From NCBI GenBank assembly GCA_016867725.1, contig VGIX01000003.1, positions 26,866 through 90,865 of the forward strand: a stretch of DNA of 64,000 nt, written 5' to 3'. This stretch comes from Candidatus Effluviviaceae Genus I sp. (GTDB lineage Bacteria > Joyebacterota > Joyebacteria > Joyebacterales > Joyebacteraceae). The notes beneath the pieces were generated by a model. It worked only from the letters and a program-made list of their open reading frames with translations, was not told the DNA's origin and did not search any database. The translations under genes and the position numbers were made by a program. Positions 1-64,000 of this stretch are shown in pieces. Numbering within the stretch: position 1 is the first letter of the stretch; every line of letters starts with the position of its first letter.

Positions 1-33
1 TGAGCCGCCCCCGAGCGGCCGTCACATTGGCCC

Positions 34-62
34 TTGTCAGGGCTCGGCACGCGTGGTAGATT
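34..62 (+). promoter_or_regulatory. sigma70-like promoter upstream of tRNA-Pro(GGG): TTGTCA-17-TAGATT
   Basis: TTGTCA at 34-39, 17-nt spacer, TAGATT at 57-62, about 9 nt before the tRNA 5' end at 72. Confidence 0.45.
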
Positions 63-71
63 CTGCGGTGT

Positions 72-149
72 CGGGGCGTAGCGCAGTCCGGTTAGCGCAC
101 TAGCATGGGGGGCTAGGGGTCGCTGGTTCGAATCCAGTCGCCCCGACCA
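72..149 (+). tRNA. tRNA-Pro (anticodon GGG)
   Basis: Hand-folded cloverleaf: acceptor CGGGGCG/CGCCCCG; D-stem GCGC; anticodon stem CTAGC/GCTAG; loop AUGGGGG (U33, anticodon GGG); T-loop TTCGAAT; 3' CCA encoded. Confidence 0.8.
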
Positions 150-192
150 TCACGAGATCAAGGCCGCCGGGGCCGGAGCGGCAACGCGAGCG

Positions 193-1113
193 ATGTTTGC
201 TTACAACCTCTACAGGTTGGGAGCGTTCCTGGCCCTGAGGCTCTCTCTGCCCACCGCGCGCAGGATCGCCGCCGCGGTGGGCAGACTGTCGTGCGCCCTC
301 CAGAGACGCACGCGCAGGCACCTCATCGAGAACCTCCGGACCGCCTTCGGCGACACGATGTCGGAGCGCGAGCTGCGCGGGCTCCGCCTCCGCATCTACG
401 CCAACTTCGCCGTCTTCGTCGCCGACTTCCTCAGGTTCCCGTTCTTCACGCGCGACAACCTGGGCGAGTGGCTGACCGAGCGCAGCATCGAGGGCCTCGC
501 GAGGCTGCGTCAGACCGGGGCCGGGGGGCCGCTCGTCTTCCTCACCGCGCACCTCGGCAACTGGGAGCTCGGGGCGGCGGCCGTGGCGCTCGCGGTGACG
601 CCGCTCACCGTGCTCGCGGACACTCACCCGAGCCCGCGAGTCACCGCGTTCTTCAACGGACGGAGGGAGTCGAAGGGCTGCGCGGTCGTCACTGTGTCGT
701 CGTTCCACCGGTGCTTCAGGGCGCTCAAGGGCGGCGGCGCGGTCGCCATCGTCGGCGACCGACCGGTGACCGGACAGGGCATCCACGCGACGTTCATGGG
801 AAAGACGACGCTGGTCCCCGACGGACACGCCGTGCTGGCGCGCCGGCTCGGAGCGACGCTTGTTCCGTGTTTCCTTCTCATGACGGAGGACGGCCGGTAC
901 GATCTCCTCGTGGACGATCCGATCGTCCCGAGGACGACGGACGACGAGGCGGGCGACGTCCGCGACTGCGTGAACCGCTGTCTGACGGTGGTGGAGCGGC
1001 GCATCCGGGAGCATCCCGAGCAGTGGTACGTCTTTCGGCCCATCTGGGGCGGCGAGGCCGCCCGCACTGCGCGGGGGCGCAGGGGCGCGGCGCGGGTGAG
1101 GAGCGCGCGGTGA
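193..1113 (+). CDS. lipid A biosynthesis late acyltransferase (LpxL/HtrB lauroyl/myristoyl acyltransferase family)
   Basis: 306-aa ORF with the family's HX4D-like region (TAHLGNWE) and a typical length. Confidence 0.7.
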   Translation: MFAYNLYRLGAFLALRLSLPTARRIAAAVGRLSCALQRRTRRHLIENLRTAFGDTMSERELRGLRLRIYANFAVFVADFLRFPFFTRDNLGEWLTERSIEGLARLRQTGAGGPLVFLTAHLGNWELGAAAVALAVTPLTVLADTHPSPRVTAFFNGRRESKGCAVVTVSSFHRCFRALKGGGAVAIVGDRPVTGQGIHATFMGKTTLVPDGHAVLARRLGATLVPCFLLMTEDGRYDLLVDDPIVPRTTDDEAGDVRDCVNRCLTVVERRIREHPEQWYVFRPIWGGEAARTARGRRGAARVRSAR

Positions 1114-1781
1114 GGATCGTGGTCGTCATCCCCTGCAAGAACGTCGAGGAGACGATCGGGCGCCTCGTCGGCCGGATCCGGGAGGTCGCCCCCGCGCTGG
1201 ACGCCCTGGTCGTGGACGACGGCTCCGACGACCGCACCGGCGCCGTCGCCCGGGAGGCGGGGGCGTCGGTCGTCCGTCACGAGGTGAACCGGGGGAAGGG
1301 CGCGGCCCTGAAGACAGGCTTCGCCTGCGCCGCCGAGCGCGGGTACGACGCGGTCGTCACGATGGACGGCGATCTCCAGCACGACCCGGCGGCGCTCCCG
1401 GCGTTCGTCGAGGCGCTCGAGAAGGAGGGCGCGGACATCGTGGTCGGGTCGCGCATGCGGGCCGTCGGCGCGATGCCCGCCATCAGGATCTGGACGAACC
1501 GGACGACCTCCCGCATCGTGTCGCGTCTGGCCGGCCAGGACATCCCGGACAGCCAGAGCGGATACCGCATTCTGAGGACCGACGTCGTGAGGGACCTTCC
1601 GCTCGTGACGTCGCGGTACGACACGGAGTCGGAGATCCTCATCCGCGCCGCTCGGCGGGGCGCGAGGATATCGTCCATCCCGATCGAGTCCATCTACGCG
1701 GGCGGCGTCAGTCACATCAACCCGTTCGTGGACACGCTCCGCTTCGTGAGGCTCGTGCTGCTCAGTCTCTTCTGGCGATAG
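1110..1781 (+). CDS. family 2 glycosyltransferase (polyprenyl-phosphate sugar synthase, DPM1-like)
   Basis: VVIPCKNVEETIG ... DDGSDDRTG ... GKG ... MDGDLQHDP motifs; GTG start overlaps the upstream stop (GTGA). Confidence 0.75.
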   Translation: MRIVVVIPCKNVEETIGRLVGRIREVAPALDALVVDDGSDDRTGAVAREAGASVVRHEVNRGKGAALKTGFACAAERGYDAVVTMDGDLQHDPAALPAFVEALEKEGADIVVGSRMRAVGAMPAIRIWTNRTTSRIVSRLAGQDIPDSQSGYRILRTDVVRDLPLVTSRYDTESEILIRAARRGARISSIPIESIYAGGVSHINPFVDTLRFVRLVLLSLFWR

Positions 1782-1801
1782 GAGGCCTCCTGGACAAGCC
1801 C

Positions 1802-2596
1802 GTGATCCTCGTCAGCAACGACGACGGCGTCCGCGCGCCCGGCATCGCCGCGCTGCACCGCGCGCTCCTGCCGCTCGGTCGAGTGATCGTCGTCGCGCCG
1901 GACCGCGAGCGGAGCGCGTCGAGCCACTCGCTCACGCTCGACGTGCCGCTTCGTGCCAACCGGCTGTCCGACGACGTCGTGAGCGTCGAGGGCACGCCGA
2001 CCGACTGCGTGCTTCTGGCGGTCAAGAACCTGCTGCCGGAGCGCCCGGCGCTCGTGGTCTCGGGCGTCAACCGCGGTCCGAACATGGGGCACGACGTCAC
2101 GTACTCGGGAACCGTCGCCGCGGCGATGGAGGCCACGATCCTCGGCATTCCGGCGGTTGCCGTCTCGCTGGCCCGCTCGCCCGACGGCGCGTTCGACTAC
2201 GGACCGGCGGCGGAGGTCGCGGCGGGGGTCGCGTCCCTCGTGCTCGAGCGGGGGCTCCCGCCGGGCACGCTCCTCAACGTCAACGTCCCGAACGTGCCGT
2301 CCGGGGGCATCGGGGGCGTCGCCCTCACGAGGCTCGGGAAGCAGGTGTACGAGGACTCGGTCGTGAAGAAGACCGATCCGCGGGGACGGGAGTACTACTG
2401 GATCGGCGGACAGAGCTCCGCGACGCCGAGCGGGCCCGGGACCGACTTCGAGGCGGTCGCAAGTGGGCTCGTGTCCGTGACGCCCGTCCATCTCGACCTT
2501 ACCGACCACGGGTCGCTCGCGGCGCTCCGGGACTGGCCCCTGGCGGATGCGCTCGGGCCCCGCGCCGCGGCGGGCCGGGGCGAGGCGAAGTCGTGA
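1802..2596 (+). CDS. surE: 5'/3'-nucleotidase SurE
   Basis: N-terminal MILVSNDDGV...APG, the SurE signature; followed by pcm as in the classical surE-pcm operon. Confidence 0.88.
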   Translation: MILVSNDDGVRAPGIAALHRALLPLGRVIVVAPDRERSASSHSLTLDVPLRANRLSDDVVSVEGTPTDCVLLAVKNLLPERPALVVSGVNRGPNMGHDVTYSGTVAAAMEATILGIPAVAVSLARSPDGAFDYGPAAEVAAGVASLVLERGLPPGTLLNVNVPNVPSGGIGGVALTRLGKQVYEDSVVKKTDPRGREYYWIGGQSSATPSGPGTDFEAVASGLVSVTPVHLDLTDHGSLAALRDWPLADALGPRAAAGRGEAKS

Positions 2597-3243
2597 GAGA
2601 CTGGGACGCGCTTCGCGCCAGGATGGTCGAGGAGCAGATCGCCGCCCGGGGCATCTCGGACGAGCGGGTGCTCGCGGCCATGCGCGCGGTACCCAGGCAC
2701 CTCTTCGTGGGGCCCGGGTTCGAGGACTCGGCCTACGGCGACCACGCGCTTCCGATCGGGGAGGGGCAGACGATCTCGCAGCCGTACATGGTCGCCCTCA
2801 TGACACAGGAGCTCGCCCTCGACGGCAGCGAGAAGGTGCTGGAGGTCGGGACGGGCTCCGGGTACCAGACGGCCGTGCTCGCGGAACTCGTCGACCGCGT
2901 CGTGAGCGTCGAGCGCGTCGCGTCGCTCGCGCGGCGCGCCCAGGAGACCATCGAGTCCCTGGGCATCGCGAACGTCATCGTCCACATCGGCGACGGGACC
3001 ATCGGGCTTTCGGAGTTCGCGCCGTACGACCGCATCCTCGTGACGGCGGGCGCGCCCGAGGTGCCGCAGAGCCTGCTCGAGCAGCTCGCCGACCCCGGGA
3101 TCATCGTGATCCCCGTCGGCGGCCAGGGCTTCCAGGAGCTCAGGGTGATCCGCCGCCGCGCCGGCTCGCTCTCGGAGCGCAACGCGGGCGGCTGCGTGTT
3201 CGTGCCGCTCCTCGGCCGTGAGGGCTGGGGCGCGGCGAGATAG
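2593..3243 (+). CDS. pcm: protein-L-isoaspartate O-methyltransferase
   Basis: TISQPYMVA and VLEVGTGSGYQTAVLA SAM motifs; GTGA overlap with surE. Confidence 0.88.
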   Translation: MRDWDALRARMVEEQIAARGISDERVLAAMRAVPRHLFVGPGFEDSAYGDHALPIGEGQTISQPYMVALMTQELALDGSEKVLEVGTGSGYQTAVLAELVDRVVSVERVASLARRAQETIESLGIANVIVHIGDGTIGLSEFAPYDRILVTAGAPEVPQSLLEQLADPGIIVIPVGGQGFQELRVIRRRAGSLSERNAGGCVFVPLLGREGWGAAR

Positions 3244-3255
3244 GAGGGCGCGGGG

Positions 3256-3756
3256 GTGCTCGAGGCGCTCGCTGAGATGTGGAACGGTCTGTCGCCCGAG
3301 GCTCGCCTCAGGGTGAAGGTGTTCGCGCTGTCGGCGCTCCCCGTCGCGGAGCTTCGCGGCGGGATCCCGCTCGGCGTCGGTTCCGGCATGCCGTGGCGGG
3401 AGGCGTTCCTCGTCGCGGCGGCCGGGAACCTCGCGCCGGTCATCCCGCTCCTCTTCGCGCTCGGGCCGATGACGAGGTTCCTCGAGCGCTGGGCCTTCGC
3501 GCGGCGCGTCATCGAGGCTGTCTTCGCGCGGACGCGCAGGCGGAGCGGCCTCATCGAGCGGTACGAGGCGATCGGCCTCGCGCTCTTCGTGGCCGTGCCG
3601 CTCCCGATGACGGGCGCCTGGACGGGGGTGCTCGCCGCCCACCTCCTCGGCGTGCGGCCGAGGTACGCGGTCCCGGCGGTCGTCGCGGGGGTGGTCATCG
3701 CGGGGGTCATCGTCACCCTGGCCTCGCAAGGGGTCTTGCATCTGTGGCGGCTCTAG
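3256..3756 (+). CDS. small membrane protein, putative small multidrug-export-like (COG2426/PF06695-like)
   Basis: About 4 TM helices; LPVAELRGGIPLG motif characteristic of the family. Confidence 0.5.
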   Translation: MLEALAEMWNGLSPEARLRVKVFALSALPVAELRGGIPLGVGSGMPWREAFLVAAAGNLAPVIPLLFALGPMTRFLERWAFARRVIEAVFARTRRRSGLIERYEAIGLALFVAVPLPMTGAWTGVLAAHLLGVRPRYAVPAVVAGVVIAGVIVTLASQGVLHLWRL

Positions 3757-3764
3757 TGTAGCAT
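3736..3764 (+). promoter_or_regulatory. sigma70-like promoter upstream of tRNA-Pro(CGG): TTGCAT-17-TAGCAT
   Basis: Hexamers with a 17-nt spacer, 12 nt before the tRNA start. Confidence 0.4.
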
Positions 3765-3776
3765 CGCAGTTCACGT

Positions 3777-3854
<78 letters not shown>

Positions 3855-3873
3855 TCCCACAAGGGAGGCACGG

Positions 3874-4347
3874 ATGTCGCCTCGCCCTGTGAGGATCACG
3901 GTGGTCGGTGCCGGCCGCTGTGACGAGAAGACCGCTTCGATCGCCGAGCGCGTTGGCAGGGAGGTCGCTCGCCGGGGCGGTGTTCTCATTTGTGGTGGCC
4001 TCGGCGGCGTCATGGAGGCCGCGGCGCGCGGCGCGAGCGAGGCCGGCGGGCTCACCGTGGGCATCCTCCCCGGTCCGGACGCCGCGGCGGCGAATCCGCA
4101 CATCGCCATCCCCATCGCGACAGACCTCGGACACGCGAGGAACGCCGTGAACGTGCGGGCAGCCGACGCGGTCGTGGCGGTCGAGGGCGGGTACGGGACG
4201 CTCTCAGAGGTCGCGCTCGCGCTGGCGATGGGCATCCCCGTCGTGTCGCCGGCGGACGCCGCGGCCGCGCCGGACGTCGTGCGCGCGGCATCGGCCGAGG
4301 ACGCCGTGGCGACGGCGTTCGCCCTCGCCGAGGGCCGCAGGTCGTGA
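3874..4347 (+). CDS. LOG/TIGR00725-family Rossmann-fold nucleotide-binding protein (lysine-decarboxylase-like)
   Basis: ITVVGAG ... GGVLICGGLGGVMEAAARGA ... VAVEGGYGTLSE pattern of LOG/SLOG-type proteins; strong RBS. Confidence 0.6.
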   Translation: MSPRPVRITVVGAGRCDEKTASIAERVGREVARRGGVLICGGLGGVMEAAARGASEAGGLTVGILPGPDAAAANPHIAIPIATDLGHARNAVNVRAADAVVAVEGGYGTLSEVALALAMGIPVVSPADAAAAPDVVRAASAEDAVATAFALAEGRRS

Positions 4348-5084
4348 CGGCCTCCCGCGCGAGCGGGCGCTTCCGCGCGAGGCTCGCTCTCGGGCTCGCG
4401 GTCGTCGCCCTCGGTCTTGCGGCGACCTCGTGCACGCCGCTCCCGCCGCGCCAGCGCGCCGCGACGGCTCCTCCGGCCGGCCCCGGCGCGCACCACGTGG
4501 TGGCGGGCGGGGAGACCCTCTGGCGCATCGCGAAGGCCTACGGCGTCTCGGTGACGGAGATCAAGGAGGCCAACGGCCTGCGCGACGACACCATCCTCGT
4601 CGGGCAGCGGCTGTTCATCCCGGGAGCTTCGCGCGCGGTCGTCGCGGCGCCGCGGAGGCCGACGGAAGAACCGAGGCAGGCGGGCGACCTCGCGTTCGCG
4701 TGGCCGCTTGCCGGACGGAACAGAGCGTCCGTCAGAAGCCCGTTCGGGACGCGGACCGACCCCATCAACAAGAGCAGGACGTTCCACCAGGGCATCGACA
4801 TCGAGGCGGCGCACGGCGAGCGGGTGTTGGCGGCGGCCGACGGCGAGGTGGTGTTCGCAAGCCGCATGAGCGGATACGGCACGGTCGTCATGGTGGACCA
4901 CGGCAGCCGCACGATCACGCTCTACGCGCACCTGTCGCGGGCCGTCGTCGACATCGAGGAGAGGGTGCAGCGCGGACAGACGGTCGGGTACGTCGGAAGC
5001 GACGGTCGCGCGACCGGCCCGCACCTCCACTTCGAGGTCAGGGTCAGGGGCGCGTCGGTCGATCCGCTGGACCGCCTTCCGTGA
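4344..5084 (+). CDS. nlpD: LysM-domain M23 metallopeptidase lipoprotein (NlpD-like)
   Basis: Lipobox LAATSC; LysM ([29 protein letters not shown]); M23 motifs HQGIDI and GPHLHFE; GTGA overlap with the upstream gene; position after surE-pcm as in E. coli. Confidence 0.8.
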
Positions 5085-5115
5085 CCGCGGAGCGTCGGGC
5101 GAGCGGGGGAGGACC

Positions 5116-5655
5116 ATGAGCGCAGACACGAGGACCGATCTCAGGAGCCTCATCCGGAGCGTCCCGGGTTTCCCGAAGACCGGGATCGTCTTCCGGGACA
5201 TCACGACGCTCGCCAAGGACCCGCGGGGCCTCAGGGCCGCCGTCGATGCGATCGCCGCTCGCTACGAGAAGGAGCGCATCGACGTCGTCGTGGGCATCGA
5301 GGCGCGCGGGTTCATCTTCGGGGCCGCCGTCGCGTACCGGCTCGGCGTGGGGTTCGTTCCAGCCCGCAAGCCGGGGAAGCTCCCGGCGGAGACCGTGCGC
5401 GCCGAGTACGCCCTCGAGTACGGGACCGACGCCATCGAGATGCACCGCGACGCCGTCGCGCCCGGGCAGCGCGTCCTCATCGTGGACGACCTCCTCGCCA
5501 CGGGAGGCACGGCGGCCGCCGCGGTGAAGCTCGTCGAGTCGCTCGGAGGAGAGGTCGCCGCGCTGGCCTTCGTCGTCGATCTCGCGTTCCTCAAGGGCCG
5601 CGACAAGCTGAGTGGCTACGACGTCTTCCGTCTGGTAGAATACGACTCGGAATAG
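5116..5655 (+). CDS. apt: adenine phosphoribosyltransferase
   Basis: PRPP-binding motif [13 protein letters not shown]; length 179 aa. Confidence 0.88.
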
Positions 5656-5700
5656 GCTTGCGCGACGCGTGCGACCTCGGCGCGTCTGCTGACGTTGCGG

Positions 5701-5777
5701 GCCCCCGTAGCTCAGGTGGATAGAGCAACGGTTTCCTAAACCGTGTGCCGCAGGTTCAAGTCCTGCCGGGGGTACCA
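5701..5777 (+). tRNA. tRNA-Arg (anticodon CCT)
   Basis: Cloverleaf with anticodon loop UUCCUAA; GCTCAGGTGGATAGAGC D-arm; TTCAAGT T-loop; CCA encoded. Confidence 0.75.
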
Positions 5778-5939
5778 CATGCCGGGGCCCGCTCTGGGAG
5801 CGGGCCCCTTTCTTTGTCCCGCGGGCCGGGCGCCCGGCCTCACGGCAGACGCGGTCACGCGGCCGCGTCCGAAAGCGAAGGCCCCGGCAGGCGGCGCCCG
5901 CCGGGGCCTCTTCGCGATGTCCGTCCTCGTCGTCCGCTC

Positions 5940-8465
5940 CTACCTCACGAGCGCCATCCGGCCGACCTCGGTCACGTCGCCCGCGCGGAGGCGGCAGAAG
6001 TAGACGCCCGACGCGGCGTCGGCGCCGGAGGCGTCCTGCCCGTCCCACGACACGGCATGCTCGCCGGCGCCCAGCTCACCGTCCACGAGCTGCCGCACGA
6101 GCCTCCCGGCCACGTCGTAGATCGCGAGGTCGACGTGACCCCGCGAAGGCAGCGCGAACCGCACCGACGTCCGCGGGCTGAACGGGTTCGGGTAGTTGGG
6201 CGTGAGGAGGAGGCGCGGGGCCGCGGGGCCTTCAGCCACGCTGCTCTGGCTCTCCTCGATCCCCCAGATCTCAACGTCGTCGATGTTCCAGCCGCAGTAC
6301 CGCCAGCTCGAGTCGGTCGTCCCCATCGTCCACCTGAGATAGACCGTCTCCTGCCCGTCGGCAACGGCTGAGATGTCGATCTCCTGCAGCGACCAGGCGG
6401 TCTCCGCGATGGTCCCGCCGTTCTGCCACACGGTCGTGAAGTTCGTGCCGTCGTTGCTGACCCTCACGTACGCGTGATCGTAGATGCTCTGCTCCACGCC
6501 GAGCCAGCGGCGGAACTTGAGCGTCACCGACGACAGAGCGGAGCAGTCGATGGCGGTGGACGTGAGGTGGCGTTCCGGCAGGTTGTTCTCGTAGTCGCCG
6601 CTCAGGTTGTAGCCGTACACGTTCGTGCCGGTGTAGCCGCTCATCGGATCCGGCCCGCCGTACTGGCCGCCGCCGCCGGTCGGCCTCCCGTAGGCCCAGA
6701 GACCCTGCGTCGTCCAGCCCGGGTCCAAGTCCATCGAGAAGCTGTGCACGAGCGTCGGCGCCCCGACGGTCAGAGTGACGCCCCTCGAGGTGTCGCCCAC
6801 GTGGTCCGTCGTGTTGATGAACTGAACGAGGTCGGTGTACGTGCCGTTCCCGAGCGTGTTGGCCGCCGCGTTGATGGACACCGTGACGTCCGCGGTCGCG
6901 TGGCCCTCGAGGTGCCCCGACGCGCTCGAGAGCGTGACCCACGGCTGCGTCTTCGTCACCGCGTAGTCGATGCGGGTGTCGTACTGGTTCTCCAGCGTGT
7001 ACGTCACGCTGGACGGGGTGAAGGGGCCGCCGGCATCGCCTGCCGCGGCGAGGCCTGAGGACGGCGTCACCTTGAGCCCCGCCGCGTTCGGGTCATAGAG
7101 GTCCGTCGTGGTCGCTCCCGTGCTCGCGGGGTCAAGCCAGTTCGACAGGCGGGTCGAGCTCGTGCCGCCGCCGGTCCAGGACAACGAGAAGCTGCCGTAC
7201 CAGTCGGAGGAGTTGTTGCCGCACGCCGCGTAGCCGCCGTGCAGCTGGCCGATGACGCGGTGGTTCTGGTCGAACAGCGGGCTTCCCGACGACCCGGGCT
7301 CCGTCGTGCCCTCGTCCCAGTCCACAACGCGAACGTGCGAGCCGTCACCCGGCGACGAGGTCCCGAGGTAGCTCGTGATCTGCGTCGGGTCGTTCTCGAA
7401 GCTGATGCACTTCACGCCGGTGTCGGGGTGGTGGATGGCCGTGGCGGTGGCCGCGACCGCTCCCGTCCTGTCCCAGCCCGCGAACGTGACGCCCCACGAC
7501 GGGTTCGGGTCCTCGTCGAGCTCCACGAGGGTGAAGTCCGAGTTGGAGTAGGAGGCCCTGAAGTACGAGCCCGTCTGGGAGCTCGACAGCGAGCCCCCGC
7601 TCAGCTGCCCGCACACCGGGCTCTGGTAGTTCCAGTACACGACGAGCGAGGCGGCGTTGCTGGACGTGACCCCGCAGTGCCTGGCCGTCATGAAGTAGGG
7701 CACGCCGTTCGACGAGGTGTTGTTCACCATGAAGCCGGTGCAGAAGAGCGAGCCGCCGGTCGAGATGACGCCCACGGAGCGGATGTCATCCCGCCAGCGA
7801 TCGCCCTGCGGGCAGATCACGTCGATGTTGCACGAGCCCGGAGCGCGGGACAGCAGCTCGCCGAAGCCCCGGTATCCCACGTTGACCGACGTGAGCGTCA
7901 GGGCGAGGGCCGGGACGGCCTTGGTCGGCACGGTCGCCTCGATCACGATGTCGTCCGAGAGGACGACCGGCGTCCACAGCTCGCCGTGCTCCGCGTTGTC
8001 GGCCGCCGTGAACGGCCTGAGGACCTCGCCCATGTCCGCGGCGTAGACCATGAGCCTGCCGCCCTCGGGCATGCGGTAGGTCGTGAAGCCCAGGTTGAGC
8101 GACAGGGCGCCGGGGGAGGTGATGCGCAGGCGCCAGAGGCTCACGCCTCCGTCGAGCTCCTCCCACGACCCGTGGGTCGCCGGGGTCATCGAGACGGGGT
8201 GGGGAACCGCGTACCGCGGCGCCAGACCCTGCCGGTCGCGCTCCTCGTCCTCGATGGCGAGGGCGTCGCGATCGAGCGGGGCGATGGACAGCTGCTCGAC
8301 GGACTCGAGCGCCGCCACGGGGAAGTCCGCCGCAGTGGGGGAGACCGGCTCGGAGGCGCCGTGCGCCACGCGGGGGAGGACAAGGACGGTGACGGCCAGA
8401 ACAGAGGCCAGAACGGCCACGGGACACAGGCTTCGACGGCTGCTCACGGCGATTCCTCCTGCCAT
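5940..8465 (-). CDS. secreted trypsin-like (S1) serine endopeptidase with a pro-region, a MAM/lectin-like middle domain and a C-terminal Por_Secre_tail/FlgD-Ig-like sorting domain
   Basis: Signal peptide MAGGIAVSSRRSLCPVAVLASVLAVTVLVLPRVAHGA; catalytic motifs TARHC and GSSGSP; C-terminal NYPNPFSP...IYDVAGRLVR...WDG...SGVYFCRL. The 1119-aa ORF is over-extended, so the start was placed at the Met of the signal peptide (8465). Confidence 0.75.
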   Translation of the reverse strand: MAGGIAVSSRRSLCPVAVLASVLAVTVLVLPRVAHGASEPVSPTAADFPVAALESVEQLSIAPLDRDALAIEDEERDRQGLAPRYAVPHPVSMTPATHGSWEELDGGVSLWRLRITSPGALSLNLGFTTYRMPEGGRLMVYAADMGEVLRPFTAADNAEHGELWTPVVLSDDIVIEATVPTKAVPALALTLTSVNVGYRGFGELLSRAPGSCNIDVICPQGDRWRDDIRSVGVISTGGSLFCTGFMVNNTSSNGVPYFMTARHCGVTSSNAASLVVYWNYQSPVCGQLSGGSLSSSQTGSYFRASYSNSDFTLVELDEDPNPSWGVTFAGWDRTGAVAATATAIHHPDTGVKCISFENDPTQITSYLGTSSPGDGSHVRVVDWDEGTTEPGSSGSPLFDQNHRVIGQLHGGYAACGNNSSDWYGSFSLSWTGGGTSSTRLSNWLDPASTGATTTDLYDPNAAGLKVTPSSGLAAAGDAGGPFTPSSVTYTLENQYDTRIDYAVTKTQPWVTLSSASGHLEGHATADVTVSINAAANTLGNGTYTDLVQFINTTDHVGDTSRGVTLTVGAPTLVHSFSMDLDPGWTTQGLWAYGRPTGGGGQYGGPDPMSGYTGTNVYGYNLSGDYENNLPERHLTSTAIDCSALSSVTLKFRRWLGVEQSIYDHAYVRVSNDGTNFTTVWQNGGTIAETAWSLQEIDISAVADGQETVYLRWTMGTTDSSWRYCGWNIDDVEIWGIEESQSSVAEGPAAPRLLLTPNYPNPFSPRTSVRFALPSRGHVDLAIYDVAGRLVRQLVDGELGAGEHAVSWDGQDASGADAASGVYFCRLRAGDVTEVGRMALVR

Positions 8466-8660
8466 CCGCGGAACCGAGACGGAGCGTCCGGCAGGCCGCG
8501 GCGCGCCGACCGGACGTGAACCGGCTTCTCCAGACAATGTTACCAGATTGGGCGCGCCGCGTCCAGAGCCGGTCCGGCCGCATGCGGCGGACCACGCGCG
8601 CGCGGCGGCGCCGTCCCCGCTCCTTGACCGCCGCCGCGACTTCTGCGAGACTCGCGCTCC

Positions 8661-9356
8661 ATGGACGCCCTGAACGCGCGCAGCACGCCCGCGCCGCTCT
8701 CGCCGAGCGGCGCGACGACGCGATGGGAGCGGATCGGCGGTGCGTTCTTCCGGGCGCGGAGCGTCACGCCGATCGGCATCCTCGCGGCCGCGCTGCTCTG
8801 GCCGACGCCGGGAGGCCTGACGGCCGCGAGGCTCGCCGGGGCGGCCGCGCTGCTCGTCGCGGGCGAGGCGCTGCGCCTGTGGGCCGTAGGGGTGGCGGGG
8901 AAGCTCACGAGGACGAGAGGCTCCAACGTGAAGGGGCTCGTCACGTCGGGCCCCTTCGGCTTCGTGCGAAACCCGCTCTACCTGGGCAACTTCGCCATCG
9001 CGGGCGGCGTCGCCGTGCTCTCGAAGGTCGGGTGGCTCCTGTGGGCGATGCCGCTCCTCTTCGCCCTCCAGTACGCGGCCATCGTCGCCTGGGAGGAGCG
9101 CGTCCTCGCTCAGGCGTTCGGCGAGGCGTACGACGACTACCGGCGGGGCGTGAGGCGCTGGGTGCCGTCGCCGCGGCGGTACCGCGGCGCGGCCGGCCCG
9201 GCGTGGGCGGCCGGCATCGCGTGGAGGAGCGAGCGCGACACCCTCGTCGGCCTCGCCGCCGTCGTCGCGCTGTTGGTCGTGAAACACCTCGCAGCGCACG
9301 GGAGCATCGCCGCGTTCTGGCTGGGCGCGGCGCGGGCACTGGGGATGGCACGGTGA
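8661..9356 (+). CDS. isoprenylcysteine carboxyl methyltransferase (ICMT/PEMT) family membrane methyltransferase
   Basis: Multi-TM protein with the NPLYLG and EE..L motifs of the ICMT family. Confidence 0.65.
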   Translation: MDALNARSTPAPLSPSGATTRWERIGGAFFRARSVTPIGILAAALLWPTPGGLTAARLAGAAALLVAGEALRLWAVGVAGKLTRTRGSNVKGLVTSGPFGFVRNPLYLGNFAIAGGVAVLSKVGWLLWAMPLLFALQYAAIVAWEERVLAQAFGEAYDDYRRGVRRWVPSPRRYRGAAGPAWAAGIAWRSERDTLVGLAAVVALLVVKHLAAHGSIAAFWLGAARALGMAR

Positions 9357-9406
9357 AGGTCCGGGCGGCGCGAGCCCGGCAGCAAGCGACAGGGAGGAGG
9401 ACCAGG

Positions 9407-9754
9407 ATGAAGTCAGCGCCGAAGTCCGAGCGGGTTCCCGCGCCGGTGACGATGCCGGGCGCGGAGGGCGTCAAGGCGGCGAAGCTCATCGGAGCGGACG
9501 AGAAGTCGCCGACGGTGGGCATGCGGCTCTTCGAGATCGCCCCCGGTGGGAAGACCCCGTGGCACGCCCACGGCTGGGAGCACGTGATCTACGGCGTCGA
9601 GGGGCAGGGGGCGCTCAAGACGGAGCACGGGGACGCGCCGTTCGGGCCGGGCGACTCCCTGCTCGTTGAGCCGGACGAGCAGCACAACTTCGTGAACACC
9701 GGGACGGGCACGCTGCGGTTCATCTGCGTCGTCCCACTGCGCGGAGACATGTAG
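9407..9754 (+). CDS. cupin-domain protein
   Basis: G(X)5HXH(X)nE...H cupin motifs (PWHAHGWEHVIYGVEG ... EQHNFVNTG); strong RBS AGGGAGGAGG. Confidence 0.7.
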   Translation: MKSAPKSERVPAPVTMPGAEGVKAAKLIGADEKSPTVGMRLFEIAPGGKTPWHAHGWEHVIYGVEGQGALKTEHGDAPFGPGDSLLVEPDEQHNFVNTGTGTLRFICVVPLRGDM

Positions 9755-9981
9755 GAGCGGCGACCGGCGGTCCGGCGCGCGGGCCCCGCAAGAAAACCCT
9801 TGCGCGGACAGGGACGCCCGGCTAGACTGCCGCTGCACCCACACATGGACGGACGCCTTTTAAACTAGCACGGCGAGGCTAGTAAGGGTGAGCACACCAA
9901 ACGCGATACGGCGGGTCATCGCAAGCTAGCGCTCGCGAGGCCCGCCGTTGCGTTTGCCCCTCAGCCTCGGGGAGGGTAAGC

Positions 9982-10950
9982 GTGAGCTGGACGAGCAAGC
10001 ACCTCCTGGGCCTCGAGGGGGTGACGCGCGAGGAGATCGTCACCATCCTCGACACGGCCGCGAAGTTCCGGGAGGTCCTCGACCGCCCCGTCAAGAAGGT
10101 GCCGACGCTGCGCGGCGTGACCGTGGTCAATCTCTTCTTCGAGCCGAGCACGCGCACGCGCATGTCCTTCGAGCTCGCGGAGAAGCGGCTGTCGGCGGAC
10201 ACGCTGAGCTTCACGGCGGCGACGTCGAGCGCGAAGAAGGGCGAGACGCTTCGCGACACGGCGCGGAACATCGAGGCCATGATGGTGGACATGGTGGTCA
10301 TCCGCCACTCGGCCCCCGGGGCGCCGCACTTCCTCGCCGACCACCTCGACGCCTCCATCATCAACGCGGGCGACGGCGCCCACGAGCACCCCACCCAGGC
10401 CCTCCTCGACCTCTTCACGATGAGGGAGCGGATGGGCGACATCGAGGGGAAGAAGGTCACCATCCTCGGGGACGTGCTGCACTCGCGCGTCGCCCGCTCG
10501 AACGTGTGGGGGCTCACGGCGATGGGCGCCGAGGTGACGCTCTGCGGCCCGGCGACGTTCATCCCGGCCGAGATCGAGCGCGTCGGCGTCGCCGTGACGA
10601 CCGACCTCGACGCGGCGGTCGGGGACGCCGACGTCGTCAACATCCTCCGCATCCAGCAGGAGCGGCTCGACGGCTGCTTCATCCCGAGCCTCAGGGAGTA
10701 CGCCGCGCTCTTCGGCGTCACGCGCGAGCGCGTCGAGCGCATGCGACCGGACGTCGTGATCATGCACCCGGGGCCGATCAACCGCGGCGTGGAGCTCGCG
10801 CCCGACGTGGCCGACGGCGAGCGCTCCGTGATCCTCGAGCAGGTGACGAACGGGGTCGCCGTCCGCATGGCGGTCATCTACCTTCTGTCCAGGGCGAGGG
10901 CGGCCGAGCGCGTCGAGGGCGCCGAGATCCTCGCGGAGGTGGGACTATGA
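9982..10950 (+). CDS. pyrB: aspartate carbamoyltransferase catalytic subunit
   Basis: STRTR and HPTQ motifs; first gene of the pyr operon. Confidence 0.9.
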
Positions 10951-12296
10951 AGAAGACGCTCCTGAGAGGCGGGCGGCTGGTCGATCCCGCGACGCGCGCC
11001 GACGACAGGCTCGACCTCCTCATCGTGGACGGCAAGGTCGCCGAGCGGGCGCCGAACCTGCCGGCGGACGAGTCCACGACCGTCCTCGACGTCGCGGGCC
11101 TCGTCGTCTGCCCGGGCTTCGTGGACATGCACGTGCACCTGCGCGAGCCGGGCCGCGAGGACGAGGAGACGATCGAGAGCGGAGGCCTCGCGGCCGTCCA
11201 CGGCGGCGTCACGGCGATGGCGGCCATGCCGAACACGAGCCCGGCCATGGACACCGCCTCGTGGGTGGAGTTCGTGCGGACGAGGCCGTGCGCCGCGGCC
11301 GTGCACCCGATCGCGGCCGTGACGGTGGGGCGCGAGGGGAAGGTGCTGACCGAGATGGCCGAGCTCGCGGCGGCCGGCGCCGTGGCCTTCAGCGACGACG
11401 GATCGCCCGTGGCGAGCGGGCACGTCATGCGGATGGCGCTCCAGTACGCCTCGATGGTCGGGCGACCGATCATCGCGCACTGCGAGGATGCCGACCTCGC
11501 GCGGGGCGGCGCGATGCACGAGGGGCTCGCCTCGACGATCGCGGGGCTCAAGCCGTCGCCGGCGGCCGCCGAGGAGGTGATGGTCGCCCGCGACGTCATC
11601 CTCGCCCGCGCCACGGGCGCGCGGCTCCACATCGCCCACGTCTCCACGGGGGGCTCCGTCGAGCTCGTGCGAAGGGCCAAGGCGGACGGCGCCGCGGTCA
11701 CGTGCGAGACCTGCCCGCACTACCTGAGCCTGACGGACGACGACGTGAGGACCTACGACACGAGCTTCAAGGTGAACCCGCCGCTCCGGTCGGCCCGCGA
11801 CGTCGAGGCGCTGCGCGAGGGGCTGGCCGACGGAACGATCGACGCGGTCGCGAGCGATCACGCGCCGCACTCGCTCGAGGAGAAGCAGGTCGAGTTCGAC
11901 GCGGCGCCGCCCGGCGCCATCGGCCTCGAGACGACGCTTCCCGTGGTCGTCACGCACCTCGTCGCGCCGGGGATCATCTCGCTGTCGCGCGCCGTCGAGG
12001 TCCTGAGCGTGAACCCGGCGGCCATCCTCGGGGTCCCCGGCGGCACGCTCGAGGTCGGCGCGCCCGCCGATGTCGCGGTGTTCGACGCCGAGCGCAGATG
12101 GAAGGTGGACGAGCCCTGGTTCCGCTCGAGGTCCAGGAACTCGCCGTTCATCGGCCACGTGCTCTGCGGACGCGTCACGATGACGCTCCGCGGAGGCGAG
12201 GTCGTCTTCAGCGAACCGGAGCATGACGATCCAGGCGACTGCGAGGCTCGAGAGAGCGACGCGCGTGCGCGCGGAGGACTTCCTGTGCGCGTTTGA
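10947..12296 (+). CDS. pyrC: dihydroorotase
   Basis: [10 protein letters not shown] metal-binding motif; ATGA overlap with pyrB; C-terminal ~27 aa read through into pyrK. Confidence 0.88.
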
Positions 12297-13017
12297 CGCG
12301 GGCGGGGCGTTCCCCGACGCGCGCCCGGGGCAGTTCGTGCACGTGCGGACGCCGGCGGACCTCACGCTGAGGCGCCCCTTCTCGGTGGCCGCGGTCACGG
12401 GCCGGGGGCGCTTCGAGCTCCTCGTGCGAAAGAGGGGGGAGGGCACCGCCGCGCTCCTCTCGCTGCCGGAGGGGGCGGAGGTGTCGGTCCTCGGACCTTC
12501 GGGGAACGGGTTCGGCCTGCCGGAGCCCGGCGAGAGGGCGGTGCTCGTCGCCGGCGGCATCGGCGTCGCGGGCCTGCGGCACCTCTCGCGGACGCTCGCG
12601 AGGGACGGCCGCCGCCAGGTGGTTCTGGTCGGCGCGCCGACGGCGACGGCGCTCCTCGACGGCGTGCTTCCCGGGCCGACGACGGACGGCGCGGTGCGCG
12701 TCGAGGTCGCCACGGACGACGGCTCGCGAGGGCTCCGGGGGACGGTGTGCGACCTCGTCGGGCGCGCGCTCGAGGAGACGGACGCGCCGGCCCGCGTCTA
12801 CTGCTGCGGGCCGCAGGCGATGCTCCGCTCGGCGGCGGGGATCGCACTCGCGGCGGGCGCGCGGTGCGAGGCGCTCGTCGAGGAGGTCATGGCCTGCGGG
12901 ATCGGCGCGTGCCGGGGGTGCGTCGTGCGGACGCGGACCGGGTATCGCGCCGCGTGCGCCGACGGGCCGGTGTTCGACGCGGCGGAGCTCGTGTTCGACG
13001 GGGAGGAGCGTGCCTGA
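12223..13017 (+). CDS. pyrK: dihydroorotate dehydrogenase electron-transfer subunit
   Basis: FAD/NAD-binding PyrK pattern (PGQFVHV, RPFS) and C-terminal Cys cluster CGIGACRGC...C; 74-nt overlap with the pyrC tail. Confidence 0.8.
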   Translation: MTIQATARLERATRVRAEDFLCAFDAGGAFPDARPGQFVHVRTPADLTLRRPFSVAAVTGRGRFELLVRKRGEGTAALLSLPEGAEVSVLGPSGNGFGLPEPGERAVLVAGGIGVAGLRHLSRTLARDGRRQVVLVGAPTATALLDGVLPGPTTDGAVRVEVATDDGSRGLRGTVCDLVGRALEETDAPARVYCCGPQAMLRSAAGIALAAGARCEALVEEVMACGIGACRGCVVRTRTGYRAACADGPVFDAAELVFDGEERA

Positions 13018-13930
13018 CCTCAGAACGACGTTCGCCGGCATCGCGATGCGGACCCCGATCATGCTGGCCTCGGGGACCGTGGGATACGGCGGCGAGCTGT
13101 CAGGGCTTTGCGACTTCTCGAGCGTCGGGGCGATCGTGACGAAGACCGTGACGGAGGCGCCGAGGGATGGCAACCGGCCCCCGCGCCTGGCCGAGACGCC
13201 TGGCGGGCTCCTGAACGCGATCGGGCTTGAGAACGTGGGGATCGAGCGCTTCCTCGACGAGAAGCTGCCCGCGGCGGCCGCGCTCGGAGCGCCGGTCGTC
13301 GTGAGCGTCGCGGGGGACAGCCCGGCGGCGTTCGCGAGGCTCGCGCGGCGCGTCGGGGAGCGGCCGGAGACGGCCGCGGTCGAGATCAACATCTCGTGCC
13401 CGAACGTGGAGCGCGCGCGTCGCCCGGTCTGGGACGACCCGGACGCGACGGCGGCCGTCGTGGCCGCGGCGAGGGCGGCCACGGGCAAACCGCTCCTCGT
13501 CAAGCTCTCGCCGAACACGGCCGATGCCCTGAGCGTCGCCGAGGCGGCCCAGCGCGCCGGCGCGGACGCCCTCGTCGTGGCGAACACGCTGCCGGGCATG
13601 AGGATCGACATCGAGACCGGGCGTCCCGCGCTCGGGAACGCGACCGGCGGCCTCTCGGGGCGGGCGCTCATGCCGGTGAACCTCGCGCTCGTGTGGAGGA
13701 TCGCCGCGGGCGTGTCGATCCCGCTCGCGGGGTCCGGCGGCGTCGCGACGGCCGAGGACGCGCTCGAGTATCTCATGGCAGGCGCGTCCGCCGTGCAGGT
13801 GGGGACCGCGCTGTTCCTCGACCCCGACGCCGCGACGACGATCGCCGAGGGGCTCAGGCGTCGCATGGCGCACGATGGCGTGCGCAGCGTGGCCGAGTAC
13901 AAGGGGATGGCCGGGAGGATGTCCACATGA
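13010..13930 (+). CDS. pyrD: dihydroorotate dehydrogenase catalytic subunit (class 1B)
   Basis: Typical PyrD motifs (LENVGIE, EINISCPN, GGL.G). Confidence 0.88.
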   Translation: MPDLRTTFAGIAMRTPIMLASGTVGYGGELSGLCDFSSVGAIVTKTVTEAPRDGNRPPRLAETPGGLLNAIGLENVGIERFLDEKLPAAAALGAPVVVSVAGDSPAAFARLARRVGERPETAAVEINISCPNVERARRPVWDDPDATAAVVAAARAATGKPLLVKLSPNTADALSVAEAAQRAGADALVVANTLPGMRIDIETGRPALGNATGGLSGRALMPVNLALVWRIAAGVSIPLAGSGGVATAEDALEYLMAGASAVQVGTALFLDPDAATTIAEGLRRRMAHDGVRSVAEYKGMAGRMST

Positions 13931-14628
13931 ACGACCGCGAACGCAGCCGCCTCATCGTGGCGCTCGACGTGCCGACGAGGAGTGAGGCGCTCTCGTTCGC
14001 CCGGCGGGTCGGCCCGCACGCGGGGTTCCTCAAGGTCGGGTCGAGGCTCTTCACGGCCGAGGGACCCGACCTCGTCCGCGCGCTCAAGTCCGCGGGGCAC
14101 GGGATCTTCCTCGATCTCAAGTACCACGACATCCCCAACACGGTCGCCGAGGCGGCCGCGGCCGCGGCGGGGCTCGGCGTGGACTTCTTCGACGTGCACG
14201 CGTCGGGCGGTGCCGACATGGTGCGCGCGGCGGCGGAGGCGAGCCGGGAGGAAGCCTCGAGGCTCGGCCTGCCGCGCCCGCGCCTCCTGGCCGTCACCGT
14301 GCTCACGAGCATGCCCTCGACCGTCGAGCAGGTGACGCAGCTCGCGAGGCTCGCGCGGGACGCGGGGGCCGACGGCGTCGTCGCGTCCGCGCAGGAGGCG
14401 CGCGCCGTCCGCGACGTGACGGGGAGCGGCTTCGTCATCGTCACGCCGGGCATCCGCCCGGCGGGCGCGGGCAGGAACGACCAACGCCGCGTCGCCACTC
14501 CCGCCGAGGCCGTGGCGAGCGGAGCCGACTACATCGTCGTGGGCCGGCCGGTCCTCGCCGCGGACGACCCCGCGGCGGCCGCCCGTGCCATCGTGGAGGA
14601 GATGCAGAGCGCGGGGGTGACGCCGTGA
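13927..14628 (+). CDS. pyrF: orotidine 5'-phosphate decarboxylase
   Basis: LIVALD ... FLDLKYHDIPNT motifs; ATGA overlap with pyrD. Confidence 0.88.
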   Translation: MNDRERSRLIVALDVPTRSEALSFARRVGPHAGFLKVGSRLFTAEGPDLVRALKSAGHGIFLDLKYHDIPNTVAEAAAAAAGLGVDFFDVHASGGADMVRAAAEASREEASRLGLPRPRLLAVTVLTSMPSTVEQVTQLARLARDAGADGVVASAQEARAVRDVTGSGFVIVTPGIRPAGAGRNDQRRVATPAEAVASGADYIVVGRPVLAADDPAAAARAIVEEMQSAGVTP

Positions 14629-15218
14629 TGACAGGGACCACGGAGAGGGTGCTCGAGCTTCTCGCCGAGTCGGGAGCGCTGCTCAAGGGGCACTTCAGGC
14701 TCTCATCGGGCCGGCACAGCGACGAGTACTGCCAGTGCGCCCGCGTCCTCGAGCGGCCCGAGGCGGCCGAGGAGCTGGGCGCGATGCTCGCGGAGCTGTT
14801 CGTGGGCGATGACGTGGACGCGGTCGTGTCGCCCGCGCTCGGGGGCATCATCATCGGGCACGAGGTCGCGCGGGCGCTGGGCGTGCGATGCCTGTTCGCC
14901 GAGCGCGAGGACGGGAGGATGACGCTGAGGCGCGGGTTCGCGCTCCGCGAGGGCGAGCGCGCGCTGATCATCGAGGACGTGAGGACGACCGGGGGCTCCG
15001 TGCTCGAGGTGGCCGAGGTGGTGCGCGCGGCGGGCGCGGTCGTTGCCGGGTTCGGGTTCATCCTGGACAGGAGCCGGGAGCCCCGCGACCTCGGCGCGCC
15101 GGCCCGCGCGCTCGCGAGGCGCCCCATGGAGAGCCACGAGCCCGAGCGCTGCCCGCTCTGCGCGGACGGCGTGCCGGTCGTGAAGCCGGGGAGCAGGCCG
15201 GGGACCGAGAGAGCATGA
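14625..15218 (+). CDS. pyrE: orotate phosphoribosyltransferase
   Basis: PRTase motif LIIEDVRTTGGS; overlaps the pyrF stop. Confidence 0.85.
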   Translation: MMTGTTERVLELLAESGALLKGHFRLSSGRHSDEYCQCARVLERPEAAEELGAMLAELFVGDDVDAVVSPALGGIIIGHEVARALGVRCLFAEREDGRMTLRRGFALREGERALIIEDVRTTGGSVLEVAEVVRAAGAVVAGFGFILDRSREPRDLGAPARALARRPMESHEPERCPLCADGVPVVKPGSRPGTERA

Positions 15219-15285
15219 CTCCGTTCGGAGGCGACGGCCGGGGCGGCGCGCCCGGCGGAAGGCGGAACCCCCACAGGAGGACGCG

Positions 15286-16446
15286 ATGAGCTCGTACATT
15301 GGCCGCGGGAGGAAGGCACGGCAGACCTTCGGCTTCGATGAGGTCGCCATCGTCCCCGGGCGGGTGACCATCAACCCGGACGAGGTCGACACGACGTGGC
15401 AGCTGCGCGACCTCAGGTTCGGCGTGCCCATCCTCGCCGCGGCGATGGACGGGGTGGTGGACACGGCGATGGCCGTCGCCATGTCGAGGCTCGGGGGGCT
15501 CGCCGTGCTCAACCTCGAGGGCGTCCAGACGAGGTACGAGGCCCCGGGGACGGTGCTCGGCGAGATCGCGAGCGCTGACCCGGCCGAGGCCACGCGCCTC
15601 GTGCAGAAGCTCTACCAGCCGCCGATCAAGGAGGAGCTCGTCGCGACGCGCATCCGCGAGATCAAGAGCGGCGGCGGCGTCGCCGCGGTGTCGTCCACGC
15701 CGATCCGCGCCGCGCAGCTCGGCCGGCTTGCGGAGCAGGCGGGCGCGGACGTGTTCGTCGTCCAGTCCACGGTCGCGACGATCGACCACATCTCGACGGC
15801 GTACAAGACCCTCGACCTTCCGGCGTTCATCGACTCGATGAAGGTCCCGGTCATCGTCGGCAACTGCGTCACCTACGAGGTCGCGATGGACCTGATGGAG
15901 GCCGGCGCCGACGCGGTGCTCGTGGGCGTGGGCCCGGGCGCGGCGTGCACGACGAGAGGCGTGCTGGGCATCGGCGTCCCGCAGGTCACGGCGACCGTGG
16001 ACTGCGCGGCCGCGCGCGACCTCTACCTCAAGCGCGCGGGCAAGTACGTCCCCGTCATCACGGACGGCGGCATGGACACCGGCGGCGACGTGTGCAAGGC
16101 GTTCGCCTCGGGGGCCGACGCCGTCATGATCGGCTCGGCGCTCGCGCGCGCGAAGGAGGCCCCGGGGCGCGGCTACCACTGGGGCATGGCGACCCCGCAC
16201 GCGAACCTCCCGCGGGGCGCGCGGGTGAAGACGGGAACGAGCGGGACGCTCGAGGAGATCATCGTCGGCCCGGCGCGCACCGACGACGGCACGCAGAACC
16301 TCCTCGGGGCCCTCAGGACGTGCATGGGCAACGTCGGCGCGAAGAACATCCTCGAGATGCAGCAGGCCGACCTGATCATCGCCCCGTCCATCCGGTCGGA
16401 GGGCAAGCTCATGCAGCGGGCGCAGCACGTCGGGATGTGGAGGTAG
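15286..16446 (+). CDS. IMP dehydrogenase family protein lacking CBS domains (GuaB3-like)
   Basis: Catalytic-loop motif [11 protein letters not shown] and TIM-barrel IMPDH architecture, but only 386 aa with no CBS pair; located immediately upstream of guaA. Confidence 0.75.
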
Positions 16447-16450
16447 CGCG

Positions 16451-18049
16451 ATGGCGTCGGGAGCGGCGACGGTCACGGCGAAGAGCGCGCGCGGGGACTG
16501 CGCCGCGGGGACCTCGGGAAGGACGCGCGTCGTCATCCTCGACTTCGGCTCGCAGTACACCCACCTCATCGCGCGGCGCGTGCGCGAGTGCGGCGTGTAC
16601 TCCGAGGTCGTGCGGTTCGACACGCCCGCCGCCGAGGTCGCCCGCAACGCCGGGGCCGTCGTGCTGTCGGGCGGGCCGTCGAGCATCTACGCGGAGGGCG
16701 CGCCGAGGCCGGACCCGGGGATCTTCCGGCTCGGCGTCCCCGTGCTCGGCATCTGCTACGGGATGCAGGCGATGGCCGAGGCGCTCGGCGGGCGGGTCAT
16801 CCGCGGAACGACGCGGGAGTACGGTCCCCAGGGGTTCGAGGTCGCGGGCCGCCACCGGCTCTTCGACGGCCTCCCGGCCCGAGCGCAGGTGTGGATGAGC
16901 CACGGCGACGAGGTCGTCGCGCCGCCGGCCGGATTCGAGGTCCTCGGAAGGAGCGCGGACGGCAAGATCGCGTCGTTCGGCGACGACGGGCGCCGCCTCT
17001 ACGGCCTCCAGTTCCACCCCGAGGTCGTCCACACGGAAGGGGGCGCGCGGCTCGTCGGGAACTTCGTTCACGGCATCGCCGGCATCGAGGGCGACTGGAC
17101 GCCCGCCTCGTTCGTCGAGGAGGCGGTCGGAGCGATCCGCGCGACGGTCGGCGACTCGAAGGTCGTCTGCGCGCTCTCGGGCGGCGTGGACTCGTCGGTG
17201 ATGTCGGTGCTCGTGCACCGGGCGATCGGCGACCGGCTCGTTCCCATCTTCGTGGACAACGGGCTCCTCAGGAAGAACGAGGAGACGGACGTCGTGGCGC
17301 GGCTCCGGGACGGGCTCGGGCTGCGCATCAGGACCGTGGACGCGCGCGACCGCTTCCTCTCGAAGCTCGCCGGCGTCGTCGATCCCGAGGCGAAGCGGAA
17401 GATCATCGGCACCGAGTTCATCCGCGTGTTCGAGGAGGAGGCGAGGAGCCTGGGCGGCGTCCGGTTCCTCGCGCAGGGCACGCTCTACCCGGACGTCATC
17501 GAGAGCGTGTCGGTCAAGGGGCCGTCGGCGACGATCAAGAGCCACCACAACGTGGGCGGGCTCCCGGAGCGGATGGACCTCGAGCTCATCGAGCCCCTGA
17601 AGACGCTCTTCAAGGACGAGGTGCGAAGCGTCGGCCGCGAGCTGGGGATCGACGCGGACATCCTGCGGCGGCACCCGTTCCCCGGGCCCGGGCTCGCGGT
17701 CCGCATCCTCGGCGACGTCACGGCCGGGCGCGTGGCGACCCTTCAGGAGGCCGACGCGATCGCGCTCGAGGAGATCCGCCGCGCCGGCCTCTACGACAGC
17801 ATCTGGCAGGCCTTCGTGGTGCTCCTGCCCGTGCAGAGCGTCGGCGTCATGGGCGACGAGCGCACGTACGAGGACGTCGTGGCCGTGCGCGCGGTGGACT
17901 CCCTCGACGGCATGACGGCGCACTGGTACCCGATGCCGCACGACGTGCTCGAGCGGATCTCGGCCCGCATCATCAACGAGGTCCGCGGCGTGAACCGGGT
18001 GTGCTACGACGTGAGCTCGAAGCCGCCCTCGACGATCGAGTGGGAGTAG
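16451..18049 (+). CDS. guaA: GMP synthase (glutamine-hydrolysing)
   Basis: GATase Cys (GICYGMQ), the PP-loop SGGVDSS, and the C-terminal dimerisation domain ending IEWE. Confidence 0.9.
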
Positions 18050-18065
18050 GGGGGAGGAGGAGCGC

Positions 18066-19460
18066 GTGATCGACAGGTACTCGACGCCCGAGATGACGGC
18101 CGTCTGGGACGAGCGCGTGAAGCTCGCGCTGTGGGTGAAGATCGAGGTCGAGGCCGCGCGCGCGATGGCCGACATCGGCCGCATCCCGCGCAGGGCGGCG
18201 GCGACCATCGGGAAGAAGGCCTCGGTGAGCATCGAGCGCATGCGCGAGATCGAGCAGGAGACGCACCACGACGTGATCGCGTTCATCTCCGCGCTCTCGG
18301 AGGAGATCGGGCCGGACTCGAAGTACCTCCATCTCGGGATGACGTCGTCCGACGTCCTCGACACGGCCACGGCCGCTCAGATCATGCGCTCCGGCGTGCT
18401 CGTCCTCGAGGCGCTCGACGGGGTCACCGCGTCCGTGGCGAGGCTCGCAGCCGAGCACGCGGACACGCCGATCGTCGGCCGCACGCACGGCGTGCACGCC
18501 GAACCGATGTCGCTCGGGCTTAAGTTCGCGCTCTGGTGGGACGAGCTCACGCGCGCCGGCGACAGCCTGGCCCTCGCCGTGGGCGAGGCGTCGGTCGGCA
18601 AGCTCTCGGGCGCGGTGGGGACCTACGCGAATGTGGACCCGCGCGTCGAGGAGCGCGTCTGCCGCGCGCTCGGCCTTCGGCCGGCGGGCGTCTCGAGCCA
18701 GATCGTCCCGCGGGACCGCCACGCGCGCTACCTCTTCGCGCTCGCGCTCCTCGGCAGCGTCATCGCGCGCCAGGCGCTCGAGATCAGGCTCCTCGCGCGC
18801 ACTGAGGCGTCCGAGATCATGGAGGGGTTCGCGCGGAAGCAGAAGGGCTCGTCGGCGATGCCGCACAAGAGGAACCCGGTGAAGTGCGAGCAGCTCTGCG
18901 GGCTCGCGCGGCTCCTGCGCGCCAACGCGATCGCCGGGCTCGAGAACGTCGAGCTGTGGCACGAGCGGGACATCTCGCACTCGTCGGTGGAGCGCGTGAT
19001 CCTGCCCGACAGCTCGATCGCGGCGCACTACATGGTCGTGAAGTTCCGCGGCATCGTGGACTCGCTCGAGGTGCGGCCCGACCGGATGCTCGAGAACCTG
19101 GGCTCGTCCCGCGGGCTCGTCTTCTCGGGCACGGTGCTCACGGCGCTCATCGACGCGGGCATGACGAGGGAGAAGGCGTACGAGCGCGTGCAGGCGGCGT
19201 CCATGCGGGCAAGGAGGGAGGGCGCCGCGCTCAGGGACGTGCTCGCGGAGGACGCCGAGGTCGTGCGGGCGCTGGGGAAGACGCTCGACGACGCGTTCGA
19301 CCTCGGCAGGCACCTCGCGCACGCGCGGACGGTCCTCGAACGGCTGGGGATCGTCGGGCCGGCGCGGGGACGGAAGGCGGCGGCACGGAAGAAGGGCGCG
19401 GGGAAGGCGAGGAGCGGGCGAACGGCAACCCGGAACGGAGAAAGGAGCGCGAGATCGTGA
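18066..19460 (+). CDS. purB: adenylosuccinate lyase, with an unusual ~33-aa Lys/Arg-rich C-terminal tail
   Basis: Fumarate-lyase signature GSSAMPHKRNP; the tail is GPARGRKAAARKKGAGKARSGRTATRNGERSARS. Confidence 0.88.
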   Translation: MIDRYSTPEMTAVWDERVKLALWVKIEVEAARAMADIGRIPRRAAATIGKKASVSIERMREIEQETHHDVIAFISALSEEIGPDSKYLHLGMTSSDVLDTATAAQIMRSGVLVLEALDGVTASVARLAAEHADTPIVGRTHGVHAEPMSLGLKFALWWDELTRAGDSLALAVGEASVGKLSGAVGTYANVDPRVEERVCRALGLRPAGVSSQIVPRDRHARYLFALALLGSVIARQALEIRLLARTEASEIMEGFARKQKGSSAMPHKRNPVKCEQLCGLARLLRANAIAGLENVELWHERDISHSSVERVILPDSSIAAHYMVVKFRGIVDSLEVRPDRMLENLGSSRGLVFSGTVLTALIDAGMTREKAYERVQAASMRARREGAALRDVLAEDAEVVRALGKTLDDAFDLGRHLAHARTVLERLGIVGPARGRKAAARKKGAGKARSGRTATRNGERSARS

Positions 19461-20161
19461 AGAAGCTGGAGAGGCTCTACGAGGGCAAGGCGAAGATCCT
19501 GTGGACGACGGACTCGCCGGAGCACATGGTCCAGGAGTTCAAGGACGACGCGACCGCGTTCGACGGAACGAAGCACGCGGTGGTCGAGGGCAAGGGGCGG
19601 TTCAACAACGCCATCTCGTCGCGCCTGTTCGAGATGCTCCGCGACGAGGGGATCCGCACGCACTTCGTGCGGAAGCTCTCCGAGCGCGAGATGCTCGTCG
19701 AGCGCCTCAAGATGCTCCCCGTCGAGGTCGTCGTCAGGAACGCGGCGGCGGGCTCCATCGTGAAGAAGCTCGGGGCGACCGAGGGCATGCGGTTCGACCC
19801 GCCGCTCGTCGAGTTCTTCCTCAAGAACGACGCGCTGCACGACCCGCTCATCACGGACGACCACATCCGCGCGTTCGGGCTCGCGCCGGAGGGGATGCCG
19901 CGGGAGATGCGGAAGCGGGCGCTTCAGGTCAACGACGTGCTCAGGCGCTTCCTCGCGGGGCGCGGCGTGGACCTCGTGGACTTCAAGCTCGAGTTCGGCC
20001 TGAAGGGCGGCGAGCTCGTGCTGGGCGACGAGGTGTCCCCGGACACCTGCCGGCTCCGCGACGCGGCGACGGGGAGGATCATGGACAAGGACAGGTTCCG
20101 GCAGGACCTCGGCGGGTTCATGGAGGCCTACGGCGAGGTTCTGGACCGGGTAACCCAGTGA
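19457..20161 (+). CDS. purC: phosphoribosylaminoimidazole-succinocarboxamide synthase
   Basis: LYEGKAKILW...P N-terminus typical of SAICAR synthase; GTGA overlap with purB. Confidence 0.85.
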   Translation: MKKLERLYEGKAKILWTTDSPEHMVQEFKDDATAFDGTKHAVVEGKGRFNNAISSRLFEMLRDEGIRTHFVRKLSEREMLVERLKMLPVEVVVRNAAAGSIVKKLGATEGMRFDPPLVEFFLKNDALHDPLITDDHIRAFGLAPEGMPREMRKRALQVNDVLRRFLAGRGVDLVDFKLEFGLKGGELVLGDEVSPDTCRLRDAATGRIMDKDRFRQDLGGFMEAYGEVLDRVTQ

Positions 20162-20162
20162 G

Positions 20163-21596
20163 GTGACACCCGTGTTCCACGAGGAGTGCGGGATCTTCGG
20201 TGTCTCCGGCAACTGCGACGCGGCGCGGCTCTCGTACCTCGGGCTCTACGCGCTCCAGCACCGCGGGCAGGAGAGCGCGGGCATCGTCACGTGGGACGGC
20301 GACACGGCGTTCCAGCACCGCGCGATGGGGCTCGTCAACAGCGTGTTCGACGAGACGGTGCTGGACCTCCTCCCGGGCCACGTGGCGATCGGCCACGTGC
20401 GCTACTCCACGACCGGGCAGAGCCGACTCATGAACGCGCAGCCCATCCTCGTGCGGTTCCGCGGCGGGTCGCTGGCGGCCGCGCACAACGGCAATCTCGT
20501 GGACGCCGACCGGCTGCGCTCGACGCTCGAGGCGGGCGGGGCCGTCTTCCGGACGACGACCGACACGGAGACGATCCTCCATCTCATCGCGCGGGCCTAC
20601 TCGAAGAAGCCCGGCCGCTCGCTGGGCGAGCTGCCGTCGGTCCTCTCCGACGCGCTCGCGGGGGTGCAGGGGGCCTACTCCGTGCTCCTCATGATCGACG
20701 GGACGCTCGTGGCGGTGCGCGACCCGCGCGGCTATCGGCCGCTCTGTTTCGGCGCGCTCGGGAGCGGCGGCTGGGCGGTCGCGTCCGAGAGCTGCGCGCT
20801 CGACATCGTGGGCGCGAAGCTCGAGCGCGAGATCGCGCCGGGCGAGATCGTCGTGTTCGATCCGGCGAGCGGCCCGCGCGCGTTCCCGCTCGCCGCGGAA
20901 CGAAGCCCCGAGAGCTTCTGCGTCTTCGAGTACATCTACTTCCTGCGGCCCGACTCGGTGGTTCGCGGCGTCTCGGTCGACGGCGTCAGGCGCGCGCTCG
21001 GGCGGCGGCTCGCGAAGGAGCACCCGGCCGACGCGGACGTCGTGATCGCCGTCCCGGACTCGAGCAACTCGGCGGCGATGGGCTTCAGCGAGGGGAGCGG
21101 GATCCCGCTCGAGATCGGGCTCATCAGGAACCACTACATCGGTCGCACGTTCATCCACCCGAAGCAGTCGCTCCGCGACCTCAGGGTGAGGATCAAGTAC
21201 AACCCCGTCGCCGACACGCTCGCCCGCCGCCGCGTGGTCGTCGTGGACGACTCCATCGTGCGCGGCACGACCAGCCGGAAGCTCATGAGGATGATCCGGG
21301 ACGCCGGCGCGCGCGAGGTGCACCTGCGCGTCGCCTCCCCGCCGATACGCTTCCCCTGCTTCTACGGCATCGACACGCCGACGAAGGGCGAGCTGATCGC
21401 GGCCTCGAAGGAAATCGAGGAGATCGCGCGCTTCATCGGCGTGGACTCCCTGGGCTACGTGTCGTTCGAGGGGCTTCTCGCGTCGTCGCCGCCTCCGCGG
21501 GAGTCCTACTGCGTCGCGTGCTTCGACGGAAGCTACCCGCACGAGTGCATTCTGGACTCGCTGGGCGGCCGCGCGCCGGAGAAAGGAAGGCCATGA
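20163..21596 (+). CDS. purF: amidophosphoribosyltransferase
   Basis: N-terminal CGIFG nucleophile; PRTase motif VVVVDDSIVRGTT; C-terminal Cys cluster. Confidence 0.9.
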   Translation: MTPVFHEECGIFGVSGNCDAARLSYLGLYALQHRGQESAGIVTWDGDTAFQHRAMGLVNSVFDETVLDLLPGHVAIGHVRYSTTGQSRLMNAQPILVRFRGGSLAAAHNGNLVDADRLRSTLEAGGAVFRTTTDTETILHLIARAYSKKPGRSLGELPSVLSDALAGVQGAYSVLLMIDGTLVAVRDPRGYRPLCFGALGSGGWAVASESCALDIVGAKLEREIAPGEIVVFDPASGPRAFPLAAERSPESFCVFEYIYFLRPDSVVRGVSVDGVRRALGRRLAKEHPADADVVIAVPDSSNSAAMGFSEGSGIPLEIGLIRNHYIGRTFIHPKQSLRDLRVRIKYNPVADTLARRRVVVVDDSIVRGTTSRKLMRMIRDAGAREVHLRVASPPIRFPCFYGIDTPTKGELIAASKEIEEIARFIGVDSLGYVSFEGLLASSPPPRESYCVACFDGSYPHECILDSLGGRAPEKGRP

Positions 21597-23155
21597 AGGT
21601 CAAGCGAGCCCTCGTCAGCGTCTCGAACAAGGACGGCATCGTCGAGTTCGCCGGCAGGCTCTCGGAGCTCGGCATCGAGATCGTCTCCACCGGCGGAACG
21701 TCGAGGTCGCTCGCGACCTGCGGGGTCGCCTGCCGCGAGGTGTCGGACCTCACGGGCGCTCCCGAGATCCTGAACGGCCGGGTGAAGACGCTGCACCCCA
21801 GGATCCACGGCGCGATCCTGTGCCAGCCGGAGAAGCCGTCCCACGCGGCGACGCTCGAGGCGCAAGGCATCGAGCGGATCGACATGGTCGTCGTGAACCT
21901 CTACCCGTTCCAGAAGGTCGCCGCCGCGGGGGCCGCGCTCGATGAGGCCCTCGAGCAGATCGACATCGGCGGGGTCGCGCTCCTGCGCGCCGCGTCGAAG
22001 AACTTCGCCAACGTGGTCGTCGTGAGCTCGCCCGAGCAGTACCCGTGGGTCGCCGCGCTCCTCGCCGAGCACGGCGACGTGCCCGAGCACGCGAGGCGGA
22101 GGCTCGCCGTCGAGGCGTTCGCCGTCACGCGCGACTACGACCGGGCGATCCACCGGTATCTTGCGACGGAGTCCGAGTCCTCCGTGGACCTGCCCGCGTG
22201 TCTCGCCCTCGACTACGAGAAGGTCCAGGAGCTCCGGTACGGCGAGAACCCGCACCAGCGCGCGGCGCTCTACACGTCGCTCGGACAGACGCAGGCGCCG
22301 AGCGTCGTCGGCGCGGAGCAGCTGTCGGGGAAGGAGCTCTCGTACAACAACTACCTCGACCTCGACGCGGCGCTCGCCATCGTGCGCGAGTTCCAGGACC
22401 CGGCAGCGGCCATCCTCAAGCACGCCACGCCGTGCGGCGTCGCGATGGCGCCGACGCCGTCGAAGGCCTACGAGCGGGCGCTCGCGTGCGACCCGGTGTC
22501 CGCGTTCGGATGCGTCATCGCCGTGAACCGCAGCGTGGACCAGCGCCTGGCCGAGCTCATCCACGAGACGCACTTCGTCGAGGCCGTCATCGCGCCCGAC
22601 TACTACCGGAGCGCGCTCGATCTCATGACGAAGAAGCAGAACCGGAGGATCCTGCGCGCGACGTTCCCGGACCTCACGCACTACGCGCCGAGACCCGAGC
22701 GGCAGGTGCGGTCGCTCGTCGGCGGCGGCCTCCTCGTCCAGGACCTCGACACGGAGACCCTCAGCCAGGAAGATCTGCGCGTCGTCTCGGAGCGCAAGCC
22801 CACGAAGCAGGAGCTCGACTCGCTCATCTTCGCCTGGCGCGTCGTGAAGCACGTTCGCTCGAACGCCATCGTGATCGCCCGCGACACCGAGACGGTCGGC
22901 ATCGGCTCGGGGCAGATGAGCAGGGTGGACTCGAGCGTGCTCGCCGTGTGGAAGGCGGGGGAGAGGGTGAAGGGAAGCGTGATGGCGTCCGACGGGTTCT
23001 TCCCGATGCGCGACGCCGTCGATGCCGCGGCCGAGGCGGGCGTGACGGCGATCATCCAGCCGGGCGGGTCGAAGGGCGACGACGACTCCATCCTGGCCGC
23101 CAACGAACGCAACGTCGCGATGGTGATGACCGGGCGGAGGCACTTCCGACACTAG
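21593..23155 (+). CDS. purH: bifunctional AICAR transformylase / IMP cyclohydrolase
   Basis: MGS-like N-terminal domain (ALVSVSNKDG...STGGT) and AICARFT domain; ATGA overlap with purF. Confidence 0.9.
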   Translation: MKVKRALVSVSNKDGIVEFAGRLSELGIEIVSTGGTSRSLATCGVACREVSDLTGAPEILNGRVKTLHPRIHGAILCQPEKPSHAATLEAQGIERIDMVVVNLYPFQKVAAAGAALDEALEQIDIGGVALLRAASKNFANVVVVSSPEQYPWVAALLAEHGDVPEHARRRLAVEAFAVTRDYDRAIHRYLATESESSVDLPACLALDYEKVQELRYGENPHQRAALYTSLGQTQAPSVVGAEQLSGKELSYNNYLDLDAALAIVREFQDPAAAILKHATPCGVAMAPTPSKAYERALACDPVSAFGCVIAVNRSVDQRLAELIHETHFVEAVIAPDYYRSALDLMTKKQNRRILRATFPDLTHYAPRPERQVRSLVGGGLLVQDLDTETLSQEDLRVVSERKPTKQELDSLIFAWRVVKHVRSNAIVIARDTETVGIGSGQMSRVDSSVLAVWKAGERVKGSVMASDGFFPMRDAVDAAAEAGVTAIIQPGGSKGDDDSILAANERNVAMVMTGRRHFRH

Positions 23156-23170
23156 GACCGGGAGGGACGC

Positions 23171-23703
23171 ATGGAGGGCAGCAGGCGGCCGCTGGTCGCC
23201 GTTCTCATGGGGAGCGACTCGGACCTTCCGGTGATGCGCGAGGCGGAACAGGCGCTCGCGGAGTTCGGCATCCCGTTCGTCACGCGCATCACGTCCGCGC
23301 ACCGCGCCCTCCGGCGGACGGTCGAGCTCGTCGAGACGCTCGAGGCCGACGGCGTCGAGGTGTTCGTCGTGGGCGCCGGCCTCGCCGCGCACCTCGCCGG
23401 CGTCGTGGCCGGCGTCAGCACGCGCCCCGTCATAGGCGTCCCGCTGGAGGGAGGGAGCCTCCGCGGGTTCGACGCGCTCTGCTCGACGGTGCAGATGCCG
23501 TCGGGCGTCCCGGTGGCGACGATGGCCATCGGGAAGGCCGGCGCGAAGAACGCCGGGATCCTCGCGGCGGAGATCCTCGCCGTCGGCCGGCCTGACCTGA
23601 GGGAGCGCCTGCGGGCCTTCAAGGACTCCCTCCTGCGGGCGGTCGAGCGGAAGGACGCGGAGCTCGGGGGAGGCGGCGCGAGGTCCGGGAAGGAGCGCGC
23701 GGG

Positions 23704-23707
<4 letters not shown>
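23171..23707 (+). CDS. purE: 5-(carboxyamino)imidazole ribonucleotide mutase
   Basis: VAVLMGSDSDLPVM and AHR motifs. Confidence 0.88.
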
Positions 23708-24993
<1,286 letters not shown>

Positions 24994-25064
24994 GAGAGGG
25001 GCGACGACCGCTCCGGCGCGGGGCTCGCGCGGGCGCGCCCACTTCGATGAGCAATGCGGGCTCC

Positions 25065-25093
25065 TTGACGGACCCGCCGGGCGGGTCTAGAAT
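25065..25093 (+). promoter_or_regulatory. sigma70-like promoter TTGACG-17-TAGAAT whose spacer is a perfect 17-nt palindrome (GACCCGCCGGGCGGGTC), a candidate operator, upstream of folE2
   Basis: The hexamers and palindrome were read directly; an in-frame ATG at 25092 lies inside the -10 box, so the CDS start was placed at 25131, which has RBS AAGGGGGGA. Confidence 0.5.
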
Positions 25094-25130
25094 GGCCCCG
25101 CTCGGCAGGTCCGGCCCAAGGGGGGACCGC

Positions 25131-25907
25131 ATGCGGGACATCCAGGACCAGGAGGAGACGAGGGGCATCGGCCTGGACCAGGTCGGCCTCGCGCGCCTTG
25201 CGATCCCGATCCGCGTGCTCGACCGTGACGGGCGGGCACGCGAGGCGACGGCGACGGTCAGCGTGTTCGTCGCGCTCCCGGCCGGCGCCCGCGCGGTTCA
25301 CATGAGCCGCTTCCTCGAGGCGCTCGCTGGAAGCGCCGAGCCGCTCGACCGCGACGTCGTGCGGGAGCTCCTCGCGAACCTGCGGTCCAGGCATGACGCC
25401 CCCGGCGCCGGGATCGAGATGGACTTCCCCTTCTCCGTCACGAAGACAGCACCCACCACGGGCAGCTCGAGCGCCCTTGTCTGCCGAGCCACCGTGAAGG
25501 CCTCGCTTGCGGACTCCTTCCGCTACGCCGTCGGCGTCCGCGTGCCGGTCATGATGGTCTGCCCGTGCTCCGTGGGCGCCGCGGGACGCGCGGGACTGGC
25601 GCAGCGGGGGTACGTGTCGGTATCGGTCGAGGCCGACCGCGCCGTCCGCTTCGAGGACCTCGTGGACCTCGTCGAGTCGTGCGCGAGCGCGCCGGTGCGC
25701 GCCCTCCTCAAGGCCGCCGACGAGCGCGCCCTCCTCGAGTCCGCCGTCAGCCGTCCGTTCTTCGTCGAGGACATCGTGCGGAACGTGACGCAGGTGCTCG
25801 AGGCCGATCCGTCCGTCGACTGGTACAGCGTGGAAGCCGAGAACCTCGAAGGAGCCCACGACCACAGCACGTTCGCGTCCCGCGAGCACCGCCGCGCGGC
25901 GGGCTGA
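25131..25907 (+). CDS. folE2: GTP cyclohydrolase FolE2/MptA family (type 2 GTP cyclohydrolase I)
   Basis: FolE2-like N-terminus (DIQDQ...GIGLDQVGL...IPIRV) and ATVSVFVALPA...HMSRF core recalled from the DUF198/FolE2 family. Confidence 0.7.
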   Translation: MRDIQDQEETRGIGLDQVGLARLAIPIRVLDRDGRAREATATVSVFVALPAGARAVHMSRFLEALAGSAEPLDRDVVRELLANLRSRHDAPGAGIEMDFPFSVTKTAPTTGSSSALVCRATVKASLADSFRYAVGVRVPVMMVCPCSVGAAGRAGLAQRGYVSVSVEADRAVRFEDLVDLVESCASAPVRALLKAADERALLESAVSRPFFVEDIVRNVTQVLEADPSVDWYSVEAENLEGAHDHSTFASREHRRAAG

Positions 25908-25928
25908 GCGGGAAACAGGAGGTGCGCC

Positions 25929-26183
25929 ATGGAGAAGAAGCAGATCGGAAGGGTGTCCCACTACTTCGGAGGGCCGGGCGTAGCGGCCATCGAGCTCTCC
26001 GACCGGCTCGCGGTGGGCGACAGGATCTCGATCGTGGGCCACACCACCGACGTCGAGATGGTGGTCGAGTCGATGCAGATCGAGCACGCGGCCGTCCAGG
26101 AGGCGGGCCGGGGCGACAGCATCGGCATCAAGGTCCCGCAGAAGGTCCGCGAGCACGACGCGGTCTTCAAGGTCACCGGGTGA
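25929..26183 (+). CDS. standalone EF-Tu domain-2-like beta-barrel protein (84 aa)
   Basis: Pattern G.V..Y....VAAIEL...LAVGDRISIVG...VESMQIEHAAVQEAGRGDSIGIKV matches the GTP_EFTU_D2 barrel; strong RBS GGAAACAGGAGG. Confidence 0.5.
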   Translation: MEKKQIGRVSHYFGGPGVAAIELSDRLAVGDRISIVGHTTDVEMVVESMQIEHAAVQEAGRGDSIGIKVPQKVREHDAVFKVTG

Positions 26184-26199
26184 GCGCGAGGCGGAGCGC

Positions 26200-26862
26200 G
26201 TGACGACGCTCACGGCGGCCGCGATCTCGCTCGCGACGCGGCTTCATGCGCCCGATGGCGGGCGGCGCGCCGACGACGAGGCGGCGCGGGAGCTGAAGGG
26301 CGCGGCGCGCGCCTTCGCCTTGCGCTGGCCCGGCGCGCTCTCCGGCGCGCCCACCGTGACGAGCGACGGGGCGCTCGCGCTCCAGATGACGAGCGCGGCG
26401 GCGCTCGTTGACGCGATGCTGTCGCTGGCCGCGTCGCTCCGCGACGACCGCCCGACCTTCTGCGGAGCCGTCGTCAGACTCCAGCGCCCCGCGGAGGCCG
26501 TCGAAATGAGGCTCGTCGCGCAGAGCGACGCCTTCGAACGGGCGCTCGCCGGGCTGCCGGAGTCGGACCCGCGCGGGCCGCGCGTCGTCATGCTCCTGCC
26601 GGACCCTGACCCCGTCCTCGGAGCGCTGCTCGATCTCCTCCTGAGCGCGCACGACGAGATGACCGCGCGGCAGCGTCAGGTCGTGTCCCTCGTCAGAGAG
26701 AGCGAGACCCAGCAGGCCGTCGCCCGCCACCTGAACGTCTCGCGCCAGGCCGTCAACCAGAGCCTCGCGGCTGCCGGCTGGCCGCTGCTTCTGCACGCCG
26801 AGTCCGTGGTCAGGGCACGCCTCGAACGCGCGGCGGGGAAGACCCCGCTGGCGGAGTTGTAA
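26200..26862 (+). CDS. putative transcriptional regulator with a C-terminal sigma70-region-4-like HTH
   Basis: C-terminal TARQRQVVSLVRESETQQAVARHLNVSRQAVNQSL helix-turn-helix; the N-terminal domain is unassigned. Confidence 0.45.
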   Translation: MTTLTAAAISLATRLHAPDGGRRADDEAARELKGAARAFALRWPGALSGAPTVTSDGALALQMTSAAALVDAMLSLAASLRDDRPTFCGAVVRLQRPAEAVEMRLVAQSDAFERALAGLPESDPRGPRVVMLLPDPDPVLGALLDLLLSAHDEMTARQRQVVSLVRESETQQAVARHLNVSRQAVNQSLAAAGWPLLLHAESVVRARLERAAGKTPLAEL

Positions 26863-27014
26863 AGCCCATGCTATTGACTTTGGCCTCCAGAATACGCCGT
26901 CGGGGTGGCTCTTTTCGGGCGTCCGGGCCCGGGCAGCCATCCGCAGCAAACGGCCCGCAGAAGCGGTTTTCGGGGCCTTCCCGGGGCTGTGAGAGAGGCT
27001 GTGGGCGCCTGCGC

Positions 27015-27983
27015 ATGCTCGCGGGGTCCCTGACGGCGGCCCTTCTGTGGGGCGTCGTTGCCGGGCTGGCGGGCGCCGCCGACCCGTCGGCGGCCGCGCT
27101 CGTGGTCCGCGGCGTCCAGGACTACCGCGCGCGCGCGATGCGGTCGGGAACCGAGCAGCTCGAGCGGGCCGTCGCGCTGCGCCCGGGGTGGAGCACGGCG
27201 CGCGCGTCGCTTGCGACGGCGCTGTTCAGGAACGGAGCCGCGGGCAGCGCGGTCGAGCAGTTCGAGGCTCTCATCGGGGTCGGCACGGCGCGAGACCTCG
27301 CGTCGGGCGCTCTTCAGAGCGCCGCGCTCCAGGGCCCCGTCGACCCGAACCACGTGCTGGGACTGGCGATGTCCCTGCAGCAGCTCGGCAGGACGCGCGA
27401 GGCGGAGCGCCTCTACAGGTGCGCGGCGGATCTCCTGGGGCCGACCTCGAAGGAGTCGGGGCGGGCGTACTTCCTCCTGGCGCAGATGCTGAGCGAGCGC
27501 GGCCTGCCGTGGAGCGATCATGAGGCGGAGCTTGCGAAGGCGCTCGCTGTCGACGCAGGCGTGGCGGGGCGCGACGTGCTCCCGCCCTTTCCCGACCTTG
27601 CCGCCGACCCCGAGCTCGAGCCGTACACGTGGCCCGTGACCGCAGCCCGCGCCGACTCGAGCCGCTCGGCGCCGGAGACGCTGCCGCGTCTCGCCGAGTG
27701 GCCGCCGGCGGTCGAGCGCGCGGCGCCGGCGTTCACCGGGGCCGTCACCGTCGAAGCGCTCGTGCTGCCCGACGGCAGCGTCGGGGGGGCGGAGGTCGTC
27801 GCCCCGGCGGAGGTGTCCGAGGAGCTGCGGGAGGCCGCGGTCAGGGCGGTGAGCGCGGCGCGCTTCGACCCGGCTCTCGGGGCTGACGGGTTCCCGATGG
27901 ACGCCTGGGTCGCGATCGCCGTTCCGGGCCGCGTCATCTCGGGCGAGCCGCCGTCGGAGCCCGGTCACCGGGAGACGCCGTGA
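27015..27983 (+). CDS. secreted TPR-repeat protein with a C-terminal TonB_C-like domain
   Basis: Signal peptide MLAGSLTAALLWGVVAGLAGAA; TPR-like helical repeats; C-terminal GAVTVEALVLPDGSVGGAEVV...AAVRAVSAARFDPA...G matches the TonB C-terminal fold pattern. The start was chosen at the signal-peptide Met. Confidence 0.55.
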   Translation: MLAGSLTAALLWGVVAGLAGAADPSAAALVVRGVQDYRARAMRSGTEQLERAVALRPGWSTARASLATALFRNGAAGSAVEQFEALIGVGTARDLASGALQSAALQGPVDPNHVLGLAMSLQQLGRTREAERLYRCAADLLGPTSKESGRAYFLLAQMLSERGLPWSDHEAELAKALAVDAGVAGRDVLPPFPDLAADPELEPYTWPVTAARADSSRSAPETLPRLAEWPPAVERAAPAFTGAVTVEALVLPDGSVGGAEVVAPAEVSEELREAAVRAVSAARFDPALGADGFPMDAWVAIAVPGRVISGEPPSEPGHRETP

Positions 27984-29686
27984 GCGGCGCCGGGGGCAGC
28001 TCGCCGAGCGGCGCGGGCGCAGAGGCGATGGGGCGGCGCGACTGGCTCGCCGTGGCCTGCGCTCTCGCGGTCGCAGCCGTGCTTCGCATCGTCTTCCTGC
28101 GTGAGACGGCCGCCCATCCGCTGTACCAGGCGCTCACCGGAGACCCGGCGCTCTATCACAGACAGGCGCTCGACGTCCTCGGCGGCAGGCCGGCGCCGGA
28201 TCACGCGTACTTCCACTCAAGCCCGCTGTACCCGTTCGTGCTCGCCGCGCTCCTCCGCATCGGCGGAGGCAGCCTGACGGCAGTGCGTGCGGTGCAGTCG
28301 GCGGTCGGCATCGGCACGGTGCTCCTCATCGCGCGACTCGCGGCGGCGGCCTTCGGGCGGCGCGCCGCGGTCGCGGCGGCGTGGCTCGCCGCGCTCTACG
28401 TCCCCTTCATCTTCTTCGAGAGCGAGGTCCTCGAGATCGCGTGGGTGCTGGCATTCGTGACGGGGATGCTGCTCCTGCTCGCCCGGCGGCGCTCAGCGCT
28501 CACGACGGCCGCGGCAGCCGCGGCGGGGGCCCTGCTCGGCCTCGCCTCGCTCGGCAAGCCCAACCTGCTGCTCTTCGCGCCCGTCGGGTCGGCCCTCATC
28601 ATGGCCGGCGCGATGGCCGGCGAGCGGGAAGCACCGCCCCGGGCGGAGCGGCAGGAGGCATGGGGCCGCCGCGCCGCCCCGGCGGTCGTCTTCTTCGTCG
28701 TCACGGGCCTCATGATCCTCCCGGCCACCGTCCACAACCTCAGGACGTCGGGCGACCTCATCCCCGTGTCGTCGAACGGCGGGATCAACCTGTACATCGG
28801 CAACCACGCGGGGGCGTCCGGGATGTTCCAGGTGCCGCCGGAGATGCGCCTCGACCTGCTCGGGTCCTCGACGAGGGCGGCGGAGCGCGAGGCCGGACGC
28901 CGGCTCTCGGCCGGGGAGGTGTCGGACCACTGGGCACGCAAGGCGTTCGCGTACATGAGGTCGCAGCCGGGCTCGTGGCTCGCGCTCATGGCGAGGAAGA
29001 CCGCGCTCTTCTGGAACGCGTACGAGATCCCCAACCACTACCACTTCTACTTCGTGCGCGGGTTCGCGCCGGTGCTTCGCATTCCGCTGTCCACGTTCGG
29101 CGTCGTGGCGCCGCTCGGCCTGCTCGGGCTGTGTCTCGCGGCCGGCCGCAGAAGGCCCCACGCGCCGCTCCTCATCGCGTATGGCGCGACGTTCATGGTC
29201 TCGGTCGTGCTCTTCTTCATCACGGCGAGATACCGGCTCGCCGTCGCGCCGGTCCTGCTCGCCGCGGCCGGGTACGCGCTCACCGAGCTGTGGGCGTTCG
29301 CCCGCGAGGCGAAGTGGCGCTCGCTCGCGGGCGCGGGGGCGGTCCTCGCCGCGCTGGCCGTCGGCGTGAACGTCCCGATGGTCGAGTTCGGCTTCGCGCA
29401 GATGCACAACACGGTCGGCGCCATCCTTGGCGACCGGGGAGACTACGTCGGCGCGGCAACGGAGTTCCGGAGGGCCGTCGGGGAGGACCCGGACAACATC
29501 TCGGCCCACTACAACCTGGGCGTCGCCCTCGTCGAGACAGGAGACCTGGAGGAGGCCGCTCGGGCCTTCGAGCGAGCGACGCGGCTCTATCCGGGCTACC
29601 GGGAGGCCCGGGCCGCGCTCGCCGCGACGCTCGAGCGCATCGAACGAGCGCGCGAGGCGGACGGGAGCGAACGGAGGAGCGAATGA
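27980..29686 (+). CDS. GT39/ArnT/PMT-like polyprenyl-phosphate-sugar-dependent membrane glycosyltransferase with C-terminal TPR repeats
   Basis: About 11 TM helices with a PMT_2/ArnT-like N-terminal architecture; C-terminal TPRs (AHYNLGVALVETGDLEEAARAFERATRLYPGYREA). Confidence 0.55.
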   Translation: MSGAGGSSPSGAGAEAMGRRDWLAVACALAVAAVLRIVFLRETAAHPLYQALTGDPALYHRQALDVLGGRPAPDHAYFHSSPLYPFVLAALLRIGGGSLTAVRAVQSAVGIGTVLLIARLAAAAFGRRAAVAAAWLAALYVPFIFFESEVLEIAWVLAFVTGMLLLLARRRSALTTAAAAAAGALLGLASLGKPNLLLFAPVGSALIMAGAMAGEREAPPRAERQEAWGRRAAPAVVFFVVTGLMILPATVHNLRTSGDLIPVSSNGGINLYIGNHAGASGMFQVPPEMRLDLLGSSTRAAEREAGRRLSAGEVSDHWARKAFAYMRSQPGSWLALMARKTALFWNAYEIPNHYHFYFVRGFAPVLRIPLSTFGVVAPLGLLGLCLAAGRRRPHAPLLIAYGATFMVSVVLFFITARYRLAVAPVLLAAAGYALTELWAFAREAKWRSLAGAGAVLAALAVGVNVPMVEFGFAQMHNTVGAILGDRGDYVGAATEFRRAVGEDPDNISAHYNLGVALVETGDLEEAARAFERATRLYPGYREARAALAATLERIERAREADGSERRSE

Positions 29687-30474
29687 GCGTCGGCGACGGC
29701 GCGATCGTCTTCAAGGACCTCGCGAAGACCTACGGCGACGTGCGGGCCGTGAAGGGCGTGAACCTCGTCATCCCTCGGGGCCAGATCTGCGGCTACCTGG
29801 GACCGAACGGGGCGGGGAAGTCGACGACCGTCAAGATGGCTACCGGCATGATCCGCCCGACGAGCGGAACGGCCGTCGTCGACGGCTTCGACATCGCCGC
29901 CGAGCCCATCGAGGCGAAGCGCCGCATCGGCGTGGTCCCCGAGACCGGGGCCCTGTACGAGAGCCTTACGGCGCGGGAGTACCTCACGCTCGTCGGGAGG
30001 CTCTACCACGTGCCGCCCCACGAGGCCGCCGAGAAGATCTCGTCATTCCTCAGGCTCTTCGGGATCGCCGACGTCCAGGACCGCGTGATGAGCTCGTACT
30101 CGAAGGGCATGAAGCAGCGCGTGCTCATCTCCGCGGCGCTCATCCACAACCCCAGCGTGCTCTTCCTCGACGAGCCGCTTTCGGGCCTCGACGCGAACAC
30201 CGCGCTCGTCCTCAAGGAGCTGCTCCGGGAGCTGGCGGCGCAGGGGAAGACCGTCTTCTACTGCTCGCACGTCCTCGAGGTCGTCGAGAAGGTGTGCCAC
30301 CGGGTGGTCATCCTCAGCCACGGGGAGGTCATCGCGGACGGCAACGTCGAGGAGCTCAAGCACCTGACGAGTCGGGAGTCCCTCGAGGACGTGTTCAGCC
30401 GGCTCACGTCGGCGGGCGACCTCGCGGAGATCGTGAGGGCGTTCTCGGAGAGCGTGCGAGGGGGGCGGCCGTGA
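29683..30474 (+). CDS. ABC transporter ATP-binding protein
   Basis: Walker A GPNGAGKST; signature LSGLD-like YSKGMKQR; Walker B LFLDEP; ATGA overlap with the upstream gene. Confidence 0.85.
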   Translation: MSVGDGAIVFKDLAKTYGDVRAVKGVNLVIPRGQICGYLGPNGAGKSTTVKMATGMIRPTSGTAVVDGFDIAAEPIEAKRRIGVVPETGALYESLTAREYLTLVGRLYHVPPHEAAEKISSFLRLFGIADVQDRVMSSYSKGMKQRVLISAALIHNPSVLFLDEPLSGLDANTALVLKELLRELAAQGKTVFYCSHVLEVVEKVCHRVVILSHGEVIADGNVEELKHLTSRESLEDVFSRLTSAGDLAEIVRAFSESVRGGRP

Positions 30475-32099
30475 ACGCTGCGCCGGCCGGGACCGTGGAC
30501 TGGCGTCAGGTGAGGGCGCTCGTGGTGGCCGCGGTGAAGTGCGACCTCCGCACGTCGCGCGGCGGATACGGCAGCCACCGGGTCCCGCCTCTGATCCTGG
30601 CGCTCGCCGTCTACCTCCTGATGGGCACCTTCCTGTCGCTCGCGGTCCTCGCCGCGCGGGACCCGTTCGTCATCGCCCTCTTCACGCTGTCCGCCGCGCT
30701 CTTCATGACGGCACTCTCCGTCATCATGGACCACGGGATCGTGGTCGTGAGCCCGGAGGACTACGACGTCATCTCCTTCAGACCCGTCTCCTCCAGGACG
30801 TACTTCTGGGCCAAGATGGGGAACCTCCTCTTCTACACCGGAGCGACGGCGACGGCGCTCGCAGGGCCGACGGCGGTGATGGGGAGCCTCGCGCTGCCCG
30901 GCGGCGCGCGGTTCGGCTTCTCGTACCTCGCGCTGGCGCTTCTCGGGTGCACCGCGGCCGCGGCGTTCATCGTCGTCGCGTATTCCGCGGCCCTCAAGGT
31001 CGTGAGCTACGGCCGTCTCACCGCGGCGATGACGTACGTGCACATGGGGGCGACGCTCGTCCTCACGCTCGGTTACGTGTTCCTGCCGCAGCTCGTCGGA
31101 AGGGATGTCGGGCTCCTAGCGGTCCGGCGAGGCGCGTGGATGTACTGGGCGCCGCCGGCGTGGTTCGCCGGTGGCGTGGGACTCCTGTCCGGCGGGGGAG
31201 TGGCTGGGGACGGCGCGCTGCTCGCCCTCGCGCTCGCGTCCTCCGCGCTTGCGTTCGCCGCCGCGTCGCGGACGGTCTCGAACGACTACTCGCGGAGGAT
31301 CAGCGAGCTCGCGCTCGAGGCCCCGCCCGCGCAGTCCGGCCGCGGAGGGCTCGCGCGCGCGACCTCCTGGCTGTCCGCGTACGGCCTCGTCTTCTGTCGC
31401 TCGAGCGCGGAGAGGGCCGGGTACGAGCTCATGCGGGCGTACATGACACGAGACAGAAAACTGCGCTCGCGGATCTACCCGGCGTTCGGGCTGCCGCTCG
31501 CCGCGTACGTGTACGGCCTGGCGAGCGGGTCCTTCCGCACGCCGCCCTCCGGAGCCGAGCGCATGGACGTGCTCACGATCCTCGGGCTCTACTGCGTGTT
31601 CGTCAGCTTCTTCTTCACGTCGGCCATGGGGATGTCCGAGCACTGGCGCGCGAGCTGGGTGTTCCACGCGGCGCCGCTCAGGAGACGCTCCGAGCTGCTC
31701 GTCGGCGCGAGGAAGCTGGTGCTGCTGGGGTACATCCTGCCGTTCTTCGCGCTGCTGTTCCTGCTGCTCGCGGCGGCGATGCCGCTCCGGGCGCTGGCGC
31801 CCTACTGGGCGCTGGTGCTCCTGTCGTCGCTGCTCGCGTTCGCGCTGCTCTCGTTCGGCGCGCCGCATCATCCGCTCTCGCAGTCGGTCGAGCGGGCCAG
31901 TCGCACGGCGCAGCTCGGGCTCATCGTCGTGTTCGGCGCGCTCATGGCGGTCATCGCGGCGGCGAGACGGGCGATGACGGAGACGCCGCTGGCCGGGGTC
32001 ATCGTGCTGGCCGTCTTCGCGCTCGCGGTCGTGGGAGCCGAAGCGGTGCTGCGCGGCAGACTCGAGAAACGGCTTGCGGAGCAGGAGTTCCTCGGCTAG
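30471..32099 (+). CDS. ABC transporter permease, large multi-TM (542 aa)
   Basis: About 10-12 predicted TM segments; GTGA overlap with the ATPase. Confidence 0.6.
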   Translation: MNAAPAGTVDWRQVRALVVAAVKCDLRTSRGGYGSHRVPPLILALAVYLLMGTFLSLAVLAARDPFVIALFTLSAALFMTALSVIMDHGIVVVSPEDYDVISFRPVSSRTYFWAKMGNLLFYTGATATALAGPTAVMGSLALPGGARFGFSYLALALLGCTAAAAFIVVAYSAALKVVSYGRLTAAMTYVHMGATLVLTLGYVFLPQLVGRDVGLLAVRRGAWMYWAPPAWFAGGVGLLSGGGVAGDGALLALALASSALAFAAASRTVSNDYSRRISELALEAPPAQSGRGGLARATSWLSAYGLVFCRSSAERAGYELMRAYMTRDRKLRSRIYPAFGLPLAAYVYGLASGSFRTPPSGAERMDVLTILGLYCVFVSFFFTSAMGMSEHWRASWVFHAAPLRRRSELLVGARKLVLLGYILPFFALLFLLLAAAMPLRALAPYWALVLLSSLLAFALLSFGAPHHPLSQSVERASRTAQLGLIVVFGALMAVIAAARRAMTETPLAGVIVLAVFALAVVGAEAVLRGRLEKRLAEQEFLG

Positions 32100-32184
32100 C
32101 TTGTCTCTGGTGCTGGGGGGGACGGAGGCCCCGCGCAGCATCTAGCCGCCCGGGATCGCGACGGACTCAACAGAAAGGACCACG

Positions 32185-32397
32185 ATGCCCGACACGGTGA
32201 CGAAGAGCATGTCGATCGGTGAGATCGTCCAGAAGCACCCGGAGACCGTCCCGGTGTTCATGAAGCACGGGCTGCACTGCCTGGGCTGCGCGATCGCCTC
32301 GTTCGAGTCGCTCGAGCAGGGAGCTCAGGCCCATGGAATCGATGCGGATGCTCTGGTGAAGGGACTCAACGAAGCGATCGTGGGCGACGGCAAGTAG
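32185..32397 (+). CDS. DUF1858-domain protein (hybrid-cluster-protein-associated redox disulfide domain)
   Basis: MSIGEIV..HPETVPVF..HGLHCLGC pattern recalled for DUF1858/TIGR03980. Confidence 0.55.
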   Translation: MPDTVTKSMSIGEIVQKHPETVPVFMKHGLHCLGCAIASFESLEQGAQAHGIDADALVKGLNEAIVGDGK

Positions 32398-32414
32398 CGG
32401 AGGGGGAGACGGCG

Positions 32415-32696
32415 ATGAAGCTGGACGACTTCAAGGTCTGGATCGACGAGCACGAAGGCTGGGAGTACGAGGCCGACGACCGCGGGCTCCTGGTCCGCAA
32501 TGCCGACCTCGGGACGGCCACGCACTGCACGTTCGAGGCGATCGAGAAGAACCCGATCGAGACCATCACCTCGGCCTGCACGCAGGGCCGCGACGTGGAC
32601 CACATCACGCGCGTGACGGGGTACTTCTCGAAGACGAGCGGATGGAACAAGGGCAAGACCGCGGAGCTCCGGGACCGTCACAGAAGCGACGTCTAG
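32415..32696 (+). CDS. small protein (93 aa) carrying an anaerobic-RNR (NrdD)-type glycyl-radical C-terminal motif
   Basis: C-terminal [25 protein letters not shown] resembles the NrdD glycyl-radical loop (R-x-x-G-Y ... (F/W)N-x-GK-x-x-E); strong RBS GGAGGGGGAG. Confidence 0.5.
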
Positions 32697-32709
32697 CGGC
32701 GCCGCCGCA

Positions 32710-32910
32710 GTGACCGCGCGTTGCGGGAACCGCGAGCGGAACCTGGCCGGCTGCAACTGCTCATACGAGCCGTGCAGCCGCAAGGGCGTCTGCTGCGAGT
32801 GCATCATGTATCACCGGAACGCCGGCGAGCTTCCGGCGTGCTTCTTCGAGGACCGCGTTGAGCGGACGTACGACCGCGCCATCGCGCGTTTCGTGAGAGA
32901 GAACTCCTGA
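32710..32910 (+). CDS. 8-cysteine mini-protein (66 aa), probable metal- or cluster-binding
   Basis: CX9CXCX4CX5CCXCX12C spacing; GC3-rich codon usage supports coding; GTG start with a weak RBS. Confidence 0.4.
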
Positions 32911-32915
32911 GATCC

Positions 32916-33281
32916 GTGAGGGGGGAGGGCTCTCTGGCGCCCAGGATCGAGCACTACAGCTTCGGACGGGTCACGATCGACGGGAAGATCTACACCGCCG
33001 ACGTGGTCGTTCTGCCCGGACGCGTCATCGCCGGCTGGTGGAGGAAGGACGGACACCGGCTGGCGCCGGAGGACGTCGAGGACGTCCTGGCGGCGCGGCC
33101 GGCCTGTCTCGTCATCGGAACGGGAGCGTCGGGTCTCATGGAGGTCCCGCCGGAGACGACCGCGCTCCTCGAGGGCCGCGGCATCAGCGTCATCGTCAAG
33201 CCCACGGCCGAGGCCGTCGAGACCTACAACCGCCTCCGGGGAGACGGCCGGACGGCGGCCTGCCTGCATCTGACCTGCTAG
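32916..33281 (+). CDS. Mth938-like domain protein (DUF498/COG1504)
   Basis: HYSFGRVTIDGKIY.DVVVLPG ... LVIGTGASG ... VIVKPTAEAVETYN ... HLTC matches the Mth938-like family from start to the C-terminal HLTC. Confidence 0.65.
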   Translation: MRGEGSLAPRIEHYSFGRVTIDGKIYTADVVVLPGRVIAGWWRKDGHRLAPEDVEDVLAARPACLVIGTGASGLMEVPPETTALLEGRGISVIVKPTAEAVETYNRLRGDGRTAACLHLTC

Positions 33282-33356
33282 ACCACCTCGACGATCGACC
33301 TGCCTCGCGTCGCCCCGCGGACCGCTGGGAGCGCCGTCGGCGCCGCCATTGCGTCA

Positions 33357-33386
33357 TTGACGGCCTGACCCGACCTGTGCTATGAT
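33357..33386 (+). promoter_or_regulatory. strong sigma70-like promoter TTGACG-18-TATGAT preceding a ~230-nt structured leader
   Basis: Hexamers read directly; downstream hairpins include CGGCAG...CTGCCG, CGCGCC...GGCGCG and CACGA-ggag-TCGTG immediately before the RBS AAGGGAGGG. Confidence 0.5.
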
Positions 33387-33619
33387 GATTGTCGTGTGAG
33401 TCCATGTTGTGTCGGCAGCGGCGGTTCGCGCCGACTGCCGGTCGGTTGTGGGTGTTCTGGAGACACGGTGCCGGTCCGAGGGGCCGGAAGGGCATTTCTG
33501 CCGGAGGGAGGTGATTGGGAAGTCGATTCTCGGGTAGCGGGCCGCGCCTCACTCCGGGCGCGACCCAGCCAGTCCGTAGAAGTCCTGTCACGAGGAGTCG
33601 TGAACCAAGGGAGGGATCT

Positions 33620-34336
33620 ATGAGGACCCTGTTCGTTATCGCGGCCGCTCTGCTCTGCGTGACTCCGGCGTTCGCCACGGTGCACAACTACAGCTGGGAG
33701 AACGGCGGCACCGTCCTCGCCACCTACGGAGCCAACTGCGTCGGCATCGCGAACGTGTGCGGCCCGCAGAGCGGCATCTACGGCACAGGCAGCTCGGCGC
33801 CCGGTGGCTCCGCGGGCTTCACCGTCCCCGGCGCCTGCCAGGGCAACTGCTACCTGCACGTCGCCGAGGACCCGCACACCGGGACGCCGTCCGTCGTCGT
33901 GGCGTGGATCAAGGGGCTCCAGATCGGTGACACGATCTTCGCCAACATCTGCCTGTACGACCCCTTCGAGGGCAGCTCCACGTTCCCGGGCATGAGGATC
34001 TGGGGCGCCTACACCTCCTGCACCGACCCGTCCGTGTACGAGGCGCCGGCCACGAACCCGTCGACCTACACCAACGGCAACCCCGCCTCGTGGAACACCG
34101 GGACCCCGGCCACGTCGTGGACCTGGACGTACAACGACGCCACGGACCCGACGGGCTGCTTCCGCATCGAGGTGCGCTTCTACAGCACGCCGCCGACGGC
34201 CAACCCTCAGCACACGGACTTCTTCGTCGACAACGTCACCGTCGAGGTCCCGAGCTACTGCGAAGTGATCTTCCCGCAGGGCCAGTCGCCGGTCGAGAGC
34301 AGCACGTGGGGCGTCATCAAGGCCCTGTATAGGTAG
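33620..34336 (+). CDS. secreted Cys-rich protein of unknown function
   Basis: Signal peptide MRTLFVIAAALLCVTPAFA; 12 Cys; Thr/Pro/Gly-rich; own promoter and terminator. Confidence 0.55.
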   Translation: MRTLFVIAAALLCVTPAFATVHNYSWENGGTVLATYGANCVGIANVCGPQSGIYGTGSSAPGGSAGFTVPGACQGNCYLHVAEDPHTGTPSVVVAWIKGLQIGDTIFANICLYDPFEGSSTFPGMRIWGAYTSCTDPSVYEAPATNPSTYTNGNPASWNTGTPATSWTWTYNDATDPTGCFRIEVRFYSTPPTANPQHTDFFVDNVTVEVPSYCEVIFPQGQSPVESSTWGVIKALYR

Positions 34337-34391
34337 GCCCAGGCGGCGCCGGCGGAGGATCTGCGCCGGACGCGCATCGAGGAGACGCAGG

Positions 34392-34421
34392 GGCCCCGTC
34401 GAAAGGCGGGGCCTCCTGTTT
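34392..34421 (+). terminator. intrinsic terminator-like hairpin GGCCCCG-tcgaaagg-CGGGGCC followed by UCCUGUUU
   Basis: 7-bp GC stem plus a U-containing tail directly after the secreted-protein stop. Confidence 0.5.
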
Positions 34422-34437
34422 GGGGAAGCCGGCCGCC

Positions 34438-34466
34438 TTGACACCCCCGCGCGGGCGTGCTAGGCT
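34438..34466 (+). promoter_or_regulatory. sigma70-like promoter TTGACA-17-TAGGCT
   Basis: Perfect -35 hexamer and a 17-nt spacer, upstream of the TPR membrane-protein gene. Confidence 0.5.
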
Positions 34467-34529
34467 CCCGACACCAGAAGGAGCAGCATCGCACCGGCCC
34501 CGAAGGCCCCCGAACCGGGGGAGGGGCCG

Positions 34530-35255
34530 GTGCGAGCACACGGACCGACCCGGGAGGACACGTTGGGGAAGCGCACGCGCGTCACGAAGAAGGCCCTCAA
34601 GCACGACGCCTTCGTCGACACCACGGCGAAGGGCACGAAGTTCATCGAGGAGCACATCAACCGGATCCTCATCGGCGCCGTCGTGCTCGTCGTGGCTGTC
34701 GGGGTGGTGTTCCTCGTGGTGCGCGGCCAGCGCAACGCCGCGCGGCAGGCCAGCGCGCTTCTCTCCGTCGCCACGGAGTCCCTCAGCTCGGGGCTTCTTG
34801 CCCAGGCCTCAGACCAGTTCACGGGCCTCATCGAGCAGTATCCCGGCACCAGAGCCGCCGGGGCGGCCACGTGCTATCTCGGCACGATCAGGTTCCACGA
34901 GAAGGACTTCGACGGCGCGCTCCAGCACTTCCAGACCTATCTCGACCGATACCGCAACCCCGGCAATCTCCGCAACCTCGCGCTCACCGGCAAGGCCTCC
35001 ATCCTCGAGCACCGCCGCGAGTTCGCGGCCGCCGCCGACGCCTATCTCGCCATCGCCGCAGATGCAGGGGACCAGCACGCCACGGCCGCCCTCAACCTCA
35101 TGAACGCCGTGCGCTGCTACCGCGCCCTGCAGGACTGGCAGAGCATGAAGGGCACCGCCGAGCGCGTCGTCCGCGACTATCCCGACACGCCGTCGGCAGG
35201 CGATGCCCGCATCGCTCTCGCCGAAGCGTCCGGCCTCCTTGGACCACAGCCGTAG
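34530..35255 (+). CDS. membrane-anchored TPR-like protein (YbgF/DUF-like)
   Basis: One N-terminal TM helix, then TPR-like helical repeats; GTG start with RBS GGGGGAGGGG. Confidence 0.5.
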   Translation: MRAHGPTREDTLGKRTRVTKKALKHDAFVDTTAKGTKFIEEHINRILIGAVVLVVAVGVVFLVVRGQRNAARQASALLSVATESLSSGLLAQASDQFTGLIEQYPGTRAAGAATCYLGTIRFHEKDFDGALQHFQTYLDRYRNPGNLRNLALTGKASILEHRREFAAAADAYLAIAADAGDQHATAALNLMNAVRCYRALQDWQSMKGTAERVVRDYPDTPSAGDARIALAEASGLLGPQP

Positions 35256-35475
35256 GGCACCAGGGCACCCCGAACACTCCGAGGTCCGGCTGTCCCGCCG
35301 CGCAGGTTCTCGGTCTTGCCTGTCTGTCGCATAATCCGCATTATGTAAACTATCGCACGGAGGCCTCGAGCCCGCTGCGACAGCAGCGGACACCCGACAG
35401 CGGCGCCCCGCTGCCGCGCCGCTCCCCCGCGCGTCGCGGGCGGCATCGGCGAACGGGAGCGCGTCCCGGGTGGCC

Positions 35476-37968
35476 CTACTGCTTCACGACGAGATTGAGC
35501 AGGCGGTCCTGCACGTAGATGACCCGAGCGAGGGACGGCTGATCGAGGTACTTGCTGAGCTTGTCGTTCCGGCGAGCCAGCTCGAGCACGTCGTCCTGGG
35601 AGGACCCGCGGATCGCCTCGACCTGCCCGCGCAGCTTGCCGTTGACCTGGACCGCGATGGTCGCCGTGTCATCCGTGGCCGCGGCCTCGTTCCACACCGG
35701 CCAGGGCCCTCTGAAGATGGACGTCACGCCGCCGGCGCGCTGCCAGAGCTCCTCGCCGAGGTGCGGGACCATCGGCGCGAGCAGCACCACGAGGCTGCGC
35801 ACGGCCTCGCCGATCACGGCGCGCTCGACGGGCGCCGGCGCGCGCCCTCCGAGCCCCTCCGCGAAGGACCTGGCGGCGTTCGCGAGCTCCATGACGGCGG
35901 CGACCGCCGTGTTGAAGCGGAACCCCTCGAAGTCGCGCGTGACCTTCCTGAGGGTCTGGTGGGTCTTCCTGTGCAGCGCCTCGACGCCGGCGGTCAGCTC
36001 CTGTCCCGCCAGCGCGGCGCCGTAGTCCGCGCGCGGATCGAACGGCCACTCCTCGGCCAGCGACCACACGCGGTTGAGGAACCTGTGGCACCCGTCGACC
36101 GACGCATCGGACCACTCCGCGTCCCGGTCCGGCGGGCCGATGAACAGCGTGTAGAGGCGTTCGGTGTCGGCGCCGTAGGCCGCGATGAGCTCGTCGGGCG
36201 GCACGACGTTGCCCTTCGACTTGGACATCTTCGAGCCGTCCTTGTAGATCATCCCCTGCGTGAAAAGCCGCTCGATCGGCTCGTCGAAGCCCAGAAGCCC
36301 CATGTCGTGCAGCGCCTTGGTCATGAACCTGACGAAGATCAGGTGCCCGCACGCGTGCTCCACGCCTCCTATGTACTGGTCCACCGGAAGCCACCGGTTG
36401 ACGTCCTCGCTCACGAACGGGGCGCGCTCCTCCCGAGGCGAGATGTACCGGAAGAGGTACCAGCTCGAGTCCATGAACGTGTCGATCGTGTCCGTCTCTC
36501 GCCGCCCCTGCCCCCCGCACCTCGGACACACAGCCGCCATGAAGGTCGGCGACGTCGAGAGGGGCGACTCGCCCTTGCCGGTGAGCCGGATGTCGGTCGG
36601 GAGCACCACAGGCAGATCGCGCTCCGGCACCGCCTGGAGTCCGCACCGTTCGCAGTAGATGATCGGGATCGGCGTGCCCCAGTAGCGCTGTCGCGAGATG
36701 AGCCAGTCGCGAAGGCGGTAGCTCACGGCGCGTCGCCCCGTCCCGTTCGCCTGCATCCAGTCGGCGATCCGCTCCATGCCCTCGCGGTTCGGCATCCCGT
36801 TGAACTCGCCCGAGCCGGTCAGGACCCCGTCCTCCACGTACGCCCCGTCCATGGCGTCCGGGGTGAGGCCTCCGGTCGGCCTATCGATGACGACGCGCAC
36901 GGGCAGCCCGTAGCGCCTGGCGAACTCGAAGTCCCGCTGGTCGTGCGCCGGGACCGCCATCACCGCGCCCGTCCCGTACTCCATCAGCACGTAGTTGGCC
37001 ACCCACACGGGAACCCGCTCGCCGGTGGCGGGGTTCACGACGTGCTTCCCGGTCCACATCCCTTCCTTCTCGACGTCGGCGGAGCTGCGCTCCAGCGTGC
37101 TCTGCCGCTTCGCGCGCTCTGCGAACGCCGCGACCTCGGTCTCTCTGCCTGTCCCCTCCGCCAGCGTCTGAAGCATGGGATGCTCCGGAGCGATGACCAT
37201 GTAGGTCACGCCGAAGACCGTGTCGGCTCGCGTCGTGAAGCACGGCAGCCGCTCACCCGTCTCCGGAACCCGGAAGTCGATTTCCACTCCCTCGCTTCGC
37301 CCGATCCAATGACGCTGCATCGCGCGCACGCGCTCCGGCCAGCCGCCCAGCCTGTCGAGCCCATCGAGCAGCCGATCGGCGTAGGCCGTGATCCGGAAGA
37401 ACCACTGCTCCAGGTCGCGCACGCCGACGGCCGTCTCGCAGCGCTCGCACTTCCCGCTGACGACCTGCTCGTTGGCGAGCACGGTCGCGCACGAGGGGCA
37501 CCAGTTCACTGGCGCCGACTTCCTGTAGGCGAGGTCACGCTCGAAGAGCTTCGTGAAGATCCACTGCGTCCACCGGTAGAAGCGCGGGTCGTGCGACGCG
37601 ATCTCGCGAGACCAGTCGTACCCTATCCCCCACCTGCGGAACTGCACCTTCATCTTGGCGATGTTCGCGTCCGTCCACAGCGCTGGATGGATGCCGCGCT
37701 CGATGGCGGCGTTTTCTGCGGGGAGCCCGAACGCATCCCACCCCATCGGCGAGAGCACCGTCCCCCCGCGCATCATGAGGTGACGGACCAGGGCGTCACC
37801 GATGATGTAGTTCCGCCCGTGCCCGACGTGGAGGTCACCGGACGGGTACGGGTACATCACCAGGCAGTAGAAGCCGCCTTCCGCCTCCGTCGGGCACTCG
37901 AAGAGACGGTCCTGCTCCCAGCGTTCCTGCCACTTCGGCTCGAGCTCTGCGAAGGGGTAGCGCTCCAT
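35476..37968 (-). CDS. leuS: leucine--tRNA ligase
   Basis: HVGHGRNY (HIGH) and KMSKS motifs; 830 aa. Confidence 0.92.
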   Translation of the reverse strand: MERYPFAELEPKWQERWEQDRLFECPTEAEGGFYCLVMYPYPSGDLHVGHGRNYIIGDALVRHLMMRGGTVLSPMGWDAFGLPAENAAIERGIHPALWTDANIAKMKVQFRRWGIGYDWSREIASHDPRFYRWTQWIFTKLFERDLAYRKSAPVNWCPSCATVLANEQVVSGKCERCETAVGVRDLEQWFFRITAYADRLLDGLDRLGGWPERVRAMQRHWIGRSEGVEIDFRVPETGERLPCFTTRADTVFGVTYMVIAPEHPMLQTLAEGTGRETEVAAFAERAKRQSTLERSSADVEKEGMWTGKHVVNPATGERVPVWVANYVLMEYGTGAVMAVPAHDQRDFEFARRYGLPVRVVIDRPTGGLTPDAMDGAYVEDGVLTGSGEFNGMPNREGMERIADWMQANGTGRRAVSYRLRDWLISRQRYWGTPIPIIYCERCGLQAVPERDLPVVLPTDIRLTGKGESPLSTSPTFMAAVCPRCGGQGRRETDTIDTFMDSSWYLFRYISPREERAPFVSEDVNRWLPVDQYIGGVEHACGHLIFVRFMTKALHDMGLLGFDEPIERLFTQGMIYKDGSKMSKSKGNVVPPDELIAAYGADTERLYTLFIGPPDRDAEWSDASVDGCHRFLNRVWSLAEEWPFDPRADYGAALAGQELTAGVEALHRKTHQTLRKVTRDFEGFRFNTAVAAVMELANAARSFAEGLGGRAPAPVERAVIGEAVRSLVVLLAPMVPHLGEELWQRAGGVTSIFRGPWPVWNEAAATDDTATIAVQVNGKLRGQVEAIRGSSQDDVLELARRNDKLSKYLDQPSLARVIYVQDRLLNLVVKQ

Positions 37969-38006
37969 GAGTTCTCTCGCTTCAGGTCGACCGACGCATA
38001 TGCGAA

Positions 38007-38033
38007 GGCCGGCACCGGGACACGGTGCCGGCC
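38007..38033 (-). terminator. perfect 11-bp GC hairpin (GGCCGGCACCG-ggaca-CGGTGCCGGCC) between the OMP gene and leuS
   Basis: Perfect inverted repeat in the 93-bp intergenic gap; no U-tract. Confidence 0.35.
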
Positions 38034-38061
38034 TCGAGTGCGGCGCGGTCTGGTGTCCCCG

Positions 38062-39450
38062 CTAGAAGGCGTACGTGAGCGACAGGCTCGTCACGACGAG
38101 GTCCCCGACGTGCTCGCCATTGTTGTCGTAGTTGACGTTCGCCGGCACGATCAGCTTCTCCCCGATCTGGTACTCGAGCGAGAGGTCGGCGTGCCACGCG
38201 CTGCTGCGGTAGGTCATGCCCGCGGCCACGGCGTTCTTCGCGATCTGAGGGAACGCGGCGGTGTAGTGCTCCGCATCGCCGGGGCTCGGCACATTGCGGT
38301 AGCCGGCGCGCATCGAGAGCGCGCGGGACAACCGATAGTCGAGCCCCGCCCCGACCTCGATCGTGTCCTTCCACTCGGGGTCGGCGCCGTCGAGGTGCAG
38401 CTCCGACGGGAGTTCGGCGTCGACCACACGCGCGATGCCCTTGTACTTGGACCACTGGGTCCACGCGCCGTCGACGGTCAGGGTCAGGCCGTCCACGAGG
38501 ACGTCCCGGTACGCGATGCCGAGCCCTGCCCACATGGGGAACACGAGGTCGTATTCCTGGTCCTGCTTCGGGGTCGCGTGGTCCGGATGCGTCGACGACA
38601 CTTCGATCTCCCCCGCCATGGCGACGGTCATCGGCGTGCGAACGACCGCGCCGAAGCTCAACGCGTCCGTCGCCTTGAACATGATGCCCGCCGTCGCGCA
38701 GTACCCCCACCCGGTGGCGCTGTCCTCCATCTGGATCGGATGGAGGTCACCCCTGTTGACGGTCTGAGGTCCCGACGTGTCCACCCACCGCTCCTCATAC
38801 CACGTGCCGAGCTTGGTCTCGAGGCTCGTGTAGACGGCATGACCGGCCAGTCCGAACGAAAGCCCGGGGACGATCTCCTTGGCAACGAGAGGCGAGATGG
38901 CATACGAGGTGAGGCGACTCTCGGTGTTCGGCGCTTCTCCCATCACTCGCCGGTAGCCTAGGGGGCTGCTCGGCTGGGTCGGGTACACGGCGACGATGTC
39001 GTCGTACACGGCGTCTCCCGCCCAGCGTGTGCCGTAGTCCGCGAACGTGTACGCCGCCAGCCCGACCTTGTCGAAGAGGGCGCCGAGGGAGAACTTCGGG
39101 TACAGGAAGATGCCCGGGAGGACCCGGTGCCCCGCGTCCGCGGTGGCGGCGACCTCCGCGCGCACGGGGATGCTGTAGCCTGCGGCCCCGTCGAACGCGA
39201 TCACGCCTTCCCGTGAGCCCAGCGACACGGCATCCTGCGCGAGCAACGTGACGTCCGTCCCCTTGATCTGCATGATGCCTGCCGGGTTCCAGAACGCCGC
39301 GCTGTAGTCATCCGCGAGTCCTATGAACGCCCCGGCCAGCCCGCTCGCCTTCGCCCCCACGGACGGGACGAGAAACCCGTTCGCCGAGACGGAGCCGGAC
39401 GCCGCCAGCACCAGCACCGTCGAGACAACGACCACGCTCAGAGGGCGCAT
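38062..39450 (-). CDS. FadL/TodX-family outer-membrane beta-barrel transporter (long-chain fatty acid / hydrophobic compound uptake)
   Basis: Signal peptide; alternating beta-strand pattern; C-terminal aromatic ending ...LSLTYAF; FadL-family length. Confidence 0.65.
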   Translation of the reverse strand: MRPLSVVVVSTVLVLAASGSVSANGFLVPSVGAKASGLAGAFIGLADDYSAAFWNPAGIMQIKGTDVTLLAQDAVSLGSREGVIAFDGAAGYSIPVRAEVAATADAGHRVLPGIFLYPKFSLGALFDKVGLAAYTFADYGTRWAGDAVYDDIVAVYPTQPSSPLGYRRVMGEAPNTESRLTSYAISPLVAKEIVPGLSFGLAGHAVYTSLETKLGTWYEERWVDTSGPQTVNRGDLHPIQMEDSATGWGYCATAGIMFKATDALSFGAVVRTPMTVAMAGEIEVSSTHPDHATPKQDQEYDLVFPMWAGLGIAYRDVLVDGLTLTVDGAWTQWSKYKGIARVVDAELPSELHLDGADPEWKDTIEVGAGLDYRLSRALSMRAGYRNVPSPGDAEHYTAAFPQIAKNAVAAGMTYRSSAWHADLSLEYQIGEKLIVPANVNYDNNGEHVGDLVVTSLSLTYAF

Positions 39451-39571
39451 CGTTCTTCCTCCATGCAGTCAGCGGGGGGCCCGGAGGGTCACCCGGCCGC
39501 GTACCAAGAACACAGGCCTCGCGCCCGCGCGCGGAGCCTCCTCGCGTGTGTACCACGGAATCAACCGGTCG

Positions 39572-40072
39572 TCAAGGGGTTTGTGCCGAGGGATGGCACT
39601 CGGAGCATGGGACCACCGCGCGGCGCTCGGCGACATCCCTGTGACCCACGTCGCCGTGGCAGCTCACGCACGCGACCGAGCCCCGATGCCTCGCGTGGGT
39701 CTCCGCGCCTGCGAGGCCGACGGCCGTGAGGTCGGCGTCCGAGTGGCATCCCGGCCTCTGGCAGGCGGCCCGCCCCGGAGGTTCCGAGCGGCGCCGTGTG
39801 TGAATCCCCAGGAAGTACTCCAGCGCGTTTCGGACGCCGTCGGCCTTGGAGTGGTAGTATCCGACCCACCCGGGATCGCTGTGGCAGTCCAGGCACTTGA
39901 CCGAGGAGTGGCTGGAGGCGCTCCAGCTCGCGTAGTGCGATCCCATGGCGGTGTGGCAGCTGCCGCAGAACTCGGAACGGGCGCTCCAGAAGTTCAGCGC
40001 GAGGCCGCCGCCTGCGACCACGAGCCCGACCAGCACCCACCCCCACCACCGAAGACGAAGACGCCCGCGCAT
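39572..40072 (-). CDS. membrane-anchored multiheme c-type cytochrome, NapC/NirT/NrfH-like
   Basis: N-terminal TM helix; four CXXCH motifs (CGSCH, CLDCH, CVSCH, CSECH) plus a CX4CH-like CQRPGCH in 166 aa. Confidence 0.7.
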   Translation of the reverse strand: MRGRLRLRWWGWVLVGLVVAGGGLALNFWSARSEFCGSCHTAMGSHYASWSASSHSSVKCLDCHSDPGWVGYYHSKADGVRNALEYFLGIHTRRRSEPPGRAACQRPGCHSDADLTAVGLAGAETHARHRGSVACVSCHGDVGHRDVAERRAVVPCSECHPSAQTP

Positions 40073-40175
40073 GCCCTGTTCTCACCCGCCTTCCCGCTGC
40101 GTCCGTCGAGGCGCGAAGAGCGGCGCGCACGCCGCCGCAGGTCCCTCCGGGAGCCCTCCCCCTCCGCCCGGCACC

Positions 40176-41153
40176 CTACACTCCCCGGACCAGCTCGTAC
40201 ACGAGCGAGCTCACCACGGGAGCGCCCGCGATGCCTCGTCGGATGTCCGCATCCGCCCGCCGGAACGCGCCCACGCCGTTGGCGTAATCGCGCGATGTGC
40301 GCTGTCCGGCGACATCGCCCGGTCCCTCGGTCGGCGCCCCCGCTCGCGCGGCGCCGGGCCCGGAGCCGCGGCCCGCCCCGGCCCGGGCCGTCCACAGCGC
40401 CACCCAGCTGTTCCACAGCTGGGACACGATGTGCGCCGGCTCGACGCCGCCGTCCATGAGCCCGTGCGCAAGCGCGAGCGCTTCGCCAAGCTCGCGCCGG
40501 GCGACGGCCGACGCCAGATCCCTCATGTCGGAGAGCCGGACACCCACGGCCTCGTCGACGTCCTCCCGCCCGATCGGCCGTCCGTCGGGAACGAAGCACG
40601 CGAGCTTGTCGAGCTCATTGGCGATCCTGCTCAGCGACGCCTCCGTCGCCTCGACAAGCGCGAGCGCGGCCGCGACGTCGATCGCGCGCCCCCGCTCCTT
40701 CGCCATCCGCGCGACCAGCGCCTCGAGCGTCTTGCCGGCGACGCGACCGCACTCGACCACCGCCGAGCGCGAGAGCACCTCCCTCTCGAAGCGCGTGCCA
40801 CGCGAGAGGAGCTCGGAACTGACCAGGGCAACACACGAGCTCGCAACGGGATGCTCGAGGTACTTCAGGAGCCCGGTCCGCTGCGTCGGGGTCAGGGCGT
40901 CGAACTCGTAGACGACCGTGAGACGTCGCTCCGAGAGCATCGGCATCGTCGCCGCCTGCGAGGCGATGGCCTCCGCCGTCGCGTCCCTGCCCGTGAGGCT
41001 CACGAAGTCGAACGCCTCGCTGCCGGGAGCGATGAGGCGCTTCTTGAGGAGCGCGACGCCCAACCCCGCCAGATAGGACTCGGGGCCGTGGAGAAGCACG
41101 ACGGGCGGGACCGTTCCCCCTGCGATCGTCCTCTGGAACTCCGCGAAGGTCAT
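40176..41153 (-). CDS. holA: DNA polymerase III delta subunit
   Basis: VVLLHGPESYL start and delta-subunit helical domain; position downstream of lptE as in E. coli; the start was set at the internal Met (MTFAEFQ), trimming an Arg-rich extension. Confidence 0.75.
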   Translation of the reverse strand: MTFAEFQRTIAGGTVPPVVLLHGPESYLAGLGVALLKKRLIAPGSEAFDFVSLTGRDATAEAIASQAATMPMLSERRLTVVYEFDALTPTQRTGLLKYLEHPVASSCVALVSSELLSRGTRFEREVLSRSAVVECGRVAGKTLEALVARMAKERGRAIDVAAALALVEATEASLSRIANELDKLACFVPDGRPIGREDVDEAVGVRLSDMRDLASAVARRELGEALALAHGLMDGGVEPAHIVSQLWNSWVALWTARAGAGRGSGPGAARAGAPTEGPGDVAGQRTSRDYANGVGAFRRADADIRRGIAGAPVVSSLVYELVRGV

Positions 41154-41175
41154 CTCTTCGGCCACCCGCTCGACG

Positions 41176-41691
41176 CTACCAGCCCTGGACCGTCTTGGAG
41201 AGCAGCTCCTCGGACAGCATCTCGAACGCCGCCGCCCTTGCCTGTTCCTCGGTCGTGAGCCCGCCGCCCTCTCCGGACAGGGCGTACACACCCCACCCCT
41301 CGACGGTGCCGCTCCAGATGGTGGTCCCGCTTCTGCGGTCGTCGTACGACAGGGACGCCGCCACGCGGACTCGGTACTCCCGGGGGTTGCCGGCGGCGTC
41401 GTACGAGAGCACGGGCCTCTCGTACAGGGTCACGCTGCCCCGCACGATGGCTTCGGCCTCCGACTCGGGCACGACCCTCATCGCGTTGTTCTCGGTCAGC
41501 GCCGCGATGATGGCGCTCGTCACCCCCTCCTCTGCCCCGTACTCGATCGTCTCGTTGGCGAGCACCGGCACCGCCACGGTCCTCGGGCCGCCCGCCCGGA
41601 CCGCCGGGGAGAACCCGTAGTGCGAACATCCCGTGAGAACGAGGAGCACCGCAACGCAGGCAAGTCCCACCTGCGGTCCCGGGGGTCTCAT
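41176..41691 (-). CDS. lptE: LPS-assembly lipoprotein LptE
   Basis: Lipobox LVLTGCS, LptE-like size, and conserved lptE-holA adjacency; the start was set at the Met before the lipobox. Confidence 0.65.
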   Translation of the reverse strand: MRPPGPQVGLACVAVLLVLTGCSHYGFSPAVRAGGPRTVAVPVLANETIEYGAEEGVTSAIIAALTENNAMRVVPESEAEAIVRGSVTLYERPVLSYDAAGNPREYRVRVAASLSYDDRRSGTTIWSGTVEGWGVYALSGEGGGLTTEEQARAAAFEMLSEELLSKTVQGW

Positions 41692-43124
41692 CGCGCCCGC
41701 CGCCTCCTGCCGGGGCGCGCTTGCGGCGCCCCTTCCCCGTCGCTCAGCCGCTTCCTGAGCGTGTTCCTGCTGATGCCGAGGATCGCGGCGGCGCCCACCT
41801 GGCTTCCGCCGCTCTCCTCCATGGCCAGCGCCGCGAGCGAGCGCTCCACCTCGCCGACCACCGCTTCGTCGATCTCCTCGCGCTCCTCGCCGCGGAGCCT
41901 GCGGTACTCGGCGCCGACGGCGGCCCGTAGACCGGTCGCCCCCGCCGCCTCCGGCGCAGGCCATCGCTCCGCGTCCTCGGTCAGCGACGCGAAGTCCTCA
42001 GGCCCCAGCACGCCCGTGCGGCACAGCGCGACCGCGCGCTGCACGGCCTGCTCGAGCTCGCGGATGTTCCCGGGCCACGAGTGCTGACGGAGGAGCGCCA
42101 GAGCGCCCGGCGAGATCCCCTCGATGTCCCGCTGCATGGACACGCGCGCGCGCTCGACGAAGTGCGCCGCCAGAACGGGGATGTCGTCGAGCCGCTCGCG
42201 GAGAGGCGGAATGAACACGGACACGATCTTGAGCCGGTAGAAGAGGTCGACACGGAACCGGCCTTCCTTCATCCGGCCCACGAGACTCCGACCCGTCGCT
42301 CCGATGACCCTCACGTCGGTCTTGATCCGCGCCCGCGCGCGCGGCCGCTCGAACCACCCGTGCTCGAGAACGCTCAGGATCCTCCCCTGCGCCTCGAGAC
42401 CGGCCTCGTCGATGTCGTCGAGGAAGACCGTCCCCGTGTGGGCAAGCTCGAACCGACCCGACGCGCCGGCCTGTCCCGCTCCCCCGTCCCCGAAGAGCTC
42501 CGCCTCGAGCGACTCGGGCGCGACGGCCGAGCAGTTCACGGCGACGAACGGCCGCTCCCGCCGGCCGCTGTTGTAGTGAATGGCGCGGGCCACGAGCTCC
42601 TTGCCCGTGCCCGCCTCGCCGTGGATGAGCACCGAGGCGTCGGTCGCCGCGATCTGTCCGATGAGCTTGTGGATCTCGACCATCTCGGGCGTCCGCCCGA
42701 CGATGGCACCGAGGTCTGCGACGTCCGCCGGCCCGGGGGAGCCGATCGTGCGGATGATCCCGCCCTCGCCCGACAGCGCGCGCCTCGCCGCGTCCTCGAG
42801 ACCGGCCGGAAGCGTCTCCCGGGGAAGGTAGTCGTACGCGCCTTCCCGCATCGACTCGATCGCGCCCTGGCTGCTCGTCCGCTCCGCCACGACGACCACG
42901 GGCAGCCTGCGCTCGATCGCCTTCGCGCGCCTGAGGACCTCGAGACACGGCATGCGCTCGAGCCCGTGCTCGACGACGAGCAGCGAGGGCGCGCCGCCGG
43001 CCAGCGCCTCCAGCATCTCCCCTGGGTCGGTCCACACGCGCGCGTCGTAGATGAGCGGCGGAAGGGCCTTCACGAGCTCCTCCGCCGCCGCATCGGTCGC
43101 GTCGATGATCCAGACGCTCTTCAC
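41688..43124 (-). CDS. sigma54-dependent transcriptional regulator (NtrC family) with an atypical receiver domain
   Basis: AAA+ sigma54 activator motifs (GEAGTGKE, GAFTGA-equivalent region ESLEAELFG, the conserved RVIGAT segment, PGNIRELE) and a C-terminal Fis-type HTH. In the receiver, the phospho-acceptor position reads LLVVEH (Glu, not Asp) and the conserved Lys is PRE. Confidence 0.8.
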   Translation of the reverse strand: MKSVWIIDATDAAAEELVKALPPLIYDARVWTDPGEMLEALAGGAPSLLVVEHGLERMPCLEVLRRAKAIERRLPVVVVAERTSSQGAIESMREGAYDYLPRETLPAGLEDAARRALSGEGGIIRTIGSPGPADVADLGAIVGRTPEMVEIHKLIGQIAATDASVLIHGEAGTGKELVARAIHYNSGRRERPFVAVNCSAVAPESLEAELFGDGGAGQAGASGRFELAHTGTVFLDDIDEAGLEAQGRILSVLEHGWFERPRARARIKTDVRVIGATGRSLVGRMKEGRFRVDLFYRLKIVSVFIPPLRERLDDIPVLAAHFVERARVSMQRDIEGISPGALALLRQHSWPGNIRELEQAVQRAVALCRTGVLGPEDFASLTEDAERWPAPEAAGATGLRAAVGAEYRRLRGEEREEIDEAVVGEVERSLAALAMEESGGSQVGAAAILGISRNTLRKRLSDGEGAPQARPGRRRRAR

Positions 43125-43148
43125 GAGGTGCCGCTCCGTGGGGGTTCG

Positions 43149-44102
43149 TCAGGCGCCGCGGCGGCCGGCGCCGGCGGCCCGGAACCACTCGACGGTCCGG
43201 GCGAGTCCCTCATCCAGGTCCACGGCGGGCGCGAAGCCGAGCACCGAGCGCGCTCTCGTCACGTCCGCCCACGAGTGCTTCACGTCGCCCGGCCTCGGCC
43301 GAGCGAAGCGCGGCCGGACGTCGGCCCCACAGAGAAGACGCAGCCGCTCGCAGAGGTCGCTCACCGTCGTCGTGCTCCCGCACGCGATGTTGAGCGCCTG
43401 CCCCACGGCGTCCCTGCTTCCTGCGGCGGCCAGGTTCGCGTCCACGACGTTCGCCACGTAGGTGAAGTCGCGCGACTGCTCGCCGTCGCCGTAGATCACG
43501 GGCTGCTCGGAAGCCAGCAGGGCGCTGGCGAAGAGCGGCACGACGGCGGCGTACTGCGACGAGGGGTCCTGCCTGGGTCCGAAGACATTGAAGTACCGCA
43601 GCGCGACGCACGGCAGCCCGTAGAGCAGGGAGAAGACCCGGCAGTAGTGCTCGCCGGCGAGCTTCCCCGCGGCGTAGGGCGACTCGGGCGCCGGCGTCAT
43701 GCCCTCACGCTTCGGCAGCTCCGGCGAGTTCCCGTAGATGGACGACGAGCTCGCGTACACGAGGCGGCCGACGCCGGCGTCGCGGGACGCGATGAGGACG
43801 TTGAGCGTGCCGCGCACGTTGACCTCGTCGCTTGTCGCCGGATCGTCCACGGACCTCGGGACCGAGGCGAGCGCCGCCTGGTGAAAGACGACGTCCACGC
43901 CGCGGACCGCCTCGCGCACCGCGCCGAGGTCTCTGATGTCCGCCTCGATGAGCGCCACGCGCCCGCCGAGACCCGCGAGGTTCTCGCGCTTCCCGGTCGA
44001 GAGGTTGTCCAGCACACGGACGTCGTGCCCGAGCGCCGCCAGGCGTTCCGCGAGGTGGGAGCCGATGAACCCGGCGCCTCCCGTGACGAGCATGCAGGCC
44101 AT
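43149..44102 (-). CDS. NAD-dependent nucleotide-sugar epimerase/dehydratase (UDP-GlcNAc/UDP-Glc 4-epimerase-like, WbpP-type)
   Basis: VTGGAGFIGSHL Rossmann motif and YxxxK (YAAGK). Confidence 0.8.
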   Translation of the reverse strand: MACMLVTGGAGFIGSHLAERLAALGHDVRVLDNLSTGKRENLAGLGGRVALIEADIRDLGAVREAVRGVDVVFHQAALASVPRSVDDPATSDEVNVRGTLNVLIASRDAGVGRLVYASSSSIYGNSPELPKREGMTPAPESPYAAGKLAGEHYCRVFSLLYGLPCVALRYFNVFGPRQDPSSQYAAVVPLFASALLASEQPVIYGDGEQSRDFTYVANVVDANLAAAGSRDAVGQALNIACGSTTTVSDLCERLRLLCGADVRPRFARPRPGDVKHSWADVTRARSVLGFAPAVDLDEGLARTVEWFRAAGAGRRGA

Positions 44103-44130
44103 GGCACAGCTCCTCGATCGACGACGTCGC

Positions 44131-45423
44131 CTAGATCTTCCTCACGTGGGGCGCCGCATGGTCCTTGAGAGCGTTCCGCGCGTCCACGACGGGGACGCCG
44201 GTCGCAACGATCGCGCCGTAGTCGAAGGCGCTGTGCGCGGTCGTGATCACGAGGCAGTCGTGGCGCGAGAGCTCGGACGGCGTTGCGGGCACGCTGCGCA
44301 TCTCGGACCCGTTGAGGGTGAGCGACGGCACGTGAGGGTCGCTGTACGACACGCGCCCGCCCTTCTCCATGAGCAGCTTCATCACGTCCAGCGCCGGCGA
44401 CTCGCGGATGTCGTCGATGTCCTGCTTGTACGCCACGCCGAGCACGAGCACGTTCGCTCCCCGCACGGGCTTGCCGATGTCGTTCAGGCAGTCCGCCACC
44501 TTCGAGGCGACGTAGTAGGGCATGCTGCCGTTGATCTGCCCGGCCAGCTCGATGAAGCGCGCCTCGAACCCCGACTCCTTCGCCTTCCACGAGAGGTAGA
44601 ACGGGTCGATGGGGATGCAGTGACCGCCGAGCCCGGGGCCCGGGTAGAAGCGCATGAACCCGAACGGCTTGGTCGCCGCCGCGTCGATGACCTCCCACAC
44701 GTCGATGCCCATGCGGTCGCACATGAGCGCCAGCTCGTTCACGAGCCCGATGTTCACGCTCCGGAAGGTGTTCTCAAGGAGCTTGACCATCTCCGCCACG
44801 CGCGTCGAGGACACCGGGACGACCGGCCCGAGCGTGAGGCGGTAGAGGAGCGCCGCGTGCTCCGTGCACGCCGGCGTCACGCCTCCGACGACCTTCGGGA
44901 TGTTCTTCGTGTTCCAGTCGGGGTTGCCGGGGTCGACCCGCTCCGGCGAGAACGCGAGGTAGAAGTCTCTGCCGACATGAAGTCCGGTGCGCTCAAGGCG
45001 CGTCAGGATGAGCTCGTCCGTCGTCCCAGGATACGTCGTACTGTCGAGGATGATCAGCATGCCGGGGTGCACGTACTTCTCGATCTCCTCCACAGCCGCG
45101 GCCACGTAGGAGATGTCGGGGTCCTTGGTCTTCCTGAGCGGCGTCGGCACGCAGATGTCGACGGTGTCCAGCTCGCGCAGGACGCCGAAGTCGGTCGTCG
45201 CCGTGAACAGCCCGGCCTTCATGATCTCGCGCAGCGACTCGGTCGGCACGTCCTGGATGTACGACTCCCCGGCGTTGAGCTTCTCGACCTTTCGCGCGTC
45301 CTTGTCGATGCCGGTGACGCGGTAGCCGGCGCGGGCGAACTCGACGCACAGCGGGAGCCCCACGTACCCCAGTCCGATCACACCCAGCTTCGCCTTCTTC
45401 TCGACCAGCTTCGACGTCAGCAA
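44131..45423 (-). CDS. UDP-N-acetyl-D-hexosamine 6-dehydrogenase (WecC/WbpA/UDP-ManNAc dehydrogenase family)
   Basis: GVIGLGYVGLP NAD-binding motif; catalytic GGHCIPID; TTG start after AAGGAGGAG; the upstream Arg-rich extension in the ORF table was trimmed. Confidence 0.8.
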   Translation of the reverse strand: MLTSKLVEKKAKLGVIGLGYVGLPLCVEFARAGYRVTGIDKDARKVEKLNAGESYIQDVPTESLREIMKAGLFTATTDFGVLRELDTVDICVPTPLRKTKDPDISYVAAAVEEIEKYVHPGMLIILDSTTYPGTTDELILTRLERTGLHVGRDFYLAFSPERVDPGNPDWNTKNIPKVVGGVTPACTEHAALLYRLTLGPVVPVSSTRVAEMVKLLENTFRSVNIGLVNELALMCDRMGIDVWEVIDAAATKPFGFMRFYPGPGLGGHCIPIDPFYLSWKAKESGFEARFIELAGQINGSMPYYVASKVADCLNDIGKPVRGANVLVLGVAYKQDIDDIRESPALDVMKLLMEKGGRVSYSDPHVPSLTLNGSEMRSVPATPSELSRHDCLVITTAHSAFDYGAIVATGVPVVDARNALKDHAAPHVRKI

Positions 45424-45470
45424 GCTCTCCTCCTTGCGAACCGCGCCGGAGTCATGCCCGGACGGCGGGA

Positions 45471-46742
45471 TCAGTGGGCGGCCCTGGCGACGGTGACCAC
45501 CCCCGCGGTGACCAACGGAAGGAGCAGGTTGTCGCTCGCTCCGACCGAGAGCGACTCGACGACGGCGGCCGTCGCCCCGATGACCAGGGCCCAGGGAACC
45601 GAGACGAAGAATGTAGCAATAATCACGCCGACTGCGAAGAGCGAAAGCGACCCGATGAGGGTCTTCCCGGGATTGTGAGGGAGCGCCGTGCTGCCGAATG
45701 CGCGCCCCGCCAGGCTCGCCACGCTGTCCCCGACGGCGAGGATCAGGATGCCCACCGTGGCTCCTGCGCGCGGGAACACGGCGAGGGTGAGGAAGATCCC
45801 GAGCCCGTACAGGATCGGGCCCTGCACGATCGCCCGCGGCTCGGCCGGCCGCATCGTCGCCCACGTGACCCGCGAGACCACCGGCACCGCGATCCCGCGG
45901 AGCCGCAGCCACTCCGAGAGCGCGAACAGGCCGGTCACCGCGCCCACGAGCCAGAGGGTGAACCCCTTCGACCAGACGGCCATGGTCGGGACGACCGCCG
46001 CCGCGGCGTGGATCGCCTTCCTGACGGCTTCGTGCCTCACGGCGAGCGCCTGGGGCGTCACGCCCTCGGCCGCTCCCTCGGGGAAGAACTGGAGGATCTC
46101 GCGGAGGTCGTGCGTGTGCAGCACGAAGCTCGCGTCGCGGAGGATGGGCTGTTCGGGGTTCACGCCGATGCTGCGCCAGGCCGCCCGCACGATCTCGGAG
46201 TTGCTGCGGTCGTCCACGACCACCGTCGTGGCCGCCCATCCGATGCCGGCCTGGCCCAGCATGCGCTCGAGAGACTCGCGCTTGCCCGTCTCAGAGTGGC
46301 GGACGCCCAGGAGGCGCCCCGTGAGCGCGCCGTTCTCGGTCTCGAGCAGCGCGCCGGCGCCGCCGTCCGCGCCGAGGCGCACGGCCAGGCGCTCCACGAC
46401 CTCCTGAGGGACACCCACGCTCACGAACACCACCGAGTAGCCCATGCGCCTGAGCGCGGCGCAGACCTCACGCGCCCCTTGCACCAGGCGCACGGACTCG
46501 GCAAGGGCGAGGAGGTCGCTCACGCGCGCCCCGCGCTGCAGCGCGTACGCGCGCTCGACCACCTCGCGCACCGACAGGAAGCCGGCCTTGTGCAGAAGCC
46601 CGAGCCACAGGCTCCTGAACCACACACCGACGCCCCTGCGCCGCGCGGCACACGACAGGAAGAGCCCCTGAAGCAGCACGCCGTCCACGTCGAACGCGAC
46701 GGCGCCTCGCGCGGGAGCCTCACGCCCTGCGGCCGCGCCCAT
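45471..46742 (-). CDS. fusion protein: N-terminal HAD-like phosphatase domain plus C-terminal CTP_transf_1-like (CdsA/dolichol-kinase-like) membrane domain
   Basis: AFDVDGVL HAD motif I; C-terminal multi-TM domain with VGDSVASLAGRAFGS...GKTLIGSL resembling the CdsA/SEC59 signature. Confidence 0.55.
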   Translation of the reverse strand: MGAAAGREAPARGAVAFDVDGVLLQGLFLSCAARRRGVGVWFRSLWLGLLHKAGFLSVREVVERAYALQRGARVSDLLALAESVRLVQGAREVCAALRRMGYSVVFVSVGVPQEVVERLAVRLGADGGAGALLETENGALTGRLLGVRHSETGKRESLERMLGQAGIGWAATTVVVDDRSNSEIVRAAWRSIGVNPEQPILRDASFVLHTHDLREILQFFPEGAAEGVTPQALAVRHEAVRKAIHAAAAVVPTMAVWSKGFTLWLVGAVTGLFALSEWLRLRGIAVPVVSRVTWATMRPAEPRAIVQGPILYGLGIFLTLAVFPRAGATVGILILAVGDSVASLAGRAFGSTALPHNPGKTLIGSLSLFAVGVIIATFFVSVPWALVIGATAAVVESLSVGASDNLLLPLVTAGVVTVARAAH

Positions 46743-46965
46743 CGTCCCTCCCCAGGAGATGCCGCAGGCCGCGGAACGCCATCCAGCAGGCCATGGCGCC
46801 GAGAAGCAGGAACATGTAGCTGAAGCGGTTGCCGTACCGAGGGAGTATGAGATCTACGAAGCGAACGAGCGCGTACACGATCATGCCCGCGCATGCGAGG
46901 TACGCCAGGCCGAGGATCGTCCTCAGGACGCGGACCTGTGTCGACGCCGGCGGCACGCGCGGCAT
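46720..46965 (-). CDS. small two-TM membrane protein (81 aa)
   Basis: Internal Met with RBS AAGGGGG; two hydrophobic helices; overlaps the downstream gene's start by 23 nt. Confidence 0.35.
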   Translation of the reverse strand: MPRVPPASTQVRVLRTILGLAYLACAGMIVYALVRFVDLILPRYGNRFSYMFLLLGAMACWMAFRGLRHLLGRDDGRGRRA

Positions 46966-46988
46966 GAGGCCCCCTTCAGGCCGCGCCG

Positions 46989-49109
46989 CTATCGCAGCAC
47001 GGCGAACTTCCCCGTCGCGACGTCGGACGGATCGACCTGCCCCTGGCCGTACGCCTGGAGCCGGTACACGTACACGCCGCTCGCCAGGGGCGGTCCCCCC
47101 CTGTTCAGCCGCTCCCACGGCACCGCGTTCCAACCGGGGAGCACACCCTCGTTGTCCTGGTCCGACGCCGAGACGTCGCGCCGCTTGGTGTAACTCCCGA
47201 GCGTCTGGCCCGTCAGGTCGAACAGCGTGAGGGCGACCGTCCACGCCTCGCGCGTGAGCTCGTACCGGAAGGTGATCTCGTCCGCCGCGCCCGACGGATT
47301 CGGGTACGCGTAGTGGCTGGCAAGCCTGAGCGTCGCGGCCCGCACGTACAGCGTCACGGCCGCCTCGTTGTCCGTCAGCGTGAGCTCGTCCGTTCCCGGG
47401 GCGACGACTTCCACGGTCAGCACGTGCTCCCCGATGTCGCTCTCGTCCAGCTGCCACACGAACGTGTTCCGGATCACCTCCCCGCCCCCCACGACCCGCG
47501 ACACCGCAGTCTCGAAGAGGAGCGCGCCGCTCCCCGGCGCCCCGTCCCAGACCCGCACCGTCGCGCTCACGGGCTCGCTCGGCCCGAACGCGTGCACGTC
47601 CACGGTCACGGGCACCGCGTTCCCGGCCACGAGCGCAGTTCGGTTGACCGCCACGTCCTCCTGGAAGACCGCGAGGTTGATCTGCCCGTCGGGATCGGCG
47701 AACCGCGCGAGACTCCCGGCGATCGCCTTCGCGACGACCGCGAGCTGCGACGGGAACACGTTCCCGACGGTGTCGCGCACGGAGTGGTAGGAGGGGTTCC
47801 TCGTCGTCGGGTGAGCGTGCTCGATCGCGACGACGGCGTCGTACCCGGTCCTCCAGAAGCTCGCGTGGTCGCTGTAGGCGAGCGCCTCGTCGATGCGCAG
47901 GACGCTCGAACCGGCGAACGCGCCAGGGTGCTCCTCGACGGTGCCGAGGATCCAGTCCGCGAGCCACTTCGACCCCGGGTTGGTGACGATGTGGCACGTG
48001 TCGGGGTGGTCGGCGGAGCGCTTGTACGCCACCATGTCCACGTTGAGCACGCCGTAGATGGTGTCTCCCGCAGCAGCGACGGCGTCGGCGTACTGGCCGC
48101 TGCCGAGAAGCCCCAGCTCCTCCCCCGAGAACAGGGCGAAGCGGACGTCGAACGGCAGCGTCACCCCCGAGAGAGCGCGCGCTACCTCGATGGCCACCGC
48201 CACGCCCGTGGCGTTGTCGTCGGCGCCAGGCGCGGGGTTGTCGCACCACCAGTAGTAGCCGTCCCTCAGGGACCCCGAAAACGAGATGGCGTCGTAGTGG
48301 GCGCAGACGATGTAGCAGCCGCCGAGCCGGCCCGTCCCCTCAAGGACCCCGATGACGTTGTCGGCCGGGTAGGTCACGATGGGCCCTGAAGGACCCTGCT
48401 CGCACGTGTATCCCAGAATGCCGAACCGCTGCGTGTCCACGGGCGCGCCGCCCGGGAGGACCGCTTCAAGCTGCCCCTCGACGTACGGCCTGGCCTCCGT
48501 GAGGCACTCCGCGCGCCGCACGTACCGGCTGCGCGGCGCGCCGCCCGGGTACTGACTGAGGCGCTCCACGTGCGCCATGAGCGAGTCGGCCGAGATGCCG
48601 CTCATGACGTCGGCCACGAGCCCGCGCACCGCGCGGCCGTCCCGCTCCGCCGTGGTCCGCACGTGCGCGGGCGGCTCGCCGTCGAACCACCGCTCGGCCC
48701 TCACGGCCTCGGGCAGCGGGTACATCATGAAGCACGCGGCCCGCAGGCCGTCCTCCGCCCCGCCGAACGGCTCGACGAGCACGGCCCCGCGCGGCTCGCT
48801 CCACAGCGCCGTGCCGTACGGCCGCAGGACCTCGGGCCCGCCCGCCGGGTAGCAGATGTAGAGCGGCGCCCGTCCGTCGATCCCGGCCACCTCTTCGCAC
48901 GTGAGCCTGCCGCGACGGAGGTTCTCACCGAGCAGCGCGTCGCCCGCCACGAGCGCGTGGGTCGTGCCGACGAACCGGACGACCGCCCGCGCGGCGAGCG
49001 CCGTCTCCAGCGCAGCGCCGTCGTCCAGCGCAAGGTTGTACAGGGTGTCACCCGAGGCGTTGGCGGACAGAAGGAGAAGCAGCGCGACAAGCGTGAGACG
49101 GCCTGCCAT
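46989..49109 (-). CDS. secreted M28-family aminopeptidase with a C-terminal Por_Secre_tail/FlgD-Ig-like sorting domain
   Basis: Signal peptide MAGRLTLVALLLLLSANASG; M28 metal-binding motifs (HYDAIS, DDNATG, SGEELGLLGS, DMV, SDH); C-terminal YAYPNPS...FDLTGQ...SGVYVYRL...GKFAVLR. Confidence 0.75.
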   Translation of the reverse strand: MAGRLTLVALLLLLSANASGDTLYNLALDDGAALETALAARAVVRFVGTTHALVAGDALLGENLRRGRLTCEEVAGIDGRAPLYICYPAGGPEVLRPYGTALWSEPRGAVLVEPFGGAEDGLRAACFMMYPLPEAVRAERWFDGEPPAHVRTTAERDGRAVRGLVADVMSGISADSLMAHVERLSQYPGGAPRSRYVRRAECLTEARPYVEGQLEAVLPGGAPVDTQRFGILGYTCEQGPSGPIVTYPADNVIGVLEGTGRLGGCYIVCAHYDAISFSGSLRDGYYWWCDNPAPGADDNATGVAVAIEVARALSGVTLPFDVRFALFSGEELGLLGSGQYADAVAAAGDTIYGVLNVDMVAYKRSADHPDTCHIVTNPGSKWLADWILGTVEEHPGAFAGSSVLRIDEALAYSDHASFWRTGYDAVVAIEHAHPTTRNPSYHSVRDTVGNVFPSQLAVVAKAIAGSLARFADPDGQINLAVFQEDVAVNRTALVAGNAVPVTVDVHAFGPSEPVSATVRVWDGAPGSGALLFETAVSRVVGGGEVIRNTFVWQLDESDIGEHVLTVEVVAPGTDELTLTDNEAAVTLYVRAATLRLASHYAYPNPSGAADEITFRYELTREAWTVALTLFDLTGQTLGSYTKRRDVSASDQDNEGVLPGWNAVPWERLNRGGPPLASGVYVYRLQAYGQGQVDPSDVATGKFAVLR

Positions 49110-49183
49110 GGTGAGCACCTCCCGCGTTCCGCACGCTCGCACTTCCGATCGGGGCCGGCGGCCTCGCCGCCGGCCCCCTCGCC

Positions 49184-49260
49184 TGGCGCGCCCGGAGGGA
49201 CTTGAACCCCCGACACCTGGAACCGGAGTCCAGTGCTCTATCCAACTGAGCTACGGGCGC
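49184..49260 (-). tRNA. tRNA-Arg (anticodon CCG)
   Basis: Reverse-complement cloverleaf GCGCCCG...AGCTCAGTTGGATAGAGC...loop CUCCGGU...TTCAAGT...CGGGCGC-G-CCA. Confidence 0.75.
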
Positions 49261-50374
49261 TGTCTGCGATCTCGATGAGCTGGTAGTTCCGCGTGCCGAG
49301 CCCCAGCTCCTCGGCATGGCGTAGCTGCTCGGTCGGGTCCACCTCGGCGTGGAGGTCGCGGAACTTGTCCCCCCCACGGCGGTAGTTCTGGGAGATGTCG
49401 CTCCCCCTGGCCACGGGCGCCTCGTTCACCAGGTCGTAGCACGCCTGGTCGGCGGCGACCGGATCCAGCGACGCGATCACGCCGATGTCCGGAACGATGG
49501 GCGCCTTCGCCGCGCCGTAGCAGTCGCAGAGCGGGTGCACGTCGGTGATGAAGTTGACGTACCCGATCCGCCCCGGCTTCGTGGCGGCGATCGCCGCGAG
49601 GTATTCTACCATCTTCCTCTGGAACACGTCAGCGGATTCGTTCCAGTGGATGCTCACCGCCCGTTGGGGACAGACGACGATGCACTCGGCGCAGCCGATG
49701 CACTTCTCGGGGTCGATCGTCGCCTTCTCCCCCACCGTGATGGCGTCGGCCGGACACCACGCGACGCACGTCCCGCAAGCGACGCAGCTTGGCCGCACGA
49801 ACGGTCTGGTCGTGGAGTGCTGGTCCAGCTTGCCGGCGCGCGACGCCCCGCCCATCCCCAGGTTCTTGATGGCCCCGCCGAACCCGGAGACCTCGTGTCC
49901 CTTGAAGTGCGCAACGGACAGGATGGCGTCCGCCTTCACGAGGTCGGCGCCGAACGGCGCCTCGGTGACGTGCCGGCCGCGGGCCGGCAGGCGGATCTCC
50001 GAGGTGCCGTGGAGGCCGTCCGCGACGACGACCGGCGCCCCGACCGCGGCGTACGTGAACCCGTGCTCGGCCGCCGTCCGGAGGTGCGTCACCGAGTCGC
50101 TCCTGGTCCCCCGATAGAGCGTGTTGCAGTCGGTGAGGAAGGGCCTCGCGCCCTGCTTGAGCAACCACGCGACGATCCGCCGCACGAAGCGCGGCCTGAC
50201 GTGGCCGGTCTCGTTGCTCTCACCGAAGTGCAGCTTGACGGCGACGGTGTCGTTCGCCCGGACGACGCCGGCCATCCCGCTCGACTCGAGCAGGAGGTCG
50301 AGCCGGGCGGCGATGTCGTCGCCGCCTGCCTCCCCGACCCGCAGCAGATACACGGGGCTCTTCGCGCCGCTCAC
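49238..50374 (-). CDS. DUF362-domain protein with a 2x[4Fe-4S] ferredoxin domain
   Basis: CVACGTCVAWCP and CIGCAECIVVCP ferredoxin motifs; DUF362-like flanks; GTG start overlaps the nadK stop (GTGA); the last ~7 codons overlap the tRNA-Arg 5' end. Confidence 0.6.
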   Translation of the reverse strand: MSGAKSPVYLLRVGEAGGDDIAARLDLLLESSGMAGVVRANDTVAVKLHFGESNETGHVRPRFVRRIVAWLLKQGARPFLTDCNTLYRGTRSDSVTHLRTAAEHGFTYAAVGAPVVVADGLHGTSEIRLPARGRHVTEAPFGADLVKADAILSVAHFKGHEVSGFGGAIKNLGMGGASRAGKLDQHSTTRPFVRPSCVACGTCVAWCPADAITVGEKATIDPEKCIGCAECIVVCPQRAVSIHWNESADVFQRKMVEYLAAIAATKPGRIGYVNFITDVHPLCDCYGAAKAPIVPDIGVIASLDPVAADQACYDLVNEAPVARGSDISQNYRRGGDKFRDLHAEVDPTEQLRHAEELGLGTRNYQLIEIADSARSSVG

Positions 50375-51240
50375 CGCTCCACCACCCTCCCCGACCAGCG
50401 CAGCTTCCGCCCGAGGATCTCGTAGTAGGAGTGTCGCCCGATCTCGATGAGACGCGCGCTCCGCTCCGCCCTCCGCACGACGATCGCGTCGCCCGTCTCC
50501 ATGCCGCACAGGCGGTCGCCGTCCACGCTCACGACCGCCTCGCCGTCGGACGACAGCATGCGCACCTCGACGGAGGCGGTCGGCGGCAGGACGCAGGCGC
50601 GGATGCTGAGCGAGTGCGGGCAGATCGGGGTGACGACGATGGCCTCGACTCCGGGCATCACGACGGGCCCGCCCGCCGAGAGCGCGTACGCCGTCGAGCC
50701 CGTGGGCGTGGAGAGGATGATGCCGTCCGCCGCGAAGCGCGTGATGAGGTCCCCGTCCACGCGGGCCTCGAACGAGAGCATGCGGGACGCGGCGCCGTTG
50801 CGGACGACGAAGTCGTTGAGCGCCACGGCCGACCCGCCCGTGCGTTCCACCGCGCCCGCGAGCATCATGCGGGGGCGGGCGACGAGCGCCCCGGCCCGCG
50901 CGTCCGCCAGCACGGCCGGCAGCTCGTCCGCGCCGACCTGCGTCAGGAACCCGAGGCTGCCGAGGTTCACGCCGAAGACCGGGACCTCACGGCCCGTGCG
51001 CGCGATCGCCCGCACCGCCGCGAGCAGCGTCCCGTCGCCCCCCAGCGCGAACACGAGGTCGGACTCGGCCGCCACCCGGTCCACGGGCGCGCCCTCCGCG
51101 GCCCGGCCGCGAAGCGCCGCGACGAGGTCCTCCTGCACGAGCGCCGTGAGGCCCTGCGCGCCGCACCAGTCGAGGACCGCGTCCATGGCGGCGCCCAGAC
51201 CCCCCTTGCGGGGGTTGCCGATGATCCCCACCGTCTTCAT
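50371..51240 (-). CDS. nadK: NAD kinase
   Basis: GGDGT motif (ALGGDGTLL) and NGSTAYALSAGGP region; ATGA overlap with dxs. Confidence 0.85.
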   Translation of the reverse strand: MKTVGIIGNPRKGGLGAAMDAVLDWCGAQGLTALVQEDLVAALRGRAAEGAPVDRVAAESDLVFALGGDGTLLAAVRAIARTGREVPVFGVNLGSLGFLTQVGADELPAVLADARAGALVARPRMMLAGAVERTGGSAVALNDFVVRNGAASRMLSFEARVDGDLITRFAADGIILSTPTGSTAYALSAGGPVVMPGVEAIVVTPICPHSLSIRACVLPPTASVEVRMLSSDGEAVVSVDGDRLCGMETGDAIVVRRAERSARLIEIGRHSYYEILGRKLRWSGRVVER

Positions 51241-53138
51241 CGCTCCGCGCCTCCCCGGCCTCCGCCCGCGATGAGACCGCGGGCCGCCGCCGCCACGCCG
51301 TGCGCCGTGAGGCCGCACCGCTCGAGCAACCGCTCGCGCGTCGCGTGCGTCACGAACTCGTCCGGAAGCCCCATGAGGCGAACCGGGACACCGTGGAGCC
51401 CCGACGACTGCAGGAGCTCGAGGACCGCCGCGCCGAACCCTCCGCTCGTCACGTTCTCCTCGATCGTGACGATCCGCCCGGTCGTCCGCGCCTCCTCCTC
51501 GATCACATCGCCGTCCAGCGGCTTGACGAACCGCGCGTTCACGACCGATGCGCCCACGCCCTCGGCCGCGAGGTCCTCCGCCGCCCTGGACGCGACGCCC
51601 ACCATGGGCCCCACGGCGATGAGCGAGACGTCGCCGCCCTCGCGCAGCCGCTCGGCCTTGCCCAGGGGCACGGCGACCGGCTCGAAGTCCATGCGGACGC
51701 CGAGGCCCGCGCCGCGAGGGTACCGCACCGCGATCGGCCCCTCGTCGTGCTCGACGGCCGTCCGGACCATCGCCGCGAGCTCGTTCTCGTCCTTCGGCGC
51801 CATGACGACGAGGTTCGGCACGGCGCGCAGGAACGAGAGGTCGAACGCCCCGTGATGCGTCGGGCCGTCGTCCCCCACGAGCCCGCCGCGGTCGATGAGG
51901 AATCGCACCGGCAGCCTCTGCAGGCAGACGTCGTGGACGATCTGGTCGTAGGCGCGCTGGAGGAACGTCGAGTAGACGGCCACGACGGGCTTCATGCCCG
52001 CCGCGGCGAGGCCCGCCGCGAAGGTCACGGCGTGCTGCTCGGCGATGCCCACGTCGAAGAAGCGGTCGGGGAAGCGCTTCGCGAAGTGCGAGAGCCCCGT
52101 CCCGTCCGGCATCGCCGCCGTGATGGCCACGATCCTGTCGTCCTTCTCTGCGAGCGACACGAGCGTGCGTCCGAACGCCTCGGTGTAGGAGATGGCCGTC
52201 GGCATGGACGTCGTCGTTCCGGTCGCCTTGTCGAACGACCCGACCCCGTGAAACCTGGGAGCGTCGTCCTCCGCGGGCTGGTAGCCCTTCCCCTTGACCG
52301 TGATGACGTGGACGAGGAGCGGGCCCGCCATGAGCCTGAGGCGCTCGAACGACTCGACGAGGGTCTCGACGTTGTGCCCGTCGAGCGGACCGAAGTACTT
52401 GAATCCCAGCTCCTCGAAGAGGACGCCCGGCACGAGGAGTCCGCGAATCCCCTCGAGGGTCCGGCTCGCGAGCTCGCGGGCCCGCGAGCCCACGCCCGGG
52501 ACCCTGCCGAGGATGTCCCAGACCTCGGCCTCGAGCCTGTGGTAGGTCGGCGCGGACCGCAGCCGCGTGAGGTACTGCGAGAGCGCCCCCACGTTCTTGG
52601 AGATGGACATCCTGTTGTCGTTCACGACGACGATGAGGTTCTTCTTCAGATGGCCGGCCTGGTTGAGTCCCTCGAGGGCAAGGCCGGCGGTGAGCGCCCC
52701 GTCGCCGATCACGGCGATCACGCGGCCCTCGCGGGCGAGGAAGTCGCGCCCGCAGACGATGCCGAGGGCCGCCGAGATGGACGTCGAGGAATGGCCGGTG
52801 TTGAACGCGTCGTGCGGGCTCTCCTCGCGCCTGGGGAAGCCCGCGATGCCCCCCTCCTGCCGAAGCGTCTCGAACGAGTCGCGCCGTCCCGTGATGAGCT
52901 TGTGCGCGTAGCTCTGATGTCCGACGTCCCAGAGAATGCTGTCGCGGGGCGAGTCGAAGACGTAGTGCAGGGCCAGCGTGAGCTCGACGACCCCGAGGCT
53001 GGGCGCGAGGTGCCCGCCGTTGCGCGAGACCACGCGGATGATCTCCTGACGGACCTCCTCGCCGAGCGGAACGAGGTCCCTCGGGCTCAGCGCCCGGAGG
53101 TCCTGAGGCGAGTTGATGCCGTCGAGGATCCGTGCCAC
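51237..53138 (-). CDS. dxs: 1-deoxy-D-xylulose-5-phosphate synthase
   Basis: GHLAPSLGVVELT, the ThDP motif GDGALTAG...NDN, and transketolase C-terminal domains; 633 aa. Confidence 0.92.
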   Translation of the reverse strand: MARILDGINSPQDLRALSPRDLVPLGEEVRQEIIRVVSRNGGHLAPSLGVVELTLALHYVFDSPRDSILWDVGHQSYAHKLITGRRDSFETLRQEGGIAGFPRREESPHDAFNTGHSSTSISAALGIVCGRDFLAREGRVIAVIGDGALTAGLALEGLNQAGHLKKNLIVVVNDNRMSISKNVGALSQYLTRLRSAPTYHRLEAEVWDILGRVPGVGSRARELASRTLEGIRGLLVPGVLFEELGFKYFGPLDGHNVETLVESFERLRLMAGPLLVHVITVKGKGYQPAEDDAPRFHGVGSFDKATGTTTSMPTAISYTEAFGRTLVSLAEKDDRIVAITAAMPDGTGLSHFAKRFPDRFFDVGIAEQHAVTFAAGLAAAGMKPVVAVYSTFLQRAYDQIVHDVCLQRLPVRFLIDRGGLVGDDGPTHHGAFDLSFLRAVPNLVVMAPKDENELAAMVRTAVEHDEGPIAVRYPRGAGLGVRMDFEPVAVPLGKAERLREGGDVSLIAVGPMVGVASRAAEDLAAEGVGASVVNARFVKPLDGDVIEEEARTTGRIVTIEENVTSGGFGAAVLELLQSSGLHGVPVRLMGLPDEFVTHATRERLLERCGLTAHGVAAAARGLIAGGGRGGAER

Positions 53139-53185
53139 GCCGCTTCCGCCTTTCGCGCAGGCCGAACGCCGCCCGTCCCGCGCCC

Positions 53186-54082
53186 TCAGCGCCTGCGCTC
53201 GACGATGTACCGGGCGATCTCCGTGAGAGGCCTCGCGGTCGCTCCGAACCGGTCCAGCGCCGCCACGGCCTGGTCGGCGAGTCTCCGGGCCTCCCGCTCG
53301 GCCGCCTCGGCGCCCACGACGCCGGGATACGTGAGCTTCCCGCGGGCCACGTCCTTCCGGACGGCCTTCCCCATCTCGTCGGCGCTGCCCGTCACGTCGA
53401 GCAGATCGTCCCTGATCTGGAACGCGAGGCCGGCGGCCCGCCCGTAGGCCGTGAGCGCCGCGACGTCGTCGGCGCCCGCGCCCGCCGCGAGCGCGCCGAC
53501 GCGCACCGACGCCGCGAGGGGCAGCGCCGTCTTGCGGGTGTGGATCAGCGTGATGGAGGCGAGGTCCGGGGGCGCGCCCTCCATCGCAATGTCGGCCGCC
53601 TGCCCGCCGACCATCCCGCGGCTCCCGTTCGCCTCGGCCAGCTCGCGGATCACCGCGACTTTCCTCTCGGGCGCAAGGCGCTCGTCACCCGCCACGACCT
53701 CGAACGCGAGGGTGAGCAGCGCGTCGCCCGCGAGGATGGCGAGCGCTTCCCCGAAGACGCGGTGGCTCGTCGGCCTCCCGCGTCGCTCGTCGTCGTCGTC
53801 CATCGCCGGCAGGTCGTCATGAATGAGCGAGTACGTGTGGATGAGCTCGAGCGCGCAGGCTGGGACGAGGACGCCGTCGTCGGCGCCGCCCACGAGCTCG
53901 AACGCCGACAGCGCGAGGATCGGCCGCAGGCGCTTGCCGCCCGAGAACACGCTGTATCGCATGGCCTCGTGGAGACGGTCCTCCGAGGACGCCCCGGCCC
54001 CTCCCGCGGACGGCAGACAGCGGTCGAGGGCCTCCTCGACGAGCGCGCGCCTGGCATCCAGGTACTCAGTGAGGAACGACAC
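53186..54082 (-). CDS. ispA: (2E,6E)-farnesyl/geranylgeranyl diphosphate synthase
   Basis: FARM LIHDDLPAMDDDDERRG and SARM FQIRDDLLD; xseB-ispA-dxs order as in E. coli. Confidence 0.85.
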   Translation of the reverse strand: MSFLTEYLDARRALVEEALDRCLPSAGGAGASSEDRLHEAMRYSVFSGGKRLRPILALSAFELVGGADDGVLVPACALELIHTYSLIHDDLPAMDDDDERRGRPTSHRVFGEALAILAGDALLTLAFEVVAGDERLAPERKVAVIRELAEANGSRGMVGGQAADIAMEGAPPDLASITLIHTRKTALPLAASVRVGALAAGAGADDVAALTAYGRAAGLAFQIRDDLLDVTGSADEMGKAVRKDVARGKLTYPGVVGAEAAEREARRLADQAVAALDRFGATARPLTEIARYIVERRR

Positions 54083-54086
54083 GCGG

Positions 54087-54329
54087 TCAGTCCCCCTCGG
54101 GCGGCTCGCCCTCGAAGTCCTCGAGCCCGAGCTCGCCCTGCACGCCCCTGACGAGCCGCTGCACGCGCTCCTCGGCCTTGGCCAGCGCCTTCGACAGAGA
54201 CTCGGCGAGCTTCATGCCGTCCTCGAACGCCCTGAGCGACTCGTCGAGGCCGAGCTCGTTCCGCTCGAGCCGCGCGACGATCTCCTCGAGCTTCGCCATG
54301 TCGTCCTCGAACGTCGGCTTCTTGCTCAC
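54087..54329 (-). CDS. xseB: exodeoxyribonuclease VII small subunit
   Basis: FE..L.ELE.IV..LE...L.L.ESL..FE.G..L pattern; GTG start overlaps the xseA stop. Confidence 0.75.
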   Translation of the reverse strand: MSKKPTFEDDMAKLEEIVARLERNELGLDESLRAFEDGMKLAESLSKALAKAEERVQRLVRGVQGELGLEDFEGEPPEGD

Positions 54330-55573
54330 GCAGCCCTCTCCTTCCCGCCGCGAACGGAGTTCACCGTGCAGTCGAACGCGCCGTCCGCGACCGTCACCCT
54401 GACCTGCGACCCCGGCGCAACGTCCGCGGCCGAGGTCACCGCCGACAGGACCGGCAGGAGCGCGACGGACGCGAACCCCCTCGCCAGGACCTTCGCGGGG
54501 TCGGCGAGGGCGAGCTCCGCGGCGTAGCGCTCGACGCGCGCCCGCCGGAGCGCGAGCGCGGTCCTCGCGGCCGCCGCGGCCCGCCCGCCCAGCTCGTCCA
54601 CGCGCTGGGACAGGCGCTCGATCTGATCGAGCGGGATCCGGAGCCCGTAGGCCCCGCGAAGGGCCGCGGCGCGCTCCGCGTGTCGGCGGAGCCGGGAGCG
54701 CACCGCGCGCTCGACCCGCCCGGCGGAGACCAGGATCGAGCGCAGGAGGGCGCGACGGTCCGGGACCGCGATCTCCGCGGCGTTCGACGGCGTCGCCGCG
54801 CGGACGTCCGCCACGAAGTCCGCGATCGTGAAGTCCACCTCGTGACCCACGGCCGAGATGACCGGCGTGCGCATCGCGTGGATCGCGCGCGCGACGCGTT
54901 CGTCGTTGAACGCCCACAGGTCTTCGAGGGAGCCTCCGCCACGCCCGACGATGCAGACATCGGCGCCGCCCCACTCGTCCACCATGCCGAGCGCCGCGAC
55001 GATCGCCGGCGCCGCCTCGGCGCCCTGGACGGGCACGGGCACGACGACGATGCGCACGGAGGGCATCCGCGCGCGCGCGACGCGGATGACGTCGCGCACG
55101 GCCGCGCCCGTCGGCGAGGTGACCACCGCGACCGTCCTCGGGAAGCGCGGCGCGGGGACCTTGCCGGCCTTGTCGAAGAGCCCCTCGGCCTCGAGCTTCC
55201 GCTTGAGCGCCTCGAACGCGGCAGCGAGCTCCCCGATGCCCGCGGGGCGCATCCGCTCGACGTAGAGCTGGTATCTGCCGGACGGCTCGTAGACGCCGAC
55301 GCGCCCGAACGCAAGCACCTTCATGCCGCTCTGCGGCGCGAAGGCGAGCTTCGCGTTCGCCTGCCGGAACATCACCGCCGGGAGCTGGCTCTTCTCGTCC
55401 TTGAGCGTGAAGTACATGTGGCCGGAGCTGTGGCGGTTGAAGTTCGAGATCTCGCCCTCGACCCAGACCGAGGGAAGCGACTCCTCGAGGATGTGCTTGA
55501 CCGCCGCCGTCACCTCGCTGACGGTGTACGTGCGTTCCGCCGGCCGCGACTCGTCGCCCCGCGAAGGTGTCAT
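54326..55573 (-). CDS. xseA: exodeoxyribonuclease VII large subunit
   Basis: N-terminal OB fold (YTVSEVT..VK..LE...P.VWV.GEISN) and catalytic-domain motifs (VTSPTGAA, RGGGS.EDLW.FN); the start was set at the internal Met, trimming an Arg-rich extension. Confidence 0.8.
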   Translation of the reverse strand: MTPSRGDESRPAERTYTVSEVTAAVKHILEESLPSVWVEGEISNFNRHSSGHMYFTLKDEKSQLPAVMFRQANAKLAFAPQSGMKVLAFGRVGVYEPSGRYQLYVERMRPAGIGELAAAFEALKRKLEAEGLFDKAGKVPAPRFPRTVAVVTSPTGAAVRDVIRVARARMPSVRIVVVPVPVQGAEAAPAIVAALGMVDEWGGADVCIVGRGGGSLEDLWAFNDERVARAIHAMRTPVISAVGHEVDFTIADFVADVRAATPSNAAEIAVPDRRALLRSILVSAGRVERAVRSRLRRHAERAAALRGAYGLRIPLDQIERLSQRVDELGGRAAAAARTALALRRARVERYAAELALADPAKVLARGFASVALLPVLSAVTSAADVAPGSQVRVTVADGAFDCTVNSVRGGKERAA

Positions 55574-56454
55574 CGCTCCCGCGCCCTCGCCTCCGCCGCC
55601 CGCACGGTGTTCCTGAGGAGGATCGCCGTCGTGAGCGCCCCGACGCCGCCGGGGACCGGCGTCGCCACCGCCGCGCGCCCGAGCACCTCCTGGAACGCGA
55701 CGTCGCCCACGACGCGGAAGCCCTTCTCGGCGGTCGCGTCCTCGACGCGGTTCACGCCGACGTCCACGACGACGGCGCCCTCGCGGACCATGTCCCCGCG
55801 GATCGCCTCGGGCCGGCCCATCGCTGCCACGAGGACGTCCGCCCTGAGCGTGTGCGTCGCGAGGTCGCGCGTGCCGGTGTGACAGACCGTCACCGTCGCG
55901 TTGCCGCGGTCGCCCTTCCGGAGCAGCAGCAGCGCGAGCGGGCGCCCCACGACGGCGCTCCGGCCGACGACGACCACGTGCGCGCCCTCGATGGGCACCG
56001 CGGCGGCCGCCAGCGCCTCGACCACGGCAAGCGCCGTGCAGGGCGCGAAGACCTCGGCGCCCCTCGCAAGGAGGCCGAGGCTCCCCGCCGCCGCGCAGTC
56101 GACGTCTTTGGCGGCCGGGACGGCGTCCACGACGGAGGGGTCCACGCCGCGCGGAAGCGGCTGCTGCACGATGATGCCGTGGACGAGCGGGTCGCCTGCG
56201 AGCGCCGCGAGCGCCCGGGCGGCGCCGTCGGTCCCGGCGCCCGCGGGGAGCCGCACGACGCGCACGTCGATGCCCGCGCCGCCCCCGGCCCGCTCGATGC
56301 TCGCCGAGTAGATCGCCGAGGCCGGGTCGTCGCCGACGCACACGACGGCGAGACAAGGCTGCACGCCGCGGCCCGCGAGCGCGGCCGCGCGCCGTCCGAC
56401 CTCCTCCACGATCCCCGCCGCGATCGGCCTGCCCTTGAGAACCCTCGTCTCCAC
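55570..56454 (-). CDS. folD: bifunctional methylenetetrahydrofolate dehydrogenase/cyclohydrolase
   Basis: VGDDPAS, GIIVQ.PLP and GRS..VG.P motifs; ATGA overlap with xseA. Confidence 0.85.
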   Translation of the reverse strand: METRVLKGRPIAAGIVEEVGRRAAALAGRGVQPCLAVVCVGDDPASAIYSASIERAGGGAGIDVRVVRLPAGAGTDGAARALAALAGDPLVHGIIVQQPLPRGVDPSVVDAVPAAKDVDCAAAGSLGLLARGAEVFAPCTALAVVEALAAAAVPIEGAHVVVVGRSAVVGRPLALLLLRKGDRGNATVTVCHTGTRDLATHTLRADVLVAAMGRPEAIRGDMVREGAVVVDVGVNRVEDATAEKGFRVVGDVAFQEVLGRAAVATPVPGGVGALTTAILLRNTVRAAEARARER

Positions 56455-56467
56455 GATGGCCCCCCGC

Positions 56468-57253
56468 TCACCCGTCGATCACGGACATGACCCTGTGGAT
56501 CCCCGTCGCGGCGCCGCTGGTCTCGTCGGCGTCGACGACGACGCCGCAGAGCACGAGGCGACCGCCGGCCGGCTCAAAGCGCTGCGGGATCTGCGTGAGG
56601 AACCTCGCAAGGGAGAGGTCCCTTCGCATGCCGATCACCGAGTCGTACGGCCCCGTCATCCCCGCGTCCGAGATGGCCGCGGTGAACCCGTCCACGATGC
56701 GCTCGTCCGCCGTCTGCACGTGCGTGTGCGTTCCCAGGACGGCCGTCGCCGCCCCGGCCAGGTGCCACGCCATCGCGACCTTCTCCGACGTCGCCTCCGC
56801 GTGGAGGTCCACCAGCACGACGCGGGCGCGCGTCCGCAGCTCCGCCACGAGCGCGGCGCCCACGCGGAACGGGCAGTCGGTCTCCGGCAGGAACACCCTG
56901 CCCTGCAGGTTCACGACGCCCACGGGAACGCCCTTCGCGGTCTCGAAGACGCCGGCTCCCCGACCGGGGGTGCCCGGGGGGTAGTTGGCCGGCCGGAGGA
57001 TCCGCTCGCAGCCCGCGACCAGCTCCGCGGCACCCTTCTTGTCCCAGATGTGGTTGCCGCTCGTGAGGACGTCGATGCCGAGCGCGAAGAGGTCGTTCGC
57101 CACGGGCTTCGTGAGCCCGATGCCTCCCGCCGCGTTCTCGCCGTTCGCCACGACGAGCGACGGCCCCCACTCCCTCACGAGGCCGGGCAGGAGCAGCTCG
57201 ACGGCGCGCCGCCCGGGCCGCCCGACGACGTCCCCGATGAAGAGGATCCTCAT
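56468..57253 (-). CDS. ymdB: YmdB-like metallophosphoesterase (2',3'-cyclic-nucleotide phosphodiesterase, TIGR00282)
   Basis: MRILFIGDVVGRPGR...ANGENAAGG N-terminus typical of YmdB; located immediately downstream of rny as in Bacillus. Confidence 0.75.
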   Translation of the reverse strand: MRILFIGDVVGRPGRRAVELLLPGLVREWGPSLVVANGENAAGGIGLTKPVANDLFALGIDVLTSGNHIWDKKGAAELVAGCERILRPANYPPGTPGRGAGVFETAKGVPVGVVNLQGRVFLPETDCPFRVGAALVAELRTRARVVLVDLHAEATSEKVAMAWHLAGAATAVLGTHTHVQTADERIVDGFTAAISDAGMTGPYDSVIGMRRDLSLARFLTQIPQRFEPAGGRLVLCGVVVDADETSGAATGIHRVMSVIDG

Positions 57254-57269
57254 GCGCCTTCCCGCCCGG

Positions 57270-58832
57270 CTACTTGGCGTAGTCCACGGCTCTCGACTCG
57301 CGGATCACGACGACCTTGATCTGGCCCGGGTACTTGAGCTCCGCCTCGATCTTCCTCGCCACGGCCGAGGCGAGGGCCTCGGCGCGGGCGTCGTCGATCT
57401 TCTTGTGCTGGACCATGATGCGGATCTCGCGGCCCGCCTGGATCGCGTAGGAGCGCTCGACGCCCTGGAAGGTCCCCGCGATCTGCTCGAGCTTCTCGAG
57501 GCGCTTGATGTAGGTCTCGAGCGTCTCGCGCCGCGCGCCCGGCCTCGCGCCGGACACGGCGTCGGCCGCCTGGACGAGCACGGCGATCATGCTCGTGTGC
57601 TCGACGTCCTCGTGATGGGACTCGATCGAGTTGACGACGACCTCGTCTTCCCCGTACCGGGAGGCCAGCTCCGCGCCGAGCGCGGCGTGCGTCCCCTCCA
57701 TCGTGTGGTCCACGGCCTTGCCGAGGTCGTGGAGGAGCCCCGCGCGCTTGGCCACCGCGACGTCGAGCCCGAGCTCGCCGGCCATGAGACCGGTCAGGTA
57801 GGCGACCTCCTTGGAGTGCTGGAGCACGTTCTGACCGTAGCTCGTCCGGTACCGGAGCTTCCCGAGGAGCTTGATGAGCTCCGGGCGAAGGTCGTGGATG
57901 CCGACGTCCAGGCACGCCTCCTCGCCGGTCTCGGTGATCTTCTGGTCGAGCTCCTTCGTGACCTTCTCGACGACCTCCTCGATCCGCCCCGGGTGGATCC
58001 GCCCGTCCCCGATGAGCCGCTCGAGCGAGAGCCTCGCCACCTCGCGGCGCACGGGATCGAAGCCCGACAGGATCACGGCCTCGGGGGTGTCGTCCACGAT
58101 CACGTCGATGCCGGTCGCGGTCTCGAACGCTCGGATGTTCCTGCCCTCGCGGCCGATGATCCTGCCCTTCATCTCGTCGCTGGGGAGGTTCACCACCGAC
58201 ACGGTGGACTCCACGACGTGGTCGGCGGCGCACCGCTGGATGGCCAGCGTGAGGATCTGCTTCGCCTCCTTGTCGCCCTGCCTCCGCGCGTCGTCCCGGA
58301 TGTCCTTGACCATCCTCGCGGCCTCGAGGCGCGCCTCGCTCTCCATGTTCTTGATGAGCAGCTTCTTCGCGTCGTCGCGGTTCATGCCCGCGATCCGCTC
58401 GAGCCGCTCGTTCTGCTCGTCGATCAGCTTCGAGACCTTCTCGGAACGCTCGACGATCTCCGCTTCCTTCGCGGCCTGCTCGGTCTCCGACCGGGCGAGC
58501 TCCTGTTCCTTCTTGTCGAGGAACTCCACCCTCCTGTTGAGGTCATCCTCCCGCTTCTCCAACTGCCTCTGGAGCTTCTCGAGCTCCGCTCGTGTCGCCT
58601 GCGTGTCTTCCTCGAACCTGGACTTCGCCTTGTACCACTCGTCCTTCGCCTCGAGGATCGCCGCCTTCTTCTGCGTCTCGGCCTCGCGCTGCGCCTCGCG
58701 GACGATCTTCTCGGCCAGTTCCTCGGCGCTCACGATCTTGCTGCGGTCCACGAGCCGTCTGGCGAACCAGCCGGCCACGAACACGGCAACGCCGATCAGG
58801 AACGCAACGACCATGGCTCCCCACTGGCTCAT
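57270..58832 (-). CDS. rny: ribonuclease Y
   Basis: N-terminal TM helix, coiled coil, KH domain ([13 protein letters not shown]) and HD domain (HSKEVA...LLHDLGK); the start is at the Met preceded by GGGAGGGAG. Confidence 0.88.
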
Positions 58833-58893
58833 GCGGTCGTCTCCCTCCCATCTATCGCATTGTGGTCCTGCGCCGATCGGCCGGCCCCCGGCA

Positions 58894-60276
58894 TCACGTG
58901 CCCTCCGGATCCTCGACCGGCGAAGCGGCGTCCCATCGGGACAACCGCTCCCGGACCTCCCTCTCGTACCCCGCATCGCCGGGCGTGTAGAAGCTCCGGC
59001 GCTTCTCGACGTAGTCCTGCCTTCTGCCCTCGGCCTCCGAGCGCGGCATCTCGTACGCGGCCCCCCGCCCCAGCCGCGCGGCTCCCGCGTAGCCCGCGGC
59101 GCGCAGGTGCGCCGGAACCTCCCCCGAGTCCTCCGTCCGGACGGCCTCCTCGGCCGCGGCGATCGCGTCGGCGCACGCCCTGCTCTTGGGCGCCGCCGCG
59201 AGGTAGATCGTCGCCTCGGCGAGCGCGTACCGCGCCTCGGGAAGCCCGAGCATCTCGACGGCCCTGGCCGCCCCGACCGCAAGTCCCAGGGCCCCCGGGT
59301 CGGCAAGCCCCACGTCCTCGGAGGCCAGGATCACGAGCCGCCTCGCGATGAAGCGCGGGTCCTCGCCGCCCTCGAGCATCCTGGCCAGCCAGAAGAGCGC
59401 CGCATCGGGCTGCGAGCCGCGCACGCTCTTGATGAACGCCGACGCCACGTCGTAGTGCGCGTCGCCGTCGCGGTCGTGCCTGATCACGCGGCGCGCGAGA
59501 CACCCCTCGGCCACGGCCAGGCTCACGCGGATGGCGCCGCCTTTGTCCGGCGGCGTCGAGAGCGCCGCGAGTTCGAGCGCCGAGAGGGCCCTCCTCGCGT
59601 CCCCGAGCGCGTTGTCGGCCAGGTGGTCCAGCGCGTCGTCCGCCGCCTCGACGCGGTACTCGCCGAGGCCCCGCTCCCGGTCGGCGAGGGCGGACACCAG
59701 GATCGCCCGCACGTCGTCCCTCGAGAGCGGCCGGAACTCGAACACCTGAACGCGCGACAGGAGCGCCTGGTTCAGGTAGAAGAACGGGTTCTCCACCGTC
59801 GCGCCGATCATGACGAACGCGTCGTCCTCGAGGGGCGCGAGCAGCACGTCCTGCTGGGCCTTGTTGAACCGGTGCACCTCGTCGATGAACACGATCGTCC
59901 GCCGGGGCGAGCGCTGCCGCGCGCCGGTGACGGCGGCCCGCAGATCGGCCACGCCGGCCTCGACCGCGTTGAGCCTCACGAGCGCCGACCCGGTGGCCTC
60001 CGCGATCACGTGGCCGAGGGAGGTCTTGCCGCTCCCAGGAGGGCCGTACAGGATCATCGAGAACAGCCTGTCGGCCTCGATGGCCCTCCGAAGCAGCTTG
60101 CCCGGTCCCAGCACGTGGTCCTGTCCGCGATACTCACCGAGCGCCCGCGGCCGCATCCTCTTCGCGAGAGGCGCGTGCGGGGCTTCGGGAACCGTGAAGA
60201 GGCCCCCCGGCTCAGCGTGGGCATCGCGCAACGCGTTCACCTCGTTCATCCGAACGCGGGACACGGGGCAGGGCAT
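58894..60276 (-). CDS. rarA: replication-associated recombination protein A (AAA+ ATPase MgsA/RarA)
   Basis: Walker [10 protein letters not shown], Walker [12 protein letters not shown] and MgsA C-terminal domains; an alternative start at Met10 is possible. Confidence 0.8.
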
Positions 60277-60381
60277 CGGGCTGGGCTGGAACGAAGCTCG
60301 GTCGACGGCATCGGCGTGGCGCCTCCGAATGCGGCGGCGCGCTCTGAAGGTCAGCGAAAGGCCTGAGAAGGGCCGCGGGGG

Positions 60382-60663
60382 TCACTCGCCCATCTGGGAC
60401 TCGATCTCCTGCGAGAGTTCCTCGGCCCGCTCCTCGACCTCGGCCAGCAGCCTGTTCCGGTCGTCTCGCTCCCGGAAAAGCTCGCCGGCGATGTTGAGGG
60501 CCGCGAGAATGGCCACCTTGAGGGAAGAGCCAAGGGCCGTTTCGCCGTCCACCTCCCGCATCTTGCTGTCCACGTAGTGGGCGATCTCCTGAATGCTCTC
60601 AGGGTCCGCGTCCCCGCGGATTCGGTACTCCGACCCGAAGATCTCGACCTTCACGCTGCTCAT
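60382..60663 (-). CDS. zapA: cell division protein ZapA
   Basis: About 93 aa with a V.I.G..Y.I ... L.VA..AALN.A.E pattern. Confidence 0.7.
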   Translation of the reverse strand: MSSVKVEIFGSEYRIRGDADPESIQEIAHYVDSKMREVDGETALGSSLKVAILAALNIAGELFRERDDRNRLLAEVEERAEELSQEIESQMGE

Positions 60664-60742
60664 CAGGTGATCTCAGGCTTCGTCGCCCCATCGGGGGGCG
60701 CTCACCGGGGACACCGCGACGCGACGGAGCGCCGCCGGGCCC

Positions 60743-60988
60743 CTAGGCCAGCTTCTCGCCGATCGATCTCATCTTCTGCTCGATCCGCTTCCGCTGCCTC
60801 GCGTCTATCTTCTCACCGGACCAGACGCTCTTCATGTGGCCGGCGAGGTCCTCGAACTCCTTTCCCAGAGCGCGCAGGCGCTCCCTGAGCTCGGCGTTCT
60901 CCGCCCTCAGTCGCGCGAGCTCACCCACAGCCCGCGCGATCGAGGCCTCGAGCGCTTCCATTCCGGGCACCTGCATCGTCGTCTCCAC
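60743..60988 (-). CDS. small coiled-coil protein (ZapB-like/DUF904-like)
   Basis: 81 aa with predominantly heptad-repeat composition, directly upstream of zapA. Confidence 0.4.
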   Translation of the reverse strand: METTMQVPGMEALEASIARAVGELARLRAENAELRERLRALGKEFEDLAGHMKSVWSGEKIDARQRKRIEQKMRSIGEKLA

Positions 60989-61003
60989 GAAGGCGCCGCC
61001 CGG

Positions 61004-63388
61004 TCACTTCCGGAGCGACGCCCCCAGCTCCTTGAGGAGGCGGTTGACGACGCGGCCGTGCGCCTCGTCGACCTCCGCGTCCGTCAGGGTGCGCTCGCGC
61101 GACATGTACGTCAGCGACAGGCCAAGGCTCTTCTTCCCCGCGGGAAGCTGCGAGCCACGGTACAGGTCGAACACTTCCACGGACTGCAGGAGCGCCTCGC
61201 CGTGCCCGCCGACCACGTCCAGCACGCCGGCCGCGGGCGTCCCGTCATCCAGGATCAGCGCAACGTCGCGCCGCACCTTGGGATACCGCGGTAGCCGCTC
61301 GTGTTTCCCCACCAACCTGCACCCCCGTGCCAGCTCATCAAGGGAGAGCTCGAACACGAACACCGGCTGCTCGAGATCCCACGCGTCCAGCACGCCGCGA
61401 GAGATCATGCCGAGATGCCCGATCTCCCGCCCGCCTGCGGAGAGCACCGCCCCCTCCGCGCGGTCGAACAGCGGGCGGCCATCGTAGCAGCGCATGCCCA
61501 GGCTGTCAACCCCGAGCGCTTCCCCGAGGGCCCACAGGGCGCCCTTGCCGTCGAAGAAGTCGGTGGACCGGGACTGCCCGTCCCACGCCGGCCTTCCGGC
61601 CCGGCCCGTCATCGCCCCGGCCAGCGACCACGCCTCGGCGGTCGCCGTCCCCTGTCTCGAGAACACCTTCGCGATCTCGAAGACCCTGACGTCCTTCTCC
61701 CCCACGTTCCAGTTCGTCCGGACGACGTCCAGGAGACCCGGGACGGCGGTGGGACGAAGGAGCGGCGCGTCCCTGTTGATGGGGTTGGAGAGCGTCGGGG
61801 CGGCCGCAGGGTCCGCCCCCACGCGCTCGAGCACGGCCGGGCTCGTGAAGGAGCTCGTGAGCGCCTCGTAGAAGCCCAGGCCGACCATCGCCCCGCGGAC
61901 CTGCGCGACGCGCGCGTCGCGCTTCTCGTAGCGCTCGTCGAGACCGCGGAAGGGCACCGCCGACGCGACGTTCTCGTATCCGTGCGACCGCGTGACCTCC
62001 TCGACGAGATCGGCCTCGAGCTCGATGTCGCGCCGGAAGCTCGGCACGCTCACGCGGAGCGCGTCGGCGTCCGGCGCCACGCCGAAACCGAGCGCGGCAA
62101 GGTGTCCGGCCGCGTCGGACGTCGAGACCCCGTCACCGAGCAGGCGCCGCACCGACGACATCCTGAGGGTGACCGGCGAGGGAGCCGGAAGGCCAGGGCC
62201 GACGTCCACGGCGCCGGGGGCCACCTGCCCTCCGGCGATCGACGCAATCAGGCCGCACACGCGGGCGGCGACGCGGTCCATGGCCGCCGTGTCCACGCCT
62301 CGCTCGAACCGCCACGAGGCCTCCGTCCGGAGCCCGACGCCGCGCGCGCCGCGCCTGACGATCACCGGGTCGAAGCAGGCGCACTCCAGGAGCACGGTCG
62401 TCGTGCCCTCGGTCACCTCGCTGCCCGCGCCGCCCATGACGCCGGCGAGGGCCACGGGGTGCGCCGCGTCGGCGATCACGAGCTGCGAGGGGCCGAGCTT
62501 GCGGGTGACCCCGTCGAGCGTGACGAGCTCCTCGCCCGCCGACGCGCGCCGCACGACGATGCGTCGCCCCTCGAGCGCCTCGAAGTCGAACGCGTGCACG
62601 GGGTGCCCGAGCTCGAGCATCGCGAAGTTCGTCGCGTCCACGACGTTGTTGATGGGCCGCTGCCCCACGCTCTCGAGCCTCTCGGCGAGCCACGCCGGGG
62701 AAGGGCCGACCTTCACTCCCGCGATCACGCGGGCGATGTACCGCGGACAGCCGGCGGGATCGAGGATCTCGACCCCCGTGAGGGCGGACGCGGGCGTGCC
62801 CGACTCGAGGAGGTCGACGCGCGGCTCCCTGAGCGGCGAGCGCGTCATCGCGGCGACCTCGCGGGCGACGCCGACGATGCCCGTGCAGTCCGGTCGGTTG
62901 GGCTGGACCTCGACGTCCACCGCGTCGGCCGTGAGCGCGAGCGCGCTGCGGATGTCCTCGCCGAGCGACGACGAGGGATCGAGCTCGATGATCCCCGCCG
63001 CGTCGTCGGAGACGCCGAGCTCGGCCGCCGACACGAGCATCCCGAACGAGCGCCTCCCGCGGATGGTCTGCTCGCCGATCGCGCGCCCGCCGGCGATGAC
63101 GGCGCCGGGGAGCGCAAGCCCCGTCACGAGGCCGGCCCGCGCGTTCGGCGCGCCGCACACGACGCTCGCCGAGCCGCTGCCCCAGTCGACGACGCAGACG
63201 CTGAGGCTGTCGGCGTCCGGGTGTCGGTCAACGGTCACGATCTTCGCGACGACCACGCCCGTCGCGTCCGCGCCGGCCGGGCGCACGGGGACGGTCTCCG
63301 TGAGGCGCTCGGTCAGACGCCGGGCGAGCTCGACGGCGTCCATGTCGAAGTCGACGTAGTCCCTGAGCCACGCGAGGCTCACCTTCAT
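61004..63388 (-). CDS. pheT: phenylalanine--tRNA ligase beta subunit
   Basis: [14 protein letters not shown]-terminus, tRNA-binding, B3/B4, B5 and anticodon-binding domains; 794 aa. Confidence 0.92.
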
Positions 63389-63397
63389 GGGCGCCCC

Positions 63398-64000
63398 TCA
63401 GACCCCCCGGAGGAACCGGAGGTCGTTCTCCAGAAAGAGCCGGATGTCGTCCGTGCCCGTCAGCATCATGCACACGCGGTCCACGCCCAGCCCGAACGCG
63501 TAGCCGCTCACGGCGTCCGGGTCGTACCCCACGGCCCGGAAGACGCGCGGGTCCACCATCCCCGCTCCGACAAGCTCCACCCAGCCCGTCCCCTTGCAGA
63601 CGCTGCATCCCGAGCCGCCGCAGATGCTGCAGCGGACGTCCACCTCGATGGACGGCTCGGTGAACGGGAAGAAGCCGGGACGGAAGCGGATGCCCACGTC
63701 GTCCCCCAGAAGCTCCTTCAGGAATCGCGTGAGGACGCCCCTGAGCTCTGCCAGGCGGACGTCGCGGTCCACGTAGAGCCCCTCGAGCTGGTAGAACTCG
63801 GAGCCGTGCGAGGCGTCGGGGTTCTCGTTCCGGTACACCCGCCCCGGCGCGATGATACGCACGGGCGGCTTCGTGGACTGCATCACGCGGATCTGCACGG
63901 GCGACGTGTGCGTGCGGAGGAGGGACCCGCCGTCAACGTAGAAGGTGTCCCACATGTCCCGCGCGGGGTGGTCCGGCGGGATGTTCAGCGCCTCGAAGTT
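63398..64000 (-). CDS. pheS: phenylalanine--tRNA ligase alpha subunit (partial; N-terminus lies beyond the window end)
   Basis: Class II aaRS motifs 2 and 3 ([12 protein letters not shown]...[11 protein letters not shown]...AFGLGVDR); the ORF continues past position 64000. Confidence 0.88.

Follow-up and report, generated by a model that had tools for sequence, protein, structure and literature searches.

A gene for a secreted protein in a Candidatus Eisenbacteria-type bacterium, an uncultured diderm of the FCB group, carries in its long leader an internal Shine-Dalgarno (SD)-like box that is predicted to outbind the functional SD. The gene was analyzed within a stretch of 64,000 nucleotides (the window), and its features are collected in Table 1. 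With roughly even confidence, the gene is read here as a monocistronic high-expression cassette, whose leader would be an mRNA stabilizer or expression leader resembling the STAB-SD of cry3A and not a ligand sensor, and whose product would be a surface protein with a CBM-like domain.

Table 1. Features of the cassette and of the gene downstream, in window coordinates.
Feature	Position	Strand	Description
sigma70-type promoter	33357..33386	+	-35 TTGACG 33357-33362; spacer 18 nt; -10 TATGAT 33381-33386
Predicted 5' untranslated leader	33393..33619	+	~227 nt; from the -10 hexamer-to-ATG distance
Two small hairpins	33470..33502	+	GCCGGTC-CGAG-GGGCCGG 33470-33487; GGCA-TTTC-TGCC 33491-33502; directly 5' of the box
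Internal "super Shine-Dalgarno" GGAGGGAGGTGAT	33503..33515	+	core GGGAGGUGAU 33506-33515, complementary to the canonical 16S 3' tail
RBS-proximal hairpin TCACGA-GGAG-TCGTGA	33588..33603	+	ends just 5' of the SD
Functional Shine-Dalgarno AAGGGAGGG	33607..33615	+	4 nt ahead of ATG 33620
Open reading frame, 238 aa	33620..34336	+	Sec signal peptide, predicted beta-sandwich domain, C-terminal tail; ends ...WGVIKALYR
C-terminal tail SPVESSTWGVIKALYR-COOH	34286..34333	+	candidate sorting/anchoring signal; invariant in the family
3' UTR hairpins	34341..34422	+	first ~34341-34375; terminator-like ~34388-34418, then CCTGTTT
Promoter of the downstream gene, TTGACA-N17-TAGGCT	34438..34466	+	TG before the -10; read from the sequence
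Membrane-anchored TPR protein (TPR_21/YfgM-like)	34530..35255	+	PF09976, 36 bits (cut-off 25.5)

The promoter matches the sigma70 consensus at 10 of 12 positions in a promoter scan and is an extended -10 site, with a TG at 33378-33379 (TTGACG-18-TGcTATGAT). It is the sole sigma70-like site between 32000 and 36000, and the pattern TTGAC-N16-TGnTATRAT occurs once in the whole window and not at all in shuffled sequence. At more than 20 orthologous Candidatus Eisenbacteria loci, TTGAC-N17/18-TGnTA(T/C)AAT is kept at the equivalent relative position, ~190-370 nt 5' of the gene, where the leaders have otherwise diverged beyond alignment. The promoter called in an earlier note on this DNA is thus borne out as unique in the window and conserved in orthologs. 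Placed from the -10 hexamer, the transcription start is predicted near 33393. The hexamer ends 233 nt 5' of the ATG, and the ~230-nt leader of that note agrees with the length counted from the predicted start. Contig ends were rejected as a guide to the transcription start: the first five short contigs seemed transcript-like, with ~220 nt upstream and ~30 nt downstream of the gene, but the 5' ends of eleven further contigs are variable and uninformative. The 3' breaks of these eleven cluster 20-50 nt past the stop codon, which we infer to be an artefact of assembly close to the GC hairpins 3' of the gene.

The 3' hairpin region folds at -57 kcal/mol (z = -3.5), and its second element is terminator-like (GGGGCCCCG-TCGAAAGG-CGGGGCC). 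A 3' hairpin is kept 50-80 nt past the stop codon at 19 orthologous loci, and the lower-GC ones have T-runs (5-6 U). What had been described as a clean intrinsic terminator therefore stands as a strong, conserved GC hairpin but not as a clean one. In the window only CCTGTTTGG follows the hairpin (UUU), and because this T stretch is so short, a consensus terminator scan made no call. The downstream gene has a separate promoter, and CTTGACA...GTGCTAG recurs at the matching position in L008, L009, L012, L018, and L028; the target gene is therefore taken to be monocistronic. The TPR protein encoded downstream has weak BamD/YbgF similarity, and its gene lies 3' of the target in every sufficiently long Eisenbacteria locus, although a functional link between the two is speculative. 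The claim that the gene forms an independent unit holds: it has a strong promoter and a putative terminator to itself, together with a long leader, and each of these is conserved at orthologous loci. Its C3/(C3+G3) of 0.64 is the highest among the window genes compared (others 0.47-0.56), and this mild codon bias and the design of the cassette together suggest high expression. RNase Y (RNase_Y_N + KH + HD) and YmdB are also encoded in the window, which points to an mRNA decay system of the Bacillus type.

Long-type ortholog leaders measure 217-332 nt. Between clades, sequence conservation is confined to the promoter, a single internal motif, and the RBS, and the order of elements is conserved: a GC hairpin, the internal SD-like box, and a hairpin just 5' of the functional SD. 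The GC hairpins reported earlier are present in the window leader. Shuffled sequences fold as well as it does (minimum free energy of the leader -104 kcal/mol, z = -0.22); the folding energy of a single sequence was accordingly rejected as proof of structure, and the evidence for structure is comparative. A GC-rich hairpin occupies the position 5' of the box in 4/4 clades. Of 23 orthologous leaders, 21 have a hairpin that ends 0-7 nt 5' of the SD, with stems of unrelated sequence; the hairpin next to the SD in the window, whose coordinates had been given correctly, is thus a conserved structural feature. The functional SD is kept as TGGAGG(G/A), 6-8 nt 5' of the ATG in orthologs.

Compensatory changes are few. 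In a cross-clade core built with MAFFT and RNAalifold, from clades too divergent for a dependable common alignment, 3 of 5 consensus pairs show them, which amounts to weak covariation; within-clade folds have 70-75 pairs, of which only 4-5 are compensatory. The comparison across relatives that had been proposed as a check shows an architecture conserved across clades, with weak covariation. A covariance model of the core recovered an untrained ortholog at 55 bits and is weak across clades. It gave no strong off-target match within 364 kb; its one extra match, in L129, falls within the coding sequence of a cytochrome-like protein and was rejected as a false positive.

The box is the element on which the reading of the leader turns. 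Its duplex with GAUCACCUCCUUA is predicted at -19.2 kcal/mol in the window, as against -16.8 kcal/mol for the functional SD, both calculated with a canonical 16S 3' end (...CACCUCCUU) that is assumed for this lineage. A box site of -15.6 to -22.1 kcal/mol is found in 24 of 26 primary-copy leaders, always stronger than the functional SD and located at -113 to -186 from the ATG. The box also occurs in L058, L059, and copy 1 of L028. In orthologs it usually reads AAGGAGGUGR, over 9-12 nt; its variant positions remain compatible with pairing (A/G opposite U), and its columns are invariant in alignment A4. No ATG, GTG, or TTG lies at usable spacing after the box in the 24 leaders, and no upstream reading frame is conserved there. 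Judged from these leaders, the box is predicted not to initiate translation.

Several properties bear on how such a box could act. The predicted transcription start lies ~110 nt 5' of it in the window, and the box sits ~110-140 nt from the predicted 5' end overall. Because it is not at the predicted 5' end, a STAB-SD-like role would need either 5' processing, of the kind seen in cry3A, or protection against an endonuclease. Predictions of accessibility are mixed, with unpaired probabilities of 0.02-0.87, and in L001 an adjacent CUCCC is the predicted pairing partner of the box. Short leaders (~165 nt) without the box are found in a subfamily of orthologs and in tandem second copies (L011-13, L028 copy 2, L067-70), so the box is not essential to the family. 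The earlier note had overlooked the box, the most telling element of the leader.

In the proposed mechanism, the strong extended -10 sigma70 promoter would yield an mRNA with a leader of ~227 nt. Its core would present a GC hairpin and then the start-less box, which would pair more strongly than the functional SD with the 16S 3' tail. A 30S subunit parked on the box may shield the downstream mRNA from 5'-end-dependent decay, by analogy with the cry3A STAB-SD, and the hairpin 5' of the functional SD together with the GC-rich 3' hairpin would give protection at both ends. The product would be exported by Sec, and its C-terminal tail would either carry it to the cell surface or keep it there. In this scheme, we infer 30S binding, stabilization, high expression, a ligand, and the role of the tail.

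The leader could instead be a true regulatory switch, such as a metabolite riboswitch, an RNA thermometer, or the target of a small RNA or protein, with the box serving as an anti-anti-SD that gates translation. Some clades have CCUCC-like segments able to pair with either GGAGG element; a hairpin GGAGGC...GCCUCC abuts the SD in clade D, and RNAalifold pairs a 5' CCUCUCC with the functional SD UGGAGGG in clade C. However, none of the candidate anti-SD partners is shared among the clades, nor does the window leader contain one. The RBS-proximal hairpin of the window shows GGA in its loop beside a GGA-containing SD, an arrangement that resembles a CsrA site, but the GGA loop is not conserved, and a CsrA-type site was rejected on this ground. 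Sequence outside the box drifts freely, unlike that of a ligand aptamer, and the consensus covariation is weak. The window leader has no match in Rfam 15 at E<=10, and searches of the whole window and of six orthologous loci returned nothing at the gathering score except four tRNAs. The riboregulatory element suggested in the earlier note thus finds no counterpart in Rfam, nothing points to ligand sensing, and regulation by a switch of any of these kinds is considered unlikely.

A somewhat smaller chance is given to the box being a standby or loading site for ribosomes, that is, a translation enhancer that raises the initiation rate and not the half-life of the mRNA. This explanation draws on the properties already used for the stabilizer, namely a box that pairs strongly with the anti-SD and has no start codon after it, and it accommodates a functional RBS flanked by a stable hairpin. 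However, standby sites usually adjoin the RBS, whereas the box lies 113-186 nt 5' of the ATG, and the intervening sequence is variable and poorly conserved.

Two further explanations are very improbable. The box could be a real RBS, either for a leader peptide with a non-canonical start or for an N-terminal extension from TTG 33515 (273 aa). That TTG is open and in frame with the gene in the list of open reading frames, and L008 also has a TTG abutting its box. However, such a TTG is found in just 2 of 24 leaders, the stretch from box to ATG varies in frame, length, and stops, and the extension would bury the signal peptide. The TTG also begins 1 nt past GGAGGTGA, which leaves no usable spacing, and an upstream frame or extension from this codon was rejected as not conserved. 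Equally remote is a separate small RNA of ~120-150 nt driven by the promoter, with the protein gene served by a nearer one: the 5' half of the leader, from promoter to box, is indeed better conserved, but no second promoter-like site lies between box and ATG, nothing resembling a terminator hairpin with a T-run comes after the box, Rfam gives no small RNA match, and short-leader orthologs have the same type of promoter directly ahead of the gene.

With a stabilizing leader retained as the preferred reading, the product is next in question. The secreted 238-aa protein proposed earlier is confirmed in length and in its Sec signal peptide (MRTLFVIAAALLCVTPAFA, followed by T; residues 1-19, nt 33620-33676), and its composition is rich in Thr, Pro, and Gly as described (T 28, G 24, P 20, S 18). 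The 12 Cys attributed to it are in fact 9, 8 of them in the mature protein. Orthologs are found at 85-44% identity. A profile search gave 363 matches, and the organism, where named, is Candidatus Eisenbacteria. Neither Pfam nor NCBIfam has a family for the protein (none at E<=1 in NCBIfam), and PDB gives no sequence match even with a 64-sequence profile. Membership of a CBM family was likewise not found by sequence, in Pfam or in single-sequence and profile searches of PDB. A search of the metaproteomics literature on Eisenbacteria returned nothing on the protein.

The AlphaFold2 model is a CBM-like beta-sandwich (pLDDT 89, pTM 0.84). Foldseek returned weak matches of the model to CBM4/22/27, gingipain adhesin domains, and the ephrin-receptor LBD (E = 2e-4 to 1e-3, probability 1.0, TM 0.32-0.53). 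The absence of a recognizable domain, asserted in the earlier note, thus holds for sequence but not for structure, where the model is confident. Homologs combine the domain with dockerin, LTD, and Big_9, and one large homolog has a sub-threshold match to CBM_4_9 over it. Invariant positions hold aromatic or polar residues (W26, Y78, H80, E83, R126, Y150, W158, R186, Y188, D200, and D204). The protein would be a single CBM-like module, probably one that binds glycans or surfaces.

The C-terminal ...WGVIKALYR, correctly read before, turns out to belong to a widely shared tail of 16 residues with the consensus [TS]-P-V-E-x-x-[ST]-W-G-x-I-K-A-L-Y-R-COOH, here SPVExSTWGxIKALYR-COOH. AlphaFold2 predicts a helix at residues 227-237. 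The tail closes 128 open reading frames, the window gene and 127 others, in at least 51 BLAST clusters of unrelated proteins from metagenomes, and a heuristic test finds a signal peptide in 39 of the 51 cluster representatives. Positions outside the search pattern ([TS]PVE..[ST]) are conserved too. In Fibrobacteraceae the tail takes the variant form VKAL[FY]Q. The combination of promoter and internal SD is found in just 1 of 65 other tail-bearing genes. A profile of the 40-residue C-termini yielded only 11 candidates from a large protein database, all of them short fragments, and a literature search on the tail string returned nothing relevant.

Distant homologs in other phyla carry a PEP-CTERM (23.7 bits, cut-off 16) or a T9SS type A sorting domain (40.2 bits, cut-off 23) where the tail sits. 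The window protein matches neither TIGR02595 nor TIGR04183, and no Pfam or NCBIfam model covers the tail. A protein with a T9SS CTD is encoded in the same genome (5943-9470). As sorting signals generically are, the tail is a short conserved C-terminal motif common to many unrelated signal-peptide proteins, and it is thus a candidate new sorting or anchoring signal. The label "extracellular factor" given to the product earlier fits less well than "surface-sorted," because the tail is widely shared and takes the place of known sorting signals in homologs. A wider proposal is put forward tentatively, at somewhat less than an even chance. The tail would be an undescribed sorting or anchoring signal used by uncultured bacteria of the FCB group (Eisenbacteria and their relatives), lacking a transmembrane segment and shared by at least 51 unrelated secreted families. 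The window gene would be its flagship and most expressed cargo, with the first STAB-SD-like stabilizer outside Firmicutes.

Should the decoy SD act in this way, protection of mRNA 5' regions by ribosomes would extend from Firmicutes to an RNase Y-bearing candidate diderm phylum, and the leader would offer an expression element that is both compact and portable. Hundreds of members without annotation make up the protein family. In Eisenbacteria, a group common in soil and sediment, the protein probably ranks among the most abundant of the envelope, and it could serve as a handle for metaproteomics and for the search for binding targets. The tail may be the larger prize: it has no transmembrane segment, recurs on dozens of unrelated families of secreted proteins, and is covered by neither Pfam nor NCBIfam. 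The LPXTG, PEP-CTERM, and T9SS CTD signals were later tied to dedicated machinery for secretion or attachment. The spread of the tail makes the hunt for its sorting machine directly testable by phylogenetic profiling.

Among known systems, the leaders of ompA and of S-layer genes combine a long structured leader, an RBS hairpin, a monocistronic transcript, and a strong terminator with an abundant exported protein, as the present gene is predicted to do. To our knowledge, a decoy SD is absent from the E. coli ompA and S-layer leaders. RNase E is the enzyme that the ompA leader counters, whereas the present genome shows RNase Y. The protein resembles CBM4, CBM22, CBM27, and the gingipain K1/K2 cleaved-adhesin domains in its predicted beta-sandwich jelly roll, but unlike these it has no sequence relationship to them, and the TM-scores reach only 0.3-0.5. 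As in sugar-binding clefts, its invariant residues are aromatic and polar; multidomain surface proteins combine the domain with dockerin and LTD.

The domain is distributed in the style of choice-of-anchor proteins and matches no described choice-of-anchor family. It is joined to PEP-CTERM (TIGR02595) in homologs from Phycisphaerae and Verrucomicrobia and to the T9SS CTD (TIGR04183) in Neomarinimicrobiota, and Eisenbacteria and Fibrobacteraceae have the tail at that spot. The tail is also found on NHL, beta-helix, and POMP-repeat proteins, which bear known sorting signals in other lineages. Unlike PEP-CTERM and the T9SS CTD, it comprises only ~16 residues, has neither a transmembrane helix nor an Ig-like domain, and ends in ...IKALYR-COOH.

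The closest parallel to the leader is the STAB-SD of cry3A in Bacillus thuringiensis, a non-initiating element that binds 16S rRNA close to the 5' end of the -129 transcript and blocks RNase J1 (Agaisse and Lereclus, 1996; Mathy et al., 2007; as reviewed in PMC4113751). In both cases, an SD-like sequence complementary to the 16S 3' end lies over 100 nt ahead of the start codon (near -129 in cry3A, -113 to -186 here) and does not initiate translation, as predicted from sequence for the present box; the processed 5' end is a feature of cry3A. Both boxes precede a very highly expressed gene, although here the expression is predicted, and the present host has RNase Y, a decay enzyme of the Bacillus type. 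Unlike the cry3A element, the present box belongs to a different phylum, is longer (up to 12 nt of complementarity), and is preceded by a conserved GC hairpin.

The target gene lies in a window of 71% G+C, downstream of the promoter that the earlier note had proposed. This promoter is the only sigma70-like site found by scan in 32000-36000, and the pattern TTGAC-N16-TGnTATRAT matches once in the 64-kb window and never in shuffled sequences. The end of the -10 box is 233 nt from the ATG, giving a leader of ~227 nt if transcription starts at the position predicted from the promoter. The window sequence GTTGCGTC, directly 5' of the -35 box, recurs in the orthologous loci L001 and L011/L012, and L007 and L008 carry related forms of it; a role as an UP-like element or as a regulator site is possible. 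Two hairpins follow the gene. The terminator had been called clean, but only CCUGUUU follows the strong second hairpin, and the consensus scan therefore made no terminator call. Short metagenome contigs carrying the family (L056-L066, L069-L073) often end 20-50 nt past the stop codon, probably owing to assembly trouble near the GC-rich 3' hairpins.

Positions of features in the window (strand in parentheses) and of loci on other contigs
Feature	Position	Description
tRNA genes (four)	72-146, 3777-3851, 5701-5774 (+); 49187-49260 (-)	Rfam
Peptidase with T9SS-like CTD	5943-9470 (-)	1176 aa
Small-gene cluster	32185-33281	DUF1858, 93-aa NrdD-like protein, DUF6485, DUF498
Upstream element	33340-33356	5' of -35 box
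Promoter	33357-33386	TTGACG, 18-nt spacer ending TG-C, TATGAT; motif scan
Internal box	33506-33515	GGGAGGUGAU
SD-proximal hairpin	33588-33603	TCACGA-GGAG-TCGTGA, 5' of real SD
Shine-Dalgarno	33607-33615	AAGGGAGGG, 5' of ATG
Start codon	33620	ATG of 238-codon ORF
C-terminal tail	34286-34333	consensus ...[TS]PVExx[TS]WGxIKALYR-stop
Second 3' hairpin	~34388-34418	z = -3.5, very stable
Downstream promoter	34438-34466	TTGACA-N17-TGcTAGGCT, conserved
TPR_21/YfgM-like gene	34530-35255	membrane protein with own promoter
YmdB	56471-57304 (-)	adjoins RNase Y
RNase Y	57273-59330 (-)	RNase_Y_N + KH + HD
Tandem-paralog loci	L015 2051-2812, L017 3878-4654, L021, L025, L026, L028 1944-2669
Short-leader loci	L011-L013, L028 2812-3003, L067-L070	~165 nt, no box
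Small ORF after second paralog	L017 4664-4912	83 codons

Upstream regions were aligned for 24-26 loci encoding proteins that share between 85% and ~40% identity with the window protein. Four features are kept, while nearly all else has drifted past alignability. These are a promoter (TTGAC-N17/18-TGnTA(T/C)AAT) 190-370 nt 5' of the ATG, a GC-rich hairpin 10-35 nt 5' of an internal Shine-Dalgarno-like box, the box itself (AAGGAGGUG(A/G)) 113-186 nt 5' of the ATG, and, in 21 of 23 leaders, a hairpin ending 0-7 nt 5' of the real SD (UGGAGG). The last of these, which the earlier note had placed next to the SD, has unrelated stems from leader to leader, including CACGA/UCGUG in the window, GAGGCCGC/GCGGCCUC, GGAGGC/GCCUCC, and CCAGCUCC/GGAGCUGG. 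Thus, the leader is conserved in architecture, not in sequence. The covariation sought by aligning relatives is thin across clades; within clades, hairpins are retained with few double changes. Leader folding energy equals that of shuffles. Rfam found no family in the leader from the window or in the six orthologous loci scanned, and at gathering score it returned only four tRNA genes from the whole window. A covariance model of the leader core scored an untrained ortholog at 55 bits, and the rest of the 364 kb gave no convincing hit.

The internal box is the strongest predicted site for the 16S 3' tail in each leader (-15.6 to -22.1 kcal/mol, assuming a canonical tail), and its predicted pairing exceeds that of the real SD in all 24 box-bearing leaders. 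Its variable positions stay compatible with pairing (A or G opposite U), and its predicted accessibility differs from leader to leader. No ATG, GTG, or TTG at a usable distance and no conserved reading frame follow it in the leaders compared; the in-frame TTG at 33515 comes right after the box, and L008 is the only other leader with a TTG touching it. A second leader type has the same promoter type and lacks the box. It occurs on tandem second copies and in one subfamily, keeps the RBS-proximal hairpin, and shares the motif CGCCGGAGTGCACGCGGCG among distant loci. Tandem paralogs are present in many Eisenbacteria loci, each copy with its own promoter. The long leader with the decoy SD is confined to the first copy in L021, L025, L026, and L028, and the second copies in L015 and L017 have an SD-like CGGAGGTGAGGAAT ~45 nt 5' of the ATG.

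The encoded protein has, as described earlier, 238 aa and a signal peptide, which is a textbook Sec type (MRTLFVIAAALLCVTPAFA|T). It is rich in Thr, Gly, Pro, and Ser, ends in SPVESSTWGVIKALYR, and contains nine Cys rather than the reported 12. Apart from this count and the word "clean", the earlier observation is correct. The view that it has no recognizable domain holds for sequence, as Pfam, NCBIfam, and PDB searches revealed no relationship even with a profile, but not for the predicted fold. AlphaFold2, using a 64-sequence alignment, gave a confident model of a beta-sandwich (pLDDT 89, pTM 0.84) with a short C-terminal helix over ...STWGVIKALY. Foldseek matches in the PDB are weak (E ~2e-4, TM 0.3-0.5) and consistently sugar- or ligand-binding jelly rolls, namely CBM4, CBM22, CBM27, gingipain K1/K2 adhesin domains, and the ephrin-receptor ligand-binding domain. 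Aromatic and polar residues make up the invariant set (W26, Y78, H80, E83, R126, Y150, W158, R186, Y188, D200, and D204), which looks like a glycan-binding cleft.

A direct search of 5.8 billion proteins retrieved eight relatives, and a profile built from them gave 363 matches, nearly all "hypothetical proteins" of 220-235 aa and, wherever the source names an organism, from Candidatus Eisenbacteria. Exhaustive phmmer yielded 175 representative clusters. Some of these relatives are large proteins with one to four copies of the central domain, which lies next to dockerin, lamin-tail, and Big_9 domains; one of them has a CBM_4_9 match, below threshold, that overlaps the central domain. Among species-representative genomes, close relatives occur in Eisenbacteria MAGs and relatives of 30-40% identity in Phycisphaerae, Verrucomicrobia, Victivallales, Fibrobacteraceae, Neomarinimicrobiota, and one Flavobacteriales MAG. 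The putative surface domain is widespread and without annotation.

The distant homologs differ in what follows the domain. Full ORFs from Phycisphaerae and Verrucomicrobia continue with ...PEP-hydrophobic-RRR, and those from Neomarinimicrobiota and the Flavobacteriales MAG with extra domains and ...YPNPFNP...; NCBIfam scores these as PEP-CTERM (23.7 bits, cut-off 16) and T9SS type A sorting domain (40.2 bits, cut-off 23). The Eisenbacteria tail sits exactly where these signals lie, and a variant in Fibrobacteraceae (SW..VKAL[FY]Q-stop) has the same position. Scanning metagenome contigs for DNA encoding W-x-x-I-K-A-L-Y-R-stop located at least 119 loci and at least 128 tail-ending ORFs, of which one among the matches listed is a relative of the target domain and the others (at least 127; L074-L192) are unrelated. 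The 118 ORFs of at least 100 aa among the matches listed form at least 51 BLAST clusters, and 39 of the 51 representatives listed passed a simple signal-peptide test, most others being 5'-truncated. Positions outside the search pattern are also conserved among the matches listed ([TS] 67%, P 61%, V 64%, E 50%, and x-x-[ST] before the Trp 96%), giving the consensus ...[TS]PVExx[TS]WGxIKALYR-stop. Cargos include POMP-repeat and parallel beta-helix proteins and an NHL propeller closest to ScyF, a PEP-CTERM protein in cyanobacteria. The tail lies outside every Pfam and NCBIfam model, and a literature search returned no paper containing the string. The window also encodes a trypsin-like peptidase with a C-terminal FlgD_ig/T9SS type A-like domain (...NYPNPFSP...). 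Thus, T9SS-type and short-tail cargo coexist in one genome, and the short tail is a signal distinct from T9SS. Defined operationally, as earlier sorting signals were, the tail is a candidate sorting or anchoring signal, apparently an undescribed one. Its layout seems loosely similar to PEP-CTERM, with a PVE signature followed by a short amphipathic stretch and an Arg at the end, but it appears to lack a membrane-spanning segment. The small ORF in L017, which has a lipobox-like LAAAAC, ends in the tail variant ...LSWAAIKALFQP, a single case on a very small protein.

In every Eisenbacteria locus of sufficient length, the target gene, in one copy or two in tandem, belongs to one conserved block with DUF1858, a 93-aa protein resembling the NrdD C-terminus, DUF6485 and DUF498 (each absent from some loci), the TPR_21/YfgM-like membrane protein, and LeuRS (in the window and L028). 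The TPR_21/YfgM-like gene comes after the target gene in every Eisenbacteria locus examined, including L012 with different upstream neighbors; its product is an obvious but unsupported candidate for the partner of the tail. The small-gene cluster is conserved. DUF1858 is a hybrid-cluster-protein-associated redox disulfide domain. The match of the 93-aa protein to NrdD, a glycyl-radical enzyme that serves as anaerobic ribonucleotide reductase, is confined to the NrdD C-terminus; the protein contains RVTGYF and might be a free-standing glycyl-radical module. The remaining window genes are housekeeping, as had been stated (purine and pyrimidine synthesis, aminoacyl-tRNA synthetases, Dxs, FolD, and RNase Y).

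Of the 65 other tail-bearing genes among the matches listed whose upstream sequence is long enough, one combines an internal SD-like box with a promoter-like site. Preference for C-ending codons is highest in the target gene among the window genes compared (0.64 vs 0.47-0.56), which is weak evidence. Together with the phylum-wide fixed position and the tandem paralogs, these features suggest an abundant envelope protein. The finding holds up and exceeds a generic "promoter plus hairpins" in interest.

RNase Y is the endonuclease of the Bacillus-type decay pathway, and YmdB is its partner; their adjoining genes point to mRNA decay of the Bacillus type in a diderm candidate phylum. The internal box could act in a translational switch by competing for an anti-SD, but no partner sequence is conserved across clades. 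As a 30S standby site, the box would lie at a large and variable distance from the RBS, which argues against that role. The favored role is mRNA stabilization, in which the decoy ribosome site and flanking hairpins would protect the message and the 3' hairpin may also guard it. This reading draws on the RNase Y/YmdB pair and on likeness to cry3A; the uneven predicted accessibility of the box and the box-less leaders among paralogs count against it. The STAB-SD of the massively expressed cry3A, an SD-like sequence far inside a long 5' UTR, does not initiate translation and stabilizes the mRNA; the element is located close to the 5' terminus of the -129 transcript, where a bound 30S subunit blocks the 5'-3' exonuclease RNase J1 (PMC4113751). 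Between the internal box and the predicted 5' end there are ~110 nt, which means that processing or protection from an endonuclease has to be assumed. In position (-113 to -186) and sequence logic the box matches the cry3A element, and by this analogy the conserved decoy-SD leader would be a new version of the STAB-SD idea in a new phylum.
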